A stretch of DNA of 64,000 nt from Rhizobiaceae bacterium (GTDB taxonomy: Bacteria > Pseudomonadota > Alphaproteobacteria > Rhizobiales > Rhizobiaceae), in the NCBI GenBank assembly GCA_041742335.1, contig JBGSIT010000045.1, forward strand, positions 4,992-68,991, given 5' to 3'. The translations under genes were made by a program, and so were the position numbers. Numbering within the stretch: the stretch's first letter is position 1; the number at the start of each line of letters is the position of its first letter. The notes below the pieces were generated by a model, which ran no database searches, had not been told where the DNA came from, and saw nothing but the letters and a program-made list of their open reading frames with translations. Positions 1-64,000 of this stretch are shown piece after piece.

Positions 1-1
1 A

Positions 2-277
2 AGAAGGACTGCGCGTTTCGTCAGCGTCTTGTGCCTGGCCTGGCCTGATGGTCACACGGAGATGTTTCGCGGCGAGGTCGAAGGCGCGCTGGTCTGGCCG
101 CCGCGCGGGACCAGCGGCTTCGGCTATGATCCGGTTTTTTTGCCCAAGGGCCATGAGACGACATTCGGCGAAATGACGGCAGAGCAGAAACATGGATGGA
201 AGCCGGGCGATCAGGCGGCATTGTCGCATCGCGCCCGCGCCTTCAAGCTGTTTGTCGAAACCTGCCTGGAAGCCTGA
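2..277 (+). CDS. rdgB: dITP/XTP pyrophosphatase (RdgB/HAM1 family), C-terminal part; the 5' end lies outside the window
   Basis: The frame is open from the window edge. The translation ..[43 protein letters not shown] matches the conserved C-terminal half of RdgB. hemW follows directly, a common pairing. Confidence 0.85.
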
Positions 278-306
278 ATGTCGATTTTCAAGGGAAGTAC
301 CCGGTC

Positions 307-1485
307 ATGACGGAGCAGGCCCAGCTTTTGCCGGATTCAGGCGAACCCGGTTTCGGGGTCTATGTCCATTGGCCGTTTTGCGCGGCCAAATGCCCCTATT
401 GCGATTTCAACTCGCATGTCCGCCATCAACCCGTCGACCAGCAGGCCTATGTGGCCGCCTTCCTCAAGGAGATGGCGACGATGCGCGGCTTGAGCGGTTC
501 GGCCAGCGTCACCAGCGTTTTCATTGGTGGCGGCACGCCGTCGCTGATGCATCCCGAAACAGTCGGCACCATCCTCAACGGCATCGCCCGCCACTGGCAT
601 GTGCCTGACGGAATTGAAATCACGCTGGAAGCCAATCCCTCAAGCGTGGAGGCGACACGGTTTCGCGGCTATCGCGCCGCTGGCGTCAACCGCGTTTCGA
701 TGGGCGTTCAGGCGCTCAATGACGCCGATCTCAGGTTTCTGGGCCGTCTTCACAATGTTGACGATGCGCTCAAGGCCATCAGGCTGGCGCGCGAAATATT
801 CCCCCGCATGTCCTTTGACCTGATCTATGCGCGGCCGGGCCAGACCATTGAAGCCTGGGAAGCCGAATTGGCGGCGGCCATCGACCTTGCCGTCGATCAC
901 CTGTCGCTTTATCAACTGACCATCGAACAGGGTACGCCCTTTTTCGGCCTGCACAAGGCCGGCAAGCTGGTTGTGCCTGATGAGGAAACCTCCGCCAATC
1001 TCTATGAGGCCACACAGGATATCACCGCAGCCCATGGCATGCCCGCCTATGAGGTTTCAAATCATGCGCGGCCGGGCGCTGAAAGCCGGCACAACCTGAC
1101 CTATTGGCGTTATGGCGATTATGTCGGCATCGGTCCTGGCGCCCACGGACGCCTGACGGTTGGCGCTCGCAAGCTTGCCACAGCCACGATCAAGAAACCG
1201 GAAGACTGGCTGGCGGCCGTAACGGCCAATGGCCATGGCATGAATGTAGATGACGAATTGGGCCGTGAAGAACAGGCCGACGAATTGCTGATCATGGGCC
1301 TGCGCCTGCGCGAAGGCATCGACCTTGTCCGCTGGCAGGGCCTGAGCGGCCGGACGCCGGATCACGAAAAGGAAGATTTCCTGATCCGCCAGGGATTTAT
1401 CGAACGGCTTGGCAATTCGCGGCTGCGCTGCACGCCAAAGGGCATGCTGATTCTCGATGCGGTGGTGGCCGATCTGGCCTGTTGA
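307..1485 (+). CDS. hemW: radical-SAM heme chaperone HemW (HemN-like family)
   Basis: The radical-SAM CxxxCxxC motif (HWPFCAAKCPYCDF) sits about 20 aa after the ATG at 307, followed by a HemN-like C-terminal region. The ORF-track start at 196 overlaps rdgB and adds Arg-rich, non-conserved residues. Confidence 0.85.
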   Translation: MTEQAQLLPDSGEPGFGVYVHWPFCAAKCPYCDFNSHVRHQPVDQQAYVAAFLKEMATMRGLSGSASVTSVFIGGGTPSLMHPETVGTILNGIARHWHVPDGIEITLEANPSSVEATRFRGYRAAGVNRVSMGVQALNDADLRFLGRLHNVDDALKAIRLAREIFPRMSFDLIYARPGQTIEAWEAELAAAIDLAVDHLSLYQLTIEQGTPFFGLHKAGKLVVPDEETSANLYEATQDITAAHGMPAYEVSNHARPGAESRHNLTYWRYGDYVGIGPGAHGRLTVGARKLATATIKKPEDWLAAVTANGHGMNVDDELGREEQADELLIMGLRLREGIDLVRWQGLSGRTPDHEKEDFLIRQGFIERLGNSRLRCTPKGMLILDAVVADLAC

Positions 1486-1506
1486 CCAGGTTCTCGCCGG
1501 CGCTTG

Positions 1507-2586
1507 TCAGCGCCCGGCGACGCCGGTTTCGTAAAGCTTGCCGGTGGTGGTGGCCAGAAAATCGGTCAGAGCAATATGCTCCTGGTGCAGGAAGCCGCTT
1601 TGCGGCAGTTTACCATCGCGCACCATTTCAATCACTGCGACGACGGAAGCAGATGTCGTCCAGGCAATTGCGGTGCGCCGCTCGCCTGCGATCTCCAGCG
1701 GATAATAGGCCCGCACGAATTCCTTGCGCCTGAGCGCTGCACCCTGCATGCCTTCAGCCGCGACATGGACATAGACCACGTCGTCATCGACCGGCGGCTT
1801 GGCATGGGTGAGAATCTGGCCGGCCGCATCGCGATGCTCGCGCATCAGCAATTCGTGGAAAAAGAAGTTCATCAATGCCATGTGGCCGGGATAGCGCATC
1901 GTCTTGTAGTCAAGATTGTCAACCTTGCCGAGCAGGGTCGAACACATGGTTCCCAATCCGCCCGAGGTGGTGAAGGCTTCCAGCTTGACGCCGTTGACAT
2001 AGATGGTTTCCAGCCATTCCATCGGCGAAACCAGCTTGGGAACGCCATCTTCAATGACTTCGCAATCGTTGAGATATTCGTTGACGACGCCTTCCGGCGA
2101 CCAGTTGAAGGCATAGCCGAGCAGTCCCGCCGGATTTTGCGGCAAGGCGCCGACCCTCAGCCGGATCGAACGGCAGCTATCAAGACTCGCCGCCAGGCTC
2201 GCGCCCGCAATGCCGACGAAACCCGGCGCGAGACCGCATTGCGGCGCCATCAGGCCCTTTGAGCTTGCTGATAGCTCAAGGATCAGGTTGGTCGTCGGCA
2301 CATCTTCGGTCAGGTCGAAATAGTGGATGCCGAGTTGATGGGCCGTCCGGGCAATTTCGGCATTGAGATGGTAGGGCAGACAGGACAGCACCGCCTGGAA
2401 GCCCGAAAGCAGGGTCTTGACCGCCGCGCCGTCGGCAAGATCGACCGTATCCAATGCAAAGCCCTGCTGCTCTTGTGGCAGCACGCGGTCAATGCCGGTG
2501 ACTGCAAAGCCGCTTTGATGAAGCAGCGTTGCCGCCAGCCTGCCGACCTTGCCCAAACCCAACACTGCTATTGTAGAAAACACCAT
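1507..2586 (-). CDS. saccharopine dehydrogenase-like NAD(P)-binding oxidoreductase
   Basis: 359-aa ORF with an N-terminal Rossmann motif (IAVLGLGKVGR). The body resembles the Sacchrp_dh family (GLAPGF, FNWSPEGVVNEY). Confidence 0.65.
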   Translation of the reverse strand: MVFSTIAVLGLGKVGRLAATLLHQSGFAVTGIDRVLPQEQQGFALDTVDLADGAAVKTLLSGFQAVLSCLPYHLNAEIARTAHQLGIHYFDLTEDVPTTNLILELSASSKGLMAPQCGLAPGFVGIAGASLAASLDSCRSIRLRVGALPQNPAGLLGYAFNWSPEGVVNEYLNDCEVIEDGVPKLVSPMEWLETIYVNGVKLEAFTTSGGLGTMCSTLLGKVDNLDYKTMRYPGHMALMNFFFHELLMREHRDAAGQILTHAKPPVDDDVVYVHVAAEGMQGAALRRKEFVRAYYPLEIAGERRTAIAWTTSASVVAVIEMVRDGKLPQSGFLHQEHIALTDFLATTTGKLYETGVAGR

Positions 2587-2663
2587 GATTCCGGTCCCCC
2601 AAACGCAATCCGGCCTGCTTACCCTCCAGTTGGGGCAGCAGGCCGATGCTGAAAATAAATCCT

Positions 2664-4208
2664 CTATTCGTTGATCAGGCGCTTCAAAAGCTCGATTTCG
2701 TGATTGAGCTTTGTGTCGCCGGTCAACAATTCCTCGATCTTGCGTACCGCATGAAGAACGGTGGTGTGATCGCGTCCGCCAAACCTTCTGCCGATTTCCG
2801 GAAATGATCGCGGCGTCAGGGTCTTGGACAGATACATCGCGATCTGGCGCGGCTTGACGATGACCCGGGTGCGCCGGTTGGACACAAGTTCCTGGCGGGA
2901 GACATTGTAGTGACGGGCCACGATCCGCTGGATGTCTTCGATGCGGACCCGCTTGGGCTCGCCCGATCCCACCAGATGCACAAGCAATTCATCAACGCGG
3001 TCAATGGTCAGGTTCGGCTCGAAGGAGCGCCGGAAAACCAGCTGGTTGAAGGCGCCTTCCAGTTCGCGGCCGCTGGCAGTCACGCTGCGGGCGACATGCG
3101 TCATGATCTCAGTGGAAATGTCGAGATTGGGATCTTCCTGGCGGGCAACGTCCAGGCGGCGGTTGAGTATTTCCAGCCGCATGTCGTAGTCGGGGCCTTC
3201 CATCTCGATGGCCACGCCGCCCTGAAGGCGCGATCGAACCCGCGCATCCAGTGATTCCAGCTCCCAAGGGGCTCGATCGGCCGCCACGACAACCTGCTTG
3301 GCGCTGTCGAGCAGCATGTTGAGCAGGTGGCAGAACTCGTTCTGGATCAGCTTGCCCTGCAGGAATTGCATGTCGTCGATGATCAGAAGGTCGATATGGC
3401 GCAGCGATTCCTTCAGCGTCAGGGCGTCATTGTCGCGAATGGCGGTGGCAAAGCGCCACATGAAATATTCGGCTGTCAGATAGACGACGCGCGGCGTGCG
3501 CGGGCTCTGGATGGCGGCATTGGCAATCGCCTGCAAAAGGTGGGTCTTGCCAAGCCCGACATTGGAATGGATGAACAGCGGATTGAAGCGAACCGCGCTG
3601 GCTCCGGCTTCGGCAATCGTCTTGGCGGCTGCCATGGCCACGCGGTTGGAAGCGCCTTCGACAAAAGTGGAGAAGGTATAGCGCCCGTCAAGCGGAGAGC
3701 CGAAGAACGGTGTCTGCTGGGAGGGCTTTGCCGGGGAATTTGACTGCGCGCCGGAAAAATTGTGCAGCGACGTCTGGCTTGTCAGCCTGCGCGCCACCGG
3801 TTGCGGCTGGGCGTCGATCAGGACCCGGGGCTCTTCGGCGGCTACCGGCTTGACGTTGCGCGTGGCGCTGCGCACCAGAATTTCAATCTTGAGAATATTG
3901 TCGTCCTCTTCCTTGAAGAGGTCGGTGATCATTTCGAGGTATCGATTGTTGATCCAGGATTTCAGGAATGTCGTAGGAACCGAAAGTCGAACAATGCTCT
4001 TGGAAACGGAATGCAGTTTCAGCCGCCCGAACCAGCTGGCATAGACATCCGGCCCCACCTTGGCTTTCAGCCGGATGCTGAAGCGCTCGAACACCGCATT
4101 ATGGTTCAATTCCGGATTATCCTTGCTGCCCTCGGTGCAGGCACTATCAATAAGCGGTGAGTTTTCCTTGTCGGAAAACGCGCCAGTTTCAATCATATTC
4201 ATATGCAT
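2664..4208 (-). CDS. dnaA: chromosomal replication initiator DnaA
   Basis: Walker A (GLGKTHLL), Walker B (LLIIDDMQF) and the C-terminal DNA-binding signature ([13 protein letters not shown]) are present. The conserved N-terminus begins around [11 protein letters not shown]/..[22 protein letters not shown] therefore prefer the ATG cluster at 4208/4202/4196 to the ORF-track start at 4451. Confidence 0.92.
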
Positions 4209-4905
4209 GTTGCCGCCTCTACATGTCATTTCAATAATAGCAGGCTGCCTAACGGCAACCGGCCCCCGGAATCCGCTGATCCCATCTTGCCCGCGTTTCA
4301 CAGAAAGCGCCCCCGTGCGCCTTCCGTGCAGTCTCGTGCGTGCCTGACTGTCTGCCGGACCATCTACGCGGTCCTTGACACACCTCCATAAAAAATGTGA
4401 CAAAAAGATCCTCGCGGGAAATTGGACATTTCCCGGTTTTCTGCCCGCCACTCAGGGATTGGACGAAACGAAACGCCCCGTCTATGCTTGGAACGGCCCT
4501 CCGAATATCCGGTCACAAAAGTCATTCTCAGACTTCAGGTCCAGACCGCCAGAAGGCCTCTTCCGGATTTCATTTAGGCAGGATCGACAGGTAAGATCAA
4601 TGAGCTTTTTTACACAAAATTAAGGCTTGGCCATTGACATTCCGGCCTGCTGCTGACCCCCACGACGAGCGATATTGAGAATCGCTTTTGAATCAACGAC
4701 ATTCGAATTTTCCGGCCTTCGAACTTAAAAAAAATCTAAAAATAAAAAATTTTCTTGACTCGATTTAGGTGCCATCTACCCCTGGGTGAGACCGGCCATT
4801 GAAGGGTCACCTCGTGTAACCATTTGAAATCATGGAATAATAATTGTCACCCAATTGACACGTATGTGTCATGATTGCAACAGGTAAATTGTTAAAAACA
4901 GCACA

Positions 4906-4933
4906 ACCCAAAAAGCCCGGTCAATGACCGGGC
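4906..4933 (-). terminator. Rho-independent terminator downstream of rpsT
   Basis: Perfect inverted repeat GCCCGGTCA/TGACCGGGC (4915-4923 and 4925-4933). On the minus strand it is followed by TTTTTGGG (4906-4914), about 40 nt after the rpsT stop. Confidence 0.7.
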
Positions 4934-4971
4934 AGTGGAGAAAACAACAATTTCAAGCTGAAAAGGAGGTC

Positions 4972-5232
4972 TTACAGACCCTTGACGCGATGAGCCAGAC
5001 GCGACACTTTACGCGATGCGGTATTGGCGTGCATGACGCCCTTTGTTGCCGCACGCATCAATTCCGGCTGAGCTGCCTGGAGCGCTGCCTGTGCTGCGGT
5101 CTTGTCGCCCGATGCAATGGCTTCTTCAACCTTGCGCAGGAACGTCCGAATGCGCGAGCGGCGAGCCTTGTTGACTTCCGTGCGGGCTGCGATCTTGCGG
5201 GTCGCCTTTTTTGCCGAAGCTGTATTGGCCAT
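4972..5232 (-). CDS. rpsT: 30S ribosomal protein S20
   Basis: The translation [44 protein letters not shown] is typical S20. ATG 5232 is preferred to the in-frame start at 5247. Confidence 0.95.
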
Positions 5233-5363
5233 GTTGCCTTCCTTCACAAATCCAAATCAGTGGTCCTCAAAGCGTCCGGCGGCTGACTGACAGCTCAAAG
5301 ACCGATGCGAGAGGAAATTTCCAAGGATCAGCTTTTGTCAGGCTGTCCCTAAATCTGAGCGGC

Positions 5364-5392
5364 GTATAGCCTTAATGAAGTCCGGCGTCAAC
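5364..5392 (-). promoter_or_regulatory. candidate sigma-70 promoter for rpsT
   Basis: The minus strand reads GTTGAC (5392-5387), a 17-nt spacer, then CTATAC (5369-5364). This is close to the alphaproteobacterial CTTGAC-N17-CTATAT consensus and lies about 130 nt upstream of the rpsT ATG. Confidence 0.5.
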
Positions 5393-5461
5393 GCGAAAAA
5401 GCGGCTGACACCCGTGGATTTTTTGCCGTTGCGGTCAATATAAGCTTCCGCGCGGCCCGAC

Positions 5462-6235
5462 TCAGCGGTTGGTGAAAGCAGGTTTGCGCTTTTCGACAAA
5501 GGCCAGCATGCCTTCCTTCTGGTCGTCGGTGGCAAACAGCGCATGAAAGGCCCGGCGCTCAAATTGCAGGCCTTCCTGCAATGTCGTTTCAAACGCCCGC
5601 TGCACGCTTTCCTTGGCCATGAGGACGGAGGGAAGCGACATGGAGGCAATCTTGTCGGCAGCACTCAGGGCTTCTTCAAGCAATCTGTCCACCGGCACGA
5701 CACGGGCCACCAGGCCTGAGCGTTCGGCTTCCGCCGCATCCATCATCCGACCGGTCAATATCATGTCCATCGCCTTGGCCTTGCCGATTGCCCGGGTCAG
5801 TCGCTGCGTGCCGCCGAAGCCGGGTATGATTGCGAGTGTGATTTCCGGTTGGCCGAATTTCGCATTGTCGGCGGCAATGATGAAATCGCACATCATGGCC
5901 AATTCGCATCCGCCGCCAAGCGCAAAGCCTGACACTGCCGCAATCAGCGGCTTGCGCTGACGGGTTACCGTGTCCCAGCCAGCCCCGAAATCGGCGAGAA
6001 ACATGTCGGCAAAGCCCATGGCCTGCATTTCCTTGATATCGGCGCCGGCCGCAAAGGCTTTTTCCGATCCCGTCAGCACAATGGCCCCGATTGCGGGGTC
6101 TGCATTGGACGACATCATGGCGTCCTGCAGTTCGGCCATAAGCGCAGCGTTCAACGCGTTCAAGGCCTGCGGACGGTTCAGCGTGATCAGTGCGATCTTG
6201 CCGCGTCTTTCCACAATCAGGGTCTCATAGGTCAT
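5462..6235 (-). CDS. enoyl-CoA hydratase (crotonase family)
   Basis: Crotonase signatures are present: [40 protein letters not shown]. The ATG at 6235 lies 10 nt after the mutM stop, so the two genes share an operon. Confidence 0.9.
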
Positions 6236-6245
6236 GGCATGTTCC

Positions 6246-7139
6246 TTATTTCTGGCATTTCGGGCAATAGAAGGTGGAGCGGCCCGCTTGTGTGATGCGG
6301 GCAATCACGCCGCTGCATCCGGCATCGGGGCATGGCGCGCCTTCGCTGTCGTAAACCTTGAAGCTGTGCTGGAAATAACCCAGCGAACCGTCGGTCTGGA
6401 TATGGTCGCGCAAAGAAGAACCGCCGGCGAGAATGGCTTCGGCAATGACGGTGCGAATATGGCCCTCAAGTGCTATAAGCTTGGCGGCGGGCTTGCCATT
6501 CGCATTGACCAGGGTGCCGGCTGCGCGTTCGGGCGACAGTTTGGCCCGGAACAAAGCCTCGCAAACATAGATATTGCCGAGGCCGGCAATGTTCTTCTGG
6601 TCGAGCAGGGCCGATTTCAATGGCTGGCTGCGGCCGGAAAAGCGCTTGGCGAGATATTCGGCGGAAAGTGCGTTGCCGGTCGGTTCCGGACCGAGATCGT
6701 GGAATGACGGATGGCTGTCGAGTCCGGATGTGCTGGTCAGGTCCATGAAGCCGAAGCGGCGCGGATCATTATAGACAATGCGTGCGCCGCCGCCGCCCGG
6801 CCTGTCGAGGTGAAAGACGACGTGGTCATGGGCTGCGAGTTTTGAACGGGCCATGTGGAAATCGCCGGGCCTTTCGATCGCCCCATCCGTCTCTATCCGA
6901 TAGGATCCCGACATTCCCAGATGGGAAATGATGGTCAGATCGTCCTCAAGCCTGATCAGCAGATATTTCGCCCGTCGTCCCATGCCTGTGATGAGTCGGC
7001 CTTCGGTGCGGCCGGAGAAATCTTGAGGGAACGGAAAGCGCAGGTCCTTGCGGCGCAATTCCAGCCGGCCGATCCGGGCGCCGTCCATGAAGGGCGCAAG
7101 TCCGGTCATGACTGTTTCGACTTCCGGCAATTCCGGCAT
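6246..7139 (-). CDS. mutM: formamidopyrimidine-DNA glycosylase
   Basis: The catalytic N-terminus MPELPEVET and a C-terminal zinc finger ending YCPKCQK are present. The ORF-track start at 7250 adds a non-conserved extension. Confidence 0.92.
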
Positions 7140-7406
7140 GATAAGCTCCACCTCGGCTGCACAGGCTTTATGAACGCACTCTATAATGAGCAAAGGCCGC
7201 CCAGGTCGAGAAGAATCTGGACGAGGGGGAAATGCGGAGGTTTCCGGCAATATTCCCCGGTCACCATAAATACCGGTTGTGATTGCAATTTTCGACCATT
7301 GCGTTATTGGCAGGATGAAAAATGCCGCACTCTAATACGGGCCGATGAACTTCCATCGCCCGGATTGATCCGCTAGTGTCGCGGCGCAGACTTTTGTGGA
7401 GCATTC

Positions 7407-8186
7407 ATGATGGCAACCGAACGGACGACAGCTGAAGGCGGCATGCAGACCTCCTACGGTTTCAAATCCGTGGAGGAGGGCGAAAAGCAGGCATTGGTCA
7501 ACGATGTCTTTCACAAGGTCGCCCGCCGCTATGACATCATGAACGACCTGATGTCGGCCGGTCTGCACCGTTTGTGGAAAGATGCGATGATCGCCGCGCT
7601 CAATCCGCGCAAGAGCCCCGATTGGCGGGCGCTGGATGTCGCAGGCGGCACCGGCGATATCGCCTTTCGCATTGTCGAGGCTTCCAACCGGCTGTGCCGC
7701 GCCACCGTGCTGGACATCAACGGCTCAATGCTGGCCGTCGGCGCCGAACGGGCGGAAAAGAAGGGGCTGATGCCCAATCTGGACTTCGTCGAGGCCAATG
7801 CCGAAGATCTGCCTTTTGCCGACAACAGTTTTGATGCTTATACGATCGCCTTCGGTATCCGCAACGTGCCCCATATCGATGTCGCCCTCAAGGAAGCCTG
7901 GCGGGTGCTCAAGCGTGGAGGCCGCCTTTTGGTGCTGGAATTTTCGGAAGTCGACATGCCGCTGCTCGACAAGATCTATGATCGCTGGTCATTTTCGATG
8001 ATCCCGCAAATCGGCAAGGCCGTCACCGGCGAGGCGGAGCCATACCAATATCTGGTCGAATCGATCCGCAAATTTCCAAGCCAAGGCGAATTTGCCGCAA
8101 TGATTTCCAAGGCCGGCTTTTCGCGGGTGACCTTCACCAATTACAGCGGCGGCATTGCCGCGCTTCATTCCGGCTGGAAGATCTGA
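7407..8186 (+). CDS. ubiE: ubiquinone/menaquinone biosynthesis C-methyltransferase UbiE
   Basis: The UbiE signature ([21 protein letters not shown]) and SAM motif (LDVAGGTGD) are present. Confidence 0.92.
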
Positions 8187-8191
8187 TCCTG

Positions 8192-9772
8192 ATGACAACA
8201 GCCGGTGCATATTTCCGCCTGGCGCGGCTTGGCTGGGTTCTGGTGCGCGAGGGCGTCGTTTCGGCGCTGCCTTCGGAAGGACTGCCGCCAAGCCTGCGTT
8301 TTGGCAAATCGGCGCTCGGATTGCTGGCCCGCAACCGGGCGCGCGACAGTGCGCGATCGGACAATCTTTCACGCGCTGTTGAACGTCTGGGGCCGTCCTA
8401 CGTCAAGATCGGCCAGTTCTTTGCAACGCGGCCGGATGTTGTGGGCAAGGAGTTTGCCGCCGATCTTGCCTTGTTGCAGGACAGCCTTCCGACATTCCCC
8501 AAAAGCCAGGCTATTCATCAGATCGAACATGCATTGGGTCGCCCGATCGGCGAATTGTTCGAACGCTTTGACGATCCGGTTGCCGCTGCCTCCATTGCCC
8601 AGGTCCATCCGGCCCTGGTGGCAGGCGTAGATGGTCCGGTCAAGGTCGCCGTCAAGGTGATCCGGCCCGGCGTGCGCGAGCGCTTCGCGCGCGACCTTGA
8701 GGCCAATTACCTGATGGCGCGGCTGCAGGAGAAATATTACCCGCCCGCCCGCCGGCTCAAGCCGGTGGAGGTGACAAAGACGCTTGAACAGACCACCCGG
8801 GTGGAAATGGACTTGCGGCTGGAGGCAGCCGCGCTTTCCGAACTGGGCGACAATATCAAGGATGATCCGGGCTTCCGCGTTCCAATCGTCGATTGGGCGC
8901 GCACCGGTCGCGATGTCGTGACCATGGAATGGATCGACGGCGTCAAGATGAGCGACATTGAAGGCCTGAAGGCTGCCGGTCACGACCTGAACCATCTGGC
9001 CGAAATGCTGATGCAATCCTTCCTGCGCCACACTTTGCGCGACGGCTTTTTCCATGCCGACATGCACCAGGGCAATCTGTTCGTCGTGGCCGACGGTACC
9101 ATTGTCGCCGTCGACATGGGCATTGTCGGGCGTCTGGGCAAAAAGGAACGCCGCTTCCTTGCCGAAATTCTTTACGGCTTCATCACCCGGAATTATCGCC
9201 GCGTCGCGGAGGTTCACTTTGAAGCCGGCTATGTGCCCGCCAAACATGATGTCGACAGCTTTGCTCAGGCCATTCGCGCCATTGGCGAGCCGATCCATGG
9301 CCAACCGGCTGATACGATCTCGATGGCCAAGCTGCTGACCCTGCTGTTTGAAGTCACCGAGCTTTTCGACATGGAGACCCGTACCGAACTGGTCATGCTG
9401 CAAAAGACCATGGTGGTGGTGGAGGGCGTGGCCCGTTCGCTCAACCCGCATTTCAACATGTGGAAGGCGTCCGAACCCGTGGTGGGTCGCTGGATTGCTG
9501 ATAATCTTGGCCCCAGACGCGTCGTCGTTGATATTCAGGAAGGCGCGAAAGCCGCCTTGCGGTTGGCCGAGGCCGCCCCGCAGATTTTCGCCCGTGCCGA
9601 AAAATTCGCCAACGACATCGCCGACATGAGCGAAAACGGCCTGCGATTCGACCGGCAGACCGCCGAGGACATCGGTCGGGCGGAGGCGCGCCATTCCCGC
9701 TCGGGCCGCATCGCGCTCTGGGTAATCGCCGCCAGCATGGTTTTCATAGCCGCGAAAATTGCCGGATTTTGA
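8192..9772 (+). CDS. ubiB: ubiquinone biosynthesis protein UbiB (ABC1 atypical kinase family)
   Basis: ABC1-domain motifs (AAASIAQVH, FHADMHQGNLFV) and a C-terminal TM helix are present. The ATG lies 5 nt after the ubiE stop. Confidence 0.9.
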   Translation: MTTAGAYFRLARLGWVLVREGVVSALPSEGLPPSLRFGKSALGLLARNRARDSARSDNLSRAVERLGPSYVKIGQFFATRPDVVGKEFAADLALLQDSLPTFPKSQAIHQIEHALGRPIGELFERFDDPVAAASIAQVHPALVAGVDGPVKVAVKVIRPGVRERFARDLEANYLMARLQEKYYPPARRLKPVEVTKTLEQTTRVEMDLRLEAAALSELGDNIKDDPGFRVPIVDWARTGRDVVTMEWIDGVKMSDIEGLKAAGHDLNHLAEMLMQSFLRHTLRDGFFHADMHQGNLFVVADGTIVAVDMGIVGRLGKKERRFLAEILYGFITRNYRRVAEVHFEAGYVPAKHDVDSFAQAIRAIGEPIHGQPADTISMAKLLTLLFEVTELFDMETRTELVMLQKTMVVVEGVARSLNPHFNMWKASEPVVGRWIADNLGPRRVVVDIQEGAKAALRLAEAAPQIFARAEKFANDIADMSENGLRFDRQTAEDIGRAEARHSRSGRIALWVIAASMVFIAAKIAGF

Positions 9773-9900
9773 CAAGACTCCGCCCTTGTGTTTTCAGATT
9801 TAGAAAGAACTAATGCATCCTTTCATTTTGAAGAAAACCATGCAGAGACTTGTGTCGTTGATTCTGCCAATCCGGGATTCCGCCGATTTAGCGAGGTTGC

Positions 9901-10197
9901 ATGCTCCGCCAGTTTGAAACATTCATTATCCGTATCCTCGACACCACTGATCCGCTTCTCAGTCCGCTGGGTTTTTACGCTGGCGTGCTGATCGCCATCG
10001 CCTTTATCATCGGATCGGTCATTCTTGCCGGACAGGTGCTGTCGCGGGTCTATTACGGCTCGCTTCTCAGAAGGGCGATTGTCATCGTGCTGGCCTTTCC
10101 GCTCACCATCATTGCGGTACTGATCGTCTGGCGGTTGCTGCGTTATGCGGCTGGATATATCGCCAATTCACCGCTGCCCTGGTCGTTGATTTTTTGA
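9901..10197 (+). CDS. hypothetical small membrane protein
   Basis: 98-aa ORF with two long hydrophobic segments (FYAGVLIAIAFIIGSVILAG and IVIVLAFPLTIIAVLIVW). I recognise no family. It sits in a lower-GC spacer. Confidence 0.4.
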   Translation: MLRQFETFIIRILDTTDPLLSPLGFYAGVLIAIAFIIGSVILAGQVLSRVYYGSLLRRAIVIVLAFPLTIIAVLIVWRLLRYAAGYIANSPLPWSLIF

Positions 10198-10406
10198 GCC
10201 GGTTACTGCTGGCTCCAGGCCAGGATGAAGCGCGGATCCCGCGACCGGTCCGGCAGGCTTCTTGTCGCCACGACAGGCCGGTTATGCTATCCTGCCTGCA
10301 GCGCCGTGCCGGGCATTCAAAAGCATGTCCAAGTAACGCTGTGCCACCTTGAAACGGTGCGTGGACCACGTTGATCAACCTGATCTGGTTGAAACGAAAT
10401 GCATGA

Positions 10407-10814
10407 ATGCGAGGGTCGGTCATGTTCAATGTCGTATTGTTGCTCGGCCGAATATTGGCCTCGGCCATTTTCATCCAGGCGGGCTATTCCGAGATGATGA
10501 ACCTGGCGGGAACCATCCGCTATTTTGAAAGCCTCGGCCTGCCATATGCTTCACTGCTGGTCTGGCCGGTATTGGCGCTTGAACTGGGCGGCGGGTTGCT
10601 CATTCTGGTCGGGTTCATGACCCGGCCCGTCGCCCTTTTACTGGGCGTTTTTGCTGCCGCTGCCGCCGCCATCGGCCATTCGGATTTCGGCAATATCACC
10701 GAATTCCAGATGTTCATGAAAGACATGGCGATAGCCGGCGGCTATCTGTTCATCTCGGTCACTGGTGCGGGGACCATCTCCGTGGATGGCGCCATGAAGG
10801 TTCAATCTGGGTAA
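10407..10814 (+). CDS. DoxX family membrane protein
   Basis: About 130 aa with 3-4 TM segments. The pattern GRILASAIFIQAGYSE..LELGGGLLILVGF resembles DoxX. ATG 10422 is an alternative start. Confidence 0.65.
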   Translation: MRGSVMFNVVLLLGRILASAIFIQAGYSEMMNLAGTIRYFESLGLPYASLLVWPVLALELGGGLLILVGFMTRPVALLLGVFAAAAAAIGHSDFGNITEFQMFMKDMAIAGGYLFISVTGAGTISVDGAMKVQSG

Positions 10815-11233
10815 ATGACGCCCTTGCGCAGAATAATGTTGCCGTAAAGCCGAGGCTCCGAAGTCTGGACGATTGTATGGGCGGCCCTGACGCGGGCATA
10901 AAAATCCGCGCCGGACAACGCCACCACCTTTCTGCCCGGTTCATGGCGGCGGCAGACATCCTCCATGTCGTCATGCACTGGATCCCGGAGGCCGGGGTCG
11001 CCTTTGACGCTGGCGCGAAATATGGCTTCCGGAACGATATCGTCAATAGGCAGGACCGACAGGATCGCATCGAGGACAGCTACGACGCCGTGACCATCCA
11101 GACGCACCAGCCGACGGCCATGTTCTTCGCCGGGATAGTTGCCGTCGACCAAGGCGATTTCGTCACCATGCCCCATAGCGCGCAATGTAAAAAGCAGGGC
11201 CGGGCTCAGCAGCGGATCTATTCCCCTCAACAT
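10802..11233 (-). CDS. RbsD/FucU family sugar mutarotase/pyranase
   Basis: 143 aa with the motif MGHGDEIALVDGNYP typical of RbsD/FucU. Its ATG shares one nucleotide with the stop of the upstream ROK gene (TGATG). The ORF-track start at 11521 is an in-frame run-on into that gene. Confidence 0.75.
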   Translation of the reverse strand: MLRGIDPLLSPALLFTLRAMGHGDEIALVDGNYPGEEHGRRLVRLDGHGVVAVLDAILSVLPIDDIVPEAIFRASVKGDPGLRDPVHDDMEDVCRRHEPGRKVVALSGADFYARVRAAHTIVQTSEPRLYGNIILRKGVIYPD

Positions 11234-12465
11234 CAAGCCATTTCCTTGAAGAGCACACTTTGGTCTATATGGTAGCGCGAGAACAGCGGCAGGCTCGCAG
11301 CCCCGATTGCGCGTGCTGCCGGGCCGATAAGGCCTTCCACAATGTCGGGAAAGGCTATGCCCTGCAGATCGAAGTCGAGAATATGGGTTTGGGTGGCCTG
11401 CACCAGCCGGCTCCTGACGGCGGATGAAAATCCGCCATCGATGATCACTGCTTCGAAATCGATCACCGCGCAGACCGTTACAATGGCGTGTGCAAGGCTG
11501 GCGGCGGTAATGTCGATCCATTCATCCAGCAATCCGCCAAATTCGTCCCAGTCGTCAGGCTTCAGCCAAATGGAGGAAGGGTCCTTGCCGGCGTCGGTCA
11601 GCATTTTCTCGAGCAGGAAGATCGATGCCCAATCGATCAACTGGCCGGGTTTGCCGTCCCTGTTCGGCATCGGCATGGAACCGAATGCACCGGCATTGCC
11701 GGTCCGTCCTGCATAAAGCGCGTGATTGAGCACAACCCCGCCGCCAATGAAGGCGCCAATGAAAAAATAGGCAAAATCGGAATAATGCGGGCCTTGCCCA
11801 AAGGCGAGCTCAGCCGCGCAGGCCGCCGTGGCGTCATTTTGCAGGAAGACAGGAAAGGGCACGATGTCCGCCAGCATTTGCGTGAGTTCGATATTGCGCC
11901 ACGCATTCATGTCGTCTTGCGGCGCTCCGACTTCCTCCACCCAATTCCACAATTCAAAGGGTAGCGCCACGCCGAGACCGGCAATATTGCTGCGGTCCTT
12001 CGGTTTCATGGTCAAAAGGATCTCGCCCGTCGCCGCGCTGACAAATCTGGCGATGCCCACGGGCGTCGGGTATTTATAGGCCAGGCTGCGGCGTTCGCGT
12101 ACCGCGCCGACAAAATCCAGAAGCAGGAGGTCGGCGCTGCGCCGGCCAATCTTCAGCCCGAGTGAAAAGACCCCGTCCGGATTGAGCGACATGGGTATGG
12201 AGGGCTGGCCCACCTTGCCGCGCTGCGGCTTTCCGCGGCTGAGCAATCCATCCTGCTCCAGCGACCGCATGATCACCGAAACCGTCTGGGCCGACAGCCC
12301 GGTCCTGCGGGCAATATCCGCCTTTGACGCGCCGCCATGGCGACGGACAAGCGACAGCACGAGCCGCTCATTATAGGCTCTTACGCGGACCTGGTTTGCG
12401 CCGCCGCTGGGGTCGATAATCTGGTAGGCGCTCTCGGGCGCGCCGGATCCCAGAAAGTCTGCCAT
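11233..12465 (-). CDS. frcR: ROK family transcriptional regulator (FrcR-like)
   Basis: An N-terminal winged HTH (ADIARRTGLSAQTVSVIMRSLEQDGLL) is followed by a ROK sugar-kinase-like body. It is divergent from the frc-like ABC operon. The symbol rests on remembered S. meliloti synteny. Confidence 0.75.
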   Translation of the reverse strand: MADFLGSGAPESAYQIIDPSGGANQVRVRAYNERLVLSLVRRHGGASKADIARRTGLSAQTVSVIMRSLEQDGLLSRGKPQRGKVGQPSIPMSLNPDGVFSLGLKIGRRSADLLLLDFVGAVRERRSLAYKYPTPVGIARFVSAATGEILLTMKPKDRSNIAGLGVALPFELWNWVEEVGAPQDDMNAWRNIELTQMLADIVPFPVFLQNDATAACAAELAFGQGPHYSDFAYFFIGAFIGGGVVLNHALYAGRTGNAGAFGSMPMPNRDGKPGQLIDWASIFLLEKMLTDAGKDPSSIWLKPDDWDEFGGLLDEWIDITAASLAHAIVTVCAVIDFEAVIIDGGFSSAVRSRLVQATQTHILDFDLQGIAFPDIVEGLIGPAARAIGAASLPLFSRYHIDQSVLFKEMA

Positions 12466-12525
12466 CCCCTGTCCTCCTTTGGGGTTGACCGAAAATGGTA
12501 TGGCCGCAGTGTGGCACAAAAAATT

Positions 12526-12546
12526 AATAATTCAATTGGATTTATT
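12526..12546. promoter_or_regulatory. candidate ROK (NagC/Mlc-type) operator in the frcR/frcB divergent region
   Basis: AATAATTCAATTGGATTTATT is a 21-bp AT-rich near-palindrome (8 of 10 pairs match) centred on CAATTG. A TTGACA hexamer follows at 12550-12555. Confidence 0.35.
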
Positions 12547-12693
12547 TATTGACAGGAGATTTCTTTAATGCTTTTCTTAGGGCAGGTCGCACGCTGGCAT
12601 GGAGGATGGCATGTGGTGCTTTCTGCAAAGTGCGAACCACAGTAGCCGGCGACGGATCGTCCGTTGTCGGAAGAGATTCCCTGGGAGGAACCA

Positions 12694-13716
12694 ATGAAAA
12701 AGTCTTTGATCGCCACCACTTTCGCCACACTGGCGTTGGGGGTTGTTTTCGCAACTCCAACTTTCGCCGGCACCGCTGCCTGCCTCATCACCAAGACTGA
12801 CACCAATCCTTTCTTCGTAAAGATGAAAGAAGGCGCGACTGCCAAGGCCGCCGAACTCGGCGTTGACCTGAAAGCCTATGCCGGCAAGGTCGATGGCGAC
12901 CATGAAAGCCAGGTAAATGCCATTGAATCCTGCATCGCCGATGGCGCTAAAGGGATTTTGATTGCCGCTTCCGACACCAAGGCCATTGTTTCTTCCGTCA
13001 AGAAGGCGCGCGACGCCGGCATACTGGTGATCGCACTGGATACGCCGCTTGATCCGATCGATGCAGCTGATGCGACTTTTGCGACCGACAACCTGCTTGC
13101 CGGCAAGCTGATCGGCCAGTGGGCCGCTGCTACCATGGGCGAAGGCGCCAAGACGGCCAAGGTGGGCTTCCTTGATCTGAACCCTTCGCAGCCGTCCGTC
13201 GACGTATTGCGCGACCAGGGCTTCATGATGGGCTTCGGCATCGACACCAAGGACCCCAACAAGATCGGTGACGAAGATGATCCGCGCATCGTCGGCCATG
13301 ATGTCACCGACGGCAATGAGGAAGGCGGCCGCAAGGCCATGGAGAACCTTCTGCAGCGCGATCCCGACATTAATGTCATTCACACGATCAACGAGCCGGC
13401 AGCCGTCGGCGCCTACCAGGCTCTCAAGGCAATCGGCAAGGAAAGCGACGTCCTGATCGTATCGGTTGACGGCGGCTGCCCCGGCGTCAAGTCGGTGACT
13501 GAAGGCGTAATCGGCGCGACTTCCCAGCAATATCCGCTGCTGATGGCATCGCTCGGCATCGAGGCAATCGCCAAATATGCAGCCGAGGGCACCAAGCCTG
13601 CTCCGACCGAAGGCAAGGACTTCTTCGACACCGGCGTGGCTCTGGTTACCGACAAGCCTGTCGAAGGTGTCCCGTCTATCGACACCAAGGAAGGCATGGA
13701 CAAGTGCTGGGGTTGA
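12694..13716 (+). CDS. frcB: sugar ABC transporter periplasmic binding protein (fructose FrcB-like, RbsB fold)
   Basis: Signal peptide [26 protein letters not shown]; a GGGAGGA RBS lies 5 nt upstream. The periplasmic-binding-protein type I pattern is present ([25 protein letters not shown]). Confidence 0.8.
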
Positions 13717-13750
13717 TACCCGGCTGAATTCAGTTCACAAATTGTGAAAG

Positions 13751-13777
13751 AGGGCGGTTTGTGCCGCCCTTTTTTTA
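13751..13777 (+). terminator. intercistronic Rho-independent terminator/attenuator after the binding-protein gene
   Basis: Stem AGGGCGG (13751-13757) pairs with CCGCCCT (13764-13770) and is followed by a T-run (13770-13777). Confidence 0.6.
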
Positions 13778-13884
13778 AAGCGCGTCGGAGCGAACCCTAG
13801 TTGCTTCTTTGGCCGGGCTGGAACCGATACGTTTTTGAGCGCCTTGACACGACAGGCGGTTCCACTCGGGAGGGAGACTTAGCT

Positions 13885-14943
13885 ATGGCGAGCAGCCAGG
13901 AATTCGAGAAGGTTCTGGACAAGAGCGATACAGGTGTCGCGAAATTCGAACACAATTCACCTCTGAGGAGGGTGCAGCATTTCCTGCATTCGACCCCGGC
14001 AGCGGTGCCAGCGATTGTGCTGGTTGCGGCGATTATCATCTTCGGCACAACAATCGGCGGACGCTTCTTTTCGTCCTATACCCTGACACTCATACTGCAA
14101 CAGATCGCAGTTGTCGGTATTCTCGGGGCCGCGCAGACATTGGTCATCCTGACGGCCGGCATCGACCTGTCCATCGGCGTCATCATGGTGGTGTCGGCCG
14201 TGGTCATGGGCAACTGCGCCATCAACTACGGAATTCCGTCCGGGATCTCGGTGATCATCGGCCTTGCGGTCGGTACTCTGTTTGGCTTGCTCAACGGCTT
14301 TCTGGTTTCGCGCATGAAGCTGCCGCCCTTCATCGTCACACTCGGGACTTGGAACATCGTGGCGGCGATCAACTATATCTATTCGGCCAATGAAACGATC
14401 CGCGAAGCCGATATAGCGGCAAACGCGCCGTTTCTCGCCTTATTTGGCATCAGCCTAAAGATCGGTTCAGCCGTGCTGACGCTCGGCGTTATCATGATGG
14501 TGTTGCTGGTGCTGGGGCTCTGGTACATGCTCAACCATACCGCCTGGGGGCGTCACCTCTACGCGGTGGGCGACGATCCCGATGCGGCCGAACTTGCCGG
14601 TATCCGGGTCAATCGCGTGCTCCTCGGGGTCTATGGGCTGGCCGGGTTGATCGCCGGACTTGCAGCCTGGGTCTCGATTGGCCGCAATGGCTCGATTTCA
14701 CCCTCCTCGGCGGTTACTGATTATAACCTGCAGGCAATTACCGCAGCCGTGATCGGCGGCATATCCCTGTTTGGCGGACGGGGCTCGATTCTGGGAACCT
14801 TGTTCGGGGCGCTGATCGTCGGCGTCGTTTCAATGGGTCTGAACATGCTGGGCGCTGACCCGCAATGGAAAGTTTTGCTCACCGGCGTTCTTATCATCAC
14901 CGCTGTGGCGATCGATCAATGGATCAGAAAGGTAGCAGGCTAA
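13885..14943 (+). CDS. frcC: sugar ABC transporter permease (FrcC-like)
   Basis: Polytopic membrane protein of the RbsC/AraH type. ATG 13885 is preceded by GGGAGGGA. The ORF-track start at 13801 is a TTG in the spacer. Confidence 0.8.
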   Translation: MASSQEFEKVLDKSDTGVAKFEHNSPLRRVQHFLHSTPAAVPAIVLVAAIIIFGTTIGGRFFSSYTLTLILQQIAVVGILGAAQTLVILTAGIDLSIGVIMVVSAVVMGNCAINYGIPSGISVIIGLAVGTLFGLLNGFLVSRMKLPPFIVTLGTWNIVAAINYIYSANETIREADIAANAPFLALFGISLKIGSAVLTLGVIMMVLLVLGLWYMLNHTAWGRHLYAVGDDPDAAELAGIRVNRVLLGVYGLAGLIAGLAAWVSIGRNGSISPSSAVTDYNLQAITAAVIGGISLFGGRGSILGTLFGALIVGVVSMGLNMLGADPQWKVLLTGVLIITAVAIDQWIRKVAG

Positions 14944-15725
14944 TGGCTAGGGAACCTCTTCTAACTGCACGTGGCCTTGTCAAGCGCTATGGGCGGGTGA
15001 CCGCCCTCGACGAGGCCGACTTTGATCTCTATCCCGGCGAAATCCTTGCCGTGATCGGCGACAACGGGGCAGGCAAGTCTTCCCTGATCAAGGCAATTTC
15101 AGGGGCGGCTGCACCCGATGAAGGCGAGATCAGGCTGGAAGGCAAGCCGATCAATTTCCGCTCGCCGATGGAAGCGCGCGAGGCCGGTATCGAAACCGTC
15201 TACCAGAATCTTGCGTTGTCGCCGGCCTTGTCCATTGCCGACAACATGTTCCTGGGGCGGGAAATCCGCAAGGAAGGACCTTTGGGGACCTATCTGCGAC
15301 TGCTGGATCACAAGAAGATGGAAAAAATTGCCCGCGACAAGCTCACCGAACTGGGCCTGATGACCATCCAGAACATCAACCAGGCGGTGGAAACGCTTTC
15401 CGGCGGCCAGCGCCAGGGTGTTGCGGTCGCACGCGCGGCGGCATTCGGTTCCAAACTGATCATCATGGACGAGCCGACAGCGGCCCTCGGCGTCAAGGAA
15501 AGCCGCCGGGTTCTCGAACTCATCCTCGATGTCCGTTCACGCGGCATGCCGATCGTGCTGATTTCGCACAACATGCCGCATGTCTTCGAAGTCGCCGACC
15601 GGATTCACATCCATCGCCTGGGCAAGCGACTCTGTGTAATCAATCCCAAGGACTACACGATGTCGGATGCCGTAGCCTTCATGACCGGGGCGAAAGAGCC
15701 GCCGGCCGACATGATCGCCGCCTGA
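14943..15725 (+). CDS. frcA: sugar ABC transporter ATP-binding protein (FrcA-like)
   Basis: Walker A (GDNGAGKSS), signature (LSGGQRQ) and Walker B (LIIMDEPT) are present. The ATG overlaps the permease stop by 1 nt (TAATG). Confidence 0.85.
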   Translation: MAREPLLTARGLVKRYGRVTALDEADFDLYPGEILAVIGDNGAGKSSLIKAISGAAAPDEGEIRLEGKPINFRSPMEAREAGIETVYQNLALSPALSIADNMFLGREIRKEGPLGTYLRLLDHKKMEKIARDKLTELGLMTIQNINQAVETLSGGQRQGVAVARAAAFGSKLIIMDEPTAALGVKESRRVLELILDVRSRGMPIVLISHNMPHVFEVADRIHIHRLGKRLCVINPKDYTMSDAVAFMTGAKEPPADMIAA

Positions 15726-16092
15726 AACTTTGCGGCAGGCCAAAACGAATGAAGCCCGGGGGCATTGCCACCGGGTTTTTCCATTTGCCCGCGGCGGACG
15801 GCTTTTCGAATTGCGCGCCATAGCCATGCGACGGAAGCAAAGACTGCAGGTCCACATGGCGGGATTTCAAATATAGCGCGCTTGTTTTAATTTAAATTTA
15901 GAAATATATAAATTAAAAACTGAAAGCATAAATATGCCCGTCAGGTGTCTTCGGAAAAACCGGCAAAAATTGGATTTGCGGTCCCGGCGAACCCGGCAAG
16001 GCTCAACAATTTGACGCGAAATTCATTGGGAACGGGACCAGATCTTGCCAAAATCCTTGAAAAAAGTGGATGCCGCCAATGCGGGTCTGCAA

Positions 16093-17124
16093 ATGTTCAC
16101 ATCCCGGCAATTCGTGCCGTGGCTGGCCTCAATCGGCGCCGCGCTGGTCGTCACGACCTATCAATCGGGAAAGATCATTTTCATCGGTACAAATCCCGCC
16201 ACCGGCAAGATGACGGTTTTCGAGCGCACGCTTGAACGACCGATGGGCCTGGCCGTCTCGGGCAACACATTCTCGGTCGCCTCGCTTTACCAGATTTACA
16301 CTTTCGCCGATGTTCTGGACGGGGGGCAGGTGGTCACTGGCTCGGACGCGCTCTATGTACCGCGCTATTCATGCTTCACTGGTGATCTGGATGTGCATGA
16401 CCTGGCGCGCAGCGGCGACGGTGAACTCATCTTCGCCAATACGTTGTTTTCGTGCCTGGCGGCGACATCATCCACCCATTCCTTCCGTCCGATCTGGAAG
16501 CCGCCCTTCATCACGCGACTGGCCGAGGAAGACCGGTGCCATCTCAATGGCCTGGCGATGCGCGACGGCAAGCCGGCCTATGTCACGGCCATCGGATCGG
16601 GCGATGTCGCGGATTCCTGGCGCGATCATCGCGTTTCAGGCGGCGTGGTGGTTGATGTCGCGACCGATGAAATCATCTGTCGCGGCCTGTCGATGCCCCA
16701 TTCGCCGCGCTGGCATGATGATCGCCTGTATGTTCTCAATTCGGGGCGCGGCGAGATTGGCTCTATTGACCTGCGGACCGGGAATTTCGAGCCGATCGCT
16801 TTCCTGCCTGGCTATCTGCGGGGCCTGTCCTTCATCGGTAATTACGCCATTGTCGGTCTTTCGGCGCCGCGCGAGAACCGCACCTTCGACGGGCTTGAAC
16901 TGCAGGCGCGGCTTGACAAGGCCGCGATGACGCCGCGCAGCGGCCTGTCAGTCATCAATATCAAGACTGGCGATGTCGTCCACTGGTTGACGATGGAAGG
17001 CATATTCACCGAGCTTTATGACGTCGCAGTCCTGCCGGGCGTTCGCAATCCGTCGATGATCGGCTTCAAGACCGATGAAATCCGGCGGGTGATTTCGATG
17101 GACGGAAACCTGCAGGGTTCCTGA
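16093..17124 (+). CDS. TIGR03032 family protein (conserved, function unknown)
   Basis: Invariant-looking blocks that I associate with TIGR03032 are present: DRCHLNGLAMRDGKPAYVT, GLSMPHSPRWHDDRLYVLNSGRGE. TTG 16045 is an alternative start. An AT-rich island lies upstream. Confidence 0.65.
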   Translation: MFTSRQFVPWLASIGAALVVTTYQSGKIIFIGTNPATGKMTVFERTLERPMGLAVSGNTFSVASLYQIYTFADVLDGGQVVTGSDALYVPRYSCFTGDLDVHDLARSGDGELIFANTLFSCLAATSSTHSFRPIWKPPFITRLAEEDRCHLNGLAMRDGKPAYVTAIGSGDVADSWRDHRVSGGVVVDVATDEIICRGLSMPHSPRWHDDRLYVLNSGRGEIGSIDLRTGNFEPIAFLPGYLRGLSFIGNYAIVGLSAPRENRTFDGLELQARLDKAAMTPRSGLSVINIKTGDVVHWLTMEGIFTELYDVAVLPGVRNPSMIGFKTDEIRRVISMDGNLQGS

Positions 17125-17231
17125 CCTGCCCGGCCAAAGCACAAAAATCGGTTGGCGGCGGCCGCGAAAGGTTGTGACCGCAGGGTTTGGAGTGGTAAGT
17201 CCCTATGACGCTCGCGCCAAGGAAGACCGCC

Positions 17232-18272
17232 ATGAAAGAACTGACCATCCGCCGCCCTGACGACTGGCACCTGCACTTGCGCGACGGCGCCATGCTGACA
17301 GGCGTCCTGCCGGAGACCAGCCGGCATTTCGCCCGGGCGATCATCATGCCGAACCTGATGCCGCCGGTCGTTACAACAACCGATGCCAAGGCCTATCGCG
17401 ACCGCATCAACGAGGCGCTGCCGTCCGGCGACAATTTCACGCCGCTGATGACGCTCTACCTGACTGAATCCACCGATCCCGACGATGTCGAGGAAGGCCA
17501 CCGGACCGGCCTGATTACGGCGGTGAAGCTCTACCCCGCAGGGGCTACCACCAATTCCCAATCCGGCGTCAAGAATATCGAGGCCGCCATGCCGGTTCTT
17601 GAACGGATGGCGAAAATCGGCCTGCCGCTTTGCGTCCATGGCGAGGTGACGTCACCTGATGTCGATATTTTCGACCGTGAAGCGGCCTTCATTGAAACGG
17701 TGCTTGATCCGCTGAGAAAGCGCCTTCCCGAATTGCGCATCACCATGGAGCATGTCACCACCGAAGAAGGCGTCAATTATATCATCGCCTCCGAAGCCAA
17801 TCTCGCCGGCTCCATCACCACCCACCACCTCATCATCAATCGCAATGCCATTCTGGCAGGCGGCATTCGACCGCATTATTATTGCTTGCCGGTCGCCAAG
17901 CGCGAAAAGCACCGGCTCGCCCTGCGCAAGGCTGCGACATCCGGCGATGCCCGCTTCTTTCTGGGCACCGATTCCGCCCCGCATGTCGATCCGCTCAAGG
18001 AATGCGCCTGCGGCTGCGCCGGTTGTTTTACCGCCACCAACACCATGTCCTGCCTGGCCCATGTTTTCGAACAGGACAATGCGCTTTCGAGGCTGGAAGC
18101 CTTCACCTCGCTGAACGGCCCCGCCTGGTACGGCCTGCCTGTCAACACTGAAAAGATCAAGCTGGAGCGGCGCGCGGACCCTGTCAGCTATCCCGCAAAG
18201 ATCGAGACAGGCGATGGAACCGTGACGGTATTTGATCCGATGTTTGCGCTGCATTGGGTTGTGGCGGGCTGA
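17232..18272 (+). CDS. pyrC: dihydroorotase, homodimeric type
   Basis: Strong resemblance to E. coli PyrC along the whole length ([50 protein letters not shown]). ATG 17205 is an alternative start. Confidence 0.92.
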
Positions 18273-18288
18273 TCATTTGCCTGCAAAT

Positions 18289-18338
18289 GCGACGTCGGCG
18301 CTTGTGCAGGGGCAAACAAGAGCCGACGCCGCAGTTTT
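18289..18338 (+). terminator. Rho-independent terminator after pyrC
   Basis: 17-bp arms GCGACGTCGGCGCTTGT and ACAAGAGCCGACGCCGC (2 mismatches) flank a 10-nt loop. AGTTTTCG follows. Confidence 0.65.
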
Positions 18339-18999
18339 CGCCGGGGGCAGGAGGCGAAAACAAGGACTTGAAGTCTTTTTGTTCTTCGTTTGATACGCGA
18401 AAATGCACTAGCGCTTTGAAATGCACTTTCCCGGAAATACTGCATTCGATGAAACCGACATCCGGCAGCGTTGCCCTTTGCCTGCCTTCACGCCCGACCA
18501 GGGGTGCGAGGAACAAATCCGCATTGCTGACGGTGGTAATATGATGGGTCTTTCTGGCGAGTTTATGCTTTCTACTCATTACAATTTCTCCCGAGGACCA
18601 AATTTCGCCCTGCATCTGATTGCAGGGCATCGTTTGCACATCCTGTTTGGTTGCAGTACGAAATTGACTGGAGTTTTTTTCGTAAAAAAATTAGAAATAC
18701 AAAATTAAACAAAATAATTTGCGTAAATAATAATATAATTACGGCTAAATGACAGTTATATAAGAAAAATCCGATAATAAAAATTTGCGGGAAAATTGCG
18801 ACATGCCTGGGCGATTGCAATAATTGCGGTAGGGCAGCTGCCCGAATGCACTCGTTTGTGGTGGGATGTCAGCCTTGGCGGCTGAATCTGCGATTGCGAG
18901 ACTGGAAAGACGGTGTCACGCCTGTTATTGCCTCCTTTGACATTACAGTGCCGCGCATTCGTTTGAATGCGCCTTGCATGAGCTGCCAGGAGAGAGAAA

Positions 19000-19698
19000 A
19001 TGTTTTCCAATTCATTTCCGGAGAAAACCGTAATGGCCGGTTTGATGGCCAGGATGCTTTGGGAGATCAAGGCGGTCCATTTCAGCGCCGCACAGCCCTA
19101 CAAGCTGTCTTCAGGCATGATGAGCCCGGTCTATATTGACTGCCGCAAGCTGATTTCCTATCCGCGGATCCGTTCCGCCGTGATGGATTTTGCCGCTGCC
19201 ACCATGCTTTCCGAGGCAGGCTTTGAGCAGTTCGATTGCATCGCCGGCGGCGAGACGGCAGGTATTCCCTTTGCCGCCATGCTGGCCGAGCGTCTTGGCC
19301 TGCCGATGATCTATGTGCGCAAGGCGCCCAAGGGGCACGGACGCAATGCCCAGATCGAAGGCCAAATGGCTGAAGGCGCGCGCGTTCTGGTCATCGAAGA
19401 CCTCACGACTGCCGGCGGTTCAATGTTCAAGTTCATTGATGCCATCCGCGCCGCCGGCGGCATAGTCGACCACGGCATGGCGCTGTTTTATTATGATATC
19501 TTCAAGCAAGCGCGCGACAACATGAAAAGTCGCGGTGTCGATTTGCACTTTATCGCCACCTGGCAGAATGTACTGGCCGTAGCGCGACAAGACCAGCTTT
19601 TCGACCAGGAGACACTGCAATCAGTTGCCGCCTTCCTGGACAATCCGCTGGAATGGTCCGCCCGTCATGGCGGCGTGTCGGAATTGCCCGTCGGTTGA
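19000..19698 (+). CDS. pyrE: orotate phosphoribosyltransferase
   Basis: PRPP-binding motif ([13 protein letters not shown]) and a rhizobial-type N-terminus ([10 protein letters not shown]) are present. RBS GGAGAGAG lies upstream. Confidence 0.92.
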
Positions 19699-19701
19699 TT
19701 G

Positions 19702-19734
19702 GGCCAGAAAATGCGCCGAAACACTGGCCTTTTT
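19702..19734 (+). terminator. possible terminator after pyrE
   Basis: GGCCAG (19702-19707) pairs with CTGGCC (19724-19729), followed by TTTTT. The loop is long, so the structure is weak. Confidence 0.35.
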
Positions 19735-19784
19735 GCTTGCGGTGCTTTAAATCGATTGAAATAGAATTGTGAGGAGGCAAGACG

Positions 19785-20711
19785 ATGATCCTGTGCTGTG
19801 GAGAAGCGCTGATTGACATGCTGCCGCGTGTTACGACCCTGGGCGAAAATGCTTATGCACCCTATGCGGGCGGGGCGGTTTTCAACACGGCCATAGCGCT
19901 GGGACGGCTGGGTGTTCCCACCGCTTTTTTCACCGGCCTCTCCGATGACATGCTGGGCGATGTGCTGCGTGAATCGCTGAAAGCGGCCAATGTCGATTAC
20001 TCGCCTTGCGCCATCTCCTCCCGCCCAACGACGGTGGCATTCGTGAAACTGGTCGATGGTTCGGCGACCTATGCCTTTTACGACGAAAATACCGCCGGCC
20101 GGATGCTGGCCGTCAGCGACCTGCCGGCGCTCGGCGACGATTGCGAAGCTTTGCATTTCGGCGCCATCAGTCTGATTCCTGATCCGTGCGGCGCGACTTA
20201 CGAAGCGCTTCTTGATCGCGAGCATGGCAAGCGTGTGGTATCGCTCGATCCGAATATCCGTCCCGGTTTCATCAAGGACAAGCAAAAGCATATGGGTCGC
20301 ATCAACCGGATGGCTGCGCAAAGCGACATCATCAAGTTTTCCGACGAAGACCTCGAATGGTTCGGCATGAGCGGCGACCATGATACGCTTGCGGCTGAAT
20401 GGCTGAAGCGCGGCCCGAAACTGGTGATCATCACCAAAGGGGCTGACGGTGCTGTCGGCTATACCAGGGATGCCAAGGTCGCCGTCCCCAGCCAGAGGGT
20501 CACGGTCGTTGATACGATCGGGGCCGGCGATACGTTCGACGCCGGCGTTCTTGCGGCGCTGAAGCGCGCCGACCTGCTGACCAAGCAGCAGGTAGCAACG
20601 CTCAGCGAAGCAGCCATCCACGACGCCTTGTCACTGGCGGCAAAGACCGCAGCCGTCACCGTTTCCAGGGCCGGCGCCAACCCGCCCTGGGCCTCCGAAG
20701 TCGGACTATGA
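19785..20711 (+). CDS. frk: fructokinase (PfkB family carbohydrate kinase)
   Basis: N-terminus MILCCGEALIDMLP and the PfkB C-terminal motif (DTIGAGDTF) are present. It lies between pyrE and pgi, as in S. meliloti. Confidence 0.85.
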   Translation: MILCCGEALIDMLPRVTTLGENAYAPYAGGAVFNTAIALGRLGVPTAFFTGLSDDMLGDVLRESLKAANVDYSPCAISSRPTTVAFVKLVDGSATYAFYDENTAGRMLAVSDLPALGDDCEALHFGAISLIPDPCGATYEALLDREHGKRVVSLDPNIRPGFIKDKQKHMGRINRMAAQSDIIKFSDEDLEWFGMSGDHDTLAAEWLKRGPKLVIITKGADGAVGYTRDAKVAVPSQRVTVVDTIGAGDTFDAGVLAALKRADLLTKQQVATLSEAAIHDALSLAAKTAAVTVSRAGANPPWASEVGL

Positions 20712-20719
20712 AACGATCA

Positions 20720-22354
20720 TCAGGCCTTGGCGGCCTGCAAGGCTGCCACCAATCCCGCCGTTGAGCTGTCCAGTCCGGCGCCGGTCTTTTCGCCGGTGAT
20801 GACCGGCAGCAATCCGGTGGCCAGTTCCTTGCCGAGTTCGACGCCCCACTGGTCGAAGGAATTGATGCGGAACATCACGCCTTCGACAAAGACCCGGTGC
20901 TCGTAAAGCGCGATCAACCGACCCAGCGCATGCGGCGTCAACCGGTCGTGGACGATGGTGACGGAAGGCCGGTTTCCGGCAAAGACGCGATGCGGGGCTA
21001 TTGCCGCGGCCTTGCCAGCATCCATGCCGGAAGCCAGCAACTGGCTGCGGGCCTCGTCAAGCGTCCGGCCCTTCATCAGGGCCTGGCTCTGGGCCAGGCA
21101 ATTGGCCATCAGCAGTCCGTGCTGGTGGCGGAGTTCAGGCTCGAAACCATTGGCGGCAATGATGAATTCCACCGGGATGATATCCGTGCCGTGATGCAGC
21201 AGCTGGAAAAAGGCGTGCTGGCCATTGGTGCCGGGTTCGCCCCAGACCACCGGGCCGCTGGCGCCCTCGACCGCGCTGCCGTCGATCCGGACGCTCTTGC
21301 CGTTGGATTCCATGTCGAGTTGCTGGAGATAGGCGGCAAAGCGCGACAGCCGCTGGTCGTAAGGAATGACGGCACGGCTGGTGCATCCAAGGACGAGGCG
21401 CTGATAGTAGCCGATCAGGCCCAGCAGGATCGGCATGTTGGCTTCCATCGGCGCCTGCCGGAAGTGGTTGTCCATGCTTTCAGCCCCACCCAGGAACGCC
21501 TTGAAGTCTTCCGGCCCGATTGCCAGCATGAGGGGAAGCCCGATGGCCGACCAGATCGAATATCGGCCGCCGACCCAATCCCAGAAGCCAAAGACGCGTT
21601 CGGGATTGATACCGAAGGCCGATACCTTGTCGAGCGCGGTTGATACTGCTGCAAAATGGTGCCCCACGGCATCTTCGCCCAGCTTGTCGGCAATGAATTT
21701 GCGCGCGGTGGCGGCATTGGTCATGGTCTCTATGGTGGTGAAGGTCTTGGAGGCGATGATGAACAGCGTTGTCTCCGCATCGACAAGCTTCAGCGTGTCG
21801 GCAATGTGGGCGCCGTCAATATTGGAGACATAATGCAGGCGCGGCCCGTCGTGATAGGGTGCAAGCGCCAGCGTGGTCATGGCAGGACCAAGATCGGATC
21901 CGCCAATGCCGATATTGACCACGTCGGCAATCTTCTTGCCGGTCGCGCCGCACAGCTTGCCGCTGCGAACATCGTTGGAAAAAACCGACATGGCCGCCAG
22001 TACCGTCCGGATGTCTCCCATCACATCCCTTCCATCCACCATGACTGCGCGGCTTGAGCTATTGCGCAAGGCGGTATGCAGAACAGCGCGCCCCTCGGTG
22101 GTGTTGATGACCGCGCCTGCGAACATCGCATCGCGTTTGGCGTGAACGCCGCTGGCATTGGCGAGCTTGAACAGCAGATCCAGAACCGGCCGGTTCAGCG
22201 CCGTCTTGGAATAGTCAAAAACCATGTCTTCAAAACGAAGATGCAGTTTGGCGAACCGGTTAGGATCAGCCGCGAAGGCCGCCCTGATATCGCTGGCCGA
22301 AGTGGCGGCCACCGTCTGCTTGAGCTCTTCGATAATCGGCGTCATCATGGTCAT
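20720..22354 (-). CDS. pgi: glucose-6-phosphate isomerase
   Basis: PGI signatures are present: [46 protein letters not shown]. Confidence 0.95.
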
Positions 22355-22476
22355 CCCTTCGATAAATCGCAGGCGAACCTAATCGTTTCGCATGTGCAAA
22401 ATCAAGGGCGGTCAGGGCAAAAAGCCCATATCGGCCGGCAGGCTCCGGAATAGTCATTTCAAAGTAAAGCAAAATA

Positions 22477-24174
22477 TCAGCGCAATTCGCGCCGCAATAT
22501 CTTTCCGACGTTGGATTTCGGCAGCGTGTCGCGAAACTCGACATGCCTTGGCCGCTTGTAATTGGTCAGGCCGGCCGCGCAATGGGCCTTGACCCCTTCC
22601 ACCGTCAGCGCCGGGTCCTTGCGGACGACGAAAAGCTTGACGGCCTCGCCGGTGGTTGCGTCGGGAACGCCGATGGCGGCGCATTCAAGAACCGCCGGGT
22701 TTGAGGCGCAGACTTCCTCGACTTCGTTGGGATAGACGTTGAAGCCGGAGACAAGGATCATGTCCTTCTTGCGGTCGACGATCCTGATATGGCCGCTTTC
22801 GTCCATGACACCGATATCGCCTGAGCGGAAATAATCGTCATCCATCATCACCTTGGCGGTTTCATCCGGCCGGTTCCAGTAACCGGCCATGACTTGAGGG
22901 CCGCGAATGCAGATTTCGCCGATTTCGCCGATGGGAAGCGTCCGGCCGTCGTCGTCGCGGATCTCGATATCGGTCGAGGGGAAGGGAAGGCCGATCGTCC
23001 CGGAAAATTCGGTGGCGTCAAAACGGTTCGCCGTGGCGATGGGCGAGGTTTCCGAAAGGCCGTAGCCTTCGGAAATGAGGCCGCCAGTGATTTTCTGCCA
23101 TTGATCGGCAACGCTGCGCTGGCAGGCCATGCCGCCTGCCAAAGTCAGTCGCAGGCTGGAAAAATCAAGCTTGGCAAAATCCTCATTATGGTTCAGCGCG
23201 TTGAAAAGCGTGTTGAGGCCGGGAAAGATGTTGAATTTGTACTTGGCAATTTCCTTGATGAAAGCCGGCAAGTCGCGCGGATTGGGAATGAGTATATTGT
23301 TGCCGCCTTCCGCCATGCCCATCATCATGTTCACCGTCAATGCGAAAATGTGATAGAGCGGCAGCGGGCAGACGAAGACCAGCGGATCCGGCTTGGACTT
23401 GGTTCGAAACGCGGTCTGCAGCCAGATCTGCGATTGCGATGTATTGGCGAGGATATTGGCGTTCGTCAGGGTGGCGCCCTTGGATACGCCGGTCGTGCCG
23501 CCGGTATATTGCAGGAAGGCGACGTCTTCCGGCTTGATGTCGACCGGCTGCAATGCGCGGTCGGCGCCTTCTTTCAGCGCCTGCTTGAAGGGGATATGGC
23601 CGTCAATCGACCAAGCGGGGACCAGCTTCTTGATGCTGCGGACCACAAAGTTGACGAGCAGGCCTTTCAGGCCGAGCAGATCGCCCATCGTCGCTACGAC
23701 AACATGCTTGACATGCGTCTGGGACACGACCTGGGCCACCGTGGCGGCAAAGTTTTCCAGAACGAAGATCACCTTGGCGCCGGAATCGGTCAACTGATGC
23801 TGGAGTTCGCGCGGCGTATAGAGCGGATTGACGTTGACGACCGTATATCCCGCCCGGAGGATGGCAAATATGGCGACCGGATATTGCAGGATATTGGGAA
23901 ACATGACGGCAACGCGGTCGCCCTTTTCCAGGCCCTTCATTTGCAGCCAGGCGCCGAGGACGGCGGCCATGTGGTCAAGCTCTGCATAGGTCATGGACTT
24001 GCCCATGCAGGTAAAGGCCGTCCGTCCGGAATGGATCGCGCAGCAGTTTTCAAAAAGCCCGGCCACCGAGGAATAAGCAAGCGGCGGGATTTCCGCCGGC
24101 ACCCCTTCAGGATAGGATTTCAACCAGATCTTGTTGGCCGCCTTGCCGTCCAGGTGGCTCGTTTCCGCGCTCAT
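22477..24174 (-). CDS. fadD: long-chain-fatty-acid--CoA ligase
   Basis: AMP-binding motifs (LQYTGGTTGVSKGA, EGYGLSET) and the FadD-type N-terminus (WLKSYPEGVPAEI) are present. ATG 24174 is preferred to 24189. Confidence 0.85.
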   Translation of the reverse strand: MSAETSHLDGKAANKIWLKSYPEGVPAEIPPLAYSSVAGLFENCCAIHSGRTAFTCMGKSMTYAELDHMAAVLGAWLQMKGLEKGDRVAVMFPNILQYPVAIFAILRAGYTVVNVNPLYTPRELQHQLTDSGAKVIFVLENFAATVAQVVSQTHVKHVVVATMGDLLGLKGLLVNFVVRSIKKLVPAWSIDGHIPFKQALKEGADRALQPVDIKPEDVAFLQYTGGTTGVSKGATLTNANILANTSQSQIWLQTAFRTKSKPDPLVFVCPLPLYHIFALTVNMMMGMAEGGNNILIPNPRDLPAFIKEIAKYKFNIFPGLNTLFNALNHNEDFAKLDFSSLRLTLAGGMACQRSVADQWQKITGGLISEGYGLSETSPIATANRFDATEFSGTIGLPFPSTDIEIRDDDGRTLPIGEIGEICIRGPQVMAGYWNRPDETAKVMMDDDYFRSGDIGVMDESGHIRIVDRKKDMILVSGFNVYPNEVEEVCASNPAVLECAAIGVPDATTGEAVKLFVVRKDPALTVEGVKAHCAAGLTNYKRPRHVEFRDTLPKSNVGKILRRELR

Positions 24175-24405
24175 GCATTCTCCTCCCAAAGAAATTCAAA
24201 TCGCTGTCGTTCTTGCCTTTGTCCCGTTTTTCGACAATATCCGCTCCATGCGGCAGGACATGAATACAAAACCTTGTCTTTAATATTTCAGATCATGCTT
24301 GTCGCAGCCTTGTTCAAGTGCCCAGCGATCAATAGCTGACTTTAACGTGCACGTAAATATTAGCATCTGCTCGATTTGCACGCGGCCCGGGGCGACGGCG
24401 AACCG

Positions 24406-25011
24406 TTATTGATGAAGGATCAATTGTCCCGCGATGAACCACATGACTGCGCCGATCAGGCTGTCGAGAATGCGCCAGGAGCGCGGTGATGCGAGCACCG
24501 GCCGCAGCAACCGCGCGCCGAAGCCGAGCGCGAAGAAAAACAGGAATGAGGCTGTGATCGCGCCTGCCGCAAAGACCGGCTGATGACCGGGATAGCGGGT
24601 CGACAGCGTACCGATCAGCACCATCGTATCGAGATAGAAATGCGGATTGAGCCAGGTCAAGGCAAGGCAGGTTGAAAGCGTGAGGGCAAGCGATCGCGGC
24701 GGCGCATCGGCCGGTGAAAGGCCGCTCCCGACGGCAAAAGCGGCGTAAAAGCACTTCGCGCCATAAAACAGCAAGAAGGCCGCGCCGCCATAGCGCATGG
24801 CAGGATCGACCCAGGGAAACGCTGCGATGACCAGTCCGAATCCGCTGATTCCCAAAGTCATGGCGAGCGCATCGGAGAGGCCGCAAACCAGAACCACCGG
24901 CAGCACATGCTCCTTGCGCAGGCCCTGTTTCAGGACGAATGCGTTCTGGGCGCCTATGGCGAGGATCAAACCCAGGCTGGCAAAAAAACCGGTCAGGAAG
25001 GCGACATGCAT
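24406..25011 (-). CDS. LysE/ArgO family basic amino-acid exporter
   Basis: 201 aa with 5-6 TM segments. The N-terminus FLTGFFASLGLILAIGAQNAFVLKQG is typical of LysE/ArgO. Confidence 0.8.
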   Translation of the reverse strand: MHVAFLTGFFASLGLILAIGAQNAFVLKQGLRKEHVLPVVLVCGLSDALAMTLGISGFGLVIAAFPWVDPAMRYGGAAFLLFYGAKCFYAAFAVGSGLSPADAPPRSLALTLSTCLALTWLNPHFYLDTMVLIGTLSTRYPGHQPVFAAGAITASFLFFFALGFGARLLRPVLASPRSWRILDSLIGAVMWFIAGQLILHQ

Positions 25012-25101
25012 GAAAGATTAACTCCAATCCGCCCTGTCATTAGACAGGCCATCGGCATAAATCTAATTAAAAAATGTTATGTTCGTTCAGGAAAACTCAG
25101 C

Positions 25102-25507
25102 ATGCTTGATTACGGTTCGTTGGATGCGCTGACGGCTGTCTTGCGTGACGGCAGTTTCGGCAGCGCCAGCCCTGACCTTCAATCAGAAAGACAATCTGCA
25201 AAAAGCATGGATCGGCCAGAATTTCGAAGGCAAGGTGCGATTTCCGACTCATTGGCTGCCCTCAAGCCAGGGGCTCGTTGCAGCCTGCCTTTCCGGCATG
25301 GGCTGGTGCCTCAACCCGGCCCTGCTGGTCGATCCGCTTATTGCGGGGGGCCTCGTCGAATTGCTGCCCGGCAGGTTTTACGACGTCCCGCTCTATTGGC
25401 AGGCCGGACGGCCGGCCTCGAGGGCAATTGATTCCGTGAGCGCACAGGTCGTCCAAGCGGCTCGCCGCGAACTGGTCGGCGTCGGCGCGGAATCGGCGCA
25501 TTCATGA
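25102..25507 (+). pseudogene. ArgP/LysG-like LysR regulator remnant with a large internal deletion and a frame change
   Basis: In frame 1 from ATG 25102 the translation is MLDYGSLDALTAVLRDGSFGSA, the start of the LysR HTH. From about 25160 the similarity continues in frame 2 as ..PALTFNQKDNLQKAW..HWLPSSQGLVAACLSGMGWCLNP..VPLYWQ, the C-terminal third of ArgP. About 170 residues (most of the HTH and effector domain I) are missing. Confidence 0.7.
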
Positions 25508-25711
25508 GCCGGCTTCGGCTTCGAAAAAGGCTTCAACCTGTTTATTGAGTGGGCAGAAAGCCAGATATACTAAACAAAATCCAGAATTGACAAATGTTTG
25601 GTTGCGGTGCGGTAACGCGATGAAAGAATACTGAAAATAACCAATTTGGCATCAAATAATCACATTCATTGCTTTCCGGATGTTGCGGCGCAGTAGATTT
25701 TTTCGCTTGAA

Positions 25712-25741
25712 ATGTTTAGTAAAATGAATTTCACTAAACAT
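25712..25741. promoter_or_regulatory. perfect 9-bp inverted repeat, operator candidate upstream of the dha-associated ABC operon
   Basis: ATGTTTAGT (25712-25720), a 12-nt spacer, then ACTAAACAT (25733-25741). Related half-sites ACTAAACA (25569-25576) and ATGTTTGGT (25594-25602) lie 110-140 bp upstream. Confidence 0.45.
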
Positions 25742-25939
25742 ATTGCTCAACATTCGGTTCAATGCGGAATGTCAGGCAACGGGGTGTTGTCAGGTTTGAA
25801 CCGACGCCTGGGAGGCTCTGAAACTTTGGGTTTGCGCATCGACGCTTCGTGCTCCTGACGGGAGTGCCGGCGACAGGCGCCTTATTGGGAAAATTCAGCG
25901 ATGGCGGCATGGTGCCGCTTGATATTCTGGGAGGAATGC

Positions 25940-27262
25940 ATGTTGACGAAGAACAAGACTCTGATGGGCATGACGGCAGCACTTCTGCTTTCGACGGCCG
26001 TTCCAAACATGGCGCGCTCCGCCGAACTGACCTTGTGCTGGGCAGCCTGGGATCCCGCAAACGCCTTGGTCGAATTGTCCAAGGATTTCGAGGCGAAGAC
26101 CGGCACGACGATGAAGTTCGAATTCGTGCCGTGGCCGAATTTCGCCGACCGCATTCTCAACGAACTGAATTCCGGCGGCAAGCTTTGCGATCTGCTGATC
26201 GGCGACAGCCAGTGGCTGGGTGGTTCGGCCGAGAACGGCTATTACGTCAAGCTCAATGATTTCTTCGACAAGGAAGGCATCAAGATGAGCGACTTCGCGC
26301 CGGCCGCCGTGGAAGCCTATTCCACATGGCCCAAAGGCACGCCCAATTATTGGGCCCTGCCAGCCATGGGCGACGCCAATGCTTGGTTTTATCGCAAGGA
26401 CTGGTTCTCCAAGCCGGAAATCATGGCAGAATTCAAGGAGAAAACAGGCCGCGACATCGCTCCGCCCAAGACCTGGGACGAGTTGATCGAAACCGCAAAG
26501 TTCTTCAATGAGCGCGAAATCGACGGCAAGAAGGTCTATGGCACGGCGATCTTTACCGAGCGTGCTTCCGAAGGCATCACCATGGGCGCCACCTCGGCCC
26601 TTTATGCCTATGGCTTCAAATACGAAAACACCCCCGGCAAATATGACATGGAAGGTGCGGTCAATTCCGACGACGCCGTCAAGGGCCTGGAAGCCTACAA
26701 GGAACTCTACAAATATACCCCTCCGGGCTACACCGACAGCTATATGGGTGAAGGCCTTGATGCGTTCAAATCCGGTCAGGTCGCCATGGCGATGAACTGG
26801 TTTGCCTTCTTCCCCGGACTTGCCAAGGACGAAAAGGTCGGTGGCGACAAGATCGGCTTCTTCGTCAATCCGTCCGAAAAGGTCGCAGCCTCCACTTTGG
26901 GCGGCCAAGGCATTTCCGTGATTGCCAATACCGACAACATGGAAGGCGCGCTTGCCTACATCAAGTGGTTCGCCGAACCCGAAGTCCAGAAGAAGTGGTG
27001 GTCGCTGGGCGGCTATGCCGTTCACAATGCGGTGCTGGAAGACCCGAGCTTCAAGGACAGCCTGCCCTTTGCTGCCGACTTCCTGGTCGCCATGAACCAG
27101 GTCAAGGATTTCTGGCAGGAACCGGCTTACGCAACCTTGCTGCAGGCCATGCAAAAGCGCCTGCATGATTACGTGGTCGCCGACAACGGCACTGCCAAGG
27201 AAGCCCTGGACGCACTTGTCCAGGATTGGACCGAAACCTTCAAGGATGAAGGCAAGCTTTGA
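25940..27262 (+). CDS. ABC transporter substrate-binding protein (family 1 / CUT1-type)
   Basis: Signal peptide MLTKNKTLMGMTAALLLSTAVPNMARSA; GGGAGGA RBS upstream; about 440 aa with the SBP_bac_1-like pattern. Confidence 0.8.
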   Translation: MLTKNKTLMGMTAALLLSTAVPNMARSAELTLCWAAWDPANALVELSKDFEAKTGTTMKFEFVPWPNFADRILNELNSGGKLCDLLIGDSQWLGGSAENGYYVKLNDFFDKEGIKMSDFAPAAVEAYSTWPKGTPNYWALPAMGDANAWFYRKDWFSKPEIMAEFKEKTGRDIAPPKTWDELIETAKFFNEREIDGKKVYGTAIFTERASEGITMGATSALYAYGFKYENTPGKYDMEGAVNSDDAVKGLEAYKELYKYTPPGYTDSYMGEGLDAFKSGQVAMAMNWFAFFPGLAKDEKVGGDKIGFFVNPSEKVAASTLGGQGISVIANTDNMEGALAYIKWFAEPEVQKKWWSLGGYAVHNAVLEDPSFKDSLPFAADFLVAMNQVKDFWQEPAYATLLQAMQKRLHDYVVADNGTAKEALDALVQDWTETFKDEGKL

Positions 27263-27370
27263 CAAGCAGGCCGGGCTTTCCAAAACTGTGCCCATCGCAT
27301 GGCCAATCCCTTGCGGGAGACCGGTGCGCAGGTACAATATCGGTCAAGGCCCGGCCAAATTGCAACGGCT

Positions 27371-27438
27371 CGGAACGGATCAATTTTCCGTTCCGCAACC
27401 GGGGTTGGTCGCCCGAACCTTCTCCTCCACCGGGCGAC
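27371..27438 (+). other. two intercistronic stem-loops between the binding-protein and permease genes
   Basis: First stem: CGGAACGGA/TCCGTTCCG (27371-27379 and 27387-27395). Second stem: GTCGCCCG/CGGGCGAC (27408-27415 and 27431-27438). No U-tract follows, so they are probably mRNA-stabilising or processing structures. Confidence 0.4.
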
Positions 27439-27483
27439 ACATCCTCTGGCAGGGTCTAACCCCATTATCCAAAGGCATTTTTC

Positions 27484-28452
27484 GTGACTGATGCACATTC
27501 AACAATGATCGACAAAACGGCGGAAGCTGCCGTGCGGATCACACCGGTGCCGCTTGCAGCCCATGTCCGGGGATTGTCGGATCGGGCGATCGCATGGATC
27601 TTCATTCTGCCAACCATGTTGCTGCTACTGGCGATCAACATCTTTCCGTTGATCTGGGCCGTCTATCTGTCTTTTACCAATTTCAAGGCCAATCGGCCCA
27701 ACGCCGAGGTCAAGGGTGTCGGCATTGAAAATTATACACGGGTGCTGACCGATACCGACACATGGATCGCCATGCAGACGACAGCGCATTTCGTGTTCTG
27801 GACCATTGTGCTGCAGACCCTGATCGGCTTCTCGCTGGCCTATCTGATCGACCGCAAGTTTCGCGGCCATGGTTTCTGGACCACTGTCATCCTCATTCCG
27901 ATGATGCTGTCACCGGCCGTGGTCGGCAATTTCTGGCGCTTTCTCTACCAGCCGCAAATCGGCCTGTTCAACTACATTGTTTCCTTTTTCACCGGCATAG
28001 AGCCCTCTTCCTTCGAAATGCTCGGTTCCGTCAATCTCGCACCCTGGGCCATCGTCATCGTCGATACCTGGATGTGGGCGCCCTATGTGATGCTGATCTG
28101 CCTTGCCGGCCTGCGCTCCATCCCGGATTACATCTATGAGGCGGCGGAAGTGGACCGGGCATCGACCTGGCGGCAATTCTGGTCAATCACCATCCCCATG
28201 GCGCTGCCTTTCATCATGCTGGCCGTGCTGTTCAGGGGCATCGAGAACTTCAAGATGTTCGACATGGTCGTGTTGCTGACCGGCGGCGGGCCGGGTTCGA
28301 CCACAGAGGTCGCCTCTATCACGCTGAAACGCCAGGCTTTTGAAAGCTGGCATACCGGGCGATCATCGGCATTTGCCATCATACTGTTCATCGCGGTGTT
28401 TGGTCTGGCCAACATCTATGTCAAGGCCCTCAACAAGGTGAAGCAAAGATGA
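27484..28452 (+). CDS. ABC transporter permease (MalF/UgpA-like)
   Basis: Six TM segments with a binding-protein-dependent transport inner-membrane domain. It starts at GTG 27484, or alternatively at ATG 27505. Confidence 0.8.
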   Translation: MTDAHSTMIDKTAEAAVRITPVPLAAHVRGLSDRAIAWIFILPTMLLLLAINIFPLIWAVYLSFTNFKANRPNAEVKGVGIENYTRVLTDTDTWIAMQTTAHFVFWTIVLQTLIGFSLAYLIDRKFRGHGFWTTVILIPMMLSPAVVGNFWRFLYQPQIGLFNYIVSFFTGIEPSSFEMLGSVNLAPWAIVIVDTWMWAPYVMLICLAGLRSIPDYIYEAAEVDRASTWRQFWSITIPMALPFIMLAVLFRGIENFKMFDMVVLLTGGGPGSTTEVASITLKRQAFESWHTGRSSAFAIILFIAVFGLANIYVKALNKVKQR

Positions 28453-29402
28453 GTGCGCAAAATACAGCCCATTCGGTGGTCGAACCGGGCGTCATGTCCA
28501 AGCGGATCGCAGGTGCCATCGTCATTCTTTACGCGGTCATCACCATGGTGCCGCTGGCCTGGATCTTCATCACCTCGATCAAGTCGCCGCCCGATTCCAT
28601 CAGCTATCCGCCCAAGATCGTCTTCTCGCCGACGCTGGAAGGCTATTGCAATCTGTTTACCACCCGTACCCGTCAGACCGCGGAGTATATCGAATCGCTC
28701 GGCACCCCCACCTCGAAGTGCGACGAGATCACCCGCAACCGCAACATGGTGATTGCCGGGCCATCCAATTATTGGCCGCGTTATGTCAATTCGCTGGTCA
28801 TCGCCTTTGGCTCGACCTTCCTGGCGGTATCTTTGGGCACGTTGACGGCCTACGGATTTTCGCGCTTCAAAGTGCCGTTGGCCGATGACCTGCTGTTTTT
28901 CGTGCTGTCGACCCGGATGATGCCGCCCATCGCGGTGGCGATTCCAATCTATCTGATGTATCGCGAGCTTGGGCTTTCGGATACCGCGCTGGGCATGATC
29001 CTGCTTTATACGGCGGTCAATGTGTCGCTTGCCGTCTGGCTGCTCAAGGGTTTCATCGACGAGATCCCGCGCGAATATGAGGAAGCGGCGATGATCGACG
29101 GCTATACGCGCCTGCAATCCTTCTTCAAGGTCGTATTGCCCCAGGCCACCACCGGCATTGCCGCCACCGCGATTTTCTGCCTGATCTTTGCCTGGAACGA
29201 ATATGCTTTTGCGGTGTTGCTGACCTCCGGCACGGCCCAGACAGCCCCGCCCTTCATCCCAACCATCATCGGCGAAGGCGGTCAGGATTGGCCGGCGGTT
29301 GCTGCCGGCACAACCATCTTCCTGGTGCCGATCCTGGTTTTCACCATTCTCCTGCGCAAGCAACTCCTGCGTGGCATAACATTCGGAGCGGTGCGCAAAT
29401 GA
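28449..29402 (+). CDS. ABC transporter permease (MalG/UgpE-like)
   Basis: The EAA-loop region (EEAAMIDGYTRLQSFFKVVLP) is present. The ATG overlaps the upstream stop (ATGA). Confidence 0.85.
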   Translation: MSAQNTAHSVVEPGVMSKRIAGAIVILYAVITMVPLAWIFITSIKSPPDSISYPPKIVFSPTLEGYCNLFTTRTRQTAEYIESLGTPTSKCDEITRNRNMVIAGPSNYWPRYVNSLVIAFGSTFLAVSLGTLTAYGFSRFKVPLADDLLFFVLSTRMMPPIAVAIPIYLMYRELGLSDTALGMILLYTAVNVSLAVWLLKGFIDEIPREYEEAAMIDGYTRLQSFFKVVLPQATTGIAATAIFCLIFAWNEYAFAVLLTSGTAQTAPPFIPTIIGEGGQDWPAVAAGTTIFLVPILVFTILLRKQLLRGITFGAVRK

Positions 29403-29605
29403 ATACGCCCTCGAACCCACCCCCAAAGGCGCGCAGGTCCTTTCTCCTGCGGCGCGGGCCTATGGAAAATATCGCCACGACGCTGATCGGCCTCGGCTTC
29501 CTGATGCTGTTCCAGCCCTTCGTTCTGGCGCTTTACACCTGGTCCTTCCTCACCTTGCTGGCGGGCACCGTAATGTTCATCATTGTTTCGAAATTTCCGG
29601 AGTGA
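29399..29605 (+). CDS. small two-TM membrane protein embedded in the ABC operon
   Basis: 68 aa (47 aa if translation starts at ATG 29462). The C-terminal part, TLIGLGFLMLFQPFVLALYTWSFLTLLAGTVMFIIV, is hydrophobic. The ATG overlaps the permease stop (ATGA), and its own stop is followed directly by the ATPase ATG. Confidence 0.55.
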   Translation: MNTPSNPPPKARRSFLLRRGPMENIATTLIGLGFLMLFQPFVLALYTWSFLTLLAGTVMFIIVSKFPE

Positions 29606-30706
29606 ATGATGGCCGAGATCAAGGTTGAAAATCTGAAAAAGGCTTTTGGCGATTTTGTCGCCGTGAAGAAGTCGAACTTCGTGGTTGCCGATGGCGAGTT
29701 CCTGGCGCTGCTCGGACCATCGGGTTGCGGCAAGACAACGACATTGCGGATGATTGCCGGGTTGGAACTGCCAAGCGAAGGTCAGATCCTGCTTGATGGC
29801 GAGGACGTGACCTTCAAGCGCGCCAGCGGCCGCGACATTGCCTTTGTCTTCCAGCTTTTCGCGCTGTATCCGCATATGAATGTGCGCAAGAATATCGGTT
29901 TTCCATTGCTCTCCCAAGGCGTGCCCCGATCCGAAATCCGCTCGCGGGTTGAGGAGACGGCGCGGCTGCTGCAGATCGACCACATTCTCGACAAGTCCGT
30001 CTCGGGACTTGCCGGCGGCGACCGCCAGCGTGTCGCCCTGGGTCGCGCCATCGTGCGCCGCCCGAAATGCTTCCTGATGGATGAACCGCTCGGTACGCTC
30101 GACGCCGAATTCCGCGATGTCATGGTGCGGGAGTTGAGGGAATTGCACAACCGCATCCATGCAACGACGGTCTATGTGACCCATGACCAGCTGGAAGCCA
30201 TGGCGATGGCCGACAAGATCGCCGTCATGAACCACGGCGTCATCGAGCAATTCGGCACGCCGCAGGAAATCTACAATCGCCCGGCCTCGATGTATGTCGC
30301 CGATTTCATCGGCACGCCGTCTATGAATTTCCTGCGCTTCAATGCCGGCCTGCAAAAGGGCTCGACATCGGTGTCGCTGGATGGCGTCAGCATCGGTGTT
30401 CCGGAGATCGGCGAGGACAAGGCGGGCGGCGAAATCGCGCTCGGGGTCCGCCCGGAGCATATCCGCTTTTCCGATGCGTCCGGTTTGCGCGGCAGTATCT
30501 ATGCCACCGAGTATCTTGGCACCAACCAGATCGTCGCCGTCGAGACGGCCAAGGGCAGGATCAATGCCCGGATGCCGGCGGACCTCAATTTCACCATCGG
30601 CGAGAATGTCGGCCTTGAACTCAACGCCGAGCGGCTGGCGCTGTTTGATTGCAAAACCGGCCGGGCCATTGCATCCAGCCTGTATCAGGAGGCCCGTCAT
30701 GGCTGA
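29606..30706 (+). CDS. ABC transporter ATP-binding protein (UgpC/MalK-like) 1
   Basis: Walker A (GPSGCGKTT), signature (LAGGDRQRV) and Walker B (CFLMDEPL) are present, with a C-terminal TOBE-like domain. Confidence 0.88.
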   Translation: MMAEIKVENLKKAFGDFVAVKKSNFVVADGEFLALLGPSGCGKTTTLRMIAGLELPSEGQILLDGEDVTFKRASGRDIAFVFQLFALYPHMNVRKNIGFPLLSQGVPRSEIRSRVEETARLLQIDHILDKSVSGLAGGDRQRVALGRAIVRRPKCFLMDEPLGTLDAEFRDVMVRELRELHNRIHATTVYVTHDQLEAMAMADKIAVMNHGVIEQFGTPQEIYNRPASMYVADFIGTPSMNFLRFNAGLQKGSTSVSLDGVSIGVPEIGEDKAGGEIALGVRPEHIRFSDASGLRGSIYATEYLGTNQIVAVETAKGRINARMPADLNFTIGENVGLELNAERLALFDCKTGRAIASSLYQEARHG

Positions 30707-31706
30707 GGTCATTCTCAAAGGCATAAAAAAGAGCTTTGGCGAGACACAGGCCGTCGCATCGCTCGATCTCCACATCCGCGACGGCGAGTTCGTTGTCCTG
30801 CTCGGGCCGACCGGTGCGGGCAAGACGACAACATTGCGGCTGGTAGCGGGCCTGGAAAAGCCCGATGCCGGAACCATGTCGATCGGCGGGCATGACGTCG
30901 GCAGCTATGAGCCTGCTGCACGCGATGTCGCCTTTGTCTTCCAGCAATATTCGCTCTACCCGCATCTGACGGTCTATGAAAACCTGGCCTTTCCGCTGAA
31001 GTCTCCAGTCCGGAAGCTGACGCCCGCCGAAATCGACGCCCGCGTGCAGGAAGTGGCCAAGATGGTGCGTATCGACCACAAGCTTGAAAACCGCTCGACC
31101 AGACTTTCAGGCGGCGAAATGCAACGGGTTGCCATTGGCCGGGCGCTGGTGCGCAAGCCTTCCATCTATCTGATGGACGAGCCGCTTTCTTCGCTTGACG
31201 CCAAGCTGCGCGGCGAATTGCGCATCGAACTCAAGCGCATCCAGCGCGAGCTTGGGTCCACGCTGCTCTATGTCACCCACGACCAGATCGAGGCCATGAC
31301 CATGGCCGACCGCATCGGCATCCTTTCTGATGGCCATCTCGTCCAGATCGGCACGCCGCGCGAAATCTACACAAATCCTGCCAATCTGCATGTCGCCGCC
31401 CGACTGGGCCAGCCGCATATCAACCTGCTGCCTGCCGACTTGTTGCCGGGACCGGATGCGCCGGCTGGCACCCGGACTATCGGCGCGCGCACCGAGCATC
31501 TGGATATCGCCTTCAGCGGCGAGCCAAATGCCAGGATCGGTTGGGTCGAGCATCTGGGTGACCAGAACCACCTGCATATTGAAGTTGGCCAGCACAAGAT
31601 CGTTTCACTTGCGGATCCCTATCTCGACGTCAAGCCGGGCGATCCGATCCATCTGTCGCTGGTTGATCCGCTCTATTTTGACGCCGGAGGCGCAAGGCTG
31701 TCATGA
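30699..31706 (+). CDS. ABC transporter ATP-binding protein (UgpC/MalK-like) 2
   Basis: Walker A (GPTGAGKTT), signature (LSGGEMQRV) and Walker B (IYLMDEPL) are present. ATG 30699 overlaps the upstream gene by 8 nt. The ORF-track start at 30342 is an out-of-context extension. Confidence 0.88.
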   Translation: MAEVILKGIKKSFGETQAVASLDLHIRDGEFVVLLGPTGAGKTTTLRLVAGLEKPDAGTMSIGGHDVGSYEPAARDVAFVFQQYSLYPHLTVYENLAFPLKSPVRKLTPAEIDARVQEVAKMVRIDHKLENRSTRLSGGEMQRVAIGRALVRKPSIYLMDEPLSSLDAKLRGELRIELKRIQRELGSTLLYVTHDQIEAMTMADRIGILSDGHLVQIGTPREIYTNPANLHVAARLGQPHINLLPADLLPGPDAPAGTRTIGARTEHLDIAFSGEPNARIGWVEHLGDQNHLHIEVGQHKIVSLADPYLDVKPGDPIHLSLVDPLYFDAGGARLS

Positions 31707-31770
31707 CGCACAGGGCTTTGATGGTTGGAGTCAAGAACGACCGTGACTGGTCCACTACGGGAAAACGGAA

Positions 31771-33405
31771 ATGAAGCATTTTTTCAATCGCAAGGAAACA
31801 ATCGTCACCGAGGCGCTGGACGGCCTGCTGCGCACGACCCAGCCGGGCAAGCTGGCCCGCCTTGATCTCTATCCCGATATCAAGGTGATCGTCAGGGCCG
31901 ATTGGGACAAATCCCGGGTCGCCGTGATTTCCGGCGGCGGCGCTGGTCATGAGCCTTCCCATGCCGGCTTTGTGGGCGCGGGCATGCTGACGGCTGCCGT
32001 ATCAGGTGAAATCTTTGCTTCGCCTAGTGTGGATGCAGTGCTGACCGCCATCCGGGCGGTTACCGGAAAATCCGGCTGCCTGCTGATCGTCAAGAACTAT
32101 ACCGGCGACCGCCTGAATTTCGGACTGGCGGCGGAAAAGGCGCGCGCGGAAGGCTTTGGCGTGGAAATGGTCATTGTCGCCGACGATATTGCTTTGCCGG
32201 AGATCATCCAGCCGCGCGGTGTCGCCGGAACCCTTTTTGTCCACAAGATCGCCGGCCACCTGGCCGATTCAGGTAAACCTCTATCCGAAGTCGCAGCTGC
32301 CGCCCGTGCGGCTTCAGGCGATATCGTTTCGCTCGGCGTGTCGCTTTCCTCCTGTTCAATTCCCGGTCAGGCGCATGAAGAGCGCCTGGGTCCCGGCGAG
32401 GGCGAGCTGGGTCTGGGGATCCACGGCGAGCCGGGCGTTGAGAAGATAGCCCTGAAATCCGCCGCAGAACTGGTAGCCGTGATGGCCGAACGGCTTGCCG
32501 CGACCTTACCGGTCTCTAGCAGCTTTGCGCTTCTCATCAACAATCTCGGCGCTGTTCCTCCGCTGGAAATGGGCCTCATCGCCGATGTGGTTCTGACCTC
32601 GTCGCTGGCCAGCCGTGTCACCATGGTCATCGGTCCCGCCGCTCTCATGACCGCGCTCAACATGAACGGCTTTTCGCTTTCGCTGATCCGGCTGGACGCT
32701 TTGCGTGAAGCCGCTTTGGTCTCACCGGTCGGCCCGCAGGCATGGCTTGCTCCGGTGCCGTGCCACGACATTGAAGTGGTGTCGCCGCCGGCTGTTCCCA
32801 AGGGACTGGATAGCGTACCGGCAAGCGATGACGCGACGACGCGCAGGCTGCTTGTTGAAGCCTGCAACCGGCTTGTGTCGCTTGAAAGCGAATTGAACCA
32901 GCTTGACGCGCGTTCGGGTGATGGCGATACCGGCTCGACTGTTTCTACCGGCGCACGCGCGGTGCTTGCGGCCATCGATGGCTTGCCGCTTGCCGATCCC
33001 GCCGCCGTGATGGCCGCAATCGGCAGCCTGCTTGCCAAGTCGATGGGCGGATCGAGCGGGGTGCTGATGTCGATCTTCTTCACAGCTGCGGCAAAAGCGC
33101 TGGAAAATCAGAAAGATGTTGCCAAGGCGCTTGCAGCCGGGCTTGAAAGAATGACATTTTACGGTGGCGCGCACCCGGGTGACAGGACGATGGTCGATGC
33201 CTTGGCGCCGGGGCTTGAGGCTTTGGCGATATCCGGTCTGGATGGTGCGGCCAGGGCCGCCCGCAAGGGTGCGGAGGCCACCAAGTCGATGACCAAGGCA
33301 AAAGCGGGCCGGGCGTCATATGTGAACGCGGAAAATCTTGCCGGGATTGCCGATCCGGGCGCTGTCGCCGTGGCTGCGGTTTTTGAACTGGCGGCCTCGT
33401 TGTGA
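31771..33405 (+). CDS. dihydroxyacetone kinase, fused DhaK-DhaL (two-domain, ATP-dependent type)
   Basis: 544 aa. The K domain carries GGGAGHEP, LIVKNYTGDRLNF and GLGIHGEPG. The L domain carries DARSGDGDTGST and the C-terminal phosphoryl-transfer region. Confidence 0.88.
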   Translation: MKHFFNRKETIVTEALDGLLRTTQPGKLARLDLYPDIKVIVRADWDKSRVAVISGGGAGHEPSHAGFVGAGMLTAAVSGEIFASPSVDAVLTAIRAVTGKSGCLLIVKNYTGDRLNFGLAAEKARAEGFGVEMVIVADDIALPEIIQPRGVAGTLFVHKIAGHLADSGKPLSEVAAAARAASGDIVSLGVSLSSCSIPGQAHEERLGPGEGELGLGIHGEPGVEKIALKSAAELVAVMAERLAATLPVSSSFALLINNLGAVPPLEMGLIADVVLTSSLASRVTMVIGPAALMTALNMNGFSLSLIRLDALREAALVSPVGPQAWLAPVPCHDIEVVSPPAVPKGLDSVPASDDATTRRLLVEACNRLVSLESELNQLDARSGDGDTGSTVSTGARAVLAAIDGLPLADPAAVMAAIGSLLAKSMGGSSGVLMSIFFTAAAKALENQKDVAKALAAGLERMTFYGGAHPGDRTMVDALAPGLEALAISGLDGAARAARKGAEATKSMTKAKAGRASYVNAENLAGIADPGAVAVAAVFELAASL

Positions 33406-33429
33406 CCCGAACTGTCAAGGGATAAAGCA

Positions 33430-34050
33430 TTGCCGCCAGACACGCTGCCGCTGCTCGATCTCATTGAAGAGTGCCGTAACGCAATAGGCGGCAATGTCGA
33501 TCTGCTTTGCGCACTGGACCGGGAAATTGGCGATGGCGACCATGGCACCAACATGCAGCGCGGCATGCAGGCGCTGGTTCAAAACCAACATGAACTTGCG
33601 GCAATGCCGACTTGGCAGGCCATTGAGGAGATCGGGATGATTCTGGTTTCCAGCATTGGCGGCGCGGCCGGTCCGCTCTATGGAACCTTGATGATTGAAT
33701 TGGGCCGCGGCATGAAAGACGGCGGCGGCGGGCAAACATTCCGGCAAAGCTATGCGCATGCGGTGGACGCAGTGGGAAGACGCGGCCGTGCTTGCGTCGG
33801 AGACAAGACGTTGCTCGATGTTCTGGCACCTGTCAGGGATGATTTGCAGAGGGATCCGGGTTTGCCGGCCATAGCTGCAAGCGCCCGTGAGGCCGCAGAA
33901 AAGACGAGGGATTTGCTGGCCCGGCGCGGGCGCGCCTCCTGGCTTGGGGACCGCTCCATCGGCCATGTTGATCCCGGTGCGCAAAGCTGCGCATTGTTGG
34001 TAGAAGCGATTTGCATTTGTCTTGAAAGGGGCAACCATGATGACCGGTGA
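33430..34050 (+). CDS. dhaL: dihydroxyacetone kinase ADP-binding subunit DhaL
   Basis: About 206 aa with DREIGDGDHGTNM and the GGAAGPLYG motif. The start appears to be TTG 33430, since there is no in-frame ATG near the N-terminus. Confidence 0.82.
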   Translation: MPPDTLPLLDLIEECRNAIGGNVDLLCALDREIGDGDHGTNMQRGMQALVQNQHELAAMPTWQAIEEIGMILVSSIGGAAGPLYGTLMIELGRGMKDGGGGQTFRQSYAHAVDAVGRRGRACVGDKTLLDVLAPVRDDLQRDPGLPAIAASAREAAEKTRDLLARRGRASWLGDRSIGHVDPGAQSCALLVEAICICLERGNHDDR

Positions 34051-34441
34051 AGGGCGAAATGTAGGGATCGTGATCGTATCGCATTCACCGCTTGTTGCCG
34101 AAGGCACGGCCGACATGGTGGTGCAGATGGTGGGCGAGCAGGTCTCCGTCTCATGGTGCGGCGGCAATCCCGATGGCGGGCTCGGCACCAATGCGAGAAG
34201 CATCCACGACGCCATATTGAAGGCTTGGTCACCGGCAGGCGTGGCGGTATTTGTCGATCTGGGCGGGGCTGAAACCAATAGCGAAATGGCCATTGAAATG
34301 CTGGGACCGGAACGCGCAGCCCTCGTGATGATCTGCAATGCGCCGATTGTCGAGGGCGCCGTGATTGCGGCAGCGGAGGCGTCCGGCGGCGCATCGCTTC
34401 AAAAGATTGTCGCCACCGCCGAGGAGCTTTCACCGCGATGA
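34037..34441 (+). CDS. dhaM: DhaM phosphotransfer subunit, EIIA(Man)-like domain only
   Basis: VGIVIVSHSPLVAEGTADMV.. closely parallels the N-terminal domain of E. coli DhaM (LVIVSHSSRLGEGV). ATG 34037 overlaps the dhaL end by 14 nt. Confidence 0.82.
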   Translation: MMTGEGRNVGIVIVSHSPLVAEGTADMVVQMVGEQVSVSWCGGNPDGGLGTNARSIHDAILKAWSPAGVAVFVDLGGAETNSEMAIEMLGPERAALVMICNAPIVEGAVIAAAEASGGASLQKIVATAEELSPR

Positions 34442-34466
34442 TGCGCAAGAGACGGCGGAGGCAGGA

Positions 34467-34769
34467 TTGAGAGCGTCCCGGCAGACCGAGATTGAGGTGA
34501 CCCACGGGGTCGGGCTGCACGCCCGGCCGTCGGTGACCTTTACGCGGCTTGCCAAATCCTTTCCCTGCAGCATCGAGATCGAGGTGGATGGCAGCCAGGT
34601 CTGGATCAATGGCAAAAGCATCGTCAAGGTCATGGGCGCACGCATCCGCAAGGGCTCCATTCTGCGCATCCGGGCGGAAGGCATTCTGGCAAATGAGGCG
34701 GTGGCCGCGCTGGAAGACCTCGTCCGGCGGAATTTCGATGAGGAAAAGGGCCATGCAGTCAGGCCGTGA
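34467..34769 (+). CDS. HPr-family phosphocarrier protein
   Basis: The translation ..TEIEVTHGVGLHARPSVTFTRLAKSF.. contains the HPr active-site GLHARP block. There is no in-frame ATG. TTG 34467 is preceded by GGAGGCAGGA. Confidence 0.7.
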   Translation: MRASRQTEIEVTHGVGLHARPSVTFTRLAKSFPCSIEIEVDGSQVWINGKSIVKVMGARIRKGSILRIRAEGILANEAVAALEDLVRRNFDEEKGHAVRP

Positions 34770-36366
34770 CATCACCGGGCGCTGTGCTTCGCCGGGCTTT
34801 TATGTCGGTGAGGTTTTTCTGGCGACGCCGCTTGCGGACCGCTATGGCGATAGTGACGGGCCGGGCGTCGAACAAGCACGGCTTGACCGATCCGTTGCAA
34901 CCGCAATAGCGGAATTGACTGCATTGACGGGCGACAAGGATTCACAAAGCACCGCAATTTTAGAGTTCCAGATCGAGATGCTGATGGATCCGGAAATTCT
35001 TGAAGAGGCGAACAAATGCGTCAAACAGGGTCAAGGCGCGGAGCTTGCCTGGGCGACGGCGATGGATCGCTATGTCACCAGTTTCCAGACGTCGGATGAT
35101 GAGGCGGTGCGGGCGCGGGCCGCCGACATGACCGATATCCGCAACCGGGTGCTGGCGGCTTTGGCGGGGCGGACCTTTGTCGATTTTCCGGCAGGCTCCA
35201 TCTATGCCGCGCAGGATATGGAGCCCAGCCTGTTTTTGATGCATGACTGGTCGCGCGGCGGCGCTGTCGTGCTTTCCGCAGGCAGCACCTCCAGCCATGT
35301 GGCCATGCTGGCGCGCGCGCGGTCCATCCCCATGCTGGTGGCTACAGGACCGCAGGGGCTTGCAGATGGCGCAAGGCTGTTGGTCGATGCGAATTCCGGG
35401 CGGGCTTCGTTGTATGGCGGCGATGCGATTGCACCGGGCAATGCATCGGGTGACCCGGATGCCGCGGTTGCTGTTGTGCAGGGAAATGACGATGGCCACG
35501 TTCTGCTGGGTGACGGGCGCTCACTTTCGATCAGCGTCAACATCAATGACATGGGTGAAACCAGCCTTGTCGATCCCGGCTCCATCGCTGGCGTCGGGCT
35601 GGTCAGAAGCGAGTTTCTGCTGCGCTCTGCAGCCGACCTTGCCGATGAAGAGCGCCACTATGCGCTCTATCGCGCAGTGCTTGACTGGGCGGGCGGAAAG
35701 CCTGTGACCATTCGGCTGCTCGATCTTGGCGGCGACAAGCCGGTGGCAGGTATGGGGCCGACAGGGGGCGGCGGCCATTCAATGCTGGGCTTGCGCGGTA
35801 TTCGGTTCCTGCTCGCCAGGCCGGAGATCATGCGCATTCAGGCCCGCGCCCTCTTGCGGGCAGGTGCAGGCGGTCGCGTCAGGGTGCTGGTTCCGTTGGT
35901 GACGGTCAGTTCGGAGATGGAAGCGACGAGAAGGATTTTTGAAGACGAGGCCAAGGCGCTGGCGCATCGTGAGATCGACGTGAACGTGCCGCCCATCGGC
36001 ATGATGGTTGAAGTTCCGGCCGCCGCGCTGATGCTGGAGACTTTCGGCGTCGCGGATTTCTTTTCGCTCGGCACGAATGACCTTGCCCAATATATTGCCG
36101 CAGCGGGCCGGGACAATGACAGCGTCCAGCCTTTGATTGATTCGACAATGCCGGCCCTGCTGCGCATGATCGCCATGGTCGCTGAAAGCGCGCGGCGCAT
36201 GGGCAAGGACTTGTCGATCTGCGGTGATCTGGCTGGCGATCCGGATCGGCTTGCCGATTTGACCGGGGTCGGCCTGCTGCAGTTTTCTGTGGCGCCATCA
36301 AGGATCAAGCCGCTAAAGTCGGCTGTCGGCATGCTGGTTGCCGGCCAAAACAGAAAAGACGGGTGA
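34753..36366 (+). CDS. phosphoenolpyruvate--protein phosphotransferase (full-length Enzyme I homologue)
   Basis: The N-terminus ITGRCASPGF parallels E. coli EI (ISGILASPGI). The active-site His region (GSTSSHVAMLARARSIPMLV) and C-terminal PEP-utilising domain motifs (LGTNDLAQY, SICGDLAGD) are present. The ATG overlaps the HPr gene by 17 nt. Confidence 0.85.
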   Translation: MQSGRDITGRCASPGFYVGEVFLATPLADRYGDSDGPGVEQARLDRSVATAIAELTALTGDKDSQSTAILEFQIEMLMDPEILEEANKCVKQGQGAELAWATAMDRYVTSFQTSDDEAVRARAADMTDIRNRVLAALAGRTFVDFPAGSIYAAQDMEPSLFLMHDWSRGGAVVLSAGSTSSHVAMLARARSIPMLVATGPQGLADGARLLVDANSGRASLYGGDAIAPGNASGDPDAAVAVVQGNDDGHVLLGDGRSLSISVNINDMGETSLVDPGSIAGVGLVRSEFLLRSAADLADEERHYALYRAVLDWAGGKPVTIRLLDLGGDKPVAGMGPTGGGGHSMLGLRGIRFLLARPEIMRIQARALLRAGAGGRVRVLVPLVTVSSEMEATRRIFEDEAKALAHREIDVNVPPIGMMVEVPAAALMLETFGVADFFSLGTNDLAQYIAAAGRDNDSVQPLIDSTMPALLRMIAMVAESARRMGKDLSICGDLAGDPDRLADLTGVGLLQFSVAPSRIKPLKSAVGMLVAGQNRKDG

Positions 36367-36782
36367 GCAGTTTGGCACGCGAACCGATGGAAACCGCCAT
36401 AGTGGCCTACAAGACGATCCTGGCCGCCATCATCGACAATCGTCCGTCGGGCACTCGGCAAAGGCTGGCCGATGCCTTGGGGAAACATCGCAGTTTCGTC
36501 ACGCAAGTCACAAGTCCGGCCTATTCGACGCCGCTGCCGTCGCGCCATGTGGCCACCGTCTTCAAGGTTTGCCATTTCAGCCCGTCCGAACAGGAACGGT
36601 TCTTGAAGGCATATCAGGCGGCGCATCCGGACAAACTGCCCGACCTGCCAAACGGCGACGGCCTGCGGTCCTTGTCGCTGATGCTGCCTGATCTCAAGGA
36701 CGACAAGAAGAACCACCTGCTGGATGAGGCGGTCACTGAGTTCGTCCAGAAGCTTGCCGGCATTCTCGGCCAAAAGGAGTGA
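36363..36782 (+). CDS. small putative HTH DNA-binding protein (uncharacterised)
   Basis: About 131-139 aa. The segment RQRLADALGKHRSFVTQVTS looks like a helix-turn-helix. GTG 36363 overlaps the EI stop; ATG 36387 is an alternative start. I recognise no family. Confidence 0.5.
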   Translation: MSSLAREPMETAIVAYKTILAAIIDNRPSGTRQRLADALGKHRSFVTQVTSPAYSTPLPSRHVATVFKVCHFSPSEQERFLKAYQAAHPDKLPDLPNGDGLRSLSLMLPDLKDDKKNHLLDEAVTEFVQKLAGILGQKE

Positions 36783-36918
36783 AGGATGTCATGAACATTG
36801 GCTGTCCGGTTGCCTCGGTCCCATTGACAGGATCTGCGTTTTCGCAGTTTCAGCATGCGCGACTTGACGCATCTTGCAAGCATGCGCATTTTTGCTCTGC
36901 ACTGCTCCTGGAGGCGGA

Positions 36919-37920
36919 ATGAAAAAATTCATCAACAGGCCTGAACGCATGGCTGCCGAAAGCCTTGAAGGCTTCGTCGCGGTCCATGACGGGCTTGTCT
37001 GTTTCGGGGAGGGTCAGAAATTCGTTTGCCGAAAGACGCTTGTGCCGGGCAAGGTCGGATTGATATCCGGCGGGGGAGCGGGACACGAACCGCTTCACAC
37101 CGGGTTTATCGGTCGCGGAATGCTGGACGCCGCCTGCACCGGGCATATTTTCACCTCGCCGACGCCTGACCAGATCGTAGCCGCCATCCGCCATGTCGAT
37201 ACCGGCGCGGGTTGCCTGCTGATCGTCAAGAATTATGACGGCGATGTCATGAATTTTGAAATGGCGGCAGAAATGGTCGCCGGACAGCATCGGGTTGAAA
37301 CAGTCATTGTCGGTGACGATGTTGCCGGGCGATCCCTGCGCAGTTCCGGCCGCCGGGGTGTCGCGGGCACATTGGTAATCGAAAGACTGCTGGGTGCGAT
37401 GGCCGAAAGCGGCGCGGACCTCGAAAAGCTGAAAGCCTTTGCCGACCGTATCGCCCCGAGGATAAGATCAATGGGCGTTGCGCTGAACGGCGCCATCCTG
37501 CCGGCAACCGAAATTGCAACTTTCATTCTCGGACCTGACGAAATGGAAGTCGGGGTCGGCATTCACGGCGAACCGGGGCGGGCGCGGGCGACCTTTGCCG
37601 ATGCTGAAAGCATCATCGGCATGCTTGCGGATGCCATTATGGCCGATTTGCCGCAAGCCGGCCATGACAACACGCTGCTCTTCGTCAACGGTTTCGGCGC
37701 CACGCCGCCGGCCGAACTCTATCTTGCCTATCACATTGCGCGCGCCCGGCTTGAGCAAAGCGGCGTGGTCATCGGCCGCTCGCTGACCGGGACCTATGTG
37801 ACGTCGCTGGATACAGCCGGGCTCAGCCTGACGGTTGCGCTGATGGATGACGAAATGACGGCTCTGTGGGATCAGGAATTGGAGACGCCGGCCCTGCGAT
37901 GGAGCGCGGCGCATGGTTGA
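36919..37920 (+). CDS. dhaK: dihydroxyacetone kinase substrate-binding subunit DhaK (stand-alone)
   Basis: 333 aa with GGGAGHEP, LIVKNYDGDVMNF and GVGIHGEPG. GGAGG RBS lies before ATG 36919. Confidence 0.88.
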   Translation: MKKFINRPERMAAESLEGFVAVHDGLVCFGEGQKFVCRKTLVPGKVGLISGGGAGHEPLHTGFIGRGMLDAACTGHIFTSPTPDQIVAAIRHVDTGAGCLLIVKNYDGDVMNFEMAAEMVAGQHRVETVIVGDDVAGRSLRSSGRRGVAGTLVIERLLGAMAESGADLEKLKAFADRIAPRIRSMGVALNGAILPATEIATFILGPDEMEVGVGIHGEPGRARATFADAESIIGMLADAIMADLPQAGHDNTLLFVNGFGATPPAELYLAYHIARARLEQSGVVIGRSLTGTYVTSLDTAGLSLTVALMDDEMTALWDQELETPALRWSAAHG

Positions 37921-37931
37921 AAGGCTATGAC

Positions 37932-38486
37932 ATGTCCATCCGTTGTTCGGTTTTCATCGCGACCAGCCTTGACGGCTATATTTCCCGCGACGACGGCTCC
38001 ATCGACTGGCTCGAAAAAGCCAACACGCTGATTCCCCAAGGTGAGGATTGCTGCTATGGGGAATTCATGGCCGATGTCGATGTTCTGGTCATGGGTCGCA
38101 ATTCGTTTGAAATGGTTCTGGGTTTTGATGCCTGGTTTTATGGCACGACGCCGGTCATCGTGCTGAGCAGCCGCCCGCTTGTCGTGCCCGATCATCTGTC
38201 TGAATGGGTGACAACGTCAAGCGAGCAGCCGCAGACCTTGCTGAAACGGCTGGAAAAGAACGGAACCCGCCACGCTTATATTGACGGCGGGGTTACGATC
38301 CAGCGGTTTCTCGCCGCTGACGCCATCGACAGGATCATCGTGACGACGATACCGGTCCTGCTGGGTTCGGGGCGCCGGCTGTTCGGAGCGATGGACCGGG
38401 ACATCGAGCTTCAACACATATCCACGAAATCCTACAATTTCGGGTTTGTGCAAAGCACCTGGGATGTCATCAAGCCATCGCGATGA
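37932..38486 (+). CDS. dihydrofolate reductase family protein (RibD C-terminal-like)
   Basis: 185 aa. The pattern IATSLDGYISRDDGSIDWL..VMGRNSFE..YIDGG is typical of the RibD_C/DHFR-like family. Confidence 0.7.
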   Translation: MSIRCSVFIATSLDGYISRDDGSIDWLEKANTLIPQGEDCCYGEFMADVDVLVMGRNSFEMVLGFDAWFYGTTPVIVLSSRPLVVPDHLSEWVTTSSEQPQTLLKRLEKNGTRHAYIDGGVTIQRFLAADAIDRIIVTTIPVLLGSGRRLFGAMDRDIELQHISTKSYNFGFVQSTWDVIKPSR

Positions 38487-38494
38487 GACCGCCG

Positions 38495-40141
38495 TCAGGC
38501 CAGCCCGAGCCAGCCGATCTGCTTGGCCTCAGCTTCGTTTTTCGCGTCTTCATAGCCTGCATCGGCGTAACGCATGACCCCGATTGACGTGTCATTTGTC
38601 AGCGACATTGAAAGCCGCATCCGGGCGGCTTCGGTGCCGTCGGCAATCAAGGTCACGCCCGCGCTGGTCATATAACCGGTATAGCCGCCGCCGCCGGAAT
38701 GGACGACCACCAGATCGGCCATGGATGAGCATAGCGCCATGGCGTCCAGCAATGGCCAGTCGGCAATGGCGTCCGATCCATCTTTCATGTTCTCGGTCAT
38801 GATATTAGGATGGGCCATGGAGCCGGCGTCAAGGTGATCGCGCGAAAAGGCAACCGGACTTTTCAGCCTGCCTGCGGCAACCAGATCATTGACCGCGACA
38901 GCAAGGTCGGTTCGCGCGCCATGGCCAAGCCAGGCAATACGGGCCGGAAGGCCCTCAAAAGGCACATTCTGCCGCGCCAGCCTGATCCAGTTGGTAACGA
39001 TCCGGTCATCGGGAAACATTTCAAGCACCAGATCGTCGATGATCCGGATATCGTCGGCATCGCCTGACAAGGCCATCCAGCGGAACGGTCCGATGGCGCG
39101 GCAGAAAAGCGGCCGCAAATAGGCCTCGGTGAAAATCGGAATGTCAAAGGCGTTTGTCACGCCGCCGTCGCGGGCATGGGTGCGGATGAGGTTGCCATTG
39201 TCAAACACCTCCGCACCTTTGGCCTGAAAATCCAGCATGGCGCGGACATGATCGACAATCGAAGCGCGGCTTTCTGCCATCAGCCTGGCAGGATCGCTTT
39301 TGCGCATGGCGCGCACCTGATCGAGACTGTAGCCCTTGGGAACATAGCCATAGACAAGATCGTGGGCCGCCGTCTGGTCGGTGACAATATCGGGCACGAT
39401 GCCGCGCCGGGCGATCTCGGGGTAGATCTCGGCGGCATTGCCGACCAGCGCAATGGAAACGGCTTCGCCTGCCTGGCAGGCAACGGCGATTTGCGTCAGC
39501 GCGCTGTCGAGGTCAGGCGCGATGCGGTCGACATAGCCGATGGCCTTGCGTTTTTGCGCCCGCTCGGGGTCGATATCGACACACAAGATGGCCGCCCCCG
39601 CCATGCGGCCTGCCAGCGGTTGAGCGCCTCCCATGCCGCCGAGGCCCGCAGTCAGGATGAACTTGCCTTTCAGCGATCCGTCAAACCGGTTTTCAGCGAT
39701 GCGCATGAAGATTTCATAGGTGCCCTGTATGACGCCCTGGCTGCCGATATATTGCCAGGCGCCGGCCGTCAGCCCGCCCCAGCAGATCAGGCCCTTGTCC
39801 TGCAGGTCATAAAAGGTCTCGGCCTTGGCCCATTGGCCGACAATGTTGCAATTGGCCATGATCACCAGCGGCGCCTGGGCGTGGGTCCTGATCAGGCCGA
39901 CAGGCTTGCCGGACTGGATGAGCAGGGTCTGGTCTTCCTCCATGGTCGTCAAGGTGCTGACGATCTTGTCATGGGCGGCCCAGTTGCGTGCGGCCTTGCC
40001 GAGCGCCGCATAGACGATCAGATTGTCAGGGTCCTCACCGACCGACAATACATTTTCCATGAGCCTGAGCAGCGATTCCTGACGCCAGCCCTTGGCGCGC
40101 AAGGCAGAACCGCCGGGTACCGGAAAACGCGGATTGGCCAT
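38495..40141 (-). CDS. urocanate hydratase family protein, proposed thiourocanate hydratase
   Basis: 548 aa. Urocanase blocks are present (GWRQE, YAALGKAARNW, LIQSGKPVG, GLTAGAWQYIGSQG, NAD site LTAGLGGMGGAQP). Its context is the ergothioneine-type operon. ATG 40141 is preferred to the ORF-track start at 40279. Confidence 0.8.
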   Translation of the reverse strand: MANPRFPVPGGSALRAKGWRQESLLRLMENVLSVGEDPDNLIVYAALGKAARNWAAHDKIVSTLTTMEEDQTLLIQSGKPVGLIRTHAQAPLVIMANCNIVGQWAKAETFYDLQDKGLICWGGLTAGAWQYIGSQGVIQGTYEIFMRIAENRFDGSLKGKFILTAGLGGMGGAQPLAGRMAGAAILCVDIDPERAQKRKAIGYVDRIAPDLDSALTQIAVACQAGEAVSIALVGNAAEIYPEIARRGIVPDIVTDQTAAHDLVYGYVPKGYSLDQVRAMRKSDPARLMAESRASIVDHVRAMLDFQAKGAEVFDNGNLIRTHARDGGVTNAFDIPIFTEAYLRPLFCRAIGPFRWMALSGDADDIRIIDDLVLEMFPDDRIVTNWIRLARQNVPFEGLPARIAWLGHGARTDLAVAVNDLVAAGRLKSPVAFSRDHLDAGSMAHPNIMTENMKDGSDAIADWPLLDAMALCSSMADLVVVHSGGGGYTGYMTSAGVTLIADGTEAARMRLSMSLTNDTSIGVMRYADAGYEDAKNEAEAKQIGWLGLA

Positions 40142-40163
40142 GACAATCTCTCCTGGTTTAATG

Positions 40164-41258
40164 TTATCGGCCATCCAGCGCATAGCGGGCGATTTCGATG
40201 CCCATCGCCTTTTCGACCGATGGATAGACCGAAGCGTCCAGCACGCTGGAAGCCAGCGGTATGATCGACTTGGGCACATGGAGCACGTGGATCAGCATGG
40301 CTTCCTCCAACTGGCCGACCGAAAGCGGCTCGCCATCGGAATTCATTGAGGTGATGACATCGGGAAAAGTGGCAATGCGCTGGCCGTCGGCGGTGTCGAT
40401 GGCCATATATTCATTCATAACATGCAGCAGGCAGGCATTCTTTCCCTCGCCGATCGTGACCGTTCCTATGTCGAAGGCTTCTTTGGTATAGACCACCTGC
40501 TTGCGGGTGATGCGGCCTTCAACAAGGATCGTGCCGCCGGTTGTAGCGCAGATCGTGTCGATCACTGCGGCCCCGCCCTTCGGTTCAGCATCGAGAATGG
40601 CCTGACCCAGCTCCAGCGCAAGAGAAATGCCGCCAAGCGCTGCATGGGACTTCACATAGGACGCCGTCACCGGTGCACGCGCCGAGGCAATGAAGCCGCC
40701 GGACATGTCAGAAGCGGTCCGCAGGATCGGCGACACTTTCGCGGTTGCACCGCGCACCACCAGTTCGATATAGCGGTTTTCGGACCGATTGCCGCCAACC
40801 GCCGTCTGGATGGTTTGCTCGGGCGAACCGGCAAGCCCTATCGAGCCCATGTCGCCGGTCGGATGGGCGCGAATGTCACCGACGGCATCGACAACCTTGG
40901 CGCCCAGCGCCACCGCCGGCAGCCAGCCGTTCAGGGTCGAGGACCGGCCATTCTGGCCGACCATGAACCCGGCGATCTTCTTGCCGAGCGCTTCCTCAAG
41001 CAGTTGCGCGGCCTTGACATAATCCACCCCCTGCATTTCCCAGGCGGTGGTTCCGGCCGGCGCGCCGATGGCTGCTGCCGTAGCGATGATGGATTGGGGG
41101 TCCATTTCGTCAATCGAGACCAGTTCCGGCTTGCCCATGCGGACTGCGGCCCTGCCCAGCATGCGGCCATGTTCAACCCAGCCGCCGCCGCCGGCGGCAT
41201 AGATCGAGCCGCCGCGCACCGCAGCCTCGACGTCATCAATGGTCAGAATGCGTCCCAT
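40164..41258 (-). CDS. DUF917 family protein, proposed thiohydantoin-propionate desulfhydrase
   Basis: The N-terminus ..VRGGSIYAAGGGGW..AAAIGAP.. is typical of DUF917 (hydantoinase-associated family). The ATG shares 1 nt with the upstream stop (TGATG). Confidence 0.7.
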   Translation of the reverse strand: MGRILTIDDVEAAVRGGSIYAAGGGGWVEHGRMLGRAAVRMGKPELVSIDEMDPQSIIATAAAIGAPAGTTAWEMQGVDYVKAAQLLEEALGKKIAGFMVGQNGRSSTLNGWLPAVALGAKVVDAVGDIRAHPTGDMGSIGLAGSPEQTIQTAVGGNRSENRYIELVVRGATAKVSPILRTASDMSGGFIASARAPVTASYVKSHAALGGISLALELGQAILDAEPKGGAAVIDTICATTGGTILVEGRITRKQVVYTKEAFDIGTVTIGEGKNACLLHVMNEYMAIDTADGQRIATFPDVITSMNSDGEPLSVGQLEEAMLIHVLHVPKSIIPLASSVLDASVYPSVEKAMGIEIARYALDGR

Positions 41259-42538
41259 CAATTATTCTCCCCGGTTTCCTTGACCGGCTGATCGGCCCGG
41301 TCGATTTTCAATACCGTCTGCAGCAAGACTTCGGTGCCGGCCGCGACAGTAGAACTGTCCGCCCATTCCTCCGGCGTGTGGCTGCGCCCTCCACGGCAGG
41401 GAATGAAGATCATCGCCGCCGGCGCGACCCGCGCAAACCACGCCATGTCGTGGCCGGCGCCGGACGCCATCCGGCAAAAGGCGACGTCAAGTCCCTTGGC
41501 CGCCAGTTCGATATCGTTCAGCAACAGCGGATCCGAGGGAACCGGCGGGTTGTCGGAAATCACCTTGAAGGAAGCAACCTTGCTGCCTTTTTCCGCAGCC
41601 GCCTTTCCCGCCGATTCTTCAAGCTGCCCGATGAACCCAAGCATGTCCTGCCGAAATTCGGAGCGCGCATCAACCAGCAGGCGGGCGGTTGACGGAACCA
41701 CATTGGCGGCATTGGGTTCGATCCGGAATTCGCCCACCGTGGCGGCGAAATGTCCCTTGCAGCTTGCCGCAAGTTTCTGCGCGATGGTTTCAACAAGCAG
41801 AATGATGCCGCTGGCCGCGACAAGCGCATCGGCGCGGTTGAACATCGGCGTGGTCCCGGCATGGTCGGCGCGGCCTTCGATCAGGATTTCGATCCGGGTG
41901 ATGCCGGAAATCGCCGTGACGATGCCGATATCCAGATTGCCGTCTTCAAGCACCGGGCCTTGTTCGATGTGCAATTCCAGAAAGGCCCTTATATCGCTTC
42001 TGGTTGCAGCGGCAAGATTGTCGGGATCGCCGCCGACGGCTGCAATGCCGTCGCGAAGCGTCATCCCTTCAGCTTGTCGCTCAAGCCAGTCGGCAGGCAG
42101 CAAACCGGCTGCGATGCGGCTGCCGATGCAGGACACGCCGAAGATGCTGACCTCTTCGGCCAGGCAATCAATGACCTCGAAATCATGATCAAGAATAGTC
42201 CCCGTTTCGTGAAGGATGCGGGCGATTTCCAGCCCCGTCACCACGCCGGCGATTCCGTCGAAACGTCCGCCGTCCGGCACGGTATCGGAATGTGATCCCA
42301 CCATGATTGCGCCAAGTCCGGATTTTCTGCCGGCAAGTCGCCCGATCAGGTTGCCGCCGGCATCAATCCTTGTCACAAGGCCTGCCCGGCGCATGGCGCT
42401 CTCGACCCAGGCGCGACCATGAAGAAAAGTTGGCGTGAAGGCGCGGCGTGTCCATGGCCGTTCGGGGTCGGTCAATGCGGCGAGAGCCTTGATGTCGGCT
42501 TCGATCCTTTCGGTCCGAGCGGCAAGATTGGATTTCAT
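41258..42538 (-). CDS. M20 family Zn-dependent amidohydrolase (N-carbamoyl-L-amino-acid / allantoate amidohydrolase type)
   Basis: The blocks GGNLIGRLAG, MVGSHSDTVPDGGRFDG and the M20 dimerisation-domain pattern are present. The ATG overlaps the upstream stop (ATGA). Confidence 0.8.
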   Translation of the reverse strand: MKSNLAARTERIEADIKALAALTDPERPWTRRAFTPTFLHGRAWVESAMRRAGLVTRIDAGGNLIGRLAGRKSGLGAIMVGSHSDTVPDGGRFDGIAGVVTGLEIARILHETGTILDHDFEVIDCLAEEVSIFGVSCIGSRIAAGLLPADWLERQAEGMTLRDGIAAVGGDPDNLAAATRSDIRAFLELHIEQGPVLEDGNLDIGIVTAISGITRIEILIEGRADHAGTTPMFNRADALVAASGIILLVETIAQKLAASCKGHFAATVGEFRIEPNAANVVPSTARLLVDARSEFRQDMLGFIGQLEESAGKAAAEKGSKVASFKVISDNPPVPSDPLLLNDIELAAKGLDVAFCRMASGAGHDMAWFARVAPAAMIFIPCRGGRSHTPEEWADSSTVAAGTEVLLQTVLKIDRADQPVKETGENN

Positions 42539-43908
42539 CGCCGAACCTCCAGGCTTGCCGGCGGCCGGACAAATTTCCCCGTTCCGGGTTCGGAGATCAC
42601 CTTGGCCCCGTCAAAGGCCAGTTCGCCACGCAGATAAGTGGCCGAAACCCGCCAGGGCAGGGTGATGCCGTTATAGGGCGACCAGTCGACAATGGTATTG
42701 CCGCTTTTCGCTGCGTCATAGACATAGGGCTCAGGCGCCATGACGGTGATGTCGGCATCGCGACCGACTGCCAATGCACCCTTGACATGATCGATGCGAA
42801 AATGCCGGGCCGGATTTTCCGCCATCAAGCGGGCGGCATGGGTGAGCGAAATATTGCGCTCCAGCGCGCCTTTGACAAAAAGCGGCACCATGGCTTCCAG
42901 ACCGGGCACGCCGGATGCATTGGCCAGCATGTCCGGATTGGTCTTGCGGTTTTCCGACCAGGCGACATGATCGGTCGACACAAGCGTGACATTGCCGTTG
43001 GCGACGTGACGCCAAAGCGCCTCGACCTCGGCGCGCGGTCTGATCGGCGGATTGATCTTGGCCTTGCCGCCAAGGCGGGCGACGTCATTTTCTTCGTCCA
43101 ATGTCAGATAATGAATGCAGCATTCCACAGTGGCCGGGTGCCCGCCGGCGCGGTAGGCCGCCGCCATCTCATAGCCGCGACCCAGCGAGCAATGCACCAC
43201 ATGGGCCGGGCATCCGGTGGCCACCCCGGTCTCATAGATTTCGGCCATGGCGATCAGTTCGGTCATCGGCGGTCGCGATAATCCGTGCGCCCGCCAGTCG
43301 CTGATGCCGGAGGCCTTGACCCGGGCCATGTGGATATCCACCGCCTCATGGTTTTCGTTATGAACGCCCGCAGCAAGACCCGTCGGTGCGATGGCTGCGA
43401 AACAATCGTGCAGCAGTGCCGGGTTGATGCGCGGAAAACGCTTTGGATCGGTGCCGAAGGTGGAAAATTTGAACGCGGCAACACCTGCTGTGACCATTTC
43501 AGCAATCCGCGCCGGGCCTTCCTCTGGATCAATCGTGCCGTAAAGCGCGAAATCCACGCGCGCCTGCTTGCCGGCATGATCGATCTTGCGTCGAACGGCC
43601 TCCGCCGAGCAGACCAGATTGCCTTCGTCATAGGGCATGTCGACAATCGTTGTCACACCGCCGCTGGCCGCAGCGCGGGTTGACCAGATGAAGTCCTCCT
43701 GATTCTTCTGGCTGAGCGAATGAACCTGTGCGTCGATGGCGCCGGGAAGGATCATGGCATCGCCAAGCAAATGGCGTTGCCGGCCCGCAGGCGGCACGCC
43801 CTGTCCGATCATTGCCACTTTGCCATCCCTGATGGCAACGAAACCGCCGGGAATGATCCGGTCGGCAAGGATGACGGCGCCTGCCAGGACGAGATCAAAA
43901 TCGGACAT
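42535..43908 (-). CDS. cyclic amidohydrolase (hydantoinase/allantoinase/dihydropyrimidinase superfamily)
   Basis: The amidohydrolase fold pattern is present (LPGAIDAQVHS, AAFKFS, VHNEN, VVHCS, STDHV). AAGGAG RBS lies upstream. Confidence 0.8.
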   Translation of the reverse strand: MSDFDLVLAGAVILADRIIPGGFVAIRDGKVAMIGQGVPPAGRQRHLLGDAMILPGAIDAQVHSLSQKNQEDFIWSTRAAASGGVTTIVDMPYDEGNLVCSAEAVRRKIDHAGKQARVDFALYGTIDPEEGPARIAEMVTAGVAAFKFSTFGTDPKRFPRINPALLHDCFAAIAPTGLAAGVHNENHEAVDIHMARVKASGISDWRAHGLSRPPMTELIAMAEIYETGVATGCPAHVVHCSLGRGYEMAAAYRAGGHPATVECCIHYLTLDEENDVARLGGKAKINPPIRPRAEVEALWRHVANGNVTLVSTDHVAWSENRKTNPDMLANASGVPGLEAMVPLFVKGALERNISLTHAARLMAENPARHFRIDHVKGALAVGRDADITVMAPEPYVYDAAKSGNTIVDWSPYNGITLPWRVSATYLRGELAFDGAKVISEPGTGKFVRPPASLEVRR

Positions 43909-43946
43909 GGAATTCTCCTTTTGCCGTGGCGGTTGCCGGACGCGCT

Positions 43947-45494
43947 TCAGATCGGATTGCTGAGCGCGAATTGCGTGTCAAATCCGACCATCGGCGCAAG
44001 GCGGACCAGCGAATCTGAAAAGCGCTCCGACCTGAAATCATTGAATATGGCGTCCATGTCGCCCGAAAGCGGCCGGTCTTCGCCGTAAAAATCAGAATGG
44101 GCCCTTACCGAGTCATGTACGAACCCGGCGACGCCTCCCGGCTTGTCTTCCATCAGGTCCATGGCTTGTGCCGCAAACAGCGCCTCAAGTGCCGCCAATT
44201 GCAACAGCGTTTCCACGGCGGAGTCGAAACGCTCGATGATCAGCGGCAGGAACGCGGCCTCGTCCTCCATGCCGTCGGCCATGACCAGCAGTTGGGCCGA
44301 TATCGGCTGGACCTTGGAAACGATGCGGCTGAAGAGATCAGCCGCCAGCTTGACGATCGGCCCATAGCCGGTGGTGACATTGTTGTTGGGCCGCAGATTG
44401 ACCGGCAGGCCGCGAATCTTGCCATTGGCCATCAGGACGCAGCGATTGAGGCAATTGCGGGCCGCATGGGCAATGCCCTGGCTTGCCGATTGCATTCCGA
44501 GACTGACGGAAAGCGGCAGCGAACCGCCGGAGGAAAGGACCCGTCCGTCCAGCACCACCGGATTGTCGTCGCTGCTGCCGGTCGCCAGTTTGACAGCGCG
44601 GCCGGCATTGGAAAATACGTCGATGACCGCACCGAAAATCTGCGGCATCATCCTGAGAGACAGCGGATCATGCAGCCGGGTTACCGGCTGGATATTGGAA
44701 ATCTGCGCCTGTTCAAACAGCCACGAGCCGACGGCTGCTTCACTGGGCGTCCCGATCCGGGCAGCCACTTCCAAAGGATCGCGGGATGCGCCCATGGCGC
44801 AGGCGCTTGCCAGGCCCACCGCCAGCAGCACCCGAAGGGTTCGGGCGGCATTGATCAAGCCGTGGGCGGCGCCCGAATAGGCAATGGCGTTGGAGCTGAT
44901 CGACGACAGGCTGTCCTTGGGCGCCAACCGCAATGTCGTAAGACCCGCCAAACGGAAGGCGGTTTCGGTTGGAACCCTCTTTCCCTGATAGAAGACCTCA
45001 CCCATGCCGGTGAGCACAGTGCCGATCTGGCCCATCAGGCCGATATCGGCGCAACCGATCGACCCGGTTCGGCGCACATAGGGCACGATGTCGGCATTGA
45101 GAAGCGCGATCAGGGCGGTGACCAGTTCGGCCGTGCATCCGGTCTGCCCGGTCAGCGCGGTATTGACCCGTATGGCGATGGCCGAGCGGATGACTTCGGA
45201 TGAAAAAGGTTCGCCTATGCCGAAGTGATGGGCCTTGACCAGTCCGTCATTGAAGGCGGCCAGGTCTTCAGCTCCGAGGATCATTTCCTTCATGGCGCCG
45301 ACACCAGTATTGGCGCCGTAGATAAAGACGCCGGAACTGATGACCCGCTCGAAATCACAGCGACTGGCGCGCACCAGCTTCATGCAGTCCTCGTCGGGTG
45401 CCACCAGCACCTCGCCGCTGCCTATCAGTTTCAACGCAGCAAAGCTTAATGGTTCAGCACTCAACGACAGGCAGGCCTTGGTTCGGATCATCAT
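43947..45494 (-). CDS. aromatic amino-acid ammonia-lyase family protein without the MIO triad, proposed ergothionase
   Basis: The HAL/PAL fold pattern is present (IYGANTGVG Tyr loop, later SSDDNP-type block). At the position of GS(V/I)GASGDL the sequence reads GSIGCADIG (codons at 45053-45045). Confidence 0.75.
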   Translation of the reverse strand: MMIRTKACLSLSAEPLSFAALKLIGSGEVLVAPDEDCMKLVRASRCDFERVISSGVFIYGANTGVGAMKEMILGAEDLAAFNDGLVKAHHFGIGEPFSSEVIRSAIAIRVNTALTGQTGCTAELVTALIALLNADIVPYVRRTGSIGCADIGLMGQIGTVLTGMGEVFYQGKRVPTETAFRLAGLTTLRLAPKDSLSSISSNAIAYSGAAHGLINAARTLRVLLAVGLASACAMGASRDPLEVAARIGTPSEAAVGSWLFEQAQISNIQPVTRLHDPLSLRMMPQIFGAVIDVFSNAGRAVKLATGSSDDNPVVLDGRVLSSGGSLPLSVSLGMQSASQGIAHAARNCLNRCVLMANGKIRGLPVNLRPNNNVTTGYGPIVKLAADLFSRIVSKVQPISAQLLVMADGMEDEAAFLPLIIERFDSAVETLLQLAALEALFAAQAMDLMEDKPGGVAGFVHDSVRAHSDFYGEDRPLSGDMDAIFNDFRSERFSDSLVRLAPMVGFDTQFALSNPI

Positions 45495-45614
45495 GCAGCC
45501 CTGTTCAAATCAGATGGCGGTATCCTATTGCAAGCACGGCGCATTAGGGATATCCCATTTCCTGAACGCTCTATGTCATGAACACAATTTTTCCATGCGC
45601 CGGAAAGGGTTGAT

Positions 45615-46850
45615 TTGGATCTGTCCGCCATAGTCACGGGCGTCGCCGTTCTGGAGGACGTATCGATCCGCGGCGCAAGCCGCAGGCTCGGCAAGCCGGT
45701 GGCAAGCGTCCATGCGGCATTAGACCGGCTGGAGAAGGGCCTTGCCACGGATCTGGTTTTCAGGACAGGCAACTCCATTACGCTCACCCTCGACGCCGAG
45801 CGGTTCCTGACGCCGCTCATGCGCATTCGCCAGCTTTGCGAATTGCTTTGGACGCCCGCGGCCGGACGGAAGCACGATGATTGCGGCCGCGCGGTTGATT
45901 GCGCTTTGTCGCTAAAAGTCCTGCAGCGCTTCAATGAAACCATCCGCGCAGGAAGCATTCGCGGCAGCGCCAGGCGGTTGGGTATCGGTCAGCCGCAATT
46001 GTCGCGTCAGTTGCAGAGAATGGAAAAGGAACTGGGAGCGGCGCTTTTTCACCGCGATGCCGGCGGCATCAGCCTGACGGACGACGGCAAGCGGGTACAG
46101 GAAGCCGCCATCTCGATCATGGCCATCTGGAATGACCTTGTCTCGCCGGCATCGAGCAATTTCAGCCGCACCAACCGTACGATCCATATCGGTTCGGTTG
46201 TGCCCTCAGGGCATGAAAGCCAGGTGGCGCGGCTGCTGGCCACCTTGTTTGCCCGCTGGGAAGGCGTGCGCCGCCGTCATCATCTTTCCTTGAAAAGCAC
46301 CTTGGCGGAAGAGTTGGTCAGCGAGTTGAAGGCAGGCCGGCTTGATCTGGCCATTCTCGATACCGAGGCCGGACCGCTGGGGCTGGACGGCTTGTCGCTT
46401 TCTCGATCCCGCCTCGCACTGATCGGTTATCCCGGTCTTGATACCAGCCGTTCGCCGGATGTGATCATGAGGGAGGAAAAAGTCGCTGTGCCCAGTCGCC
46501 GAAGCGGGTTGAGGCAGGCCGTCAGTGACCTGATGAAGCAGGCAAATGGCGGTGCGGAGGGAACCCCGGACAACTTCGTGGAGATTGATTCCATCCCGGT
46601 CATCGTCAACCTCGTGATCCATCACCGCTTTGTGACGGTCTTGCCCCTGACATCGGTCGCAGGGCTGGAGTCCGGCCTCACAGTCATTGAACTTTCCCCG
46701 CATCTTGATTTGCCGCTCTGGCTGGTCTGGCCGCGCGCCCGGGCGCTGGGCCGGGTTCTTGATGACATTCTCGATTGCCTTGCCGGATTTGAAACGGTGC
46801 CGTCACTGCCTTCGGATCCAGGACTTCGGCGAATCCAGACAAGCCTTTGA
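45615..46850 (+). CDS. LysR family transcriptional regulator with a duplicated N-terminal HTH domain
   Basis: 411 aa. Residues about 2-65 and about 100-160 each fit the LysR HTH pattern. A normal substrate-binding domain follows. The start is TTG 45615. It is divergent from the lyase operon. Confidence 0.65.
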   Translation: MDLSAIVTGVAVLEDVSIRGASRRLGKPVASVHAALDRLEKGLATDLVFRTGNSITLTLDAERFLTPLMRIRQLCELLWTPAAGRKHDDCGRAVDCALSLKVLQRFNETIRAGSIRGSARRLGIGQPQLSRQLQRMEKELGAALFHRDAGGISLTDDGKRVQEAAISIMAIWNDLVSPASSNFSRTNRTIHIGSVVPSGHESQVARLLATLFARWEGVRRRHHLSLKSTLAEELVSELKAGRLDLAILDTEAGPLGLDGLSLSRSRLALIGYPGLDTSRSPDVIMREEKVAVPSRRSGLRQAVSDLMKQANGGAEGTPDNFVEIDSIPVIVNLVIHHRFVTVLPLTSVAGLESGLTVIELSPHLDLPLWLVWPRARALGRVLDDILDCLAGFETVPSLPSDPGLRRIQTSL

Positions 46851-46962
46851 GGACGATTCATTGCAAATGTGGTGAAGTGGATTCAATTTTAGCGAATTGG
46901 TCCACGGCCGGGAAACATCCGCCTGTCTATGTGGCCGAAGAAAATAGTGGCGGAAATCAGGA

Positions 46963-47766
46963 ATGACACGCAGGACAATCACCGAAGATTGGGGCAGGTA
47001 TCGCAAGGGCGAATTCTTTGTCAGCAACAATGTCTGGAACCGGGGCGACCTGGTCAACGGTCAGGATTACAGCCAGTCCATCCATTACAATACCAATACG
47101 CTTGATCGCGGAGTGCGGTTCAACTGGAACTGGCCGGTCTCCGATCACGTATTGGCCTATCCGGAAATCGTCGCGGGTTACAAGCCTTGGGATCGATTGG
47201 GATCTGGAAATCTCACTGCGAAAATCAAGGACATCGATGTGTTCGATGTCCGTTTCGATTTTGATATCGCCGGAAAGACCGGCAATTTCAATGTTGCATT
47301 CGATCTCTGGCTGACAACCAAGCCTAAGGCGGGCGCTGGCAGCATTACCACCGAATTGATGGTCTGGCTGCATGACGGGAAATTGACGCCGGCTGGCGAT
47401 CTGGTCGGGCACTATGACCACAAGGGATTTCACGCCAGCATCTATTTTGCCGAGAACTTTGGTGATGCCAGCGGCAATTCAAGCAAGGGCTGGAATTATA
47501 TTGCACTTGAATCCGACAGCGAAATCCGCAAGGACACAATCGATTTTGCCCATTTGCTGCACAATCTCCAAAAACGCGGACTGATCGCCGGCTCGGATTA
47601 TGTCAACGGTTATGAGTTTGGAGCGGAGGTGACCGGCAACAAGGGCTCGCTCGCCATTCACCGTCTGCACCATGAATTCGAAGCCGGCAATGCCGCGCGA
47701 ACAGTCGACAACCACGGGTCGAATATGGCGCATCAGTTTGCGCAAGCTGACGATTTCCTGTTTTGA
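46963..47766 (+). CDS. glycoside hydrolase family 12-like protein
   Basis: GH12-like blocks are present: VSNNVWN, AYPEIV.G, NVAFDLWL, TELMVWL (nucleophile Glu) and GYEFGAEVTG (acid/base Glu). There is no N-terminal signal peptide. GC is visibly lower than in the neighbours. Confidence 0.55.
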   Translation: MTRRTITEDWGRYRKGEFFVSNNVWNRGDLVNGQDYSQSIHYNTNTLDRGVRFNWNWPVSDHVLAYPEIVAGYKPWDRLGSGNLTAKIKDIDVFDVRFDFDIAGKTGNFNVAFDLWLTTKPKAGAGSITTELMVWLHDGKLTPAGDLVGHYDHKGFHASIYFAENFGDASGNSSKGWNYIALESDSEIRKDTIDFAHLLHNLQKRGLIAGSDYVNGYEFGAEVTGNKGSLAIHRLHHEFEAGNAARTVDNHGSNMAHQFAQADDFLF

Positions 47767-47844
47767 ACCGGATTGACGCGGCAATTACAATTCATCAAAC
47801 CTTGCGCTAGGCTCGGCATTCAACAGCCGGTGGAGCGCTGAACC

Positions 47845-49128
47845 ATGCCGTCATCCCATGCCATTCCTGTCTGGACGCCGCCGCCGGATGGTCAGCCGCA
47901 GACCCATCCGCTCAATGACCACCATCATTGCGATCTCGCCATTGTCGGCGGCGGTATCCTCGGGCTTTCGGCTGCCCGCCAGGCCGCGCGCGCCGGCCTT
48001 TCCGTCCAGGTCATCGAGGCAGGCCGTCTCGGCAGCGGTGCGGCGGGGTTGAACGGCGGACAGGTCATTGCCGGCCTCAAGCAGGATCCGGAACAACTGA
48101 TGACGCTGTTCGGCGACAGGACCGGCGGCAAACTCGTCAACTTCGTCGCCTCGACGGCAGACTGCGTTTTTGAACTGATCAGGGATGAGGGTCTCGCAGT
48201 TGAAAGCACGAGAGCAGGCTGGATCTATGCAAGCCACACGGCAACCGCGCTTGCGGCCATAGCTGAGCGCAATCGTCAATGGCAGGCAGAGAACGCCGAT
48301 GTCTGCCTGCTGGACGCCGCCGCTATCGCCAGGCTGACCGGCGCCCAAGGCTATCTTGGCGGTTGGCTGGATCGGCGCGCGGGTACTATCAACCCGCTTG
48401 CCTATGTGCTTGAACTGGCGCGCATTGCCATGCTTTCGGGCGCGCGGATCACCGAAGGAGAGACAGTCGCCAATATTGCTGCACATGCGGGCGGGTTCAC
48501 CCTGACGACGGCTTCGGGCAAAACATTGGCTGCGAACAAGGTGCTGGTCGCAACAAATGCCTATTCTGATGGCCTGGTGAAAGGGCTGGCCCAGACCATC
48601 GTGCCGCTGCATTCCTTCCAGATTGCGACGGCGCGCCTGCCGGACTCGATAGCTGAGCGGATTTTGCCGGAAGGGCAGGCCGTATCGGATTCCCGCCGTA
48701 TCATCATCTATTATCGCAAGAGCCCTGACGGACGGCTGGTCTTTGGCGGGCGCGGCCGTATGTCTGCTCCGCGCAGCGACGACGACTGGAACCATCTTGT
48801 CCATGCCATGCTGAGATTGTTCCCGGCGCTGAAGGGCGTTGCCATTGAAAAGAGATGGTTCGGGCGGGTTTGCGTTACCCAAGATCACCTGCCGCATTTT
48901 CATGAACCTCTAAAAGGTCTTGTCACCTTTGTCGGTTGCCAAGGGCGCGGGGTCGCGCTGATGAGCGCCATGGGGCCGGTTCTGGCCGATTATCTGCGGG
49001 CGGGGGATGCGGACCTTTTGCCGTTCCCCACGACGCCGATCCACCCCATCGCCTTCCATTCCTTCCGCCAGATTGGCGTTGCGGCCACCATTGGCTGGTA
49101 TCGGCTGCGCGACGCCATGGAAAAATAA
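47845..49128 (+). CDS. FAD-dependent oxidoreductase (DAO family)
   Basis: The dinucleotide-binding motif DLAIVGGGILGLSAA is present. Size (427 aa) and pattern match gamma-glutamylputrescine oxidase / OrdL-type enzymes. Confidence 0.75.
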   Translation: MPSSHAIPVWTPPPDGQPQTHPLNDHHHCDLAIVGGGILGLSAARQAARAGLSVQVIEAGRLGSGAAGLNGGQVIAGLKQDPEQLMTLFGDRTGGKLVNFVASTADCVFELIRDEGLAVESTRAGWIYASHTATALAAIAERNRQWQAENADVCLLDAAAIARLTGAQGYLGGWLDRRAGTINPLAYVLELARIAMLSGARITEGETVANIAAHAGGFTLTTASGKTLAANKVLVATNAYSDGLVKGLAQTIVPLHSFQIATARLPDSIAERILPEGQAVSDSRRIIIYYRKSPDGRLVFGGRGRMSAPRSDDDWNHLVHAMLRLFPALKGVAIEKRWFGRVCVTQDHLPHFHEPLKGLVTFVGCQGRGVALMSAMGPVLADYLRAGDADLLPFPTTPIHPIAFHSFRQIGVAATIGWYRLRDAMEK

Positions 49129-49142
49129 CAACGCAGCCCGCA

Positions 49143-49967
49143 TCACAGCATTGTGCGGACCGTCCAGAGTTCGGCAAACAACACCACGTCGAGCATGCGG
49201 CGCAAATAGGAGACGCCGGAAGTTCCCCCCGTGCCACGCTTCAGCCCGATCACCCTTTCAACCGTGGTGACATGGTTGAAGCGCCACCGGCGGAAATAAT
49301 CCTCGAAATCAACCAGCTTTTCCGCCAGTTCATAAAGCGCCCAATGGGTTTCAGGATCACGGTAGATCACAGCCCAGGCCGCAAGCAGCTTGTCAGTGTC
49401 ATGAATTTGCCCGCCATCGGCGTCCAGGCCGAGGCCGACGTCGAAGCCGTTGCGGTCAAGCAAGCGGATTGCCTCGTCATAGAGGCTGGGCAGGGCCAGG
49501 ATCGCCTGCAACTCGGCTGTGATGATCGGGTCGTGGGCATGCGGCTTGAGCAGTGCCGGATTGCGGTTGCCGACCAGAAATTCAATCGCCCGGTATTGCC
49601 ATGACTGGAAGCCGGACGACTGGCCCAAAGCGTCGCGAAAGCTGGTATATTCGCTCGGCGTCATGGTCCTGAGCACATCCCAGGCGCTGTTGAGTTGCTC
49701 GAATATCCGCGCCACACGCGCCAGCATCTTGAAGGCCGGCTGCAGATTGTCGTTTGCCAGGGCTTTCATGGCCGCCCGGATTTCGTGGATGGCCAGTTTC
49801 ATCCAGAGTTCCGACGTCTGGTGCTGAATGATGAACAGCATCTCGTCATGGGCTGGCGAAAGCGGAGTCTGTGACGTCAGCAATTGGTCCAACCCAAGGT
49901 AATCCGAATAGGACATGCGGGTCGAAAAATCGAGTTCCGCGCCTTCGGTGGACGGGTCCTTGCTCAT
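49143..49967 (-). CDS. kynA: tryptophan 2,3-dioxygenase
   Basis: The block [34 protein letters not shown] is the classic TDO signature. Confidence 0.92.
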
Positions 49968-51163
49968 GTTACCTTGCTCCGGGTCTTGAATTCAGGCCGG
50001 TCCCAGCGGCGCTCGCTCATGACACGCTCGAGCCTGACGGCTGCCTCAACAATATCGGCGGGGCTGACATAAAGCGGCGTCAGGCCGAAGCGGATGATGT
50101 CGGGCGCGCGGAAATCGCCAATCACGCCATCGGCAATCAACGCCTGCATGATTGCATAGCCCTGCGGATGGCGAAAGGAAACCTGCGATCCGCGCCGGGC
50201 TGGGTCACGCGGCGAGGCGAGCACAAGATCCGGGCATCGGGCTTCAACTTCGCCGATGAAAAGCTCGGACAACTCGGTGGAACGGGCTCTGACAGCGGCA
50301 AGGTCGATACCGTCCCAAACCGTCAAGGCTGCTTCAAGGGCAAGCATGGAAAGCACCGGCGGCGTGCCGGTCTGCATCCTGTGGATGGACGGGGCAGGGC
50401 GGTAATCAAGGTCGAAAAGAAATGGCGCTTCATGGCCGAACCAGCCCGACAGCGCCGGATTGATCTTGCCTTCCAGGCCGGGTCGGACATAGATGAAAGC
50501 CGGCGCGCCGGGTCCGCCATTGAGATATTTGTAGCCGCATCCGATGGCAAAATCGGCGCCCGCGCCCGTCAGGTCCACCGGCAGCGCGCCGGCCGAATGG
50601 GCGAGATCCCATATGGTCACGACGCCTGCGGCCCTGGCTTTCGCTGTCAGTGCGGCCATGTCATGCAGCCGGCCGGTGGCGTAGTCCACCTCTGTCAGCA
50701 TCAGGACCGCGACATTTTCATCGATGCTTCCGGCGACTTCGTCCGGCGCGACAAGCTTCAGTTCATGGCCTTTGGCCAAGGTCCTGATGACACCGTCGGC
50801 GATATAGAGATCGGTGGGGAAATTGCCGGTATCGGACAGGATGATCTTCCTGTCGCCGGTCAATTGCAGTGCCGACGTCAAGGCCTTGAAGAGATTGATC
50901 GAGGTGGAATCGCCTGCAACGATTGAACCTTCAGGCGCGCCGATCAACCTGCCGATGGCATCGCCGATCCGGTTGGGCAGGTCAACCCAGTTGCGGGTGT
51001 TCCAGGCGCGGATCAGGTCCTTGCCCCAGCCTTCGTCGATTTCCCGTGCCACCGCCGTTCGCGCCGCAACCGGCAATGCGCCCAGCGAGTTGCCGTCCAG
51101 ATAGACAACGCCTTCCGGCAGCTCGAACAATGCCCTTGTCTTGTCAAACGGATCCGGTTTCAT
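49964..51163 (-). CDS. kynU: kynureninase
   Basis: The blocks [11 protein letters not shown] and [14 protein letters not shown] (PLP lysine region) are present. Both gene junctions are ATGA overlaps. Confidence 0.92.
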
Positions 51164-52788
51164 GATGAGGTACTTTCGCTCCGCAACTGGAATCTCTGTA
51201 TTTTGCCGGTCTGGGTCTTGGGCAGACTTTCGACAAATTTGATCGACCGCGGATATTTGTAAGGTGCAATCACCGCCTTGACGTGATTTTGCAGCTTCAG
51301 CTTCAGCACTTCATCGCCAAGGATGCCTGTCGCCAGTACGACATGGGCCTGGACGATCTGGCCGCGCTCCTCGTCAGAAACGCCGATCACCGCGCATTCC
51401 AGAACGGCGTCGTGGGAGAGCAGCGCCGCTTCAACTTCCGGCCCGGCTATATTGTAGCCCGATGAAACAATCATGTCGTCGTTGCGGGCGGCGAAATGGA
51501 AGCGGCCTTCGGCATCCTGGAAGAAAGCGTCGCCCGTCAGGTTCCAGCCGTCGCGGACATAATCGGACTGGCGGGGGTCCGCCAGATAGCGGCAACCCGT
51601 CGGGCCGCGCACGGCCAGCCGTCCCACCACGCCCGTGGGGACTTCGTTCATATCGGCGTCGACGATCTTTGCGGTGTAGCCGGTGACCGGCTTTCCGGTT
51701 GATCCGGGCGCACGGTCGTCCAGCCGGTTGGAGATGAAGATATGCAACATTTCGGTGGCCCCGATGCCATCGATAATCGGCTTGCCGGTTTTGGTTTCCC
51801 AGCTTTCATAGACTGGCGCAGGCAAGGTCTCGCCAGCCGAAACGGCGATGCGCAGGGAAGAAAGATCGGCACCTTCCTCCATGGCCGCCAGCATGGCCCG
51901 ATAAGCCGTCGGCGCGGTGAAGCTGATGGTCGCCTTATAGGTTTCGATGATCGAAACCATATTGGGCGGCGAGGCGGTTTCCAGCAGTGCCGCGCAGGCG
52001 CCAAACCGCAAGGGGAAAATCGCAAGGCCGCCCAGCCCGAAGGTAAAGGCCAGCGGCGGCGAACCCACGAACACATCGGTCGGCTGTACACCGAGGACTT
52101 CCTTGGCATAGCCATCGGCAATGATCAGCAAATCGCGATGGAAATGCATGGTGGCCTTGGGAAGTCCGGTGGTTCCCGATGTGAATCCCAACAGCGCAAC
52201 GTCGTCGCGACCGGTAAGGACCGCTTCAAACCGCACGGGCTTGTCCAGCGCGATCCGGTCCAGTTCGGCATCATGATTGGCCGTGCCGTCAAAGCCGATG
52301 ACGGTTTTAAGAAACTTGCTGGCCTTGGCGGAAAGGACGAGTTCCTCCATCAGGCGCGTATCGCACAACGCCATGGTGATTTCGGCCTTGTCGATAATCT
52401 TGCTCAATTCGCCCGAACGCAACATCGGCATGGTGTTGACGACCACCGCGCCCGCTTTGGTGGCGGCCAGCCAGCAGGCGACCATGGCCGGATTGTTGGC
52501 CGAACGGATCAGCACGCGATTGCCCGGCTTCAGGCCGTAATGCTCGACAAGCGCATAGGCCAGCCGGTTGGACCAGTCGGTCAGTTCCTTGTAGGTCCGC
52601 CTGCGACCATTGCCGATCAAGGCGGTATTGTCGCCAAAACCCTGCTCGACCATGCGGTCGGTCAATTCGACGGCGACATTGAGATATTCGGGATATTCAA
52701 ATCCCTCGAGATTGAAAACCGGCCAATCCGGTTGCGGCGGGAGATTGTCGCGGGCGAAGGTGTCGACATGTGCTGAAGGACCTAGCAT
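51160..52788 (-). CDS. aryl-CoA ligase, 2-aminobenzoate(anthranilate)/benzoate-CoA ligase type
   Basis: AMP-binding motifs are present (FTSGTTGLPKATMH, IDGIGATEM). The N-terminus SAHVDTFARDNLPPQPDWP resembles proteins annotated as 2-aminobenzoate-CoA ligase. ATG 52788 is preferred to the ORF-track start at 52920. Confidence 0.7.
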   Translation of the reverse strand: MLGPSAHVDTFARDNLPPQPDWPVFNLEGFEYPEYLNVAVELTDRMVEQGFGDNTALIGNGRRRTYKELTDWSNRLAYALVEHYGLKPGNRVLIRSANNPAMVACWLAATKAGAVVVNTMPMLRSGELSKIIDKAEITMALCDTRLMEELVLSAKASKFLKTVIGFDGTANHDAELDRIALDKPVRFEAVLTGRDDVALLGFTSGTTGLPKATMHFHRDLLIIADGYAKEVLGVQPTDVFVGSPPLAFTFGLGGLAIFPLRFGACAALLETASPPNMVSIIETYKATISFTAPTAYRAMLAAMEEGADLSSLRIAVSAGETLPAPVYESWETKTGKPIIDGIGATEMLHIFISNRLDDRAPGSTGKPVTGYTAKIVDADMNEVPTGVVGRLAVRGPTGCRYLADPRQSDYVRDGWNLTGDAFFQDAEGRFHFAARNDDMIVSSGYNIAGPEVEAALLSHDAVLECAVIGVSDEERGQIVQAHVVLATGILGDEVLKLKLQNHVKAVIAPYKYPRSIKFVESLPKTQTGKIQRFQLRSESTSS

Positions 52789-53025
52789 CCGGTCAATTCT
52801 CCCCTTGGCTTGACGGCCTTGCACATTGACGAAGCGGCGGCAATTGCCACCTGCAATCGGGCTGGTCTTGAATCCGTCTGCGGCCTTGTTCAAGCTATCA
52901 GAACGCACAAAGATTTGCACAGGCGATAATAAACTTCAAGCTTAAAGTTTATTTGGAATCCAGCTTTGCCGATGTCTTGAATTGCTTATGCAGCAATGTC
53001 ATGACTGGGTAACGGGGAGACCGAA

Positions 53026-53853
53026 ATGATCCTGCATCACGTGACAGATTGGGACAATGCCTACGCCAACAGCGCCAATATTGCCGGCAGCGGCGCCTGG
53101 CCCGGCGCATGGCAGGAAAATGCCGCGGAATTTCGCGCGAGCTCGGCAATTCGTCAACGCAGCCTGTTCGATCTGGCTTACGGCACACATATGCGGCAAA
53201 ACCTTGATCTGTTCATGCCGGAAGCAGAGCCGCAAGGGCTGATGGTGTTCATCCATGGCGGCTATTGGATGGCGATGGAGAAAATCTGGTTCTCGCATCT
53301 GGCTGCAGGCGCGCTTGCCAGTGGTTTTGCCGTTGCCATTCCGGGCTACCGGCTTTGTCCGGACGTCATGATCACCGATATTGCGGCCGATGTCGCCGCC
53401 GCCATAAACCTGGCCGCCGGCAGGGTCGCGGGCCCTATCAACATTACCGGCCATTCCGCTGGCGGGCATCTGGCCACGCGGATGATTTCGCAACCGTCGC
53501 CGCTTCTGCCCGAGGTGCAATCCAGAATCCGCAATGTCGTGCCGATCTCTGGCGTTTTCGACCTGCGGCCCTTGATGATGACCCGCATGAACCAGACACT
53601 GGCCATCACCCAGGCCGAGGCCCGCGAACAAAGTCCCGCATTGCTGAACCCGATTGCAGGCACGCGCCTGACCTGTTGGGCTGGCGGTGCGGAAAGGGCG
53701 GAATTCCGACGGCAAAATGCGCTTCTGGCCAATATCTGGACCGGATTGGGCGTCGAAACGGGATTCCATGAAGAACCGGACAAACATCATTTCACAATTG
53801 TTGACGGATTGACCGATAAGGATCATCCATTGACAAGGGCCCTGTTGAGTTGA
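53026..53853 (+). CDS. alpha/beta hydrolase, probable arylformamidase (kynurenine formamidase, esterase-fold type)
   Basis: The oxyanion motif HGGYW and nucleophile elbow GHSAGGH are present. It is divergent from the ligase-kynU-kynA operon. Confidence 0.65.
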   Translation: MILHHVTDWDNAYANSANIAGSGAWPGAWQENAAEFRASSAIRQRSLFDLAYGTHMRQNLDLFMPEAEPQGLMVFIHGGYWMAMEKIWFSHLAAGALASGFAVAIPGYRLCPDVMITDIAADVAAAINLAAGRVAGPINITGHSAGGHLATRMISQPSPLLPEVQSRIRNVVPISGVFDLRPLMMTRMNQTLAITQAEAREQSPALLNPIAGTRLTCWAGGAERAEFRRQNALLANIWTGLGVETGFHEEPDKHHFTIVDGLTDKDHPLTRALLS

Positions 53854-53923
53854 CGGGAGTGGTTGGCCGGCGCCAAGCTGCCCATCGACCCCACTCAATA
53901 TAATACCTCACTGGAATATCGTT

Positions 53924-54883
53924 ATGATCGCAATGAGATCCAATGCGCAAAAGCATTATCGTTCCGGCGTCTTCTTTCTGGCTGCATCGGCCTTGGCATG
54001 GTCGTCATCCGGGGTTTTCATTCGGTTAATCACCACGGATCTCATGACGACCCTTTTCTGGCGCGGAATCGTTTCCGGAACAGCGATCTTCGTGCTGTTT
54101 TTCCTGTTGAACGGTCGTGGCGGCTGGAAAGTGGTCCGCCGCATGTCCTGGCCGTCTTTCTGGGCTGCCTTCTTTTCCACCGCCAGCATGATTTCTGGCA
54201 TTGGCTCGATGTATTACGGCTCGATTGCCGCCTCGATGGTCATCCTCGCCACCTGTCCTTTCATCACCGCCTATCTTGCCTTCCTGACAATCGGCGAAAA
54301 GCCGAACCGCATCACACTGATCGCCAGCCTGATCGCGCTTTCCGGCGTCGCCATCATGCTGGTGGACAAGGAAGGTACCGGGACGATGCTCGGCTTGCTT
54401 CTGGCGGTGATCATGACGGTGACCGCTGCAGCACTTGGCGTCATTATGCGCCACCACCGCAACATTCCGATGCTTCCGGCCATGGCGTCCTCGGCCTGGC
54501 TGTGTTCGATGGTGACATTCTGGTTTGCCGCGCCGCTAGCGGTAAACGCCAGCAATATGGGACTTATCATCGCTTTTGGCATTGTCCAGAACGCCATGGG
54601 GCTGATCTTCTATACCTACGGCGCACCGCGGGTCCCGGCAGGCGATGCCAGCCTGATCATTTCGCTGGAGGTGCCGCTGACAGTGTTATGGGTCTGGCTG
54701 CTGATCGGCGATGTCCCGACAGAGGCCACCCTTGCCGGCGGCGCCGTGGTGTTGGCCGCACTCTTCGGCCATATCTGGCTGGAAATGCGCAGGCAACGTG
54801 CCGATCCGGTTGAATCAGGGCATCAACTGCCCGCCATTGACCTCGATGATCTGGCCGGTGATGTAGCCGGAAAGCGTTTCTGA
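53924..54883 (+). CDS. DMT superfamily (EamA) transporter
   Basis: About 10 TM segments in two EamA-like halves. The 3' end overlaps the convergent SDR gene by 69 nt. Confidence 0.75.
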   Translation: MIAMRSNAQKHYRSGVFFLAASALAWSSSGVFIRLITTDLMTTLFWRGIVSGTAIFVLFFLLNGRGGWKVVRRMSWPSFWAAFFSTASMISGIGSMYYGSIAASMVILATCPFITAYLAFLTIGEKPNRITLIASLIALSGVAIMLVDKEGTGTMLGLLLAVIMTVTAAALGVIMRHHRNIPMLPAMASSAWLCSMVTFWFAAPLAVNASNMGLIIAFGIVQNAMGLIFYTYGAPRVPAGDASLIISLEVPLTVLWVWLLIGDVPTEATLAGGAVVLAALFGHIWLEMRRQRADPVESGHQLPAIDLDDLAGDVAGKRF

Positions 54884-55609
54884 AGCCAGGAAAAGATAGG
54901 CGCCGACGCAATCTTCCGGCGTTCCGACATAGCCCATGGGAATGCCTTTGCGCTGCATCTCCAATTGCTCCGCATTGGTATACCGTTCGTGGAAGGGTGT
55001 GGCGATCAGACCGGGCGCAACGCCGTTGACCCTGATGCCGTCGCCGACAAACTCCTTGGCATGGCCGCGGGTAATGGTTGAAACAAAACCCTTGGCTGCA
55101 GCATAAAGAATGGCGCCATTGCCGCCGCCGTTGCGGGCGGCAATCGATGTCGTGTTGATGATGAAGCCGCCCTGCTTGCTGAGGTGCGGATGGGCGGCCC
55201 GGATGGTCGCCAGAACCGAGCGGGCGTTGAGGTCCATGACGCGGTTATAGTGTTCATCATCCATGGCTTCGGTCGCCACCCGTCCCAGCATGCCGCCGGC
55301 ATTGTTGACAAGGCCGTCCAGCCTGCCTGCGGCTTCGGCAAATTCCTCGACGATGCGGTGGCAATTGGATGAAGTGGAAACATCTCCGCTGACAAGATGC
55401 GCAGTCCCGCCCGCTGCGGCAATCTCCGCAGCAACCTGTTCCGCCTGCTCCTTGCTGGCATTGTAATGAACGCCCACAACCATTTTCTGCGCTGCGAAGG
55501 CTTTGGCCAAGGCTGCGCCTATGCCGGTGGAAGCACCTGTCACCAGCACCGCCTTTTCGGCGAGATCAGGCAGGGAAAGACTGGCGAGGCTTGCAGCAGT
55601 TACGGACAT
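54815..55609 (-). CDS. SDR family oxidoreductase
   Basis: The cofactor motif TGASTGIGAALA, NNAG and the catalytic YAAAK are present. Confidence 0.88.
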   Translation of the reverse strand: MSVTAASLASLSLPDLAEKAVLVTGASTGIGAALAKAFAAQKMVVGVHYNASKEQAEQVAAEIAAAGGTAHLVSGDVSTSSNCHRIVEEFAEAAGRLDGLVNNAGGMLGRVATEAMDDEHYNRVMDLNARSVLATIRAAHPHLSKQGGFIINTTSIAARNGGGNGAILYAAAKGFVSTITRGHAKEFVGDGIRVNGVAPGLIATPFHERYTNAEQLEMQRKGIPMGYVGTPEDCVGAYLFLASETLSGYITGQIIEVNGGQLMP

Positions 55610-55659
55610 GATGGTTTCTCCGGTGTGGATGTCAGGTTGGCGACACTAGTCCTTAAACG

Positions 55660-55737
55660 ATTATTGTCAATAATAGAGGCGGAAAGTTGCCGAAATATTG
55701 CGGATTTTTAGCGAAATGCCTGGAGATTATTGACAAT
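55660..55737. promoter_or_regulatory. two copies of an ATTATTG(T/A)CAAT palindrome, GntR operator candidates
   Basis: ATTATTGTCAATAAT at 55660-55674 is a perfect 7-1-7 palindrome. ATTATTGACAAT lies at 55726-55737. Both sit in the SDR/GntR divergent spacer. Confidence 0.5.
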
Positions 55738-55836
55738 CTTTATGTCGGAGACTAAGGCAAGCTCATGATGCAAGGTCTGCGCGCCCATCGGTTGCAGCGG
55801 AACCGGGCCTTCTGGATGGCAACGAGGCGGAACAGG

Positions 55837-56520
55837 ATGGGTGGACAGATTTCGGCGGATCATCGTGTGCAGGGCCCGGATATTGTCGCCAGCCAAATTG
55901 AAACCGATATCATTTTCGGACATCTGCCGCCCGGTTCGCGGCTGGTGGAAGATCAGTTGATGAACCGCTACGGCGCTTCCCGGCATTTTGTCCGCGAGGC
56001 GCTTGGCACGCTGGAGGCAAGCGGCCTGATCCGCCGCGAACGCAATGTCGGCGCCACCGTTGCAGCCTTTGGCCGGCACGAAGTCGTGGCAATCTATGAA
56101 GTTCGTGAAATGCTGACCCGACAGGCGATCCTGATGATCGACCTGCCGGCTTCCGCCGAGCAGATAGACCGGGTCACGAGCCTTCAGGCTGCCTATCGCC
56201 AGGCCATTCAATCCGGTGATCGGCGCAGGATTCATGATTGCAATGACGCCTTTCATATCGGCCTCCTGGAAGCCTGCGGCAATCCCTGGCTGGTGCAGAC
56301 GATCAAGGATTATATGCGGCTTACCTTGCCGATCCGGGCGCGCAACCTCGGCCAGCCGCAGGGGCTTGCGCAATCCTTGAAGGAACATGAACTGATGATC
56401 GAGCTATTGGCGAGCCGCGACCGCTGGGCGCTGGCGCAGCTTTCAATCGATCATATGCAATCGGCCAAGGGCGCCTATCTGGAGCGCATCGGGCCGCCCA
56501 ATCCCCATCATGACAAATAG
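55837..56520 (+). CDS. GntR family transcriptional regulator (FadR/FCD subfamily)
   Basis: A winged HTH (LMNRYGASRHFVREALGTLEASGLIRRE) is followed by an FCD-like helical domain. ATG 55765 and ATG 55816 are alternative starts. Confidence 0.8.
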   Translation: MGGQISADHRVQGPDIVASQIETDIIFGHLPPGSRLVEDQLMNRYGASRHFVREALGTLEASGLIRRERNVGATVAAFGRHEVVAIYEVREMLTRQAILMIDLPASAEQIDRVTSLQAAYRQAIQSGDRRRIHDCNDAFHIGLLEACGNPWLVQTIKDYMRLTLPIRARNLGQPQGLAQSLKEHELMIELLASRDRWALAQLSIDHMQSAKGAYLERIGPPNPHHDK

Positions 56521-56536
56521 AATTCAGGAGAGACAG

Positions 56537-57523
56537 ATGAAAACGAGACACTTTGGACGCACCGATTTCGAGGTATCCGAAATAGGCTTTGGCGCTTGGG
56601 CGATCGGCGGGTCATGGGGCGACGTTTCGGAATCCGATGCCAAAGGCGCATTGAATGCGGCGCTGGATGCCGGCATGACCTTCATCGATACTGCCGATGT
56701 CTATGGCGATGGCCGGTCGGAGCGCATCATCCGCGATGTGCTGAAGGAGCGCGGCGGCAAGCGGCCGATGGTCGCCAGCAAAGCGGGTCGCAGGCTCAAT
56801 CCGCATGTTGCGGATGGCTACAACAAGGCCAATCTGACCGCCTTTGTCGAGCGCAGCCTGACCAATCTGGGTATCGAGACGCTGGATCTGGTCCAGCTTC
56901 ATTGCACGCCGGTGCAGGTCTATTACCGTGCTGAAGTCTTCGGCGCGCTTGACGACCTCGTCCAGCAGGGCAAGATCCGCCACTATGGTGTTTCGGTCGA
57001 GAAGATCGAGGAAGCGCTGAAGGCCATCGAGTTTCCCAATGTCGTCTCCGTCCAGCTCATCTACAACATGTTCCGCCAGAGGCCGGAAAGCCTGTTCTTC
57101 CGTGAGGCGCTGGCCCGCAAGACGGCCGTGATCGTGCGCGTGCCGCTGGCCAGCGGCATGTTGACCGGCAAGATGAGCAAGGCTTCGCAATTCGCCCCGG
57201 AAGATCACCGCAATTTCAACCGCGAAGGTGCTGCCTTCGATGTCGGCGAAACCTTTTCGGGCGTGCCCTATGAGGTGGCGCTGGAAGCGGTGGAGGAAAT
57301 CCGCGCGCTATTGCCGGAAGGTGTCACCATGGCGCAGTTCGCGCTTCGCTGGATCCTGATGCAGGACGCCGTCACCGTCGCCATTCCGGGCGCCAAGAAC
57401 AAGCGCCAGGCCGACGACAATGCGGCTGCCTCTGATATTGACGCATTGAGCAAGGAAACAATGGCAAAGATTGCAACAATCTATGCCGAACGCATCGCGC
57501 CGCATGTGCATCATCGTTGGTGA
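56537..57523 (+). CDS. aldo/keto reductase
   Basis: AKR blocks are present: FGAWAIGG, IDTADVYGDGRSE, YGVS. AGGAGAG RBS lies upstream. Confidence 0.88.
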   Translation: MKTRHFGRTDFEVSEIGFGAWAIGGSWGDVSESDAKGALNAALDAGMTFIDTADVYGDGRSERIIRDVLKERGGKRPMVASKAGRRLNPHVADGYNKANLTAFVERSLTNLGIETLDLVQLHCTPVQVYYRAEVFGALDDLVQQGKIRHYGVSVEKIEEALKAIEFPNVVSVQLIYNMFRQRPESLFFREALARKTAVIVRVPLASGMLTGKMSKASQFAPEDHRNFNREGAAFDVGETFSGVPYEVALEAVEEIRALLPEGVTMAQFALRWILMQDAVTVAIPGAKNKRQADDNAAASDIDALSKETMAKIATIYAERIAPHVHHRW

Positions 57524-57595
57524 TGCCGGGTTTGCAATGCGCTGATCTACAGCGGGCAAGCTGAAGCGGCAGCAGTCCTGCGACCATGCCGGATC

Positions 57596-58177
57596 CTACG
57601 GGTCCGGCAGAACCGCATCAACAAGCCTGACGATATCGCCGGCCGCCATCTGCATGGAGCGGCAATGACCGGCAATGCCCAGTGCAGAGCCGAACAACAG
57701 CCTGGCTGTGGCTGCGGCACTGTCAGCGTCGCTATATTGCCTGGCGATTTCGGCGGCGATCAAGGCTTCGATGGCGCCGTCGAGTTCAGCCATGATTGCG
57801 GCCGCCACATGCTCTTTGGCGGCCATCAGTTCACCGGCATAGGGGGATACTTTCAGAAGATCGTCGACGAGACCGTGTTTGGCGATCAATGCGGCGGCGA
57901 TACGAGTCCGGATTGACCCGCTCTTGCCAAGTTCGGTTCTCACAGCCGCCAGCAGGCGCTCTGCCAATCGTGCGGCGACCGCCTGAAATATTTGGTCCTT
58001 GTCATCGAAATAACCATAGACAGTGACTTTGGATATTCCGGCCGACGCCGCGATGCCCTCCATTGTCGCAGAACGCAGTCCATTGCCAATGAAGTAGCGC
58101 TCGGCAGCGGCGATTATTTTTTCGCGCCGCGCCGTCTTCAATGGACTCAAGACAGGTGCTGGGTGCATATGGAGCAT
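57596..58177 (-). CDS. TetR/AcrR family transcriptional regulator
   Basis: The N-terminal HTH RSATMEGIAASAGISKVTVYGYF is present. Confidence 0.85.
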   Translation of the reverse strand: MLHMHPAPVLSPLKTARREKIIAAAERYFIGNGLRSATMEGIAASAGISKVTVYGYFDDKDQIFQAVAARLAERLLAAVRTELGKSGSIRTRIAAALIAKHGLVDDLLKVSPYAGELMAAKEHVAAAIMAELDGAIEALIAAEIARQYSDADSAAATARLLFGSALGIAGHCRSMQMAAGDIVRLVDAVLPDP

Positions 58178-58192
58178 TATCCTTGACTAAAG

Positions 58193-58218
58193 TGAACGAA
58201 TATATCTATATATGTTCA
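58193..58218. promoter_or_regulatory. TetR operator candidate
   Basis: TGAACGAATATATCTATATATGTTCA is an imperfect 12-bp-arm palindrome in the 69-bp TetR/SDR divergent spacer. Confidence 0.45.
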
Positions 58219-58246
58219 AGTCGTTTGAATCAATCAGAGAAACATC

Positions 58247-59284
58247 ATGACAAAGAAAATACTGGTCAGCGGCGCTGGCGGCTTCATTGCCAGCCACGTT
58301 GTCGAAAAGCTGCTTGCGCAAGGCCATGACGTTATCGGCACCGTCCGCAATCCGACCGACAGCAAGAAGAACGCACATTTGCTGGACATGGCGGGCGCGG
58401 CTGAGCAATTAAAGCTTTTTGCCGCCGATCTGAATGACGCCGACCCGTTCAACGCCCATGCCGATGTCGATTGCATCATGCATATGGCCAGCCCCTACAG
58501 TGTCAATGTCAAGGATCCGCAAAAGGACCTCGTCGATCCGGCCATTTCCGGCACGATCTCCATGCTTAAGGCGGCATCGGCCAATCCGCGCGTCAAGCGG
58601 GTGGTTCTGACCTCGTCTATGGCGGCCATAACCGATGAGCCGGACGGACGGGTTCTGACCGAGGCTGACTGGAACACCAAAAGCTCGCTGACCCGCAATC
58701 CCTATTATTTCTCCAAGGCAAAGGCCGAACAGGCGGCTTGGGATTTCATGAAAAATGAAAAGCCGGCTTTCGATCTGGTTGTCATCAATCCCTTCCTCGT
58801 CGTGGGGCCTTCGCATACGTCGCAGATCAACCCTTCCAACCAGGTGCTGGCCGATATCGTCAACGGGGCCTATCCCGCAATCATGGCCCTGACCTGGGGC
58901 TTTGTTGATGTTCGCGATGTTGCCGACGCCCATATTGCGGCAATGCAGACTGCGGACGCCTCAGGACGGTTCATTTGCGCGTCCGCCACCATGGACATGG
59001 CGGGAGTCATCGACATCATGAAAAAGAATGGCTATGCCAGGGCCAAGCTGCCGAAGATCCGGTTGACCGGCGCTATCGGCACGATGATCATGAAGCTCGC
59101 AAGCCTTACCCAGCCTGCCGGCGTGGGCTCCTATTTGCGCACCCATCTTGGCCGCGTGCCTCGTTTCAACAATGCCAAGGCGCGCAGCGATCTGGGAATC
59201 TGGTTCCGCGATGTCGAAGGCAGCATCAAGGACAGTCTGGTCGACTTGGCAAAATGGGGCCATATTCCGCCGGCCCAAGGCTGA
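58247..59284 (+). CDS. NAD-dependent epimerase/dehydratase family (extended SDR, aldehyde/flavonol reductase-like)
   Basis: The Rossmann motif SGAGGFIASHVV and catalytic YxxxK (YYFSKAKAE) are present. Confidence 0.82.
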   Translation: MTKKILVSGAGGFIASHVVEKLLAQGHDVIGTVRNPTDSKKNAHLLDMAGAAEQLKLFAADLNDADPFNAHADVDCIMHMASPYSVNVKDPQKDLVDPAISGTISMLKAASANPRVKRVVLTSSMAAITDEPDGRVLTEADWNTKSSLTRNPYYFSKAKAEQAAWDFMKNEKPAFDLVVINPFLVVGPSHTSQINPSNQVLADIVNGAYPAIMALTWGFVDVRDVADAHIAAMQTADASGRFICASATMDMAGVIDIMKKNGYARAKLPKIRLTGAIGTMIMKLASLTQPAGVGSYLRTHLGRVPRFNNAKARSDLGIWFRDVEGSIKDSLVDLAKWGHIPPAQG

Positions 59285-59436
59285 ACAAAGCCGCCGACCT
59301 GTGCCAAGCAGGGACGGAATTGTCACGCAAGGGATGAATTTTAGCAAATTCGTAAATATCAGGCCAGTATTTGCTTTTCCTGCACTGGCAAGGGCCATTA
59401 GCATGGTTTGAAATTCATGGAGCTTGCGGGGCCAGC

Positions 59437-60891
59437 ATGACACTACCCGATCTCGGGATCGGAGCCGACCTGAACGGCGCCATCCCTTTTTCAGCCAAAA
59501 GCGAATGGAACATCCGCGTCGATTACGCGCCGCTGGCCAAAAACTCCGCCAAAATCATCGCCGGCATATCGCCCGACAAGGGACTGCATGCCGATTTCGG
59601 ATCCGGTCTCTGGGATGGCCACAAGATCGGCATTCCCTATTATGTCGTGCCTGCGGACCAGAGCCTGGTGGATTTCATTGAGACGCTTTGGCCGGACGAG
59701 GGCGATGACGGACCTTTTCCCATCCCTCTTGATGCGCCGATAGAAGGCGGCAGCGACAGCCATGTGATCGTGCTGCAGCAAGACCCCTCCGCCCCCAACG
59801 GCCTGGGCAAGCTCTACGAGATCTATCAGGCTCATTACAATGCGTCATCGGGGGCATGGGAGGGTCAGGCCGCAGTTTTCGACATGCAGGGCGGCGATCA
59901 TCAGCGCCCCGAAGGTTTCACCTCCGCGGACGCTGCCGGCCTGCCGATCTTCCCCGGCCTTGCGCGCTATGACGAAACCCAGCATGCGATTGCCAATGGC
60001 ACAACATTGGGCCACGCGCTGCGCTTTACCCTGTCGCAGGCCCTGACGGCGATGTCCTATGTCGGCGCGGCCAGCCATTTTGCCGATTCCATTGACGGGC
60101 CTGCGCCATTCGGCATGCATGTGCGCTTGCGTTCGGATTTCGAAATCCCGTCGGATGCAACGCCTGAAGTCGCAATCATCATCAACACCCTCAAACAATA
60201 TGGCATGATCCTGGCCGATAATGGTTCGGACTGGTTCATTTCCGGCTCACCCGACGAAAGCTGGGACAATGATGCGCTGCATGTGCTGTCGCAGGTTCAC
60301 GGCGGCGATTTCCAGGTCGTCGACAGCGCCCGTCTGGCCCGCATGATTGTCGGGACCGAAGCGGTCGATACGCTTGGCGGAACCAAAGCCAACAACTGGA
60401 TGGTGGGGCTTGGCGGTGCCGACAAGATCGCCGGCAAGGGCGGCAACGACGTGCTGCATGCGGGCTTCGGTTCGGATGCGCTGCACGGTTCGCGCGGCGC
60501 CGACAAGCTTTTCGGCGAAGAAGGAAATGATCTGATAGACGGCGGGCGCGGCCATGACATCTTGACAGGCGGCGCCGGCAAGGACGAGTTCCTGTTTGCC
60601 TCCGGCGATTTCCGCAAGGATTCAGATATCATAAAGGACTTTTCGGCCGCTGCCGACACCATCCTTCTTGATCACGATGTATTCGACCGGTTGGGCGGCG
60701 GCGGAAAGCTGTCGCGGGACGCCTTCCACAATGGCAAGGCCGCAGGCGACGCCCAGGATCGGATCCTCTATGACAAGGCGACGGGATCGCTTTATTATGA
60801 TGCAGACGGCACCGGCTCTGCCGGTCCGGTGAAATTTGCTGAAATCGGCAATCACGCGGTGCTGACACACGCCGACTTTCACATCGTCTAG
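59437..60891 (+). CDS. RTX (hemolysin-type calcium-binding repeat) protein with an uncharacterised N-terminal domain
   Basis: The C-terminal run of nonapeptides (GLGGADKIAGKGGNDVLHAGFGSDALHGSRGADKLFGEEGNDLIDGGRGHDILTGGAGKDEF) spans about 60370-60600. There is no N-terminal signal peptide. ATG 59437 is preferred to the ORF-track start at 59371. Confidence 0.8.
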   Translation: MTLPDLGIGADLNGAIPFSAKSEWNIRVDYAPLAKNSAKIIAGISPDKGLHADFGSGLWDGHKIGIPYYVVPADQSLVDFIETLWPDEGDDGPFPIPLDAPIEGGSDSHVIVLQQDPSAPNGLGKLYEIYQAHYNASSGAWEGQAAVFDMQGGDHQRPEGFTSADAAGLPIFPGLARYDETQHAIANGTTLGHALRFTLSQALTAMSYVGAASHFADSIDGPAPFGMHVRLRSDFEIPSDATPEVAIIINTLKQYGMILADNGSDWFISGSPDESWDNDALHVLSQVHGGDFQVVDSARLARMIVGTEAVDTLGGTKANNWMVGLGGADKIAGKGGNDVLHAGFGSDALHGSRGADKLFGEEGNDLIDGGRGHDILTGGAGKDEFLFASGDFRKDSDIIKDFSAAADTILLDHDVFDRLGGGGKLSRDAFHNGKAAGDAQDRILYDKATGSLYYDADGTGSAGPVKFAEIGNHAVLTHADFHIV

Positions 60892-60898
60892 AGTTTCT

Positions 60899-60934
60899 AC
60901 AGCGTCGCGCATTCAAGAGAGTGCGCGACGCTGT
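60899..60934. terminator. 13-bp perfect hairpin between convergent genes
   Basis: ACAGCGTCGCGCA (60899-60911) pairs with TGCGCGACGCTGT (60922-60934) across a 10-nt loop. There is no clear U-tract on either strand. Confidence 0.45.
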
Positions 60935-60962
60935 AACACCTTGAAATTATGCATGCATAAGC

Positions 60963-61601
60963 TCAGATCTGTGCCGTCACCAGCTTGAAGGCCGCAAAGC
61001 CGAAAAATGCCGCCATCACGCCCTCGATGCCGCGCCGGGCTTTCTTGTAGCCCGCAAGCACCGGGCGCAGCGAAAACAGCAGCGCGAAAGCATTCATGGT
61101 GATTACGCCGACAACAAAGCAACCGGCAATGAAAACGGGGGTCACATAGGCCGGCGCATCATGGGGCAGGCCAAGCGAAACCATGGCGATCCAGACAAAG
61201 ATCGCCTTGGGATTTGTCAGATGGACCATCAAGCCCTTCAGGTAAAAGCCCGAAAGCGAGCCTGTCGGCTCCAAACCTTCGTCGCTCATCACTTTTGTCT
61301 TGGTCAATGCGGATTTCAACGCCTTGAAACCGAGATAAAACAGGTAGAGCCCGCCCATAATCTTCAAGACATAAAGCGCCTGGCCATAGGCGGCGAGAAG
61401 CGCCGCCAAGCCCAGAGCGGCCGTTGTCGCCCAGATCACCGATGCCGTCATCACACCCATCGCCATTGCCATGCCGCCGCTACGGCCCGAGCGCACAGAA
61501 GTTGAAATGATCGCCATCACGGCCGGGCCGGGGCTGGCCACGGCAATGAAATAGGCAGTCCAGGCGACGGCGAGTTGCGGCAGGTAGGGCGAGATAGACA
61601 T
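60963..61601 (-). CDS. LysE/RhtB family amino-acid efflux protein
   Basis: About 212 aa with 6 TM segments. The N-terminal block AVASPGPAVMAIIS is typical of RhtB/LysE translocators. Confidence 0.8.
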   Translation of the reverse strand: MSISPYLPQLAVAWTAYFIAVASPGPAVMAIISTSVRSGRSGGMAMAMGVMTASVIWATTAALGLAALLAAYGQALYVLKIMGGLYLFYLGFKALKSALTKTKVMSDEGLEPTGSLSGFYLKGLMVHLTNPKAIFVWIAMVSLGLPHDAPAYVTPVFIAGCFVVGVITMNAFALLFSLRPVLAGYKKARRGIEGVMAAFFGFAAFKLVTAQI

Positions 61602-61928
61602 TGCGCAATCCAATGGGTTTCAATTGCCTGAGGCTATCAAACAATCCGGCCATGACAATCAAATTGCATGAATGCAAACATCACGCGATTTGAAGCCCGG
61701 ATTTGGAACGGTTGATTGGCCATGCCTTTACGGTGATAAACTCCTTGTTCGCAGCGCCATCCATATGCGCCACCGTTCTTGTCAGGCTGCCGCCCGCCGG
61801 AAACTCCCATCGGCGAAAATTCAGCGACGGACTGGCGCATATCAATGCATTATACAAGATTACTGATCAGGGGATCAGGCGGTTTATGCCGGTTTGGAAT
61901 GGCGCAAGATGGCGCTGGAGGGTTCGCA

Positions 61929-62924
61929 ATGGCCGATACCATCAATCTGACGCTTGAAGCGGCCCGGCAATGGGTGCGAAACGCTTGTCTCAAGGTCGGC
62001 AATGGCGCGGATATGGCAGAGGCGCTGGCCGCAGCGCTGATCTCTGCCGAAGCCCATGGCAAGAGATCCCTCGGGCTTGCCCGCCTGCCGGATTATCTCG
62101 ATTCCATGATTGCCGGGCGCATCAACTGCATTGCCCGCCCGAAAGTGGATTTCCCCGCGCCCGCCATCATCCGCATCGATGCCGACGGCGCCATTGCCCA
62201 ATGGGGTTTCGATCTCGCCTTTGATGAAGCCTGCAAGCGCGCCCGCAACTTCGGTGTCGTTATCCTTGCCAGCACCAATTCCTATACGACCGGCGAACTC
62301 GGTTATTATGCAAGGCGTCTGGCTGAGGCCGGCCTGGTGGCGCTGGCGGCCAGCAATGGACCTGCCTTGATGACGGTGCCCGGCGGCAGGAAGCCGGTTT
62401 ATTGCACCAACCCGGTAGCCTTCGCCGCACCCATGGCGGCTCATGGGCCACTAGTGATTGATCAGGCTTCCAGCGCCACCGCCTTTGCCAATATCCGCGA
62501 GGCTGCCAGCAAGGGTGAAGACCTTCCGGAAGGTTGGGCGATTGACGCGGACGGCCATCCGACAACCAGCGCCTCGGAAGCCGTCAAGGGCGCATTACTG
62601 GCTTTCGGCGGCAGGCGCGGCGCAAATATTGCGCTGATGGTGGAAGTGCTGGCCGCCGGCATGACGGGCGCCAACTGGTCGCTGGATTCACCCAGCTTCC
62701 AATCCGGCCATCAAAGTCCGGGCGCGGGCCTGTTTGTCGTCGCGATGCAGCCCGAAGTTATCGATCCGGATTTTGCCCGGCGATTACTGGCCCAGAGCGA
62801 GCGGCTCGCAACTGAAAGCGTGCATGTTCCGGGCGAGAACGGGAATCGGGCTTTCGAGCGGGCGCAGACACACGGCATTGATATCCAGCGGGCGCTGTTT
62901 GACCGGCTTGATACTTCTGCCTGA
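61929..62924 (+). CDS. Ldh_2 family (type-2 malate/L-lactate/ureidoglycolate) dehydrogenase
   Basis: 331 aa. The Ldh_2-like pattern is present (AEAHGKRSLGLARLP.., NPVAFAAP, GGRRGANIALMVEVLAAG). ATG 61929 is preferred to the ORF-track start at 61779. Confidence 0.7.
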   Translation: MADTINLTLEAARQWVRNACLKVGNGADMAEALAAALISAEAHGKRSLGLARLPDYLDSMIAGRINCIARPKVDFPAPAIIRIDADGAIAQWGFDLAFDEACKRARNFGVVILASTNSYTTGELGYYARRLAEAGLVALAASNGPALMTVPGGRKPVYCTNPVAFAAPMAAHGPLVIDQASSATAFANIREAASKGEDLPEGWAIDADGHPTTSASEAVKGALLAFGGRRGANIALMVEVLAAGMTGANWSLDSPSFQSGHQSPGAGLFVVAMQPEVIDPDFARRLLAQSERLATESVHVPGENGNRAFERAQTHGIDIQRALFDRLDTSA

Positions 62925-62933
62925 CTTGCCGCT

Positions 62934-64000
62934 TCAGGACCGCATTTTAGCGCTGTTGGCGTCATATAGCGGGTGCGCAGTGACAACGGCCGGGTAAAGT
63001 TCGCCGTTGATTTCGACATCGAATGTCATGCCGTCCACCGCCAATGCCGCAGGAACGTAACCCAGCGCCATGGACTTTCCGACATTGTGGGCATAGCCGC
63101 CGGAAGAAACATAGCCGACAGCCGCACCGTCCTTGAGAATGGCCTCGTCATTGACGACGTCGCGTCCGTGAATATCGATGACCATGGCGACCAGTCGCTT
63201 GTCCGGGCCGGAGCTGCGCTCGGCAAGGGCTGCCTGCTTGCCGACGAAATCCTTGTCCCACTGGATAAAGGCATCAAGCCCGGATTGCGCGGCCGTGAAA
63301 TCGGGCCGGAAATCCATCGTCCAGACGCCCCAGTTCTTTTCCAGCCGCAAGGACATCAAGGCGCGTGCGCCATAGAATTTCAGGCCGAAGTCCCGGCCCG
63401 CTTCCTCGATTGCCTCGTAAAGACGCAACTGGAATTGCGGGGCGCAATAGATCTCGTAGCCCAGTTCCCCCGAAAACGAGATGCGCGACAAGATCACCGG
63501 CACGCCGCCGACAAAGGTCTGGCGGATATCCCTGAATTTGAAAGCTTCGTTGGAAACATCGTCGCGGGTGATCGCCGACAGCAGCTTGCGGGAATTCGGA
63601 CCCGAAAGGGCAAAGCCGTGATAATCGTCAGACCGGTTGGCATATGCGACGCCACTTGCCGGAAGCTGCCTTTCAAACCAGCGCCGGTGCATCTCCTGTG
63701 CCGCACCGGAACCAAACAGCATGAAATGCTGCTCCGACAGGCAGGCGACGGTAAGGTCGCCATAGAGCTTGCCCTTCGGTGTCAGCATCGGCGTCAATGC
63801 AATCCGGCCCGGTCTTGGCAAACGTCCAGCCAATATGCGGTCAAGAAAACTGCGGGCGTCGGGGCCCTTGAATTCATGCTTGGAATAATTGGCGATCTCT
63901 ATGGCTCCAACCGCCTCGCGCACCGCCTTGACTTCAGCACTTACGTAATCATGGCTGCGGTTTCGATCAAAAGTCGGGGTCTCGTGGGCGTCTTCCGGTC
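62934..64000 (-). CDS. dimethylglycine/sarcosine dehydrogenase family protein, C-terminal GcvT-like folate-binding domain; the 5' end lies outside the window
   Basis: The frame is open to the window edge (..PEDAHETPTFDRNRSHDYVSAEVKAVREAVGAIE..). The aminomethyltransferase-like region is present (ISFSGELGYEIY, YGARALMSLRLEKNW). Confidence 0.75.
   Translation of the reverse strand, partial: PEDAHETPTFDRNRSHDYVSAEVKAVREAVGAIEIANYSKHEFKGPDARSFLDRILAGRLPRPGRIALTPMLTPKGKLYGDLTVACLSEQHFMLFGSGAAQEMHRRWFERQLPASGVAYANRSDDYHGFALSGPNSRKLLSAITRDDVSNEAFKFRDIRQTFVGGVPVILSRISFSGELGYEIYCAPQFQLRLYEAIEEAGRDFGLKFYGARALMSLRLEKNWGVWTMDFRPDFTAAQSGLDAFIQWDKDFVGKQAALAERSSGPDKRLVAMVIDIHGRDVVNDEAILKDGAAVGYVSSGGYAHNVGKSMALGYVPAALAVDGMTFDVEINGELYPAVVTAHPLYDANSAKMRS

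Follow-up and report, generated by a model that had tools for sequence, protein, structure and literature searches.

A conserved five-gene operon of the ert type, predicted to degrade ergothioneine to glutamate, in a bacterium related to Rhizobiaceae

Organization of the locus

The window considered here, i.e. the whole stretch of 64,000 nucleotides that was analysed, carries five neighbouring genes on its minus strand. A first-pass annotation had described them as a single operon with ATGA and TGATG overlaps, and direct reading of the sequence confirmed both the coordinates of the five ORFs and their junctions. In order, the genes encode a HAL-family lyase lacking MIO (ertA-like, 43947..45494, 515 aa, PF00221), which is a predicted ergothionase; a cyclic amidohydrolase (ertD, 42535..43908, 457 aa) assigned as hydantoin-5-propionate amidohydrolase; an M20-family N-carbamoyl-L-glutamate amidohydrolase (ertE, 41258..42538, 426 aa); a thiohydantoin desulfurase of the DUF917 / S-Me-THD type (ertC, 40164..41258, 364 aa); and a thiourocanate hydratase of the urocanase family (ertB, 38495..40141, 548 aa). 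A LysR-type regulator gene (45615..46850, plus strand), whose product has two HTH_1 domains followed by LysR_substrate, diverges from the operon.

The start of ertE overlaps the stop of ertD in an ATGA at 42535-42538, and the start of ertC overlaps the stop of ertE in a TGATG at 41256-41260. The lyase gene and ertD are separated by 38 nt containing the ribosome-binding site AAGGAGA, ertC and ertB by 22 nt containing AGGAGA, and ertB and a convergent gene have their stops 8 nt apart. Alternative starts exist for two of the genes. For ertC this is a TTG at 41261, while the longest ORF of ertB extends back to 40279; here the ATG at 40141 was preferred, as it has the AGGAGA just ahead of it, matches HMM position 1-2 and was called as the start on an independent contig as well. 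All five genes are translationally coupled, and a promoter within the 120-bp region that the operon has in common with the divergent LysR gene probably drives their transcription.

Sulfur-specific and hydrolytic enzymes

The ert pathway has been reconstituted in vitro as five steps (Beliaeva, Leisinger and Seebeck 2021, as cited in PMC12922746), and an ergothionase of Burkholderia sp. HME13 is credited in the same source to Muramatsu et al. 2013. The pathway is now represented by the NCBIfam models NF058529, NF058530, NF058538 and NF058540, and enzyme families were called here with NCBIfam equivalog models and their curated cut-offs.

ErtB passes the thiourocanate hydratase model NF058530 with 1028 bits (cut-off 930), and its best solved structure is 7ned (795 bits), canonical urocanases reaching at most 607 bits. 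ErtC, which matches PF06032 and PF20906 and shares about 63% identity with the Burkholderia homologue, passes the thiohydantoin desulfurase model NF058529 with 583 bits (cut-off 440). Since the same enzyme families would serve S-methyl-ergothioneine, through an S-methyl thiourocanate hydratase and an S-methyl thiohydantoin desulfurase, and since both proteins have secondary matches to the corresponding models, this substrate was also considered. However, ErtB fails NF058531 (750 bits, cut-off 880) and ErtC fails NF058532 (282 bits, cut-off 450), whereas the genuine S-methyl cluster of the Agrobacterium tumefaciens plasmid pAt passes the S-methyl models (976 and 555 bits) and is rejected by the thio models, so that an S-methyl substrate appears very improbable. 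A cluster of Burkholderia, the genus to which the characterised strain HME13 belongs, receives the same verdicts as the window proteins with similar scores. The opposite verdicts on these two control clusters indicate that the models separate the variants of the pathway.

Concerning the hydrolytic steps, ErtD passes NF058538 with 789 bits (cut-off 600) and ErtE passes NF058540 with 580 bits (cut-off 520), although the latter scores slightly higher on the generic equivalog NF009531, "Zn-dependent hydrolase" (611 bits, cut-off 486). ErtD is of the hydantoinase/allantoinase family and ErtE of the carbamoylase family, and the closest solved structures are D- and L-hydantoinases for the former and the N-carbamoyl-L-amino acid hydrolase 3n5f for the latter, which would also suit a generic salvage cluster for hydantoin, pyrimidine or allantoin lying beside unrelated HAL and urocanase paralogues. 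However, ErtD fails the allantoinase (265 bits, cut-off 358) and dihydropyrimidinase (210 bits, cut-off 393) models, and the allantoate amidohydrolase equivalog is failed as well, in contrast to the specific models that ErtD and ErtE pass. Considering also the translational coupling of the five genes and the retention of their order in about 60 genomes, such a salvage cluster is hardly probable.

The lyase

The lyase matches PF00221 with 277 bits and fails the HutH equivalog TIGR01225 (213 bits, cut-off 539); no curated ergothionase model is among its matches. Its best solved-structure match is the Treponema denticola ergothionase (TdETL, PDB 6s7j / 6s7q). The Ala-Ser-Gly MIO triad is absent (GSIGCA-DIG, compared with GSVGASGDLA in the Pseudomonas putida HAL), and the one-residue deletion at this site is common to the lyase and TdETL, where the motif is GEGD instead of GCAD. 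Tyr59, His89, Leu278 (corresponding to HAL Tyr280), Arg281, Lys382 (TdETL Lys384) and Glu410 are all present; the catalytic Tyr is therefore kept, as is the Lys for binding the thiolate of the substrate, and TdETL likewise has the Tyr, the Leu and the Lys. According to two preprints, this Lys is essential for binding the ergothioneine thiolate, and lyases acting on histidine betaines have Asn or Gln instead (bioRxiv 10.64898/2026.04.22.720169; 10.1101/2025.08.13.670108).

The lyase shares 25.5% identity with TdETL, 26.9% with the P. putida HAL and 30% with the Burkholderia-cluster lyase, so that overall similarity does not discriminate among them. In an alignment of 145 family sequences, 95 carry the combination of missing MIO and Lys, and all the ASG-bearing sequences lack the Lys and carry a Tyr at HAL position 280. 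A neighbour-joining tree places the lyase inside the MIO-less clade, in a "GCAD" subclade that is sister to the clade of TdETL and the Burkholderia-cluster lyase. Because identities are only 25-30% and the subclade is a separate one, we infer the ergothionase function from motifs and gene context, not from close homology. The earlier view of this protein as a HAL-family lyase without MIO is confirmed.

The periplasmic trimethylammonia-lyases of Shewanella (SO_3057, SO_3299 and Swoo_3913) are MIO-less members of the HAL family too. The ergothionase SO_3057 keeps the Lys, as the window lyase does, while Gln or Asn takes its place in the betaine lyases SO_3299 and Swoo_3913. The Shewanella lyases are exported proteins that serve anaerobic respiration through coupling to flavocytochrome reductases, whereas the window lyase is tied to a hydrolytic route to glutamate.

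We also evaluated whether the operon could serve the ordinary use of histidine or histidine betaine, with a HutH or hercynine lyase, HutU and a variant downstream route. The lyase is of the HAL family, ErtB exceeds the permissive cut-off of the hutU model (693 bits, cut-off 375), and homologues are labelled histidine ammonia-lyase by JGI; HutH and HutU have the same folds as the lyase and ErtB (PF00221; PF01175, PF17391 and PF17392) and share with them the conserved residues that bind carboxylate and imidazole. However, the HutH equivalog is failed, the MIO triad needed for ammonia elimination is missing, the Lys is one that hercynine-type lyases do not have, and for ErtB the thiourocanate model outscores hutU by 335 bits. 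As the first-pass annotation had remarked, hutI, hutG and hutF do not accompany the operon: none was found among the scanned window ORFs (most of 56, chosen by a GC3 and length filter). Moreover, the hut route proceeds via imidazolone propionate and the one predicted here via thiohydantoin and hydantoin, and a sulfur-removing enzyme would serve no purpose in the degradation of histidine or hercynine. We consider a histidine-type substrate highly unlikely.

Conservation of the gene order

Of 80 related genome loci, 59-61 have the five genes in identical order and strand, so the genes do not stand together by chance. In about 17 related genomes the lyase is kept with no ertB-E nearby, and Paracoccus pAMI4 has ertD-E-C-B but lacks a lyase gene within 9 kb of them, so the linkage of the lyase to the rest of the operon is not strict. 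A betaine-type (OpuAC) ABC transporter is encoded between the lyase and ErtD genes of Chthonobacter and Devosia, which fits a betaine substrate.

Predicted pathway

Taken in pathway order, the lyase would convert ergothioneine to thiourocanate and trimethylamine, and ErtB would hydrate thiourocanate to 3-(5-oxo-2-thioxoimidazolidin-4-yl)propionate. ErtC would then remove the sulfur as H2S to give hydantoin-5-propionate, ErtD would open the ring to N-carbamoyl-L-glutamate, and ErtE would release glutamate, CO2 and ammonia. The match of the enzyme set to the ergothioneine route, proposed earlier, is upheld by the equivalog models for ErtB, ErtC, ErtD and ErtE and by the diagnostic motifs for the lyase. 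We estimate at roughly 0.87 the probability that the locus is an operon of the ert type for the aerobic catabolism of ergothioneine to glutamate in a bacterium related to Rhizobiaceae. Neither a recognisable ergothioneine or betaine-type transporter nor a gene for trimethylamine handling, including oxidation, was found among the scanned ORFs, in agreement with the earlier observation for the operon.

The enzyme families and the predicted chemistry are those of the known ert pathway. The gene order differs: in the window there is a single lyase-D-E-C-B operon without a transporter, while in Burkholderia sp. JSH-S8 E-D are divergent from LysR-C-B-MFS-lyase, and the LysR protein is of standard length.

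A modified form of ergothioneine (the sulfonate, another oxidised form or selenoneine), to which the "GCAD" subclade of lyases would then be adapted, is an unlikely substrate, although the distance of this subclade from TdETL and the Burkholderia-type lyase could be read in its favour. Two further points count for it: an orthologue of the lyase family, 52% identical, occurs in Rhizobium rhizogenes, and the reference list of PMC13405746 connects a published ergothioneine sulfonate pathway with Agrobacterium radiobacter. Against it stand the comfortable margins by which ErtB and ErtC clear the thio-type equivalogs, with scores close to those of the Burkholderia proteins, the presence of a thiohydantoin desulfurase in the operon, and the conserved thiolate-binding Lys of the lyase. 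The single derivative-type cluster examined, that of A. tumefaciens pAt, has homologous DUF917, urocanase, ErtD and ErtE genes, but the first two belong to distinct subfamilies, and it carries a GST, a molybdopterin S/N-oxide reductase, an IclR regulator and a betaine-type ABC transporter, all absent from the window operon.

With ergothioneine as the most probable substrate, the operon is a further example of a published pathway, not a discovery. It had been expected that automated annotation would hide the pathway. This does not hold for current NCBI annotation, where the published route is covered by curated models, but it does for older records and JGI labels, in which the proteins appear as DUF917, urocanate hydratase, aromatic amino acid lyase or histidine ammonia-lyase.

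Candidate regulator and palindrome

The LysR-type protein is a long form with a duplication of its N-terminal HTH, residues 17-83 and 113-179 being 36% identical (E = 5e-10). Long-form orthologues adjoin ert genes elsewhere, with 48% identity in Chthonobacter and 37% over 377 aa in Paracoccus aminophilus pAMI4. The protein is a candidate regulator of the operon, which may respond to a putative inducer.

The divergent intergenic region contains the perfect palindrome GGGATATCCC (45547..45556), located 53-62 nt upstream of the lyase ATG. No Rfam family matches this region. At the same relative position the palindrome is exact in 53 of the 80 related loci and has one mismatch in 13, and elsewhere in the 1.65 Mb of these loci there is 1 exact match; the flanking sequence has diverged among relatives. 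This pattern suggests that GGGATATCCC is a candidate operator.

Gene arrangement of the predicted operon

The five minus-strand genes at 38495-45494 are best read as an operon for the breakdown of ergothioneine, the interpretation proposed in the first-pass annotation, which our analysis supports and to which we would give a probability of about 0.87. Ergothioneine, an antioxidant of fungi and actinobacteria, is widespread, and bacteria that break it down release trimethylamine and H2S. All five consecutive ORFs were located where they had been placed, and all junctions, including both of the start-stop overlaps reported earlier, were read off the sequence. In transcription order, the stop of the lyase gene at 43947 is separated from the start of ErtD at 43908 by a 38-nt spacer containing AAGGAGA; ErtD and ErtE overlap by 4 nt (ATGA, 42535-42538), ErtE and ErtC by 1 nt (TGATG, 41256-41260), and between the ErtC stop at 40164 and the ErtB ATG at 40141 there is a 22-nt spacer with AGGAGA before the ATG. 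The stops of ErtB, at 38495, and of a convergent RibD_C-family gene are only 8 nt apart. Given the single strand, the overlapping or very short junctions and the kept order, the five genes are predicted to be a single operon.

The longest form of the ErtB ORF starts at 40279. Since the HMM match begins only near residue 57-60 of this form, and since ErtB is 548 aa long in a separate gene call, made for a metagenome contig with an identical locus, we prefer the start at 40141 chosen in the first reading. Upstream of the lyase, a 155-aa ORF at 45491-45958 (-) was rejected as a gene, as it has no family match and is antisense to the LysR gene.

Assignment of ErtB, ErtC, ErtD and ErtE

At the level of Pfam folds the operon encodes, from the lyase to ErtB, a Lyase_aromatic protein, an Amidohydro_1 protein, a Peptidase_M20 protein, a protein with S-Me-THD_N and S-Me-THD_C domains, previously named DUF917 (ErtC, PF06032 and PF20906) and a protein with three urocanase domains. 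The claim that this enzyme set corresponds to the ergothioneine route could be evaluated with NCBIfam release 20, in which four steps of ergothioneine utilisation are covered by curated equivalog models, and all four are passed by the proteins of the window: ErtB by the thiourocanate hydratase model NF058530 (1028 bits, cut-off 930), ErtC by the thiohydantoin desulfurase model NF058529 (583 bits, cut-off 440), ErtD by the hydantoin-5-propionate amidohydrolase model NF058538 (789 bits, cut-off 600) and ErtE by the N-carbamoyl-L-glutamate amidohydrolase model NF058540 (580 bits, cut-off 520). ErtE also passes a second, generically named equivalog, NF009531 (611 bits, cut-off 486). Models for related functions gave lower scores, ErtD failing those for allantoinase (265 bits, cut-off 358) and for dihydropyrimidinase (D-hydantoinase; 210 bits, cut-off 393). 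The hutU model does score ErtB above its permissive cut-off, with 693 bits, but this is 335 bits under the thiourocanate model. Among solved structures ErtB is closest to 7ned (795 bits), which we take to be a thiourocanate hydratase structure, the deposited molecule name being only "urocanate hydratase", while canonical urocanases reach at most 607 bits.

A cluster of this kind could also serve S-methyl-ergothioneine, for which hydratase and desulfurase models exist as well. This identity was rejected, both models being failed by the proteins of the window: ErtB scores 750 bits against a cut-off of 880 for S-methyl thiourocanate hydratase, and ErtC 282 bits against 450 for S-methyl thiohydantoin desulfurase. 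As a control, other clusters were found by tblastn of plasmid records and scored with the same NCBIfam models. The proteins of the Burkholderia sp. JSH-S8 cluster, used as a proxy for HME13, the characterised strain of that genus, pass the thio-type models just as those of the window do. In the A. tumefaciens pAt cluster it is the S-methyl models that the DUF917 protein (555 bits) and the urocanase (976 bits) pass, and both proteins fail the thio models. Since these two clusters score oppositely, the models separate the pathway variants, and by these discriminating models the operon of the window is predicted to be of the plain thio type. The pAt cluster also differs in content, comprising IclR, DUF917, GST, ErtE, urocanase, a molybdopterin S/N-oxide reductase, ErtD and a betaine ABC transporter. 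In this cluster, from strain Ach5 (L084, record 401214-422281), we noted the glutathione S-transferase, the molybdopterin S/N-oxide reductase, IclR and two ABC transporters; these extra genes suggest a pathway that acts on some derivative of ergothioneine, either methylated or oxidised.

The lyase as a putative ergothionase

The lyase (43947-45494) has the PF00221 HAL/PAL fold, matched over its full length with 277 bits, and histidine ammonia-lyase (HAL, HutH) is an alternative identity. In overall similarity the two possibilities are close. The best solved-structure match is the Treponema denticola ergothionase TdETL (6s7j, 150 bits), with P. putida HAL close behind (143 bits), and the lyase is 25.5% identical to TdETL, 26.9% to HAL and 30% to the lyase of the Burkholderia cluster; the comparison with TdETL and the Burkholderia lyase thus revealed no close kinship to a characterised ergothionase. 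No curated ergothionase model is found among the NCBIfam matches of the lyase. As judged from these alignments, overall identity does not discriminate ergothionase from HAL for this protein, but the diagnostic positions do.

At these positions the agreement with TdETL is clear despite the low identity, and the earlier description of a HAL-family lyase without MIO was borne out: the lyase reads GSIGCA-DIG, compared with GSVGASGDL in HAL and SSIGEG-DI in TdETL. The MIO-forming Ala-Ser-Gly (ASG) triad of HAL is replaced by Cys-Ala, with a one-residue deletion common to TdETL, and Leu occupies the position of HAL Tyr280, as in TdETL. Tyr59 and Lys382, invariant in 12 close homologues, align with the catalytic Tyr54 and the thiolate-binding Lys384 of TdETL, and the imidazole-binding His and Glu, the carboxylate-binding Arg and the catalytic Tyr are all retained. 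According to two preprints on Shewanella lyases, the Lys is essential for binding of the ergothioneine thiolate, and lyases specific for histidine betaine or Nπ-methyl histidine betaine have Asn or Gln in its place (bioRxiv 10.64898/2026.04.22.720169, 10.1101/2025.08.13.670108). The HutH identity was rejected, the lyase lacking ASG and failing TIGR01225 with 213 bits against 539.

The same picture emerged from an alignment of 145 sequences: of the 150 best family representatives, the 139 that reach 440 aa, to which TdETL, P. putida HAL, the lyase of the window and three of its close homologues were added. Lys at the TdETL Lys384 position together with the lack of ASG is found in 95 of the 145, while the ASG-bearing sequences all keep the Tyr of HAL position 280 and carry Tyr, Val or Thr in place of the Lys. 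The neighbour-joining (NJ) tree places the window lyase apart from the MIO-bearing HALs, in an 18-member subclade that we call GCAD, whose sister group ("GE[AG]D") holds TdETL and the Burkholderia lyase; the two lie within a MIO-less clade of about 117 sequences, before the MIO-bearing HALs join. Because of the MIO-less motif with its Lys and Leu signature and of its position in the tree, the lyase is predicted to be an ergothionase-type trimethylamine-lyase, and it is also linked in the genome to thiourocanate-processing genes, ertD-E-C-B following directly. The least certain part of the whole assignment is which substrate exactly the GCAD-type lyase acts on.

Occurrence in related genomes

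A genome scan that used an alignment of lyase homologues as its query yielded 80 related loci, mostly from Rhizobium and Neorhizobium and some from Devosia, Chthonobacter and Salinarimonas. Lyase identity across them is 51-57%, the best match (57%) coming from GTDB representative genomes, which do not comprise the window's own species. In 59-61 of the 80 loci ErtD, ErtE, ErtC and ErtB come after the lyase, in this order and on its strand, and in these conserved loci identity to the proteins of the window is 68-81% for ErtD, 56-69% for ErtE, 71-79% for ErtC and 77-84% for ErtB. The ErtD gene alone is missing from L053 and L073, and 33 Rhizobium loci carry a TfoX_N-domain ORF of about 109 aa between ErtC and ErtB (about 15390-15780 in loci of the L007 type); this ORF is absent from the window, where the ErtC/ErtB junction is the short one described.

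About 17 Rhizobiaceae genomes keep an intact lyase with no ertB-E within 10 kb, usually with the palindrome described below upstream (loci L002-L004, L006, L009, L014, L015, L021, L033, L035, L041, L058, L060, L063, L075, L081 and others), and on the Paracoccus aminophilus plasmid pAMI4 no lyase lies within 9 kb of ErtD-E-C-B. These two observations indicate that the lyase can be uncoupled from the remaining pathway genes.

The pathway itself is already known: the five-step route is published (a reconstitution paper and the Burkholderia HME13 ergothionase paper, both cited in PMC12922746), curated NCBI models exist for four of its steps, and the Pfam families once called DUF917 now bear new names. 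The operon is therefore a further example of a known pathway, adding one more soil-type alphaproteobacterium predicted to consume ergothioneine. The first-pass annotation had expected automated annotation to hide the pathway. This holds for older records: plasmid records of 2024 label ert genes "DUF917", "urocanate hydratase", "aromatic amino acid lyase", "amidohydrolase family protein" and "Zn-dependent hydrolase", and the JGI label for lyase homologues is "histidine ammonia-lyase". It does not hold for the current NCBIfam, which would name four of the five genes correctly and leaves a gap only at the lyase. According to a BLAST-based paper of 2026, ergothionase is confined to few genera (PMC13405746). 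Our 366 genome matches to the lyase and the conserved clusters, common in Rhizobium and its relatives, suggest instead that ergothionase is common in Rhizobiaceae and simply unlabelled; the statement at odds with this probably reflects a lyase labelled only "aromatic amino acid lyase".

The known chemistry is unchanged by this operon and the gains are modest. A motif rule can be used to recognise the lyase (no ASG, Leu at HAL Tyr280, Lys at TdETL Lys384), and minor new leads are the lyase subclade, a regulator with a duplicated HTH, a conserved palindrome as candidate operator and, in relatives, candidate importers of the betaine type.

Putative regulator and operator

A LysR-type gene (45615-46850, +), which encodes a candidate regulator of the operon, is divergent from the lyase gene at a distance of 120 bp, and its product has two N-terminal HTH_1 domains, mutually 36% identical (E = 5e-10). 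Orthologues of this long form adjoin ert genes in Chthonobacter (L008, 8691-9887 (-), 48% identity) and in Paracoccus pAMI4 (L083, 5043-6248 (+), 37% over 377 aa, extra domain included), while the LysR of the Burkholderia cluster is of standard length. On its other side the LysR gene of the window is adjoined by a GH12 glycosyl hydrolase gene (46963-47766).

In the middle of the intergenic region between the lyase and the LysR gene lies a perfect palindrome, GGGATATCCC (45547-45556). At the same distance upstream of the lyase start, about 50-60 nt, an exact copy occurs in 53 of the 80 loci and a copy with a single mismatch in 13 others, including genomes with the lyase alone, while the rest of the 1.65 Mb of the same loci contains one exact match and the flanks of the palindrome have diverged among loci. 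Paracoccus pAMI4 has a one-mismatch copy upstream of ErtD (L083, 6273-6282); the Burkholderia cluster has none. From this pattern we consider the palindrome a candidate operator. Most Rhizobium loci with the palindrome have no double-HTH LysR gene adjoining. It is conceivable, but we hold it rather doubtful, that the GCAD lyase subclade, the double-HTH LysR and GGGATATCCC make up an undescribed module sensing ergothioneine or thiourocanate, and that the substrate range of the subclade is different, for example oxidised forms or selenoneine. No Rfam family matched anywhere in the window at gathering thresholds, and the intergenic region gave no match even when E values up to 1 were admitted. 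A promoter and terminator consensus scan of the sequence performed no better than on shuffled sequence.

Transport and trimethylamine

No ergothioneine transporter had been seen in the operon, and tblastn of the window agreed: queries with an OpuAC-type binding protein or permease, and with the MFS transporter adjoining Rhizobium clusters, found generic ABC ATPase matches only. We saw nothing that ties the LysE, EamA and sugar ABC genes of the window to the operon. Between the lyase and ErtD of Chthonobacter (L008, 11563-15477) and Devosia (L005, 11604-15445) stands an ABC transporter of the betaine type, made up of an OpuAC binding protein, a permease and an ATPase; it is a candidate ergothioneine importer, which would be sensible for a betaine. 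A lyase-ErtD gap of the same size, known by size alone, is present in Salinarimonas (L066) and in a Devosiaceae MAG (L031).

The reported lack of a trimethylamine-handling gene also stood, no curated model being passed among the window ORFs scanned. At the right-hand edge of the window, an ORF with a GcvT domain (62934-63923, -) is weakly similar to the C-terminal part of two families, sarcosine oxidase alpha (soxA) and TMAO demethylase, with scores far under both cut-offs (169 bits against 1164 for sarcosine oxidase alpha, 132 against 1100 for TMAO demethylase). The gene may extend beyond the end of the window, in which case these low scores would say little about a role in methylamine metabolism.

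Genomic surroundings

The window includes the chromosomal dnaA region (196-9772), with hemN-like and saccharopine dehydrogenase-like genes, dnaA (2664-4451, -), enoyl-CoA hydratase (ech), fpg, ubiE and ubiB. The order dnaA, ech, fpg, ubiE, ubiB matches that of Rhizobium, whose proteins are about 68-79% identical (medians). In Rhizobium the ert cluster comes directly after ubiB, while in the window it is 29 kb further along and inverted.

Dihydroxyacetone kinase genes (a Dak1-Dak2 fusion and DhaK) and a PTS enzyme-I-like PEP-utilising protein occupy 31771-37920, with a sugar-type ABC transporter (25901-31500) upstream of them, and a TIGR03032 / DUF4915 family protein (16045-17124, +) adjoins pyrC. 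A kynurenine-pathway cluster (49143-52920, -) encodes tryptophan 2,3-dioxygenase, kynureninase and a benzoate-CoA-ligase-family enzyme; beside it, an FAD oxidase (47845-49128, +) resembles L-pipecolate oxidase with 277 bits, under the cut-off. Finally, an RTX calcium-binding-repeat protein is encoded at 59371-60891 (+).

Follow-up and report, generated by a model that had tools for sequence, protein, structure and literature searches.

When the Ala-Ser-Gly triad that forms the MIO cofactor is missing from a protein of the histidine ammonia-lyase (HAL) family, the question arises which reaction, if any, the protein catalyzes. This question is raised by a gene on the minus strand of the window, that is, the whole 64,000-nucleotide stretch of a Rhizobiaceae genome analysed here. 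The product of this gene matches PF00221 over its full length (E 3.9e-82), and its top sequence match in the PDB is ergothionase (6s7j, E 7.5e-43). It is proposed here, with a probability of roughly 0.9, that the gene, called ertA, encodes a MIO-less ergothionase (ergothioneine trimethylammonia-lyase) which heads an ergothioneine-breakdown operon, the activity being predicted by homology. Ergothionase as such, including its structure and its absence of MIO, is already known from publications, as is the Ert pathway; ErtA is a new, unannotated member belonging to a divergent clade.

The longest open reading frame covering ertA (43947-45494, minus strand) encodes 515 amino acids, with the peptide RRTGSIGCADIGLMG around the loop where MIO is formed in HALs and FIYGANTGVG at the Tyr loop. 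The minus strand reads ggt tgc gcc gat at the former, which corresponds to Gly147 (45056-45054), Cys148 (45053-45051), Ala149 (45050-45048) and Asp150 (45047-45045). The codons TGC GCC GAT at 45053-45045, as well as a retained catalytic Tyr loop (IYGANTGVG), had been pointed out in an earlier sequence-only reading, and both are confirmed. That reading had also put Cys-Ala-Asp in the place of Ala-Ser-Gly. The loss of the triad stands, but the register has to be corrected, because it is Cys-Ala with a one-residue deletion that replaces the triad. The register was examined by HMMER against P. putida HAL, by BLASTP against HutH of the same genome, by MAFFT with 147 representatives and by a six-sequence alignment, the MIO-bearing side consisting of P. 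putida HAL, this HutH and about 30 representatives. In every alignment (HMMER, BLASTP and MAFFT) G-C-A-D is set against G-A-S-G-D with a one-residue gap; Cys148-Ala149 thus occupy the place of Ala-Ser-Gly, and Asp150 is the conserved Asp after the triad (HAL Asp145) and does not replace its Gly. The loop of T. denticola ergothionase (SSIGEGDITTLS) aligns to that of ErtA gap-free. The string ASG is absent from all 515 residues of ErtA, so an alternative triad in another register, which the sequence-only reading had named as evidence against itself, was rejected. Of the 121 database proteins closest to ErtA, 119 have GSIGCAD, and all 80 related genome loci (the best 80 of 297 relatives) have it as well; therefore the loop is neither a sequencing or frameshift artefact nor a product of chance.

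Family and fold comparisons place ErtA nearer to ergothionase than to HAL. On the hutH models ErtA falls below both cut-offs (TIGR01225, 213 bits vs 539; NF006871, 221 bits vs 524). A HAL sequence match is nearly as good as that of 6s7j (E 1.4e-40), which counts against the ergothionase reading. An AlphaFold (AF2) model of ErtA was built on an 18-sequence alignment and has a pLDDT of 91.3, which drops to 71 for residues 141-150 and to 54 for residues 401-410. The fold it resembles most is again that of 6s7j (TM 0.90-0.91 by query and 0.94 by target, rmsd 1.7-1.9 Å), and the match to HAL is weaker (TM 0.87-0.88, rmsd 2.6-2.9 Å; for 1b8f, 0.87 and 2.9 Å).

The family was surveyed by an exhaustive HMMER search of 1.84 billion representatives, followed by alignment. 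HALs that bear ASG show GASGD and DPYS (the Tyr being Tyr280), and where T. denticola ergothionase has Lys384 they lack a Lys. In nearly all MIO-less relatives, by contrast, the loop is a short G-x-x-D, Tyr280 is replaced by Leu or Ile, and the Lys384 position is mostly occupied by Lys. ErtA carries all three MIO-less traits, namely the short loop, Leu278 (44661-44663, minus strand; DPLS, not DPYS, a second signature of the change from HAL to MIO-less lyases) and Lys382 (44349-44351, minus strand), plus Lys69, which is absent from HALs. Lys382 is aligned with T. denticola Lys384, whose role is thiolate binding (bioRxiv 10.64898/2026.04.22.720169). Tyr59 (45318-45320, minus strand), the predicted β-proton acceptor, aligns to HAL Tyr53 and to the catalytic Tyr of T. 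denticola ergothionase, in a loop that reads YG(L/I)N(R/T)G in 6s7j and HAL. In the clade, Tyr59 and Lys382 are invariant, and Lys69, His89, Arg281, Asn311 and Glu410 are invariant or nearly so. As to the substrate ligands, His89, Arg281, Asn311 and Glu410 are all present in ErtA, and the Gln position is taken by His275. The last point counts against ergothionase, since the carboxylate-binding Gln is found in 80 of 80 related loci; His is also found there in several other G-C-A-D representatives. The T. denticola residue numbers other than Lys384 are those of our own mapping (PDB sequence index plus one).

The sequence-only reading had regarded the loss of MIO as the hallmark of ergothionase and as sufficient to set the gene apart from hutH. 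The loss does fit ergothionase, but alone it does not separate this enzyme from histidine-betaine lyases and the like; ergothionase is told from other MIO-less trimethylammonia-lyases by the Lys equivalent to T. denticola Lys384 and by operon context. Shewanella Swoo_3913 and SO_3299 are histidine-betaine trimethylammonia-lyases (bioRxiv 10.1101/2025.08.13.670108, 10.64898/2026.04.22.720169), which share the MIO-less HAL fold with ErtA and eliminate trimethylamine. These are periplasmic enzymes with Asn or Gln for Lys384 and with coupling to flavocytochrome reductases, whereas ErtA keeps the Lys, is a cytoplasmic protein without a signal peptide, and has desulfurising catabolism encoded in the same operon. 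Neither a neutral residue for Lys384 nor coupling to urocanate or methyl-urocanate is found with ErtA.

The decisive evidence for the identity of ErtA is its genomic context. On the minus strand ertA comes first, and ertD, ertE, ertC and ertB follow directly downstream. The gene ertD (42535-43908) encodes a hydantoin-5-propionate amidohydrolase (NF058538, 789 bits vs an NCBIfam equivalog cut-off of 600), and ertE (41258-42538), the start of which overlaps the ertD stop by 4 nt, an N-carbamyl-L-glutamate amidohydrolase (NF058540, 580 bits vs 520). The gene ertC (40164-41261), the start of which overlaps the ertE stop also by 4 nt, encodes a thiohydantoin desulfurase of the DUF917/S-Me-THD fold (NF058529, 583 bits vs 440), and ertB (38495-40141) a thiourocanate hydratase (NF058530, 1028 bits vs 930). 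Translation of ertB probably begins at the ATG at 40141, which AGGAGA precedes by 7 nt, and the longest open reading frame extends to 40279. These families are those of the five-step ergothioneine pathway, for which an in vitro reconstitution is published (Beliaeva, Leisinger & Seebeck 2021, as cited in PMC9732360). The first step is the only one of the five without an NCBIfam-named gene, and the MIO-less lyase sits there. Among the NCBIfam models no ergothionase-named one matched ErtA, which counts against the assignment, and a literature search pairing thiourocanate hydratase with ergothioneine gave no match. With the Tyr, the Lys384 equivalent, the HAL/PAL fold, the absence of ASG and the ert neighbours, ErtA shows the features of sequence, fold and context expected of an ergothionase.

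The five genes ertA-D-E-C-B are probably co-transcribed, and a divergent LysR-family gene (45615-46850, plus strand), the product of which has two tandem HTH_1 domains, presumably encodes the regulator of the operon. A 47%-identical double-HTH LysR gene is found in the same position in Chthonobacter albigriseus. Scanning the ert operon for promoters and terminators gave no more sites than shuffled sequence.

In the rest of the genome there is only one other PF00221 gene, a canonical hutH with ASG (GSVGASGDLAPL, DPYCIRC) located on another contig. It adjoins hutI- and hutG-like genes, and its product is 27% identical to ErtA. Because this is the only other family member, the ert operon would lack its first step without ertA. 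ErtA itself has a fold and a Tyr loop like those of HutH (P. putida HAL, 1b8f), and the substrate ligands His, Arg, Asn and Glu are common to both; unlike HutH, ErtA has no ASG, has Leu for Tyr280 and has gained Lys at positions 69 and 382. Thus the ASG, a score above the cut-off, and Tyr280 with hut context, by which a HutH is recognized, are all lacking in ErtA. Furthermore, EgtD was not found in this genome, which is 94.6% complete, and therefore ergothioneine would be scavenged and not made.

A mechanism can be proposed for ErtA by homology to T. denticola ergothionase, from which both the activity and the roles of the residues are predicted. MIO-less trimethylammonia-lyases do without an electrophilic cofactor (bioRxiv 10.1101/2025.08.13.670108, 10.64898/2026.04.22.720169), because trimethylamine leaves far more readily than ammonia. 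In ErtA, Tyr59 would take the β-proton of ergothioneine and Lys382 would stabilize the 2-thiolate form of the imidazole ring, while the ring nitrogens would be bound by His89 and Glu410 and the carboxylate by Arg281 and Asn311 (with His275). Trimethylamine would then depart to leave thiourocanate. The hydratase ErtB, the desulfurase ErtC and the amidohydrolases ErtD and ErtE would convert thiourocanate through hydantoin-5-propionate and N-carbamyl-glutamate to glutamate, by which the bacterium may use scavenged ergothioneine as a nutrient.

The best-known relative is T. denticola ergothionase, the structure of which is available (PDB 6s7j/6s7q; Maurer, Leisinger, Lim & Seebeck 2019, as cited in PMC13405746). 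ErtA is like it in having the HAL fold, no MIO triad, the loop shortened by one residue, the catalytic Tyr, the Lys384 equivalent, the Glu, His, Arg and Asn ligands, and Leu at the position of HAL Tyr280. However, the identity of ErtA is only 25-26% to 6s7j (Foldseek) and 24-27% to Treponema-like representatives, which counts against the assignment. The loop is G-E-G-D in Treponema and G-C-A-D in ErtA, and the Lys motif is QKT in T. denticola and (V/I)KL in the ErtA clade. Moreover, unlike the T. denticola gene, ertA sits in a five-gene aerobic catabolic operon. Another close counterpart is the ErtA-ErtE system by which Burkholderia sp. HME13 utilises ergothioneine (Muramatsu et al. 2013, as cited in PMC13405746); this system, the pathway rebuilt in vitro and the window operon have their five enzyme families in common. 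A replicon of Burkholderia sp. JSH-S8, reached through a plasmid search, also encodes all five, together with a LysR gene. The Burkholderia ert cluster comprises a LysR gene, a DUF917 gene, a urocanate-hydratase homologue, an MFS transporter, a lyase and divergent amidohydrolases. Its lyase, with only 29% identity to ErtA, differs in the loop (G-E-A-D) and in an N-terminus that looks like a signal peptide; the gene order is different, and the window operon has no transporter.

The absence of an importer gene from the ert operon of the window counts against the ergothionase reading. In Chthonobacter ertA is separated from ertD by a betaine-type (OpuAC) ABC importer, as a Pfam check showed. In Devosia and Salinarimonas the two genes lie similarly far apart, and the interval of about 4-5 kb probably houses the same importer. 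The best match to the Chthonobacter OpuAC binding protein in the genome of the window is only 38% identical and is encoded on another contig.

The distribution of the loop was studied by a pattern scan of one genome per species, in which 340 stretches matched and 297 encode a relative of ErtA. The matches are mostly from rhizobia and other Hyphomicrobiales, and the best 80 of the 297 come almost entirely from Rhizobium, Neorhizobium, Devosia, Chthonobacter, Shinella and Salinarimonas. Among these best 80, the ertA-D-E-C-B order of the window recurs with a GCAD lyase at 58-60 loci. When five genomes in which the lyase stands alone were checked, four had a thiourocanate hydratase above the cut-off elsewhere, and the fifth had a fragmented copy. 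The G-C-A-D proteins group as a single clade in a tree built by maximum likelihood (SH-aLRT 100, stem length 0.79). Its named members, mainly from Alphaproteobacteria, all go under the name 'aromatic amino acid lyase' or 'histidine ammonia-lyase'; a protein search of a plasmid collection added only three close matches, all with generic names. No enzyme of the clade was tied to a published assay, which counts against the assignment.

The distance of this clade from the characterised ergothionases is also one of the points in favour of a different substrate. ErtA might be a trimethylammonia-lyase for a related betaine, such as hercynine (histidine betaine), S-methyl-ergothioneine, ergothioneine sulfonate or selenoneine, a reading which we consider quite unlikely. 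The ErtA of the window shares 51-57% identity with its orthologues, among which pairwise identity is 64-78%, so that it is 10-13 identity points more diverged than they are among themselves, and this counts against ergothionase as His275 does. ErtB, ErtC and ErtD show no such excess (71-86% identity, at par with the orthologues), and the lyase has thus diverged faster than its operon partners. In addition, T. denticola ergothionase is reported to accept ergothioneine sulfonic acid as well, a further point against our assignment. MIO-less relatives with other substrates exist: the S. woodyi enzyme acts on histidine betaine and S. oneidensis SO_3299 on N(pi)-methyl histidine betaine. Moreover, a pathway for ergothioneine sulfonate is described in a rhizobial species, A. 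radiobacter (Yan et al. 2022, as cited in PMC13405746). Against all this, Lys382 is kept and invariant where histidine-betaine lyases have Asn or Gln, and a desulfurase in the operon makes sense only with a sulfur-bearing substrate. The neighbours also discriminate against an S-methyl substrate: ErtB scores 1028 bits on the thiourocanate hydratase model vs 750 on the S-methyl variant (and 693 on hutU), and ErtC 583 bits on the thiohydantoin desulfurase model vs 282 on its S-methyl variant.

It is very improbable that ErtA is a dead or regulatory HAL paralogue, that is, a pseudoenzyme kept in the operon. The loss of the cofactor triad and the low pLDDT of the model over the two stretches mentioned above could be read in this way, but the residues required by characterised ergothionases are invariant across a large clade with evident purifying selection, and the operon would miss its first step, as the only other PF00221 gene is hutH. 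Finally, a histidine or aromatic amino acid ammonia-lyase that makes an electrophile from Gly147-Cys148-Ala149, the Cys losing H2S as Ser loses water, can hardly be credited: although Cys148 is nearly invariant in the clade and a few MIO-bearing HAL representatives have A-C-G-D, in which Cys can replace Ser in a full triad, the shortened loop lacks the Gly that would supply the ring-closing amide nitrogen of MIO, Tyr280 is lost, the hutH equivalog score is far too low (213 bits vs 539), the context is ert and not hut with the real hutH elsewhere in the genome, and the Cys position is E, M, A, V, Q, T, S or D in other Lys-bearing MIO-less clades, so it is not a fixed catalytic residue. The ergothionase reading of the sequence-only analysis is therefore upheld by the closest structure, the retained Tyr and Lys, the ert operon and the separate hutH.

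Because ergothionase and the five-step Ert pathway have been described before, the main value of assigning ErtA as an ergothionase lies in annotation. NCBIfam already has names for the four partner enzymes, and the whole clade of the lyase bears publicly only the two generic names. In a paper of 2026, BLAST led to the conclusion that only a few genera have ergothionase (PMC13405746). The presence of the clade in soil and rhizosphere bacteria means that genus counts based on BLAST miss divergent and unnamed clades. Members can be recognized by a simple signature, in which a G-x-x-D loop that lacks one residue relative to G-A-S-G-D is combined with Leu in place of HAL Tyr280, Lys at the positions of T. 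denticola residues 64 and 384, and ert neighbours.

The first residue of the loop, which is C in the clade of ErtA, is unlikely to be universally catalytic, because it varies among the Lys-bearing clades. Within the G-C-A-D clade itself Cys148 is almost invariant, and it may be asked whether this Cys at the former MIO site is functional, either by contact with the leaving trimethylammonium or the sulfur of the substrate, or by redox sensitivity. Such a function is doubtful; if it did exist, the clade would represent a third type of ergothionase, distinct in mechanism or substrate and tuned, for example, to oxidised ergothioneine species.

At the carboxylate-binding position, which corresponds to Gln277 of HAL, the window ErtA has a histidine (His275, codon at 44670-44672, minus strand), whereas glutamine occupies this position in all 80 related loci, that is, the best 80 of 297 relatives. 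The divergence of the window ErtA is 10-13 identity points above the expectation from its operon partners. In the ErtD amidohydrolase (42535-43908), a D-A-Q-V-H motif encoded at 43720-43728 on the minus strand stands where the usual cyclic amidohydrolase motif is D-x-H-x-H. Among the ErtD homologues encoded at the related loci, 59 of 59 keep the Gln of this motif, which is therefore a family trait.

The LysR-family regulator divergent from ertA (45615-46850, plus strand) contains two tandem HTH_1 domains followed by a single effector domain. The first HTH_1 domain spans residues 8-61 and scores 33 bits in a scan of its own; the second spans residues 101-159. A LysR of 398 amino acids in the matching position of the Chthonobacter albigriseus locus (L009:7691-8887, minus strand) is 47% identical to it and likewise has the double HTH. 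A wrongly chosen start codon is thus not the source of the duplication, which is a conserved feature.

In about one quarter of the related genomes (L004:8989-10563, plus strand, and about 20 further loci, among the best 80 of 297 relatives), the G-C-A-D lyase does not adjoin ertBCDE. In Rhizobium wenxiniae, the lyase is preceded by fpg, ubiE and ubiB, and the hydratase lies on a separate contig. In Shinella sp. UYSO24, the G-C-A-D lyase is intact even though the sole thiourocanate-hydratase-like gene near full score in the genome (G005:C8:166053-167600) is split into fragments with in-frame TGA stops; the pathway may be decaying, or the assembly may be faulty here.

The lyase of the ert-like cluster on plasmid CP110394.1 of Burkholderia sp. 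JSH-S8 (L089:7881-9512, plus strand) differs in having a G-E-A-D loop. Its N-terminus resembles a signal peptide, with a hydrophobic run ending in A-F-A, and an MFS transporter gene lies directly upstream.

Around the ert operon of the window, genes for a PEP-utilising enzyme I homologue and Dak1 (dihydroxyacetone kinase) are located upstream (34549-37920, plus strand). A GH12-family glycoside hydrolase ORF (46963-47766, plus strand) is flanked on one side by the LysR gene and on the other by a gene for a DAO-type FAD oxidoreductase. The minus strand at 49143-52920 carries a head-to-tail series of genes that encode tryptophan 2,3-dioxygenase, kynureninase and an AMP-binding enzyme of the acyl/aryl-CoA ligase type.
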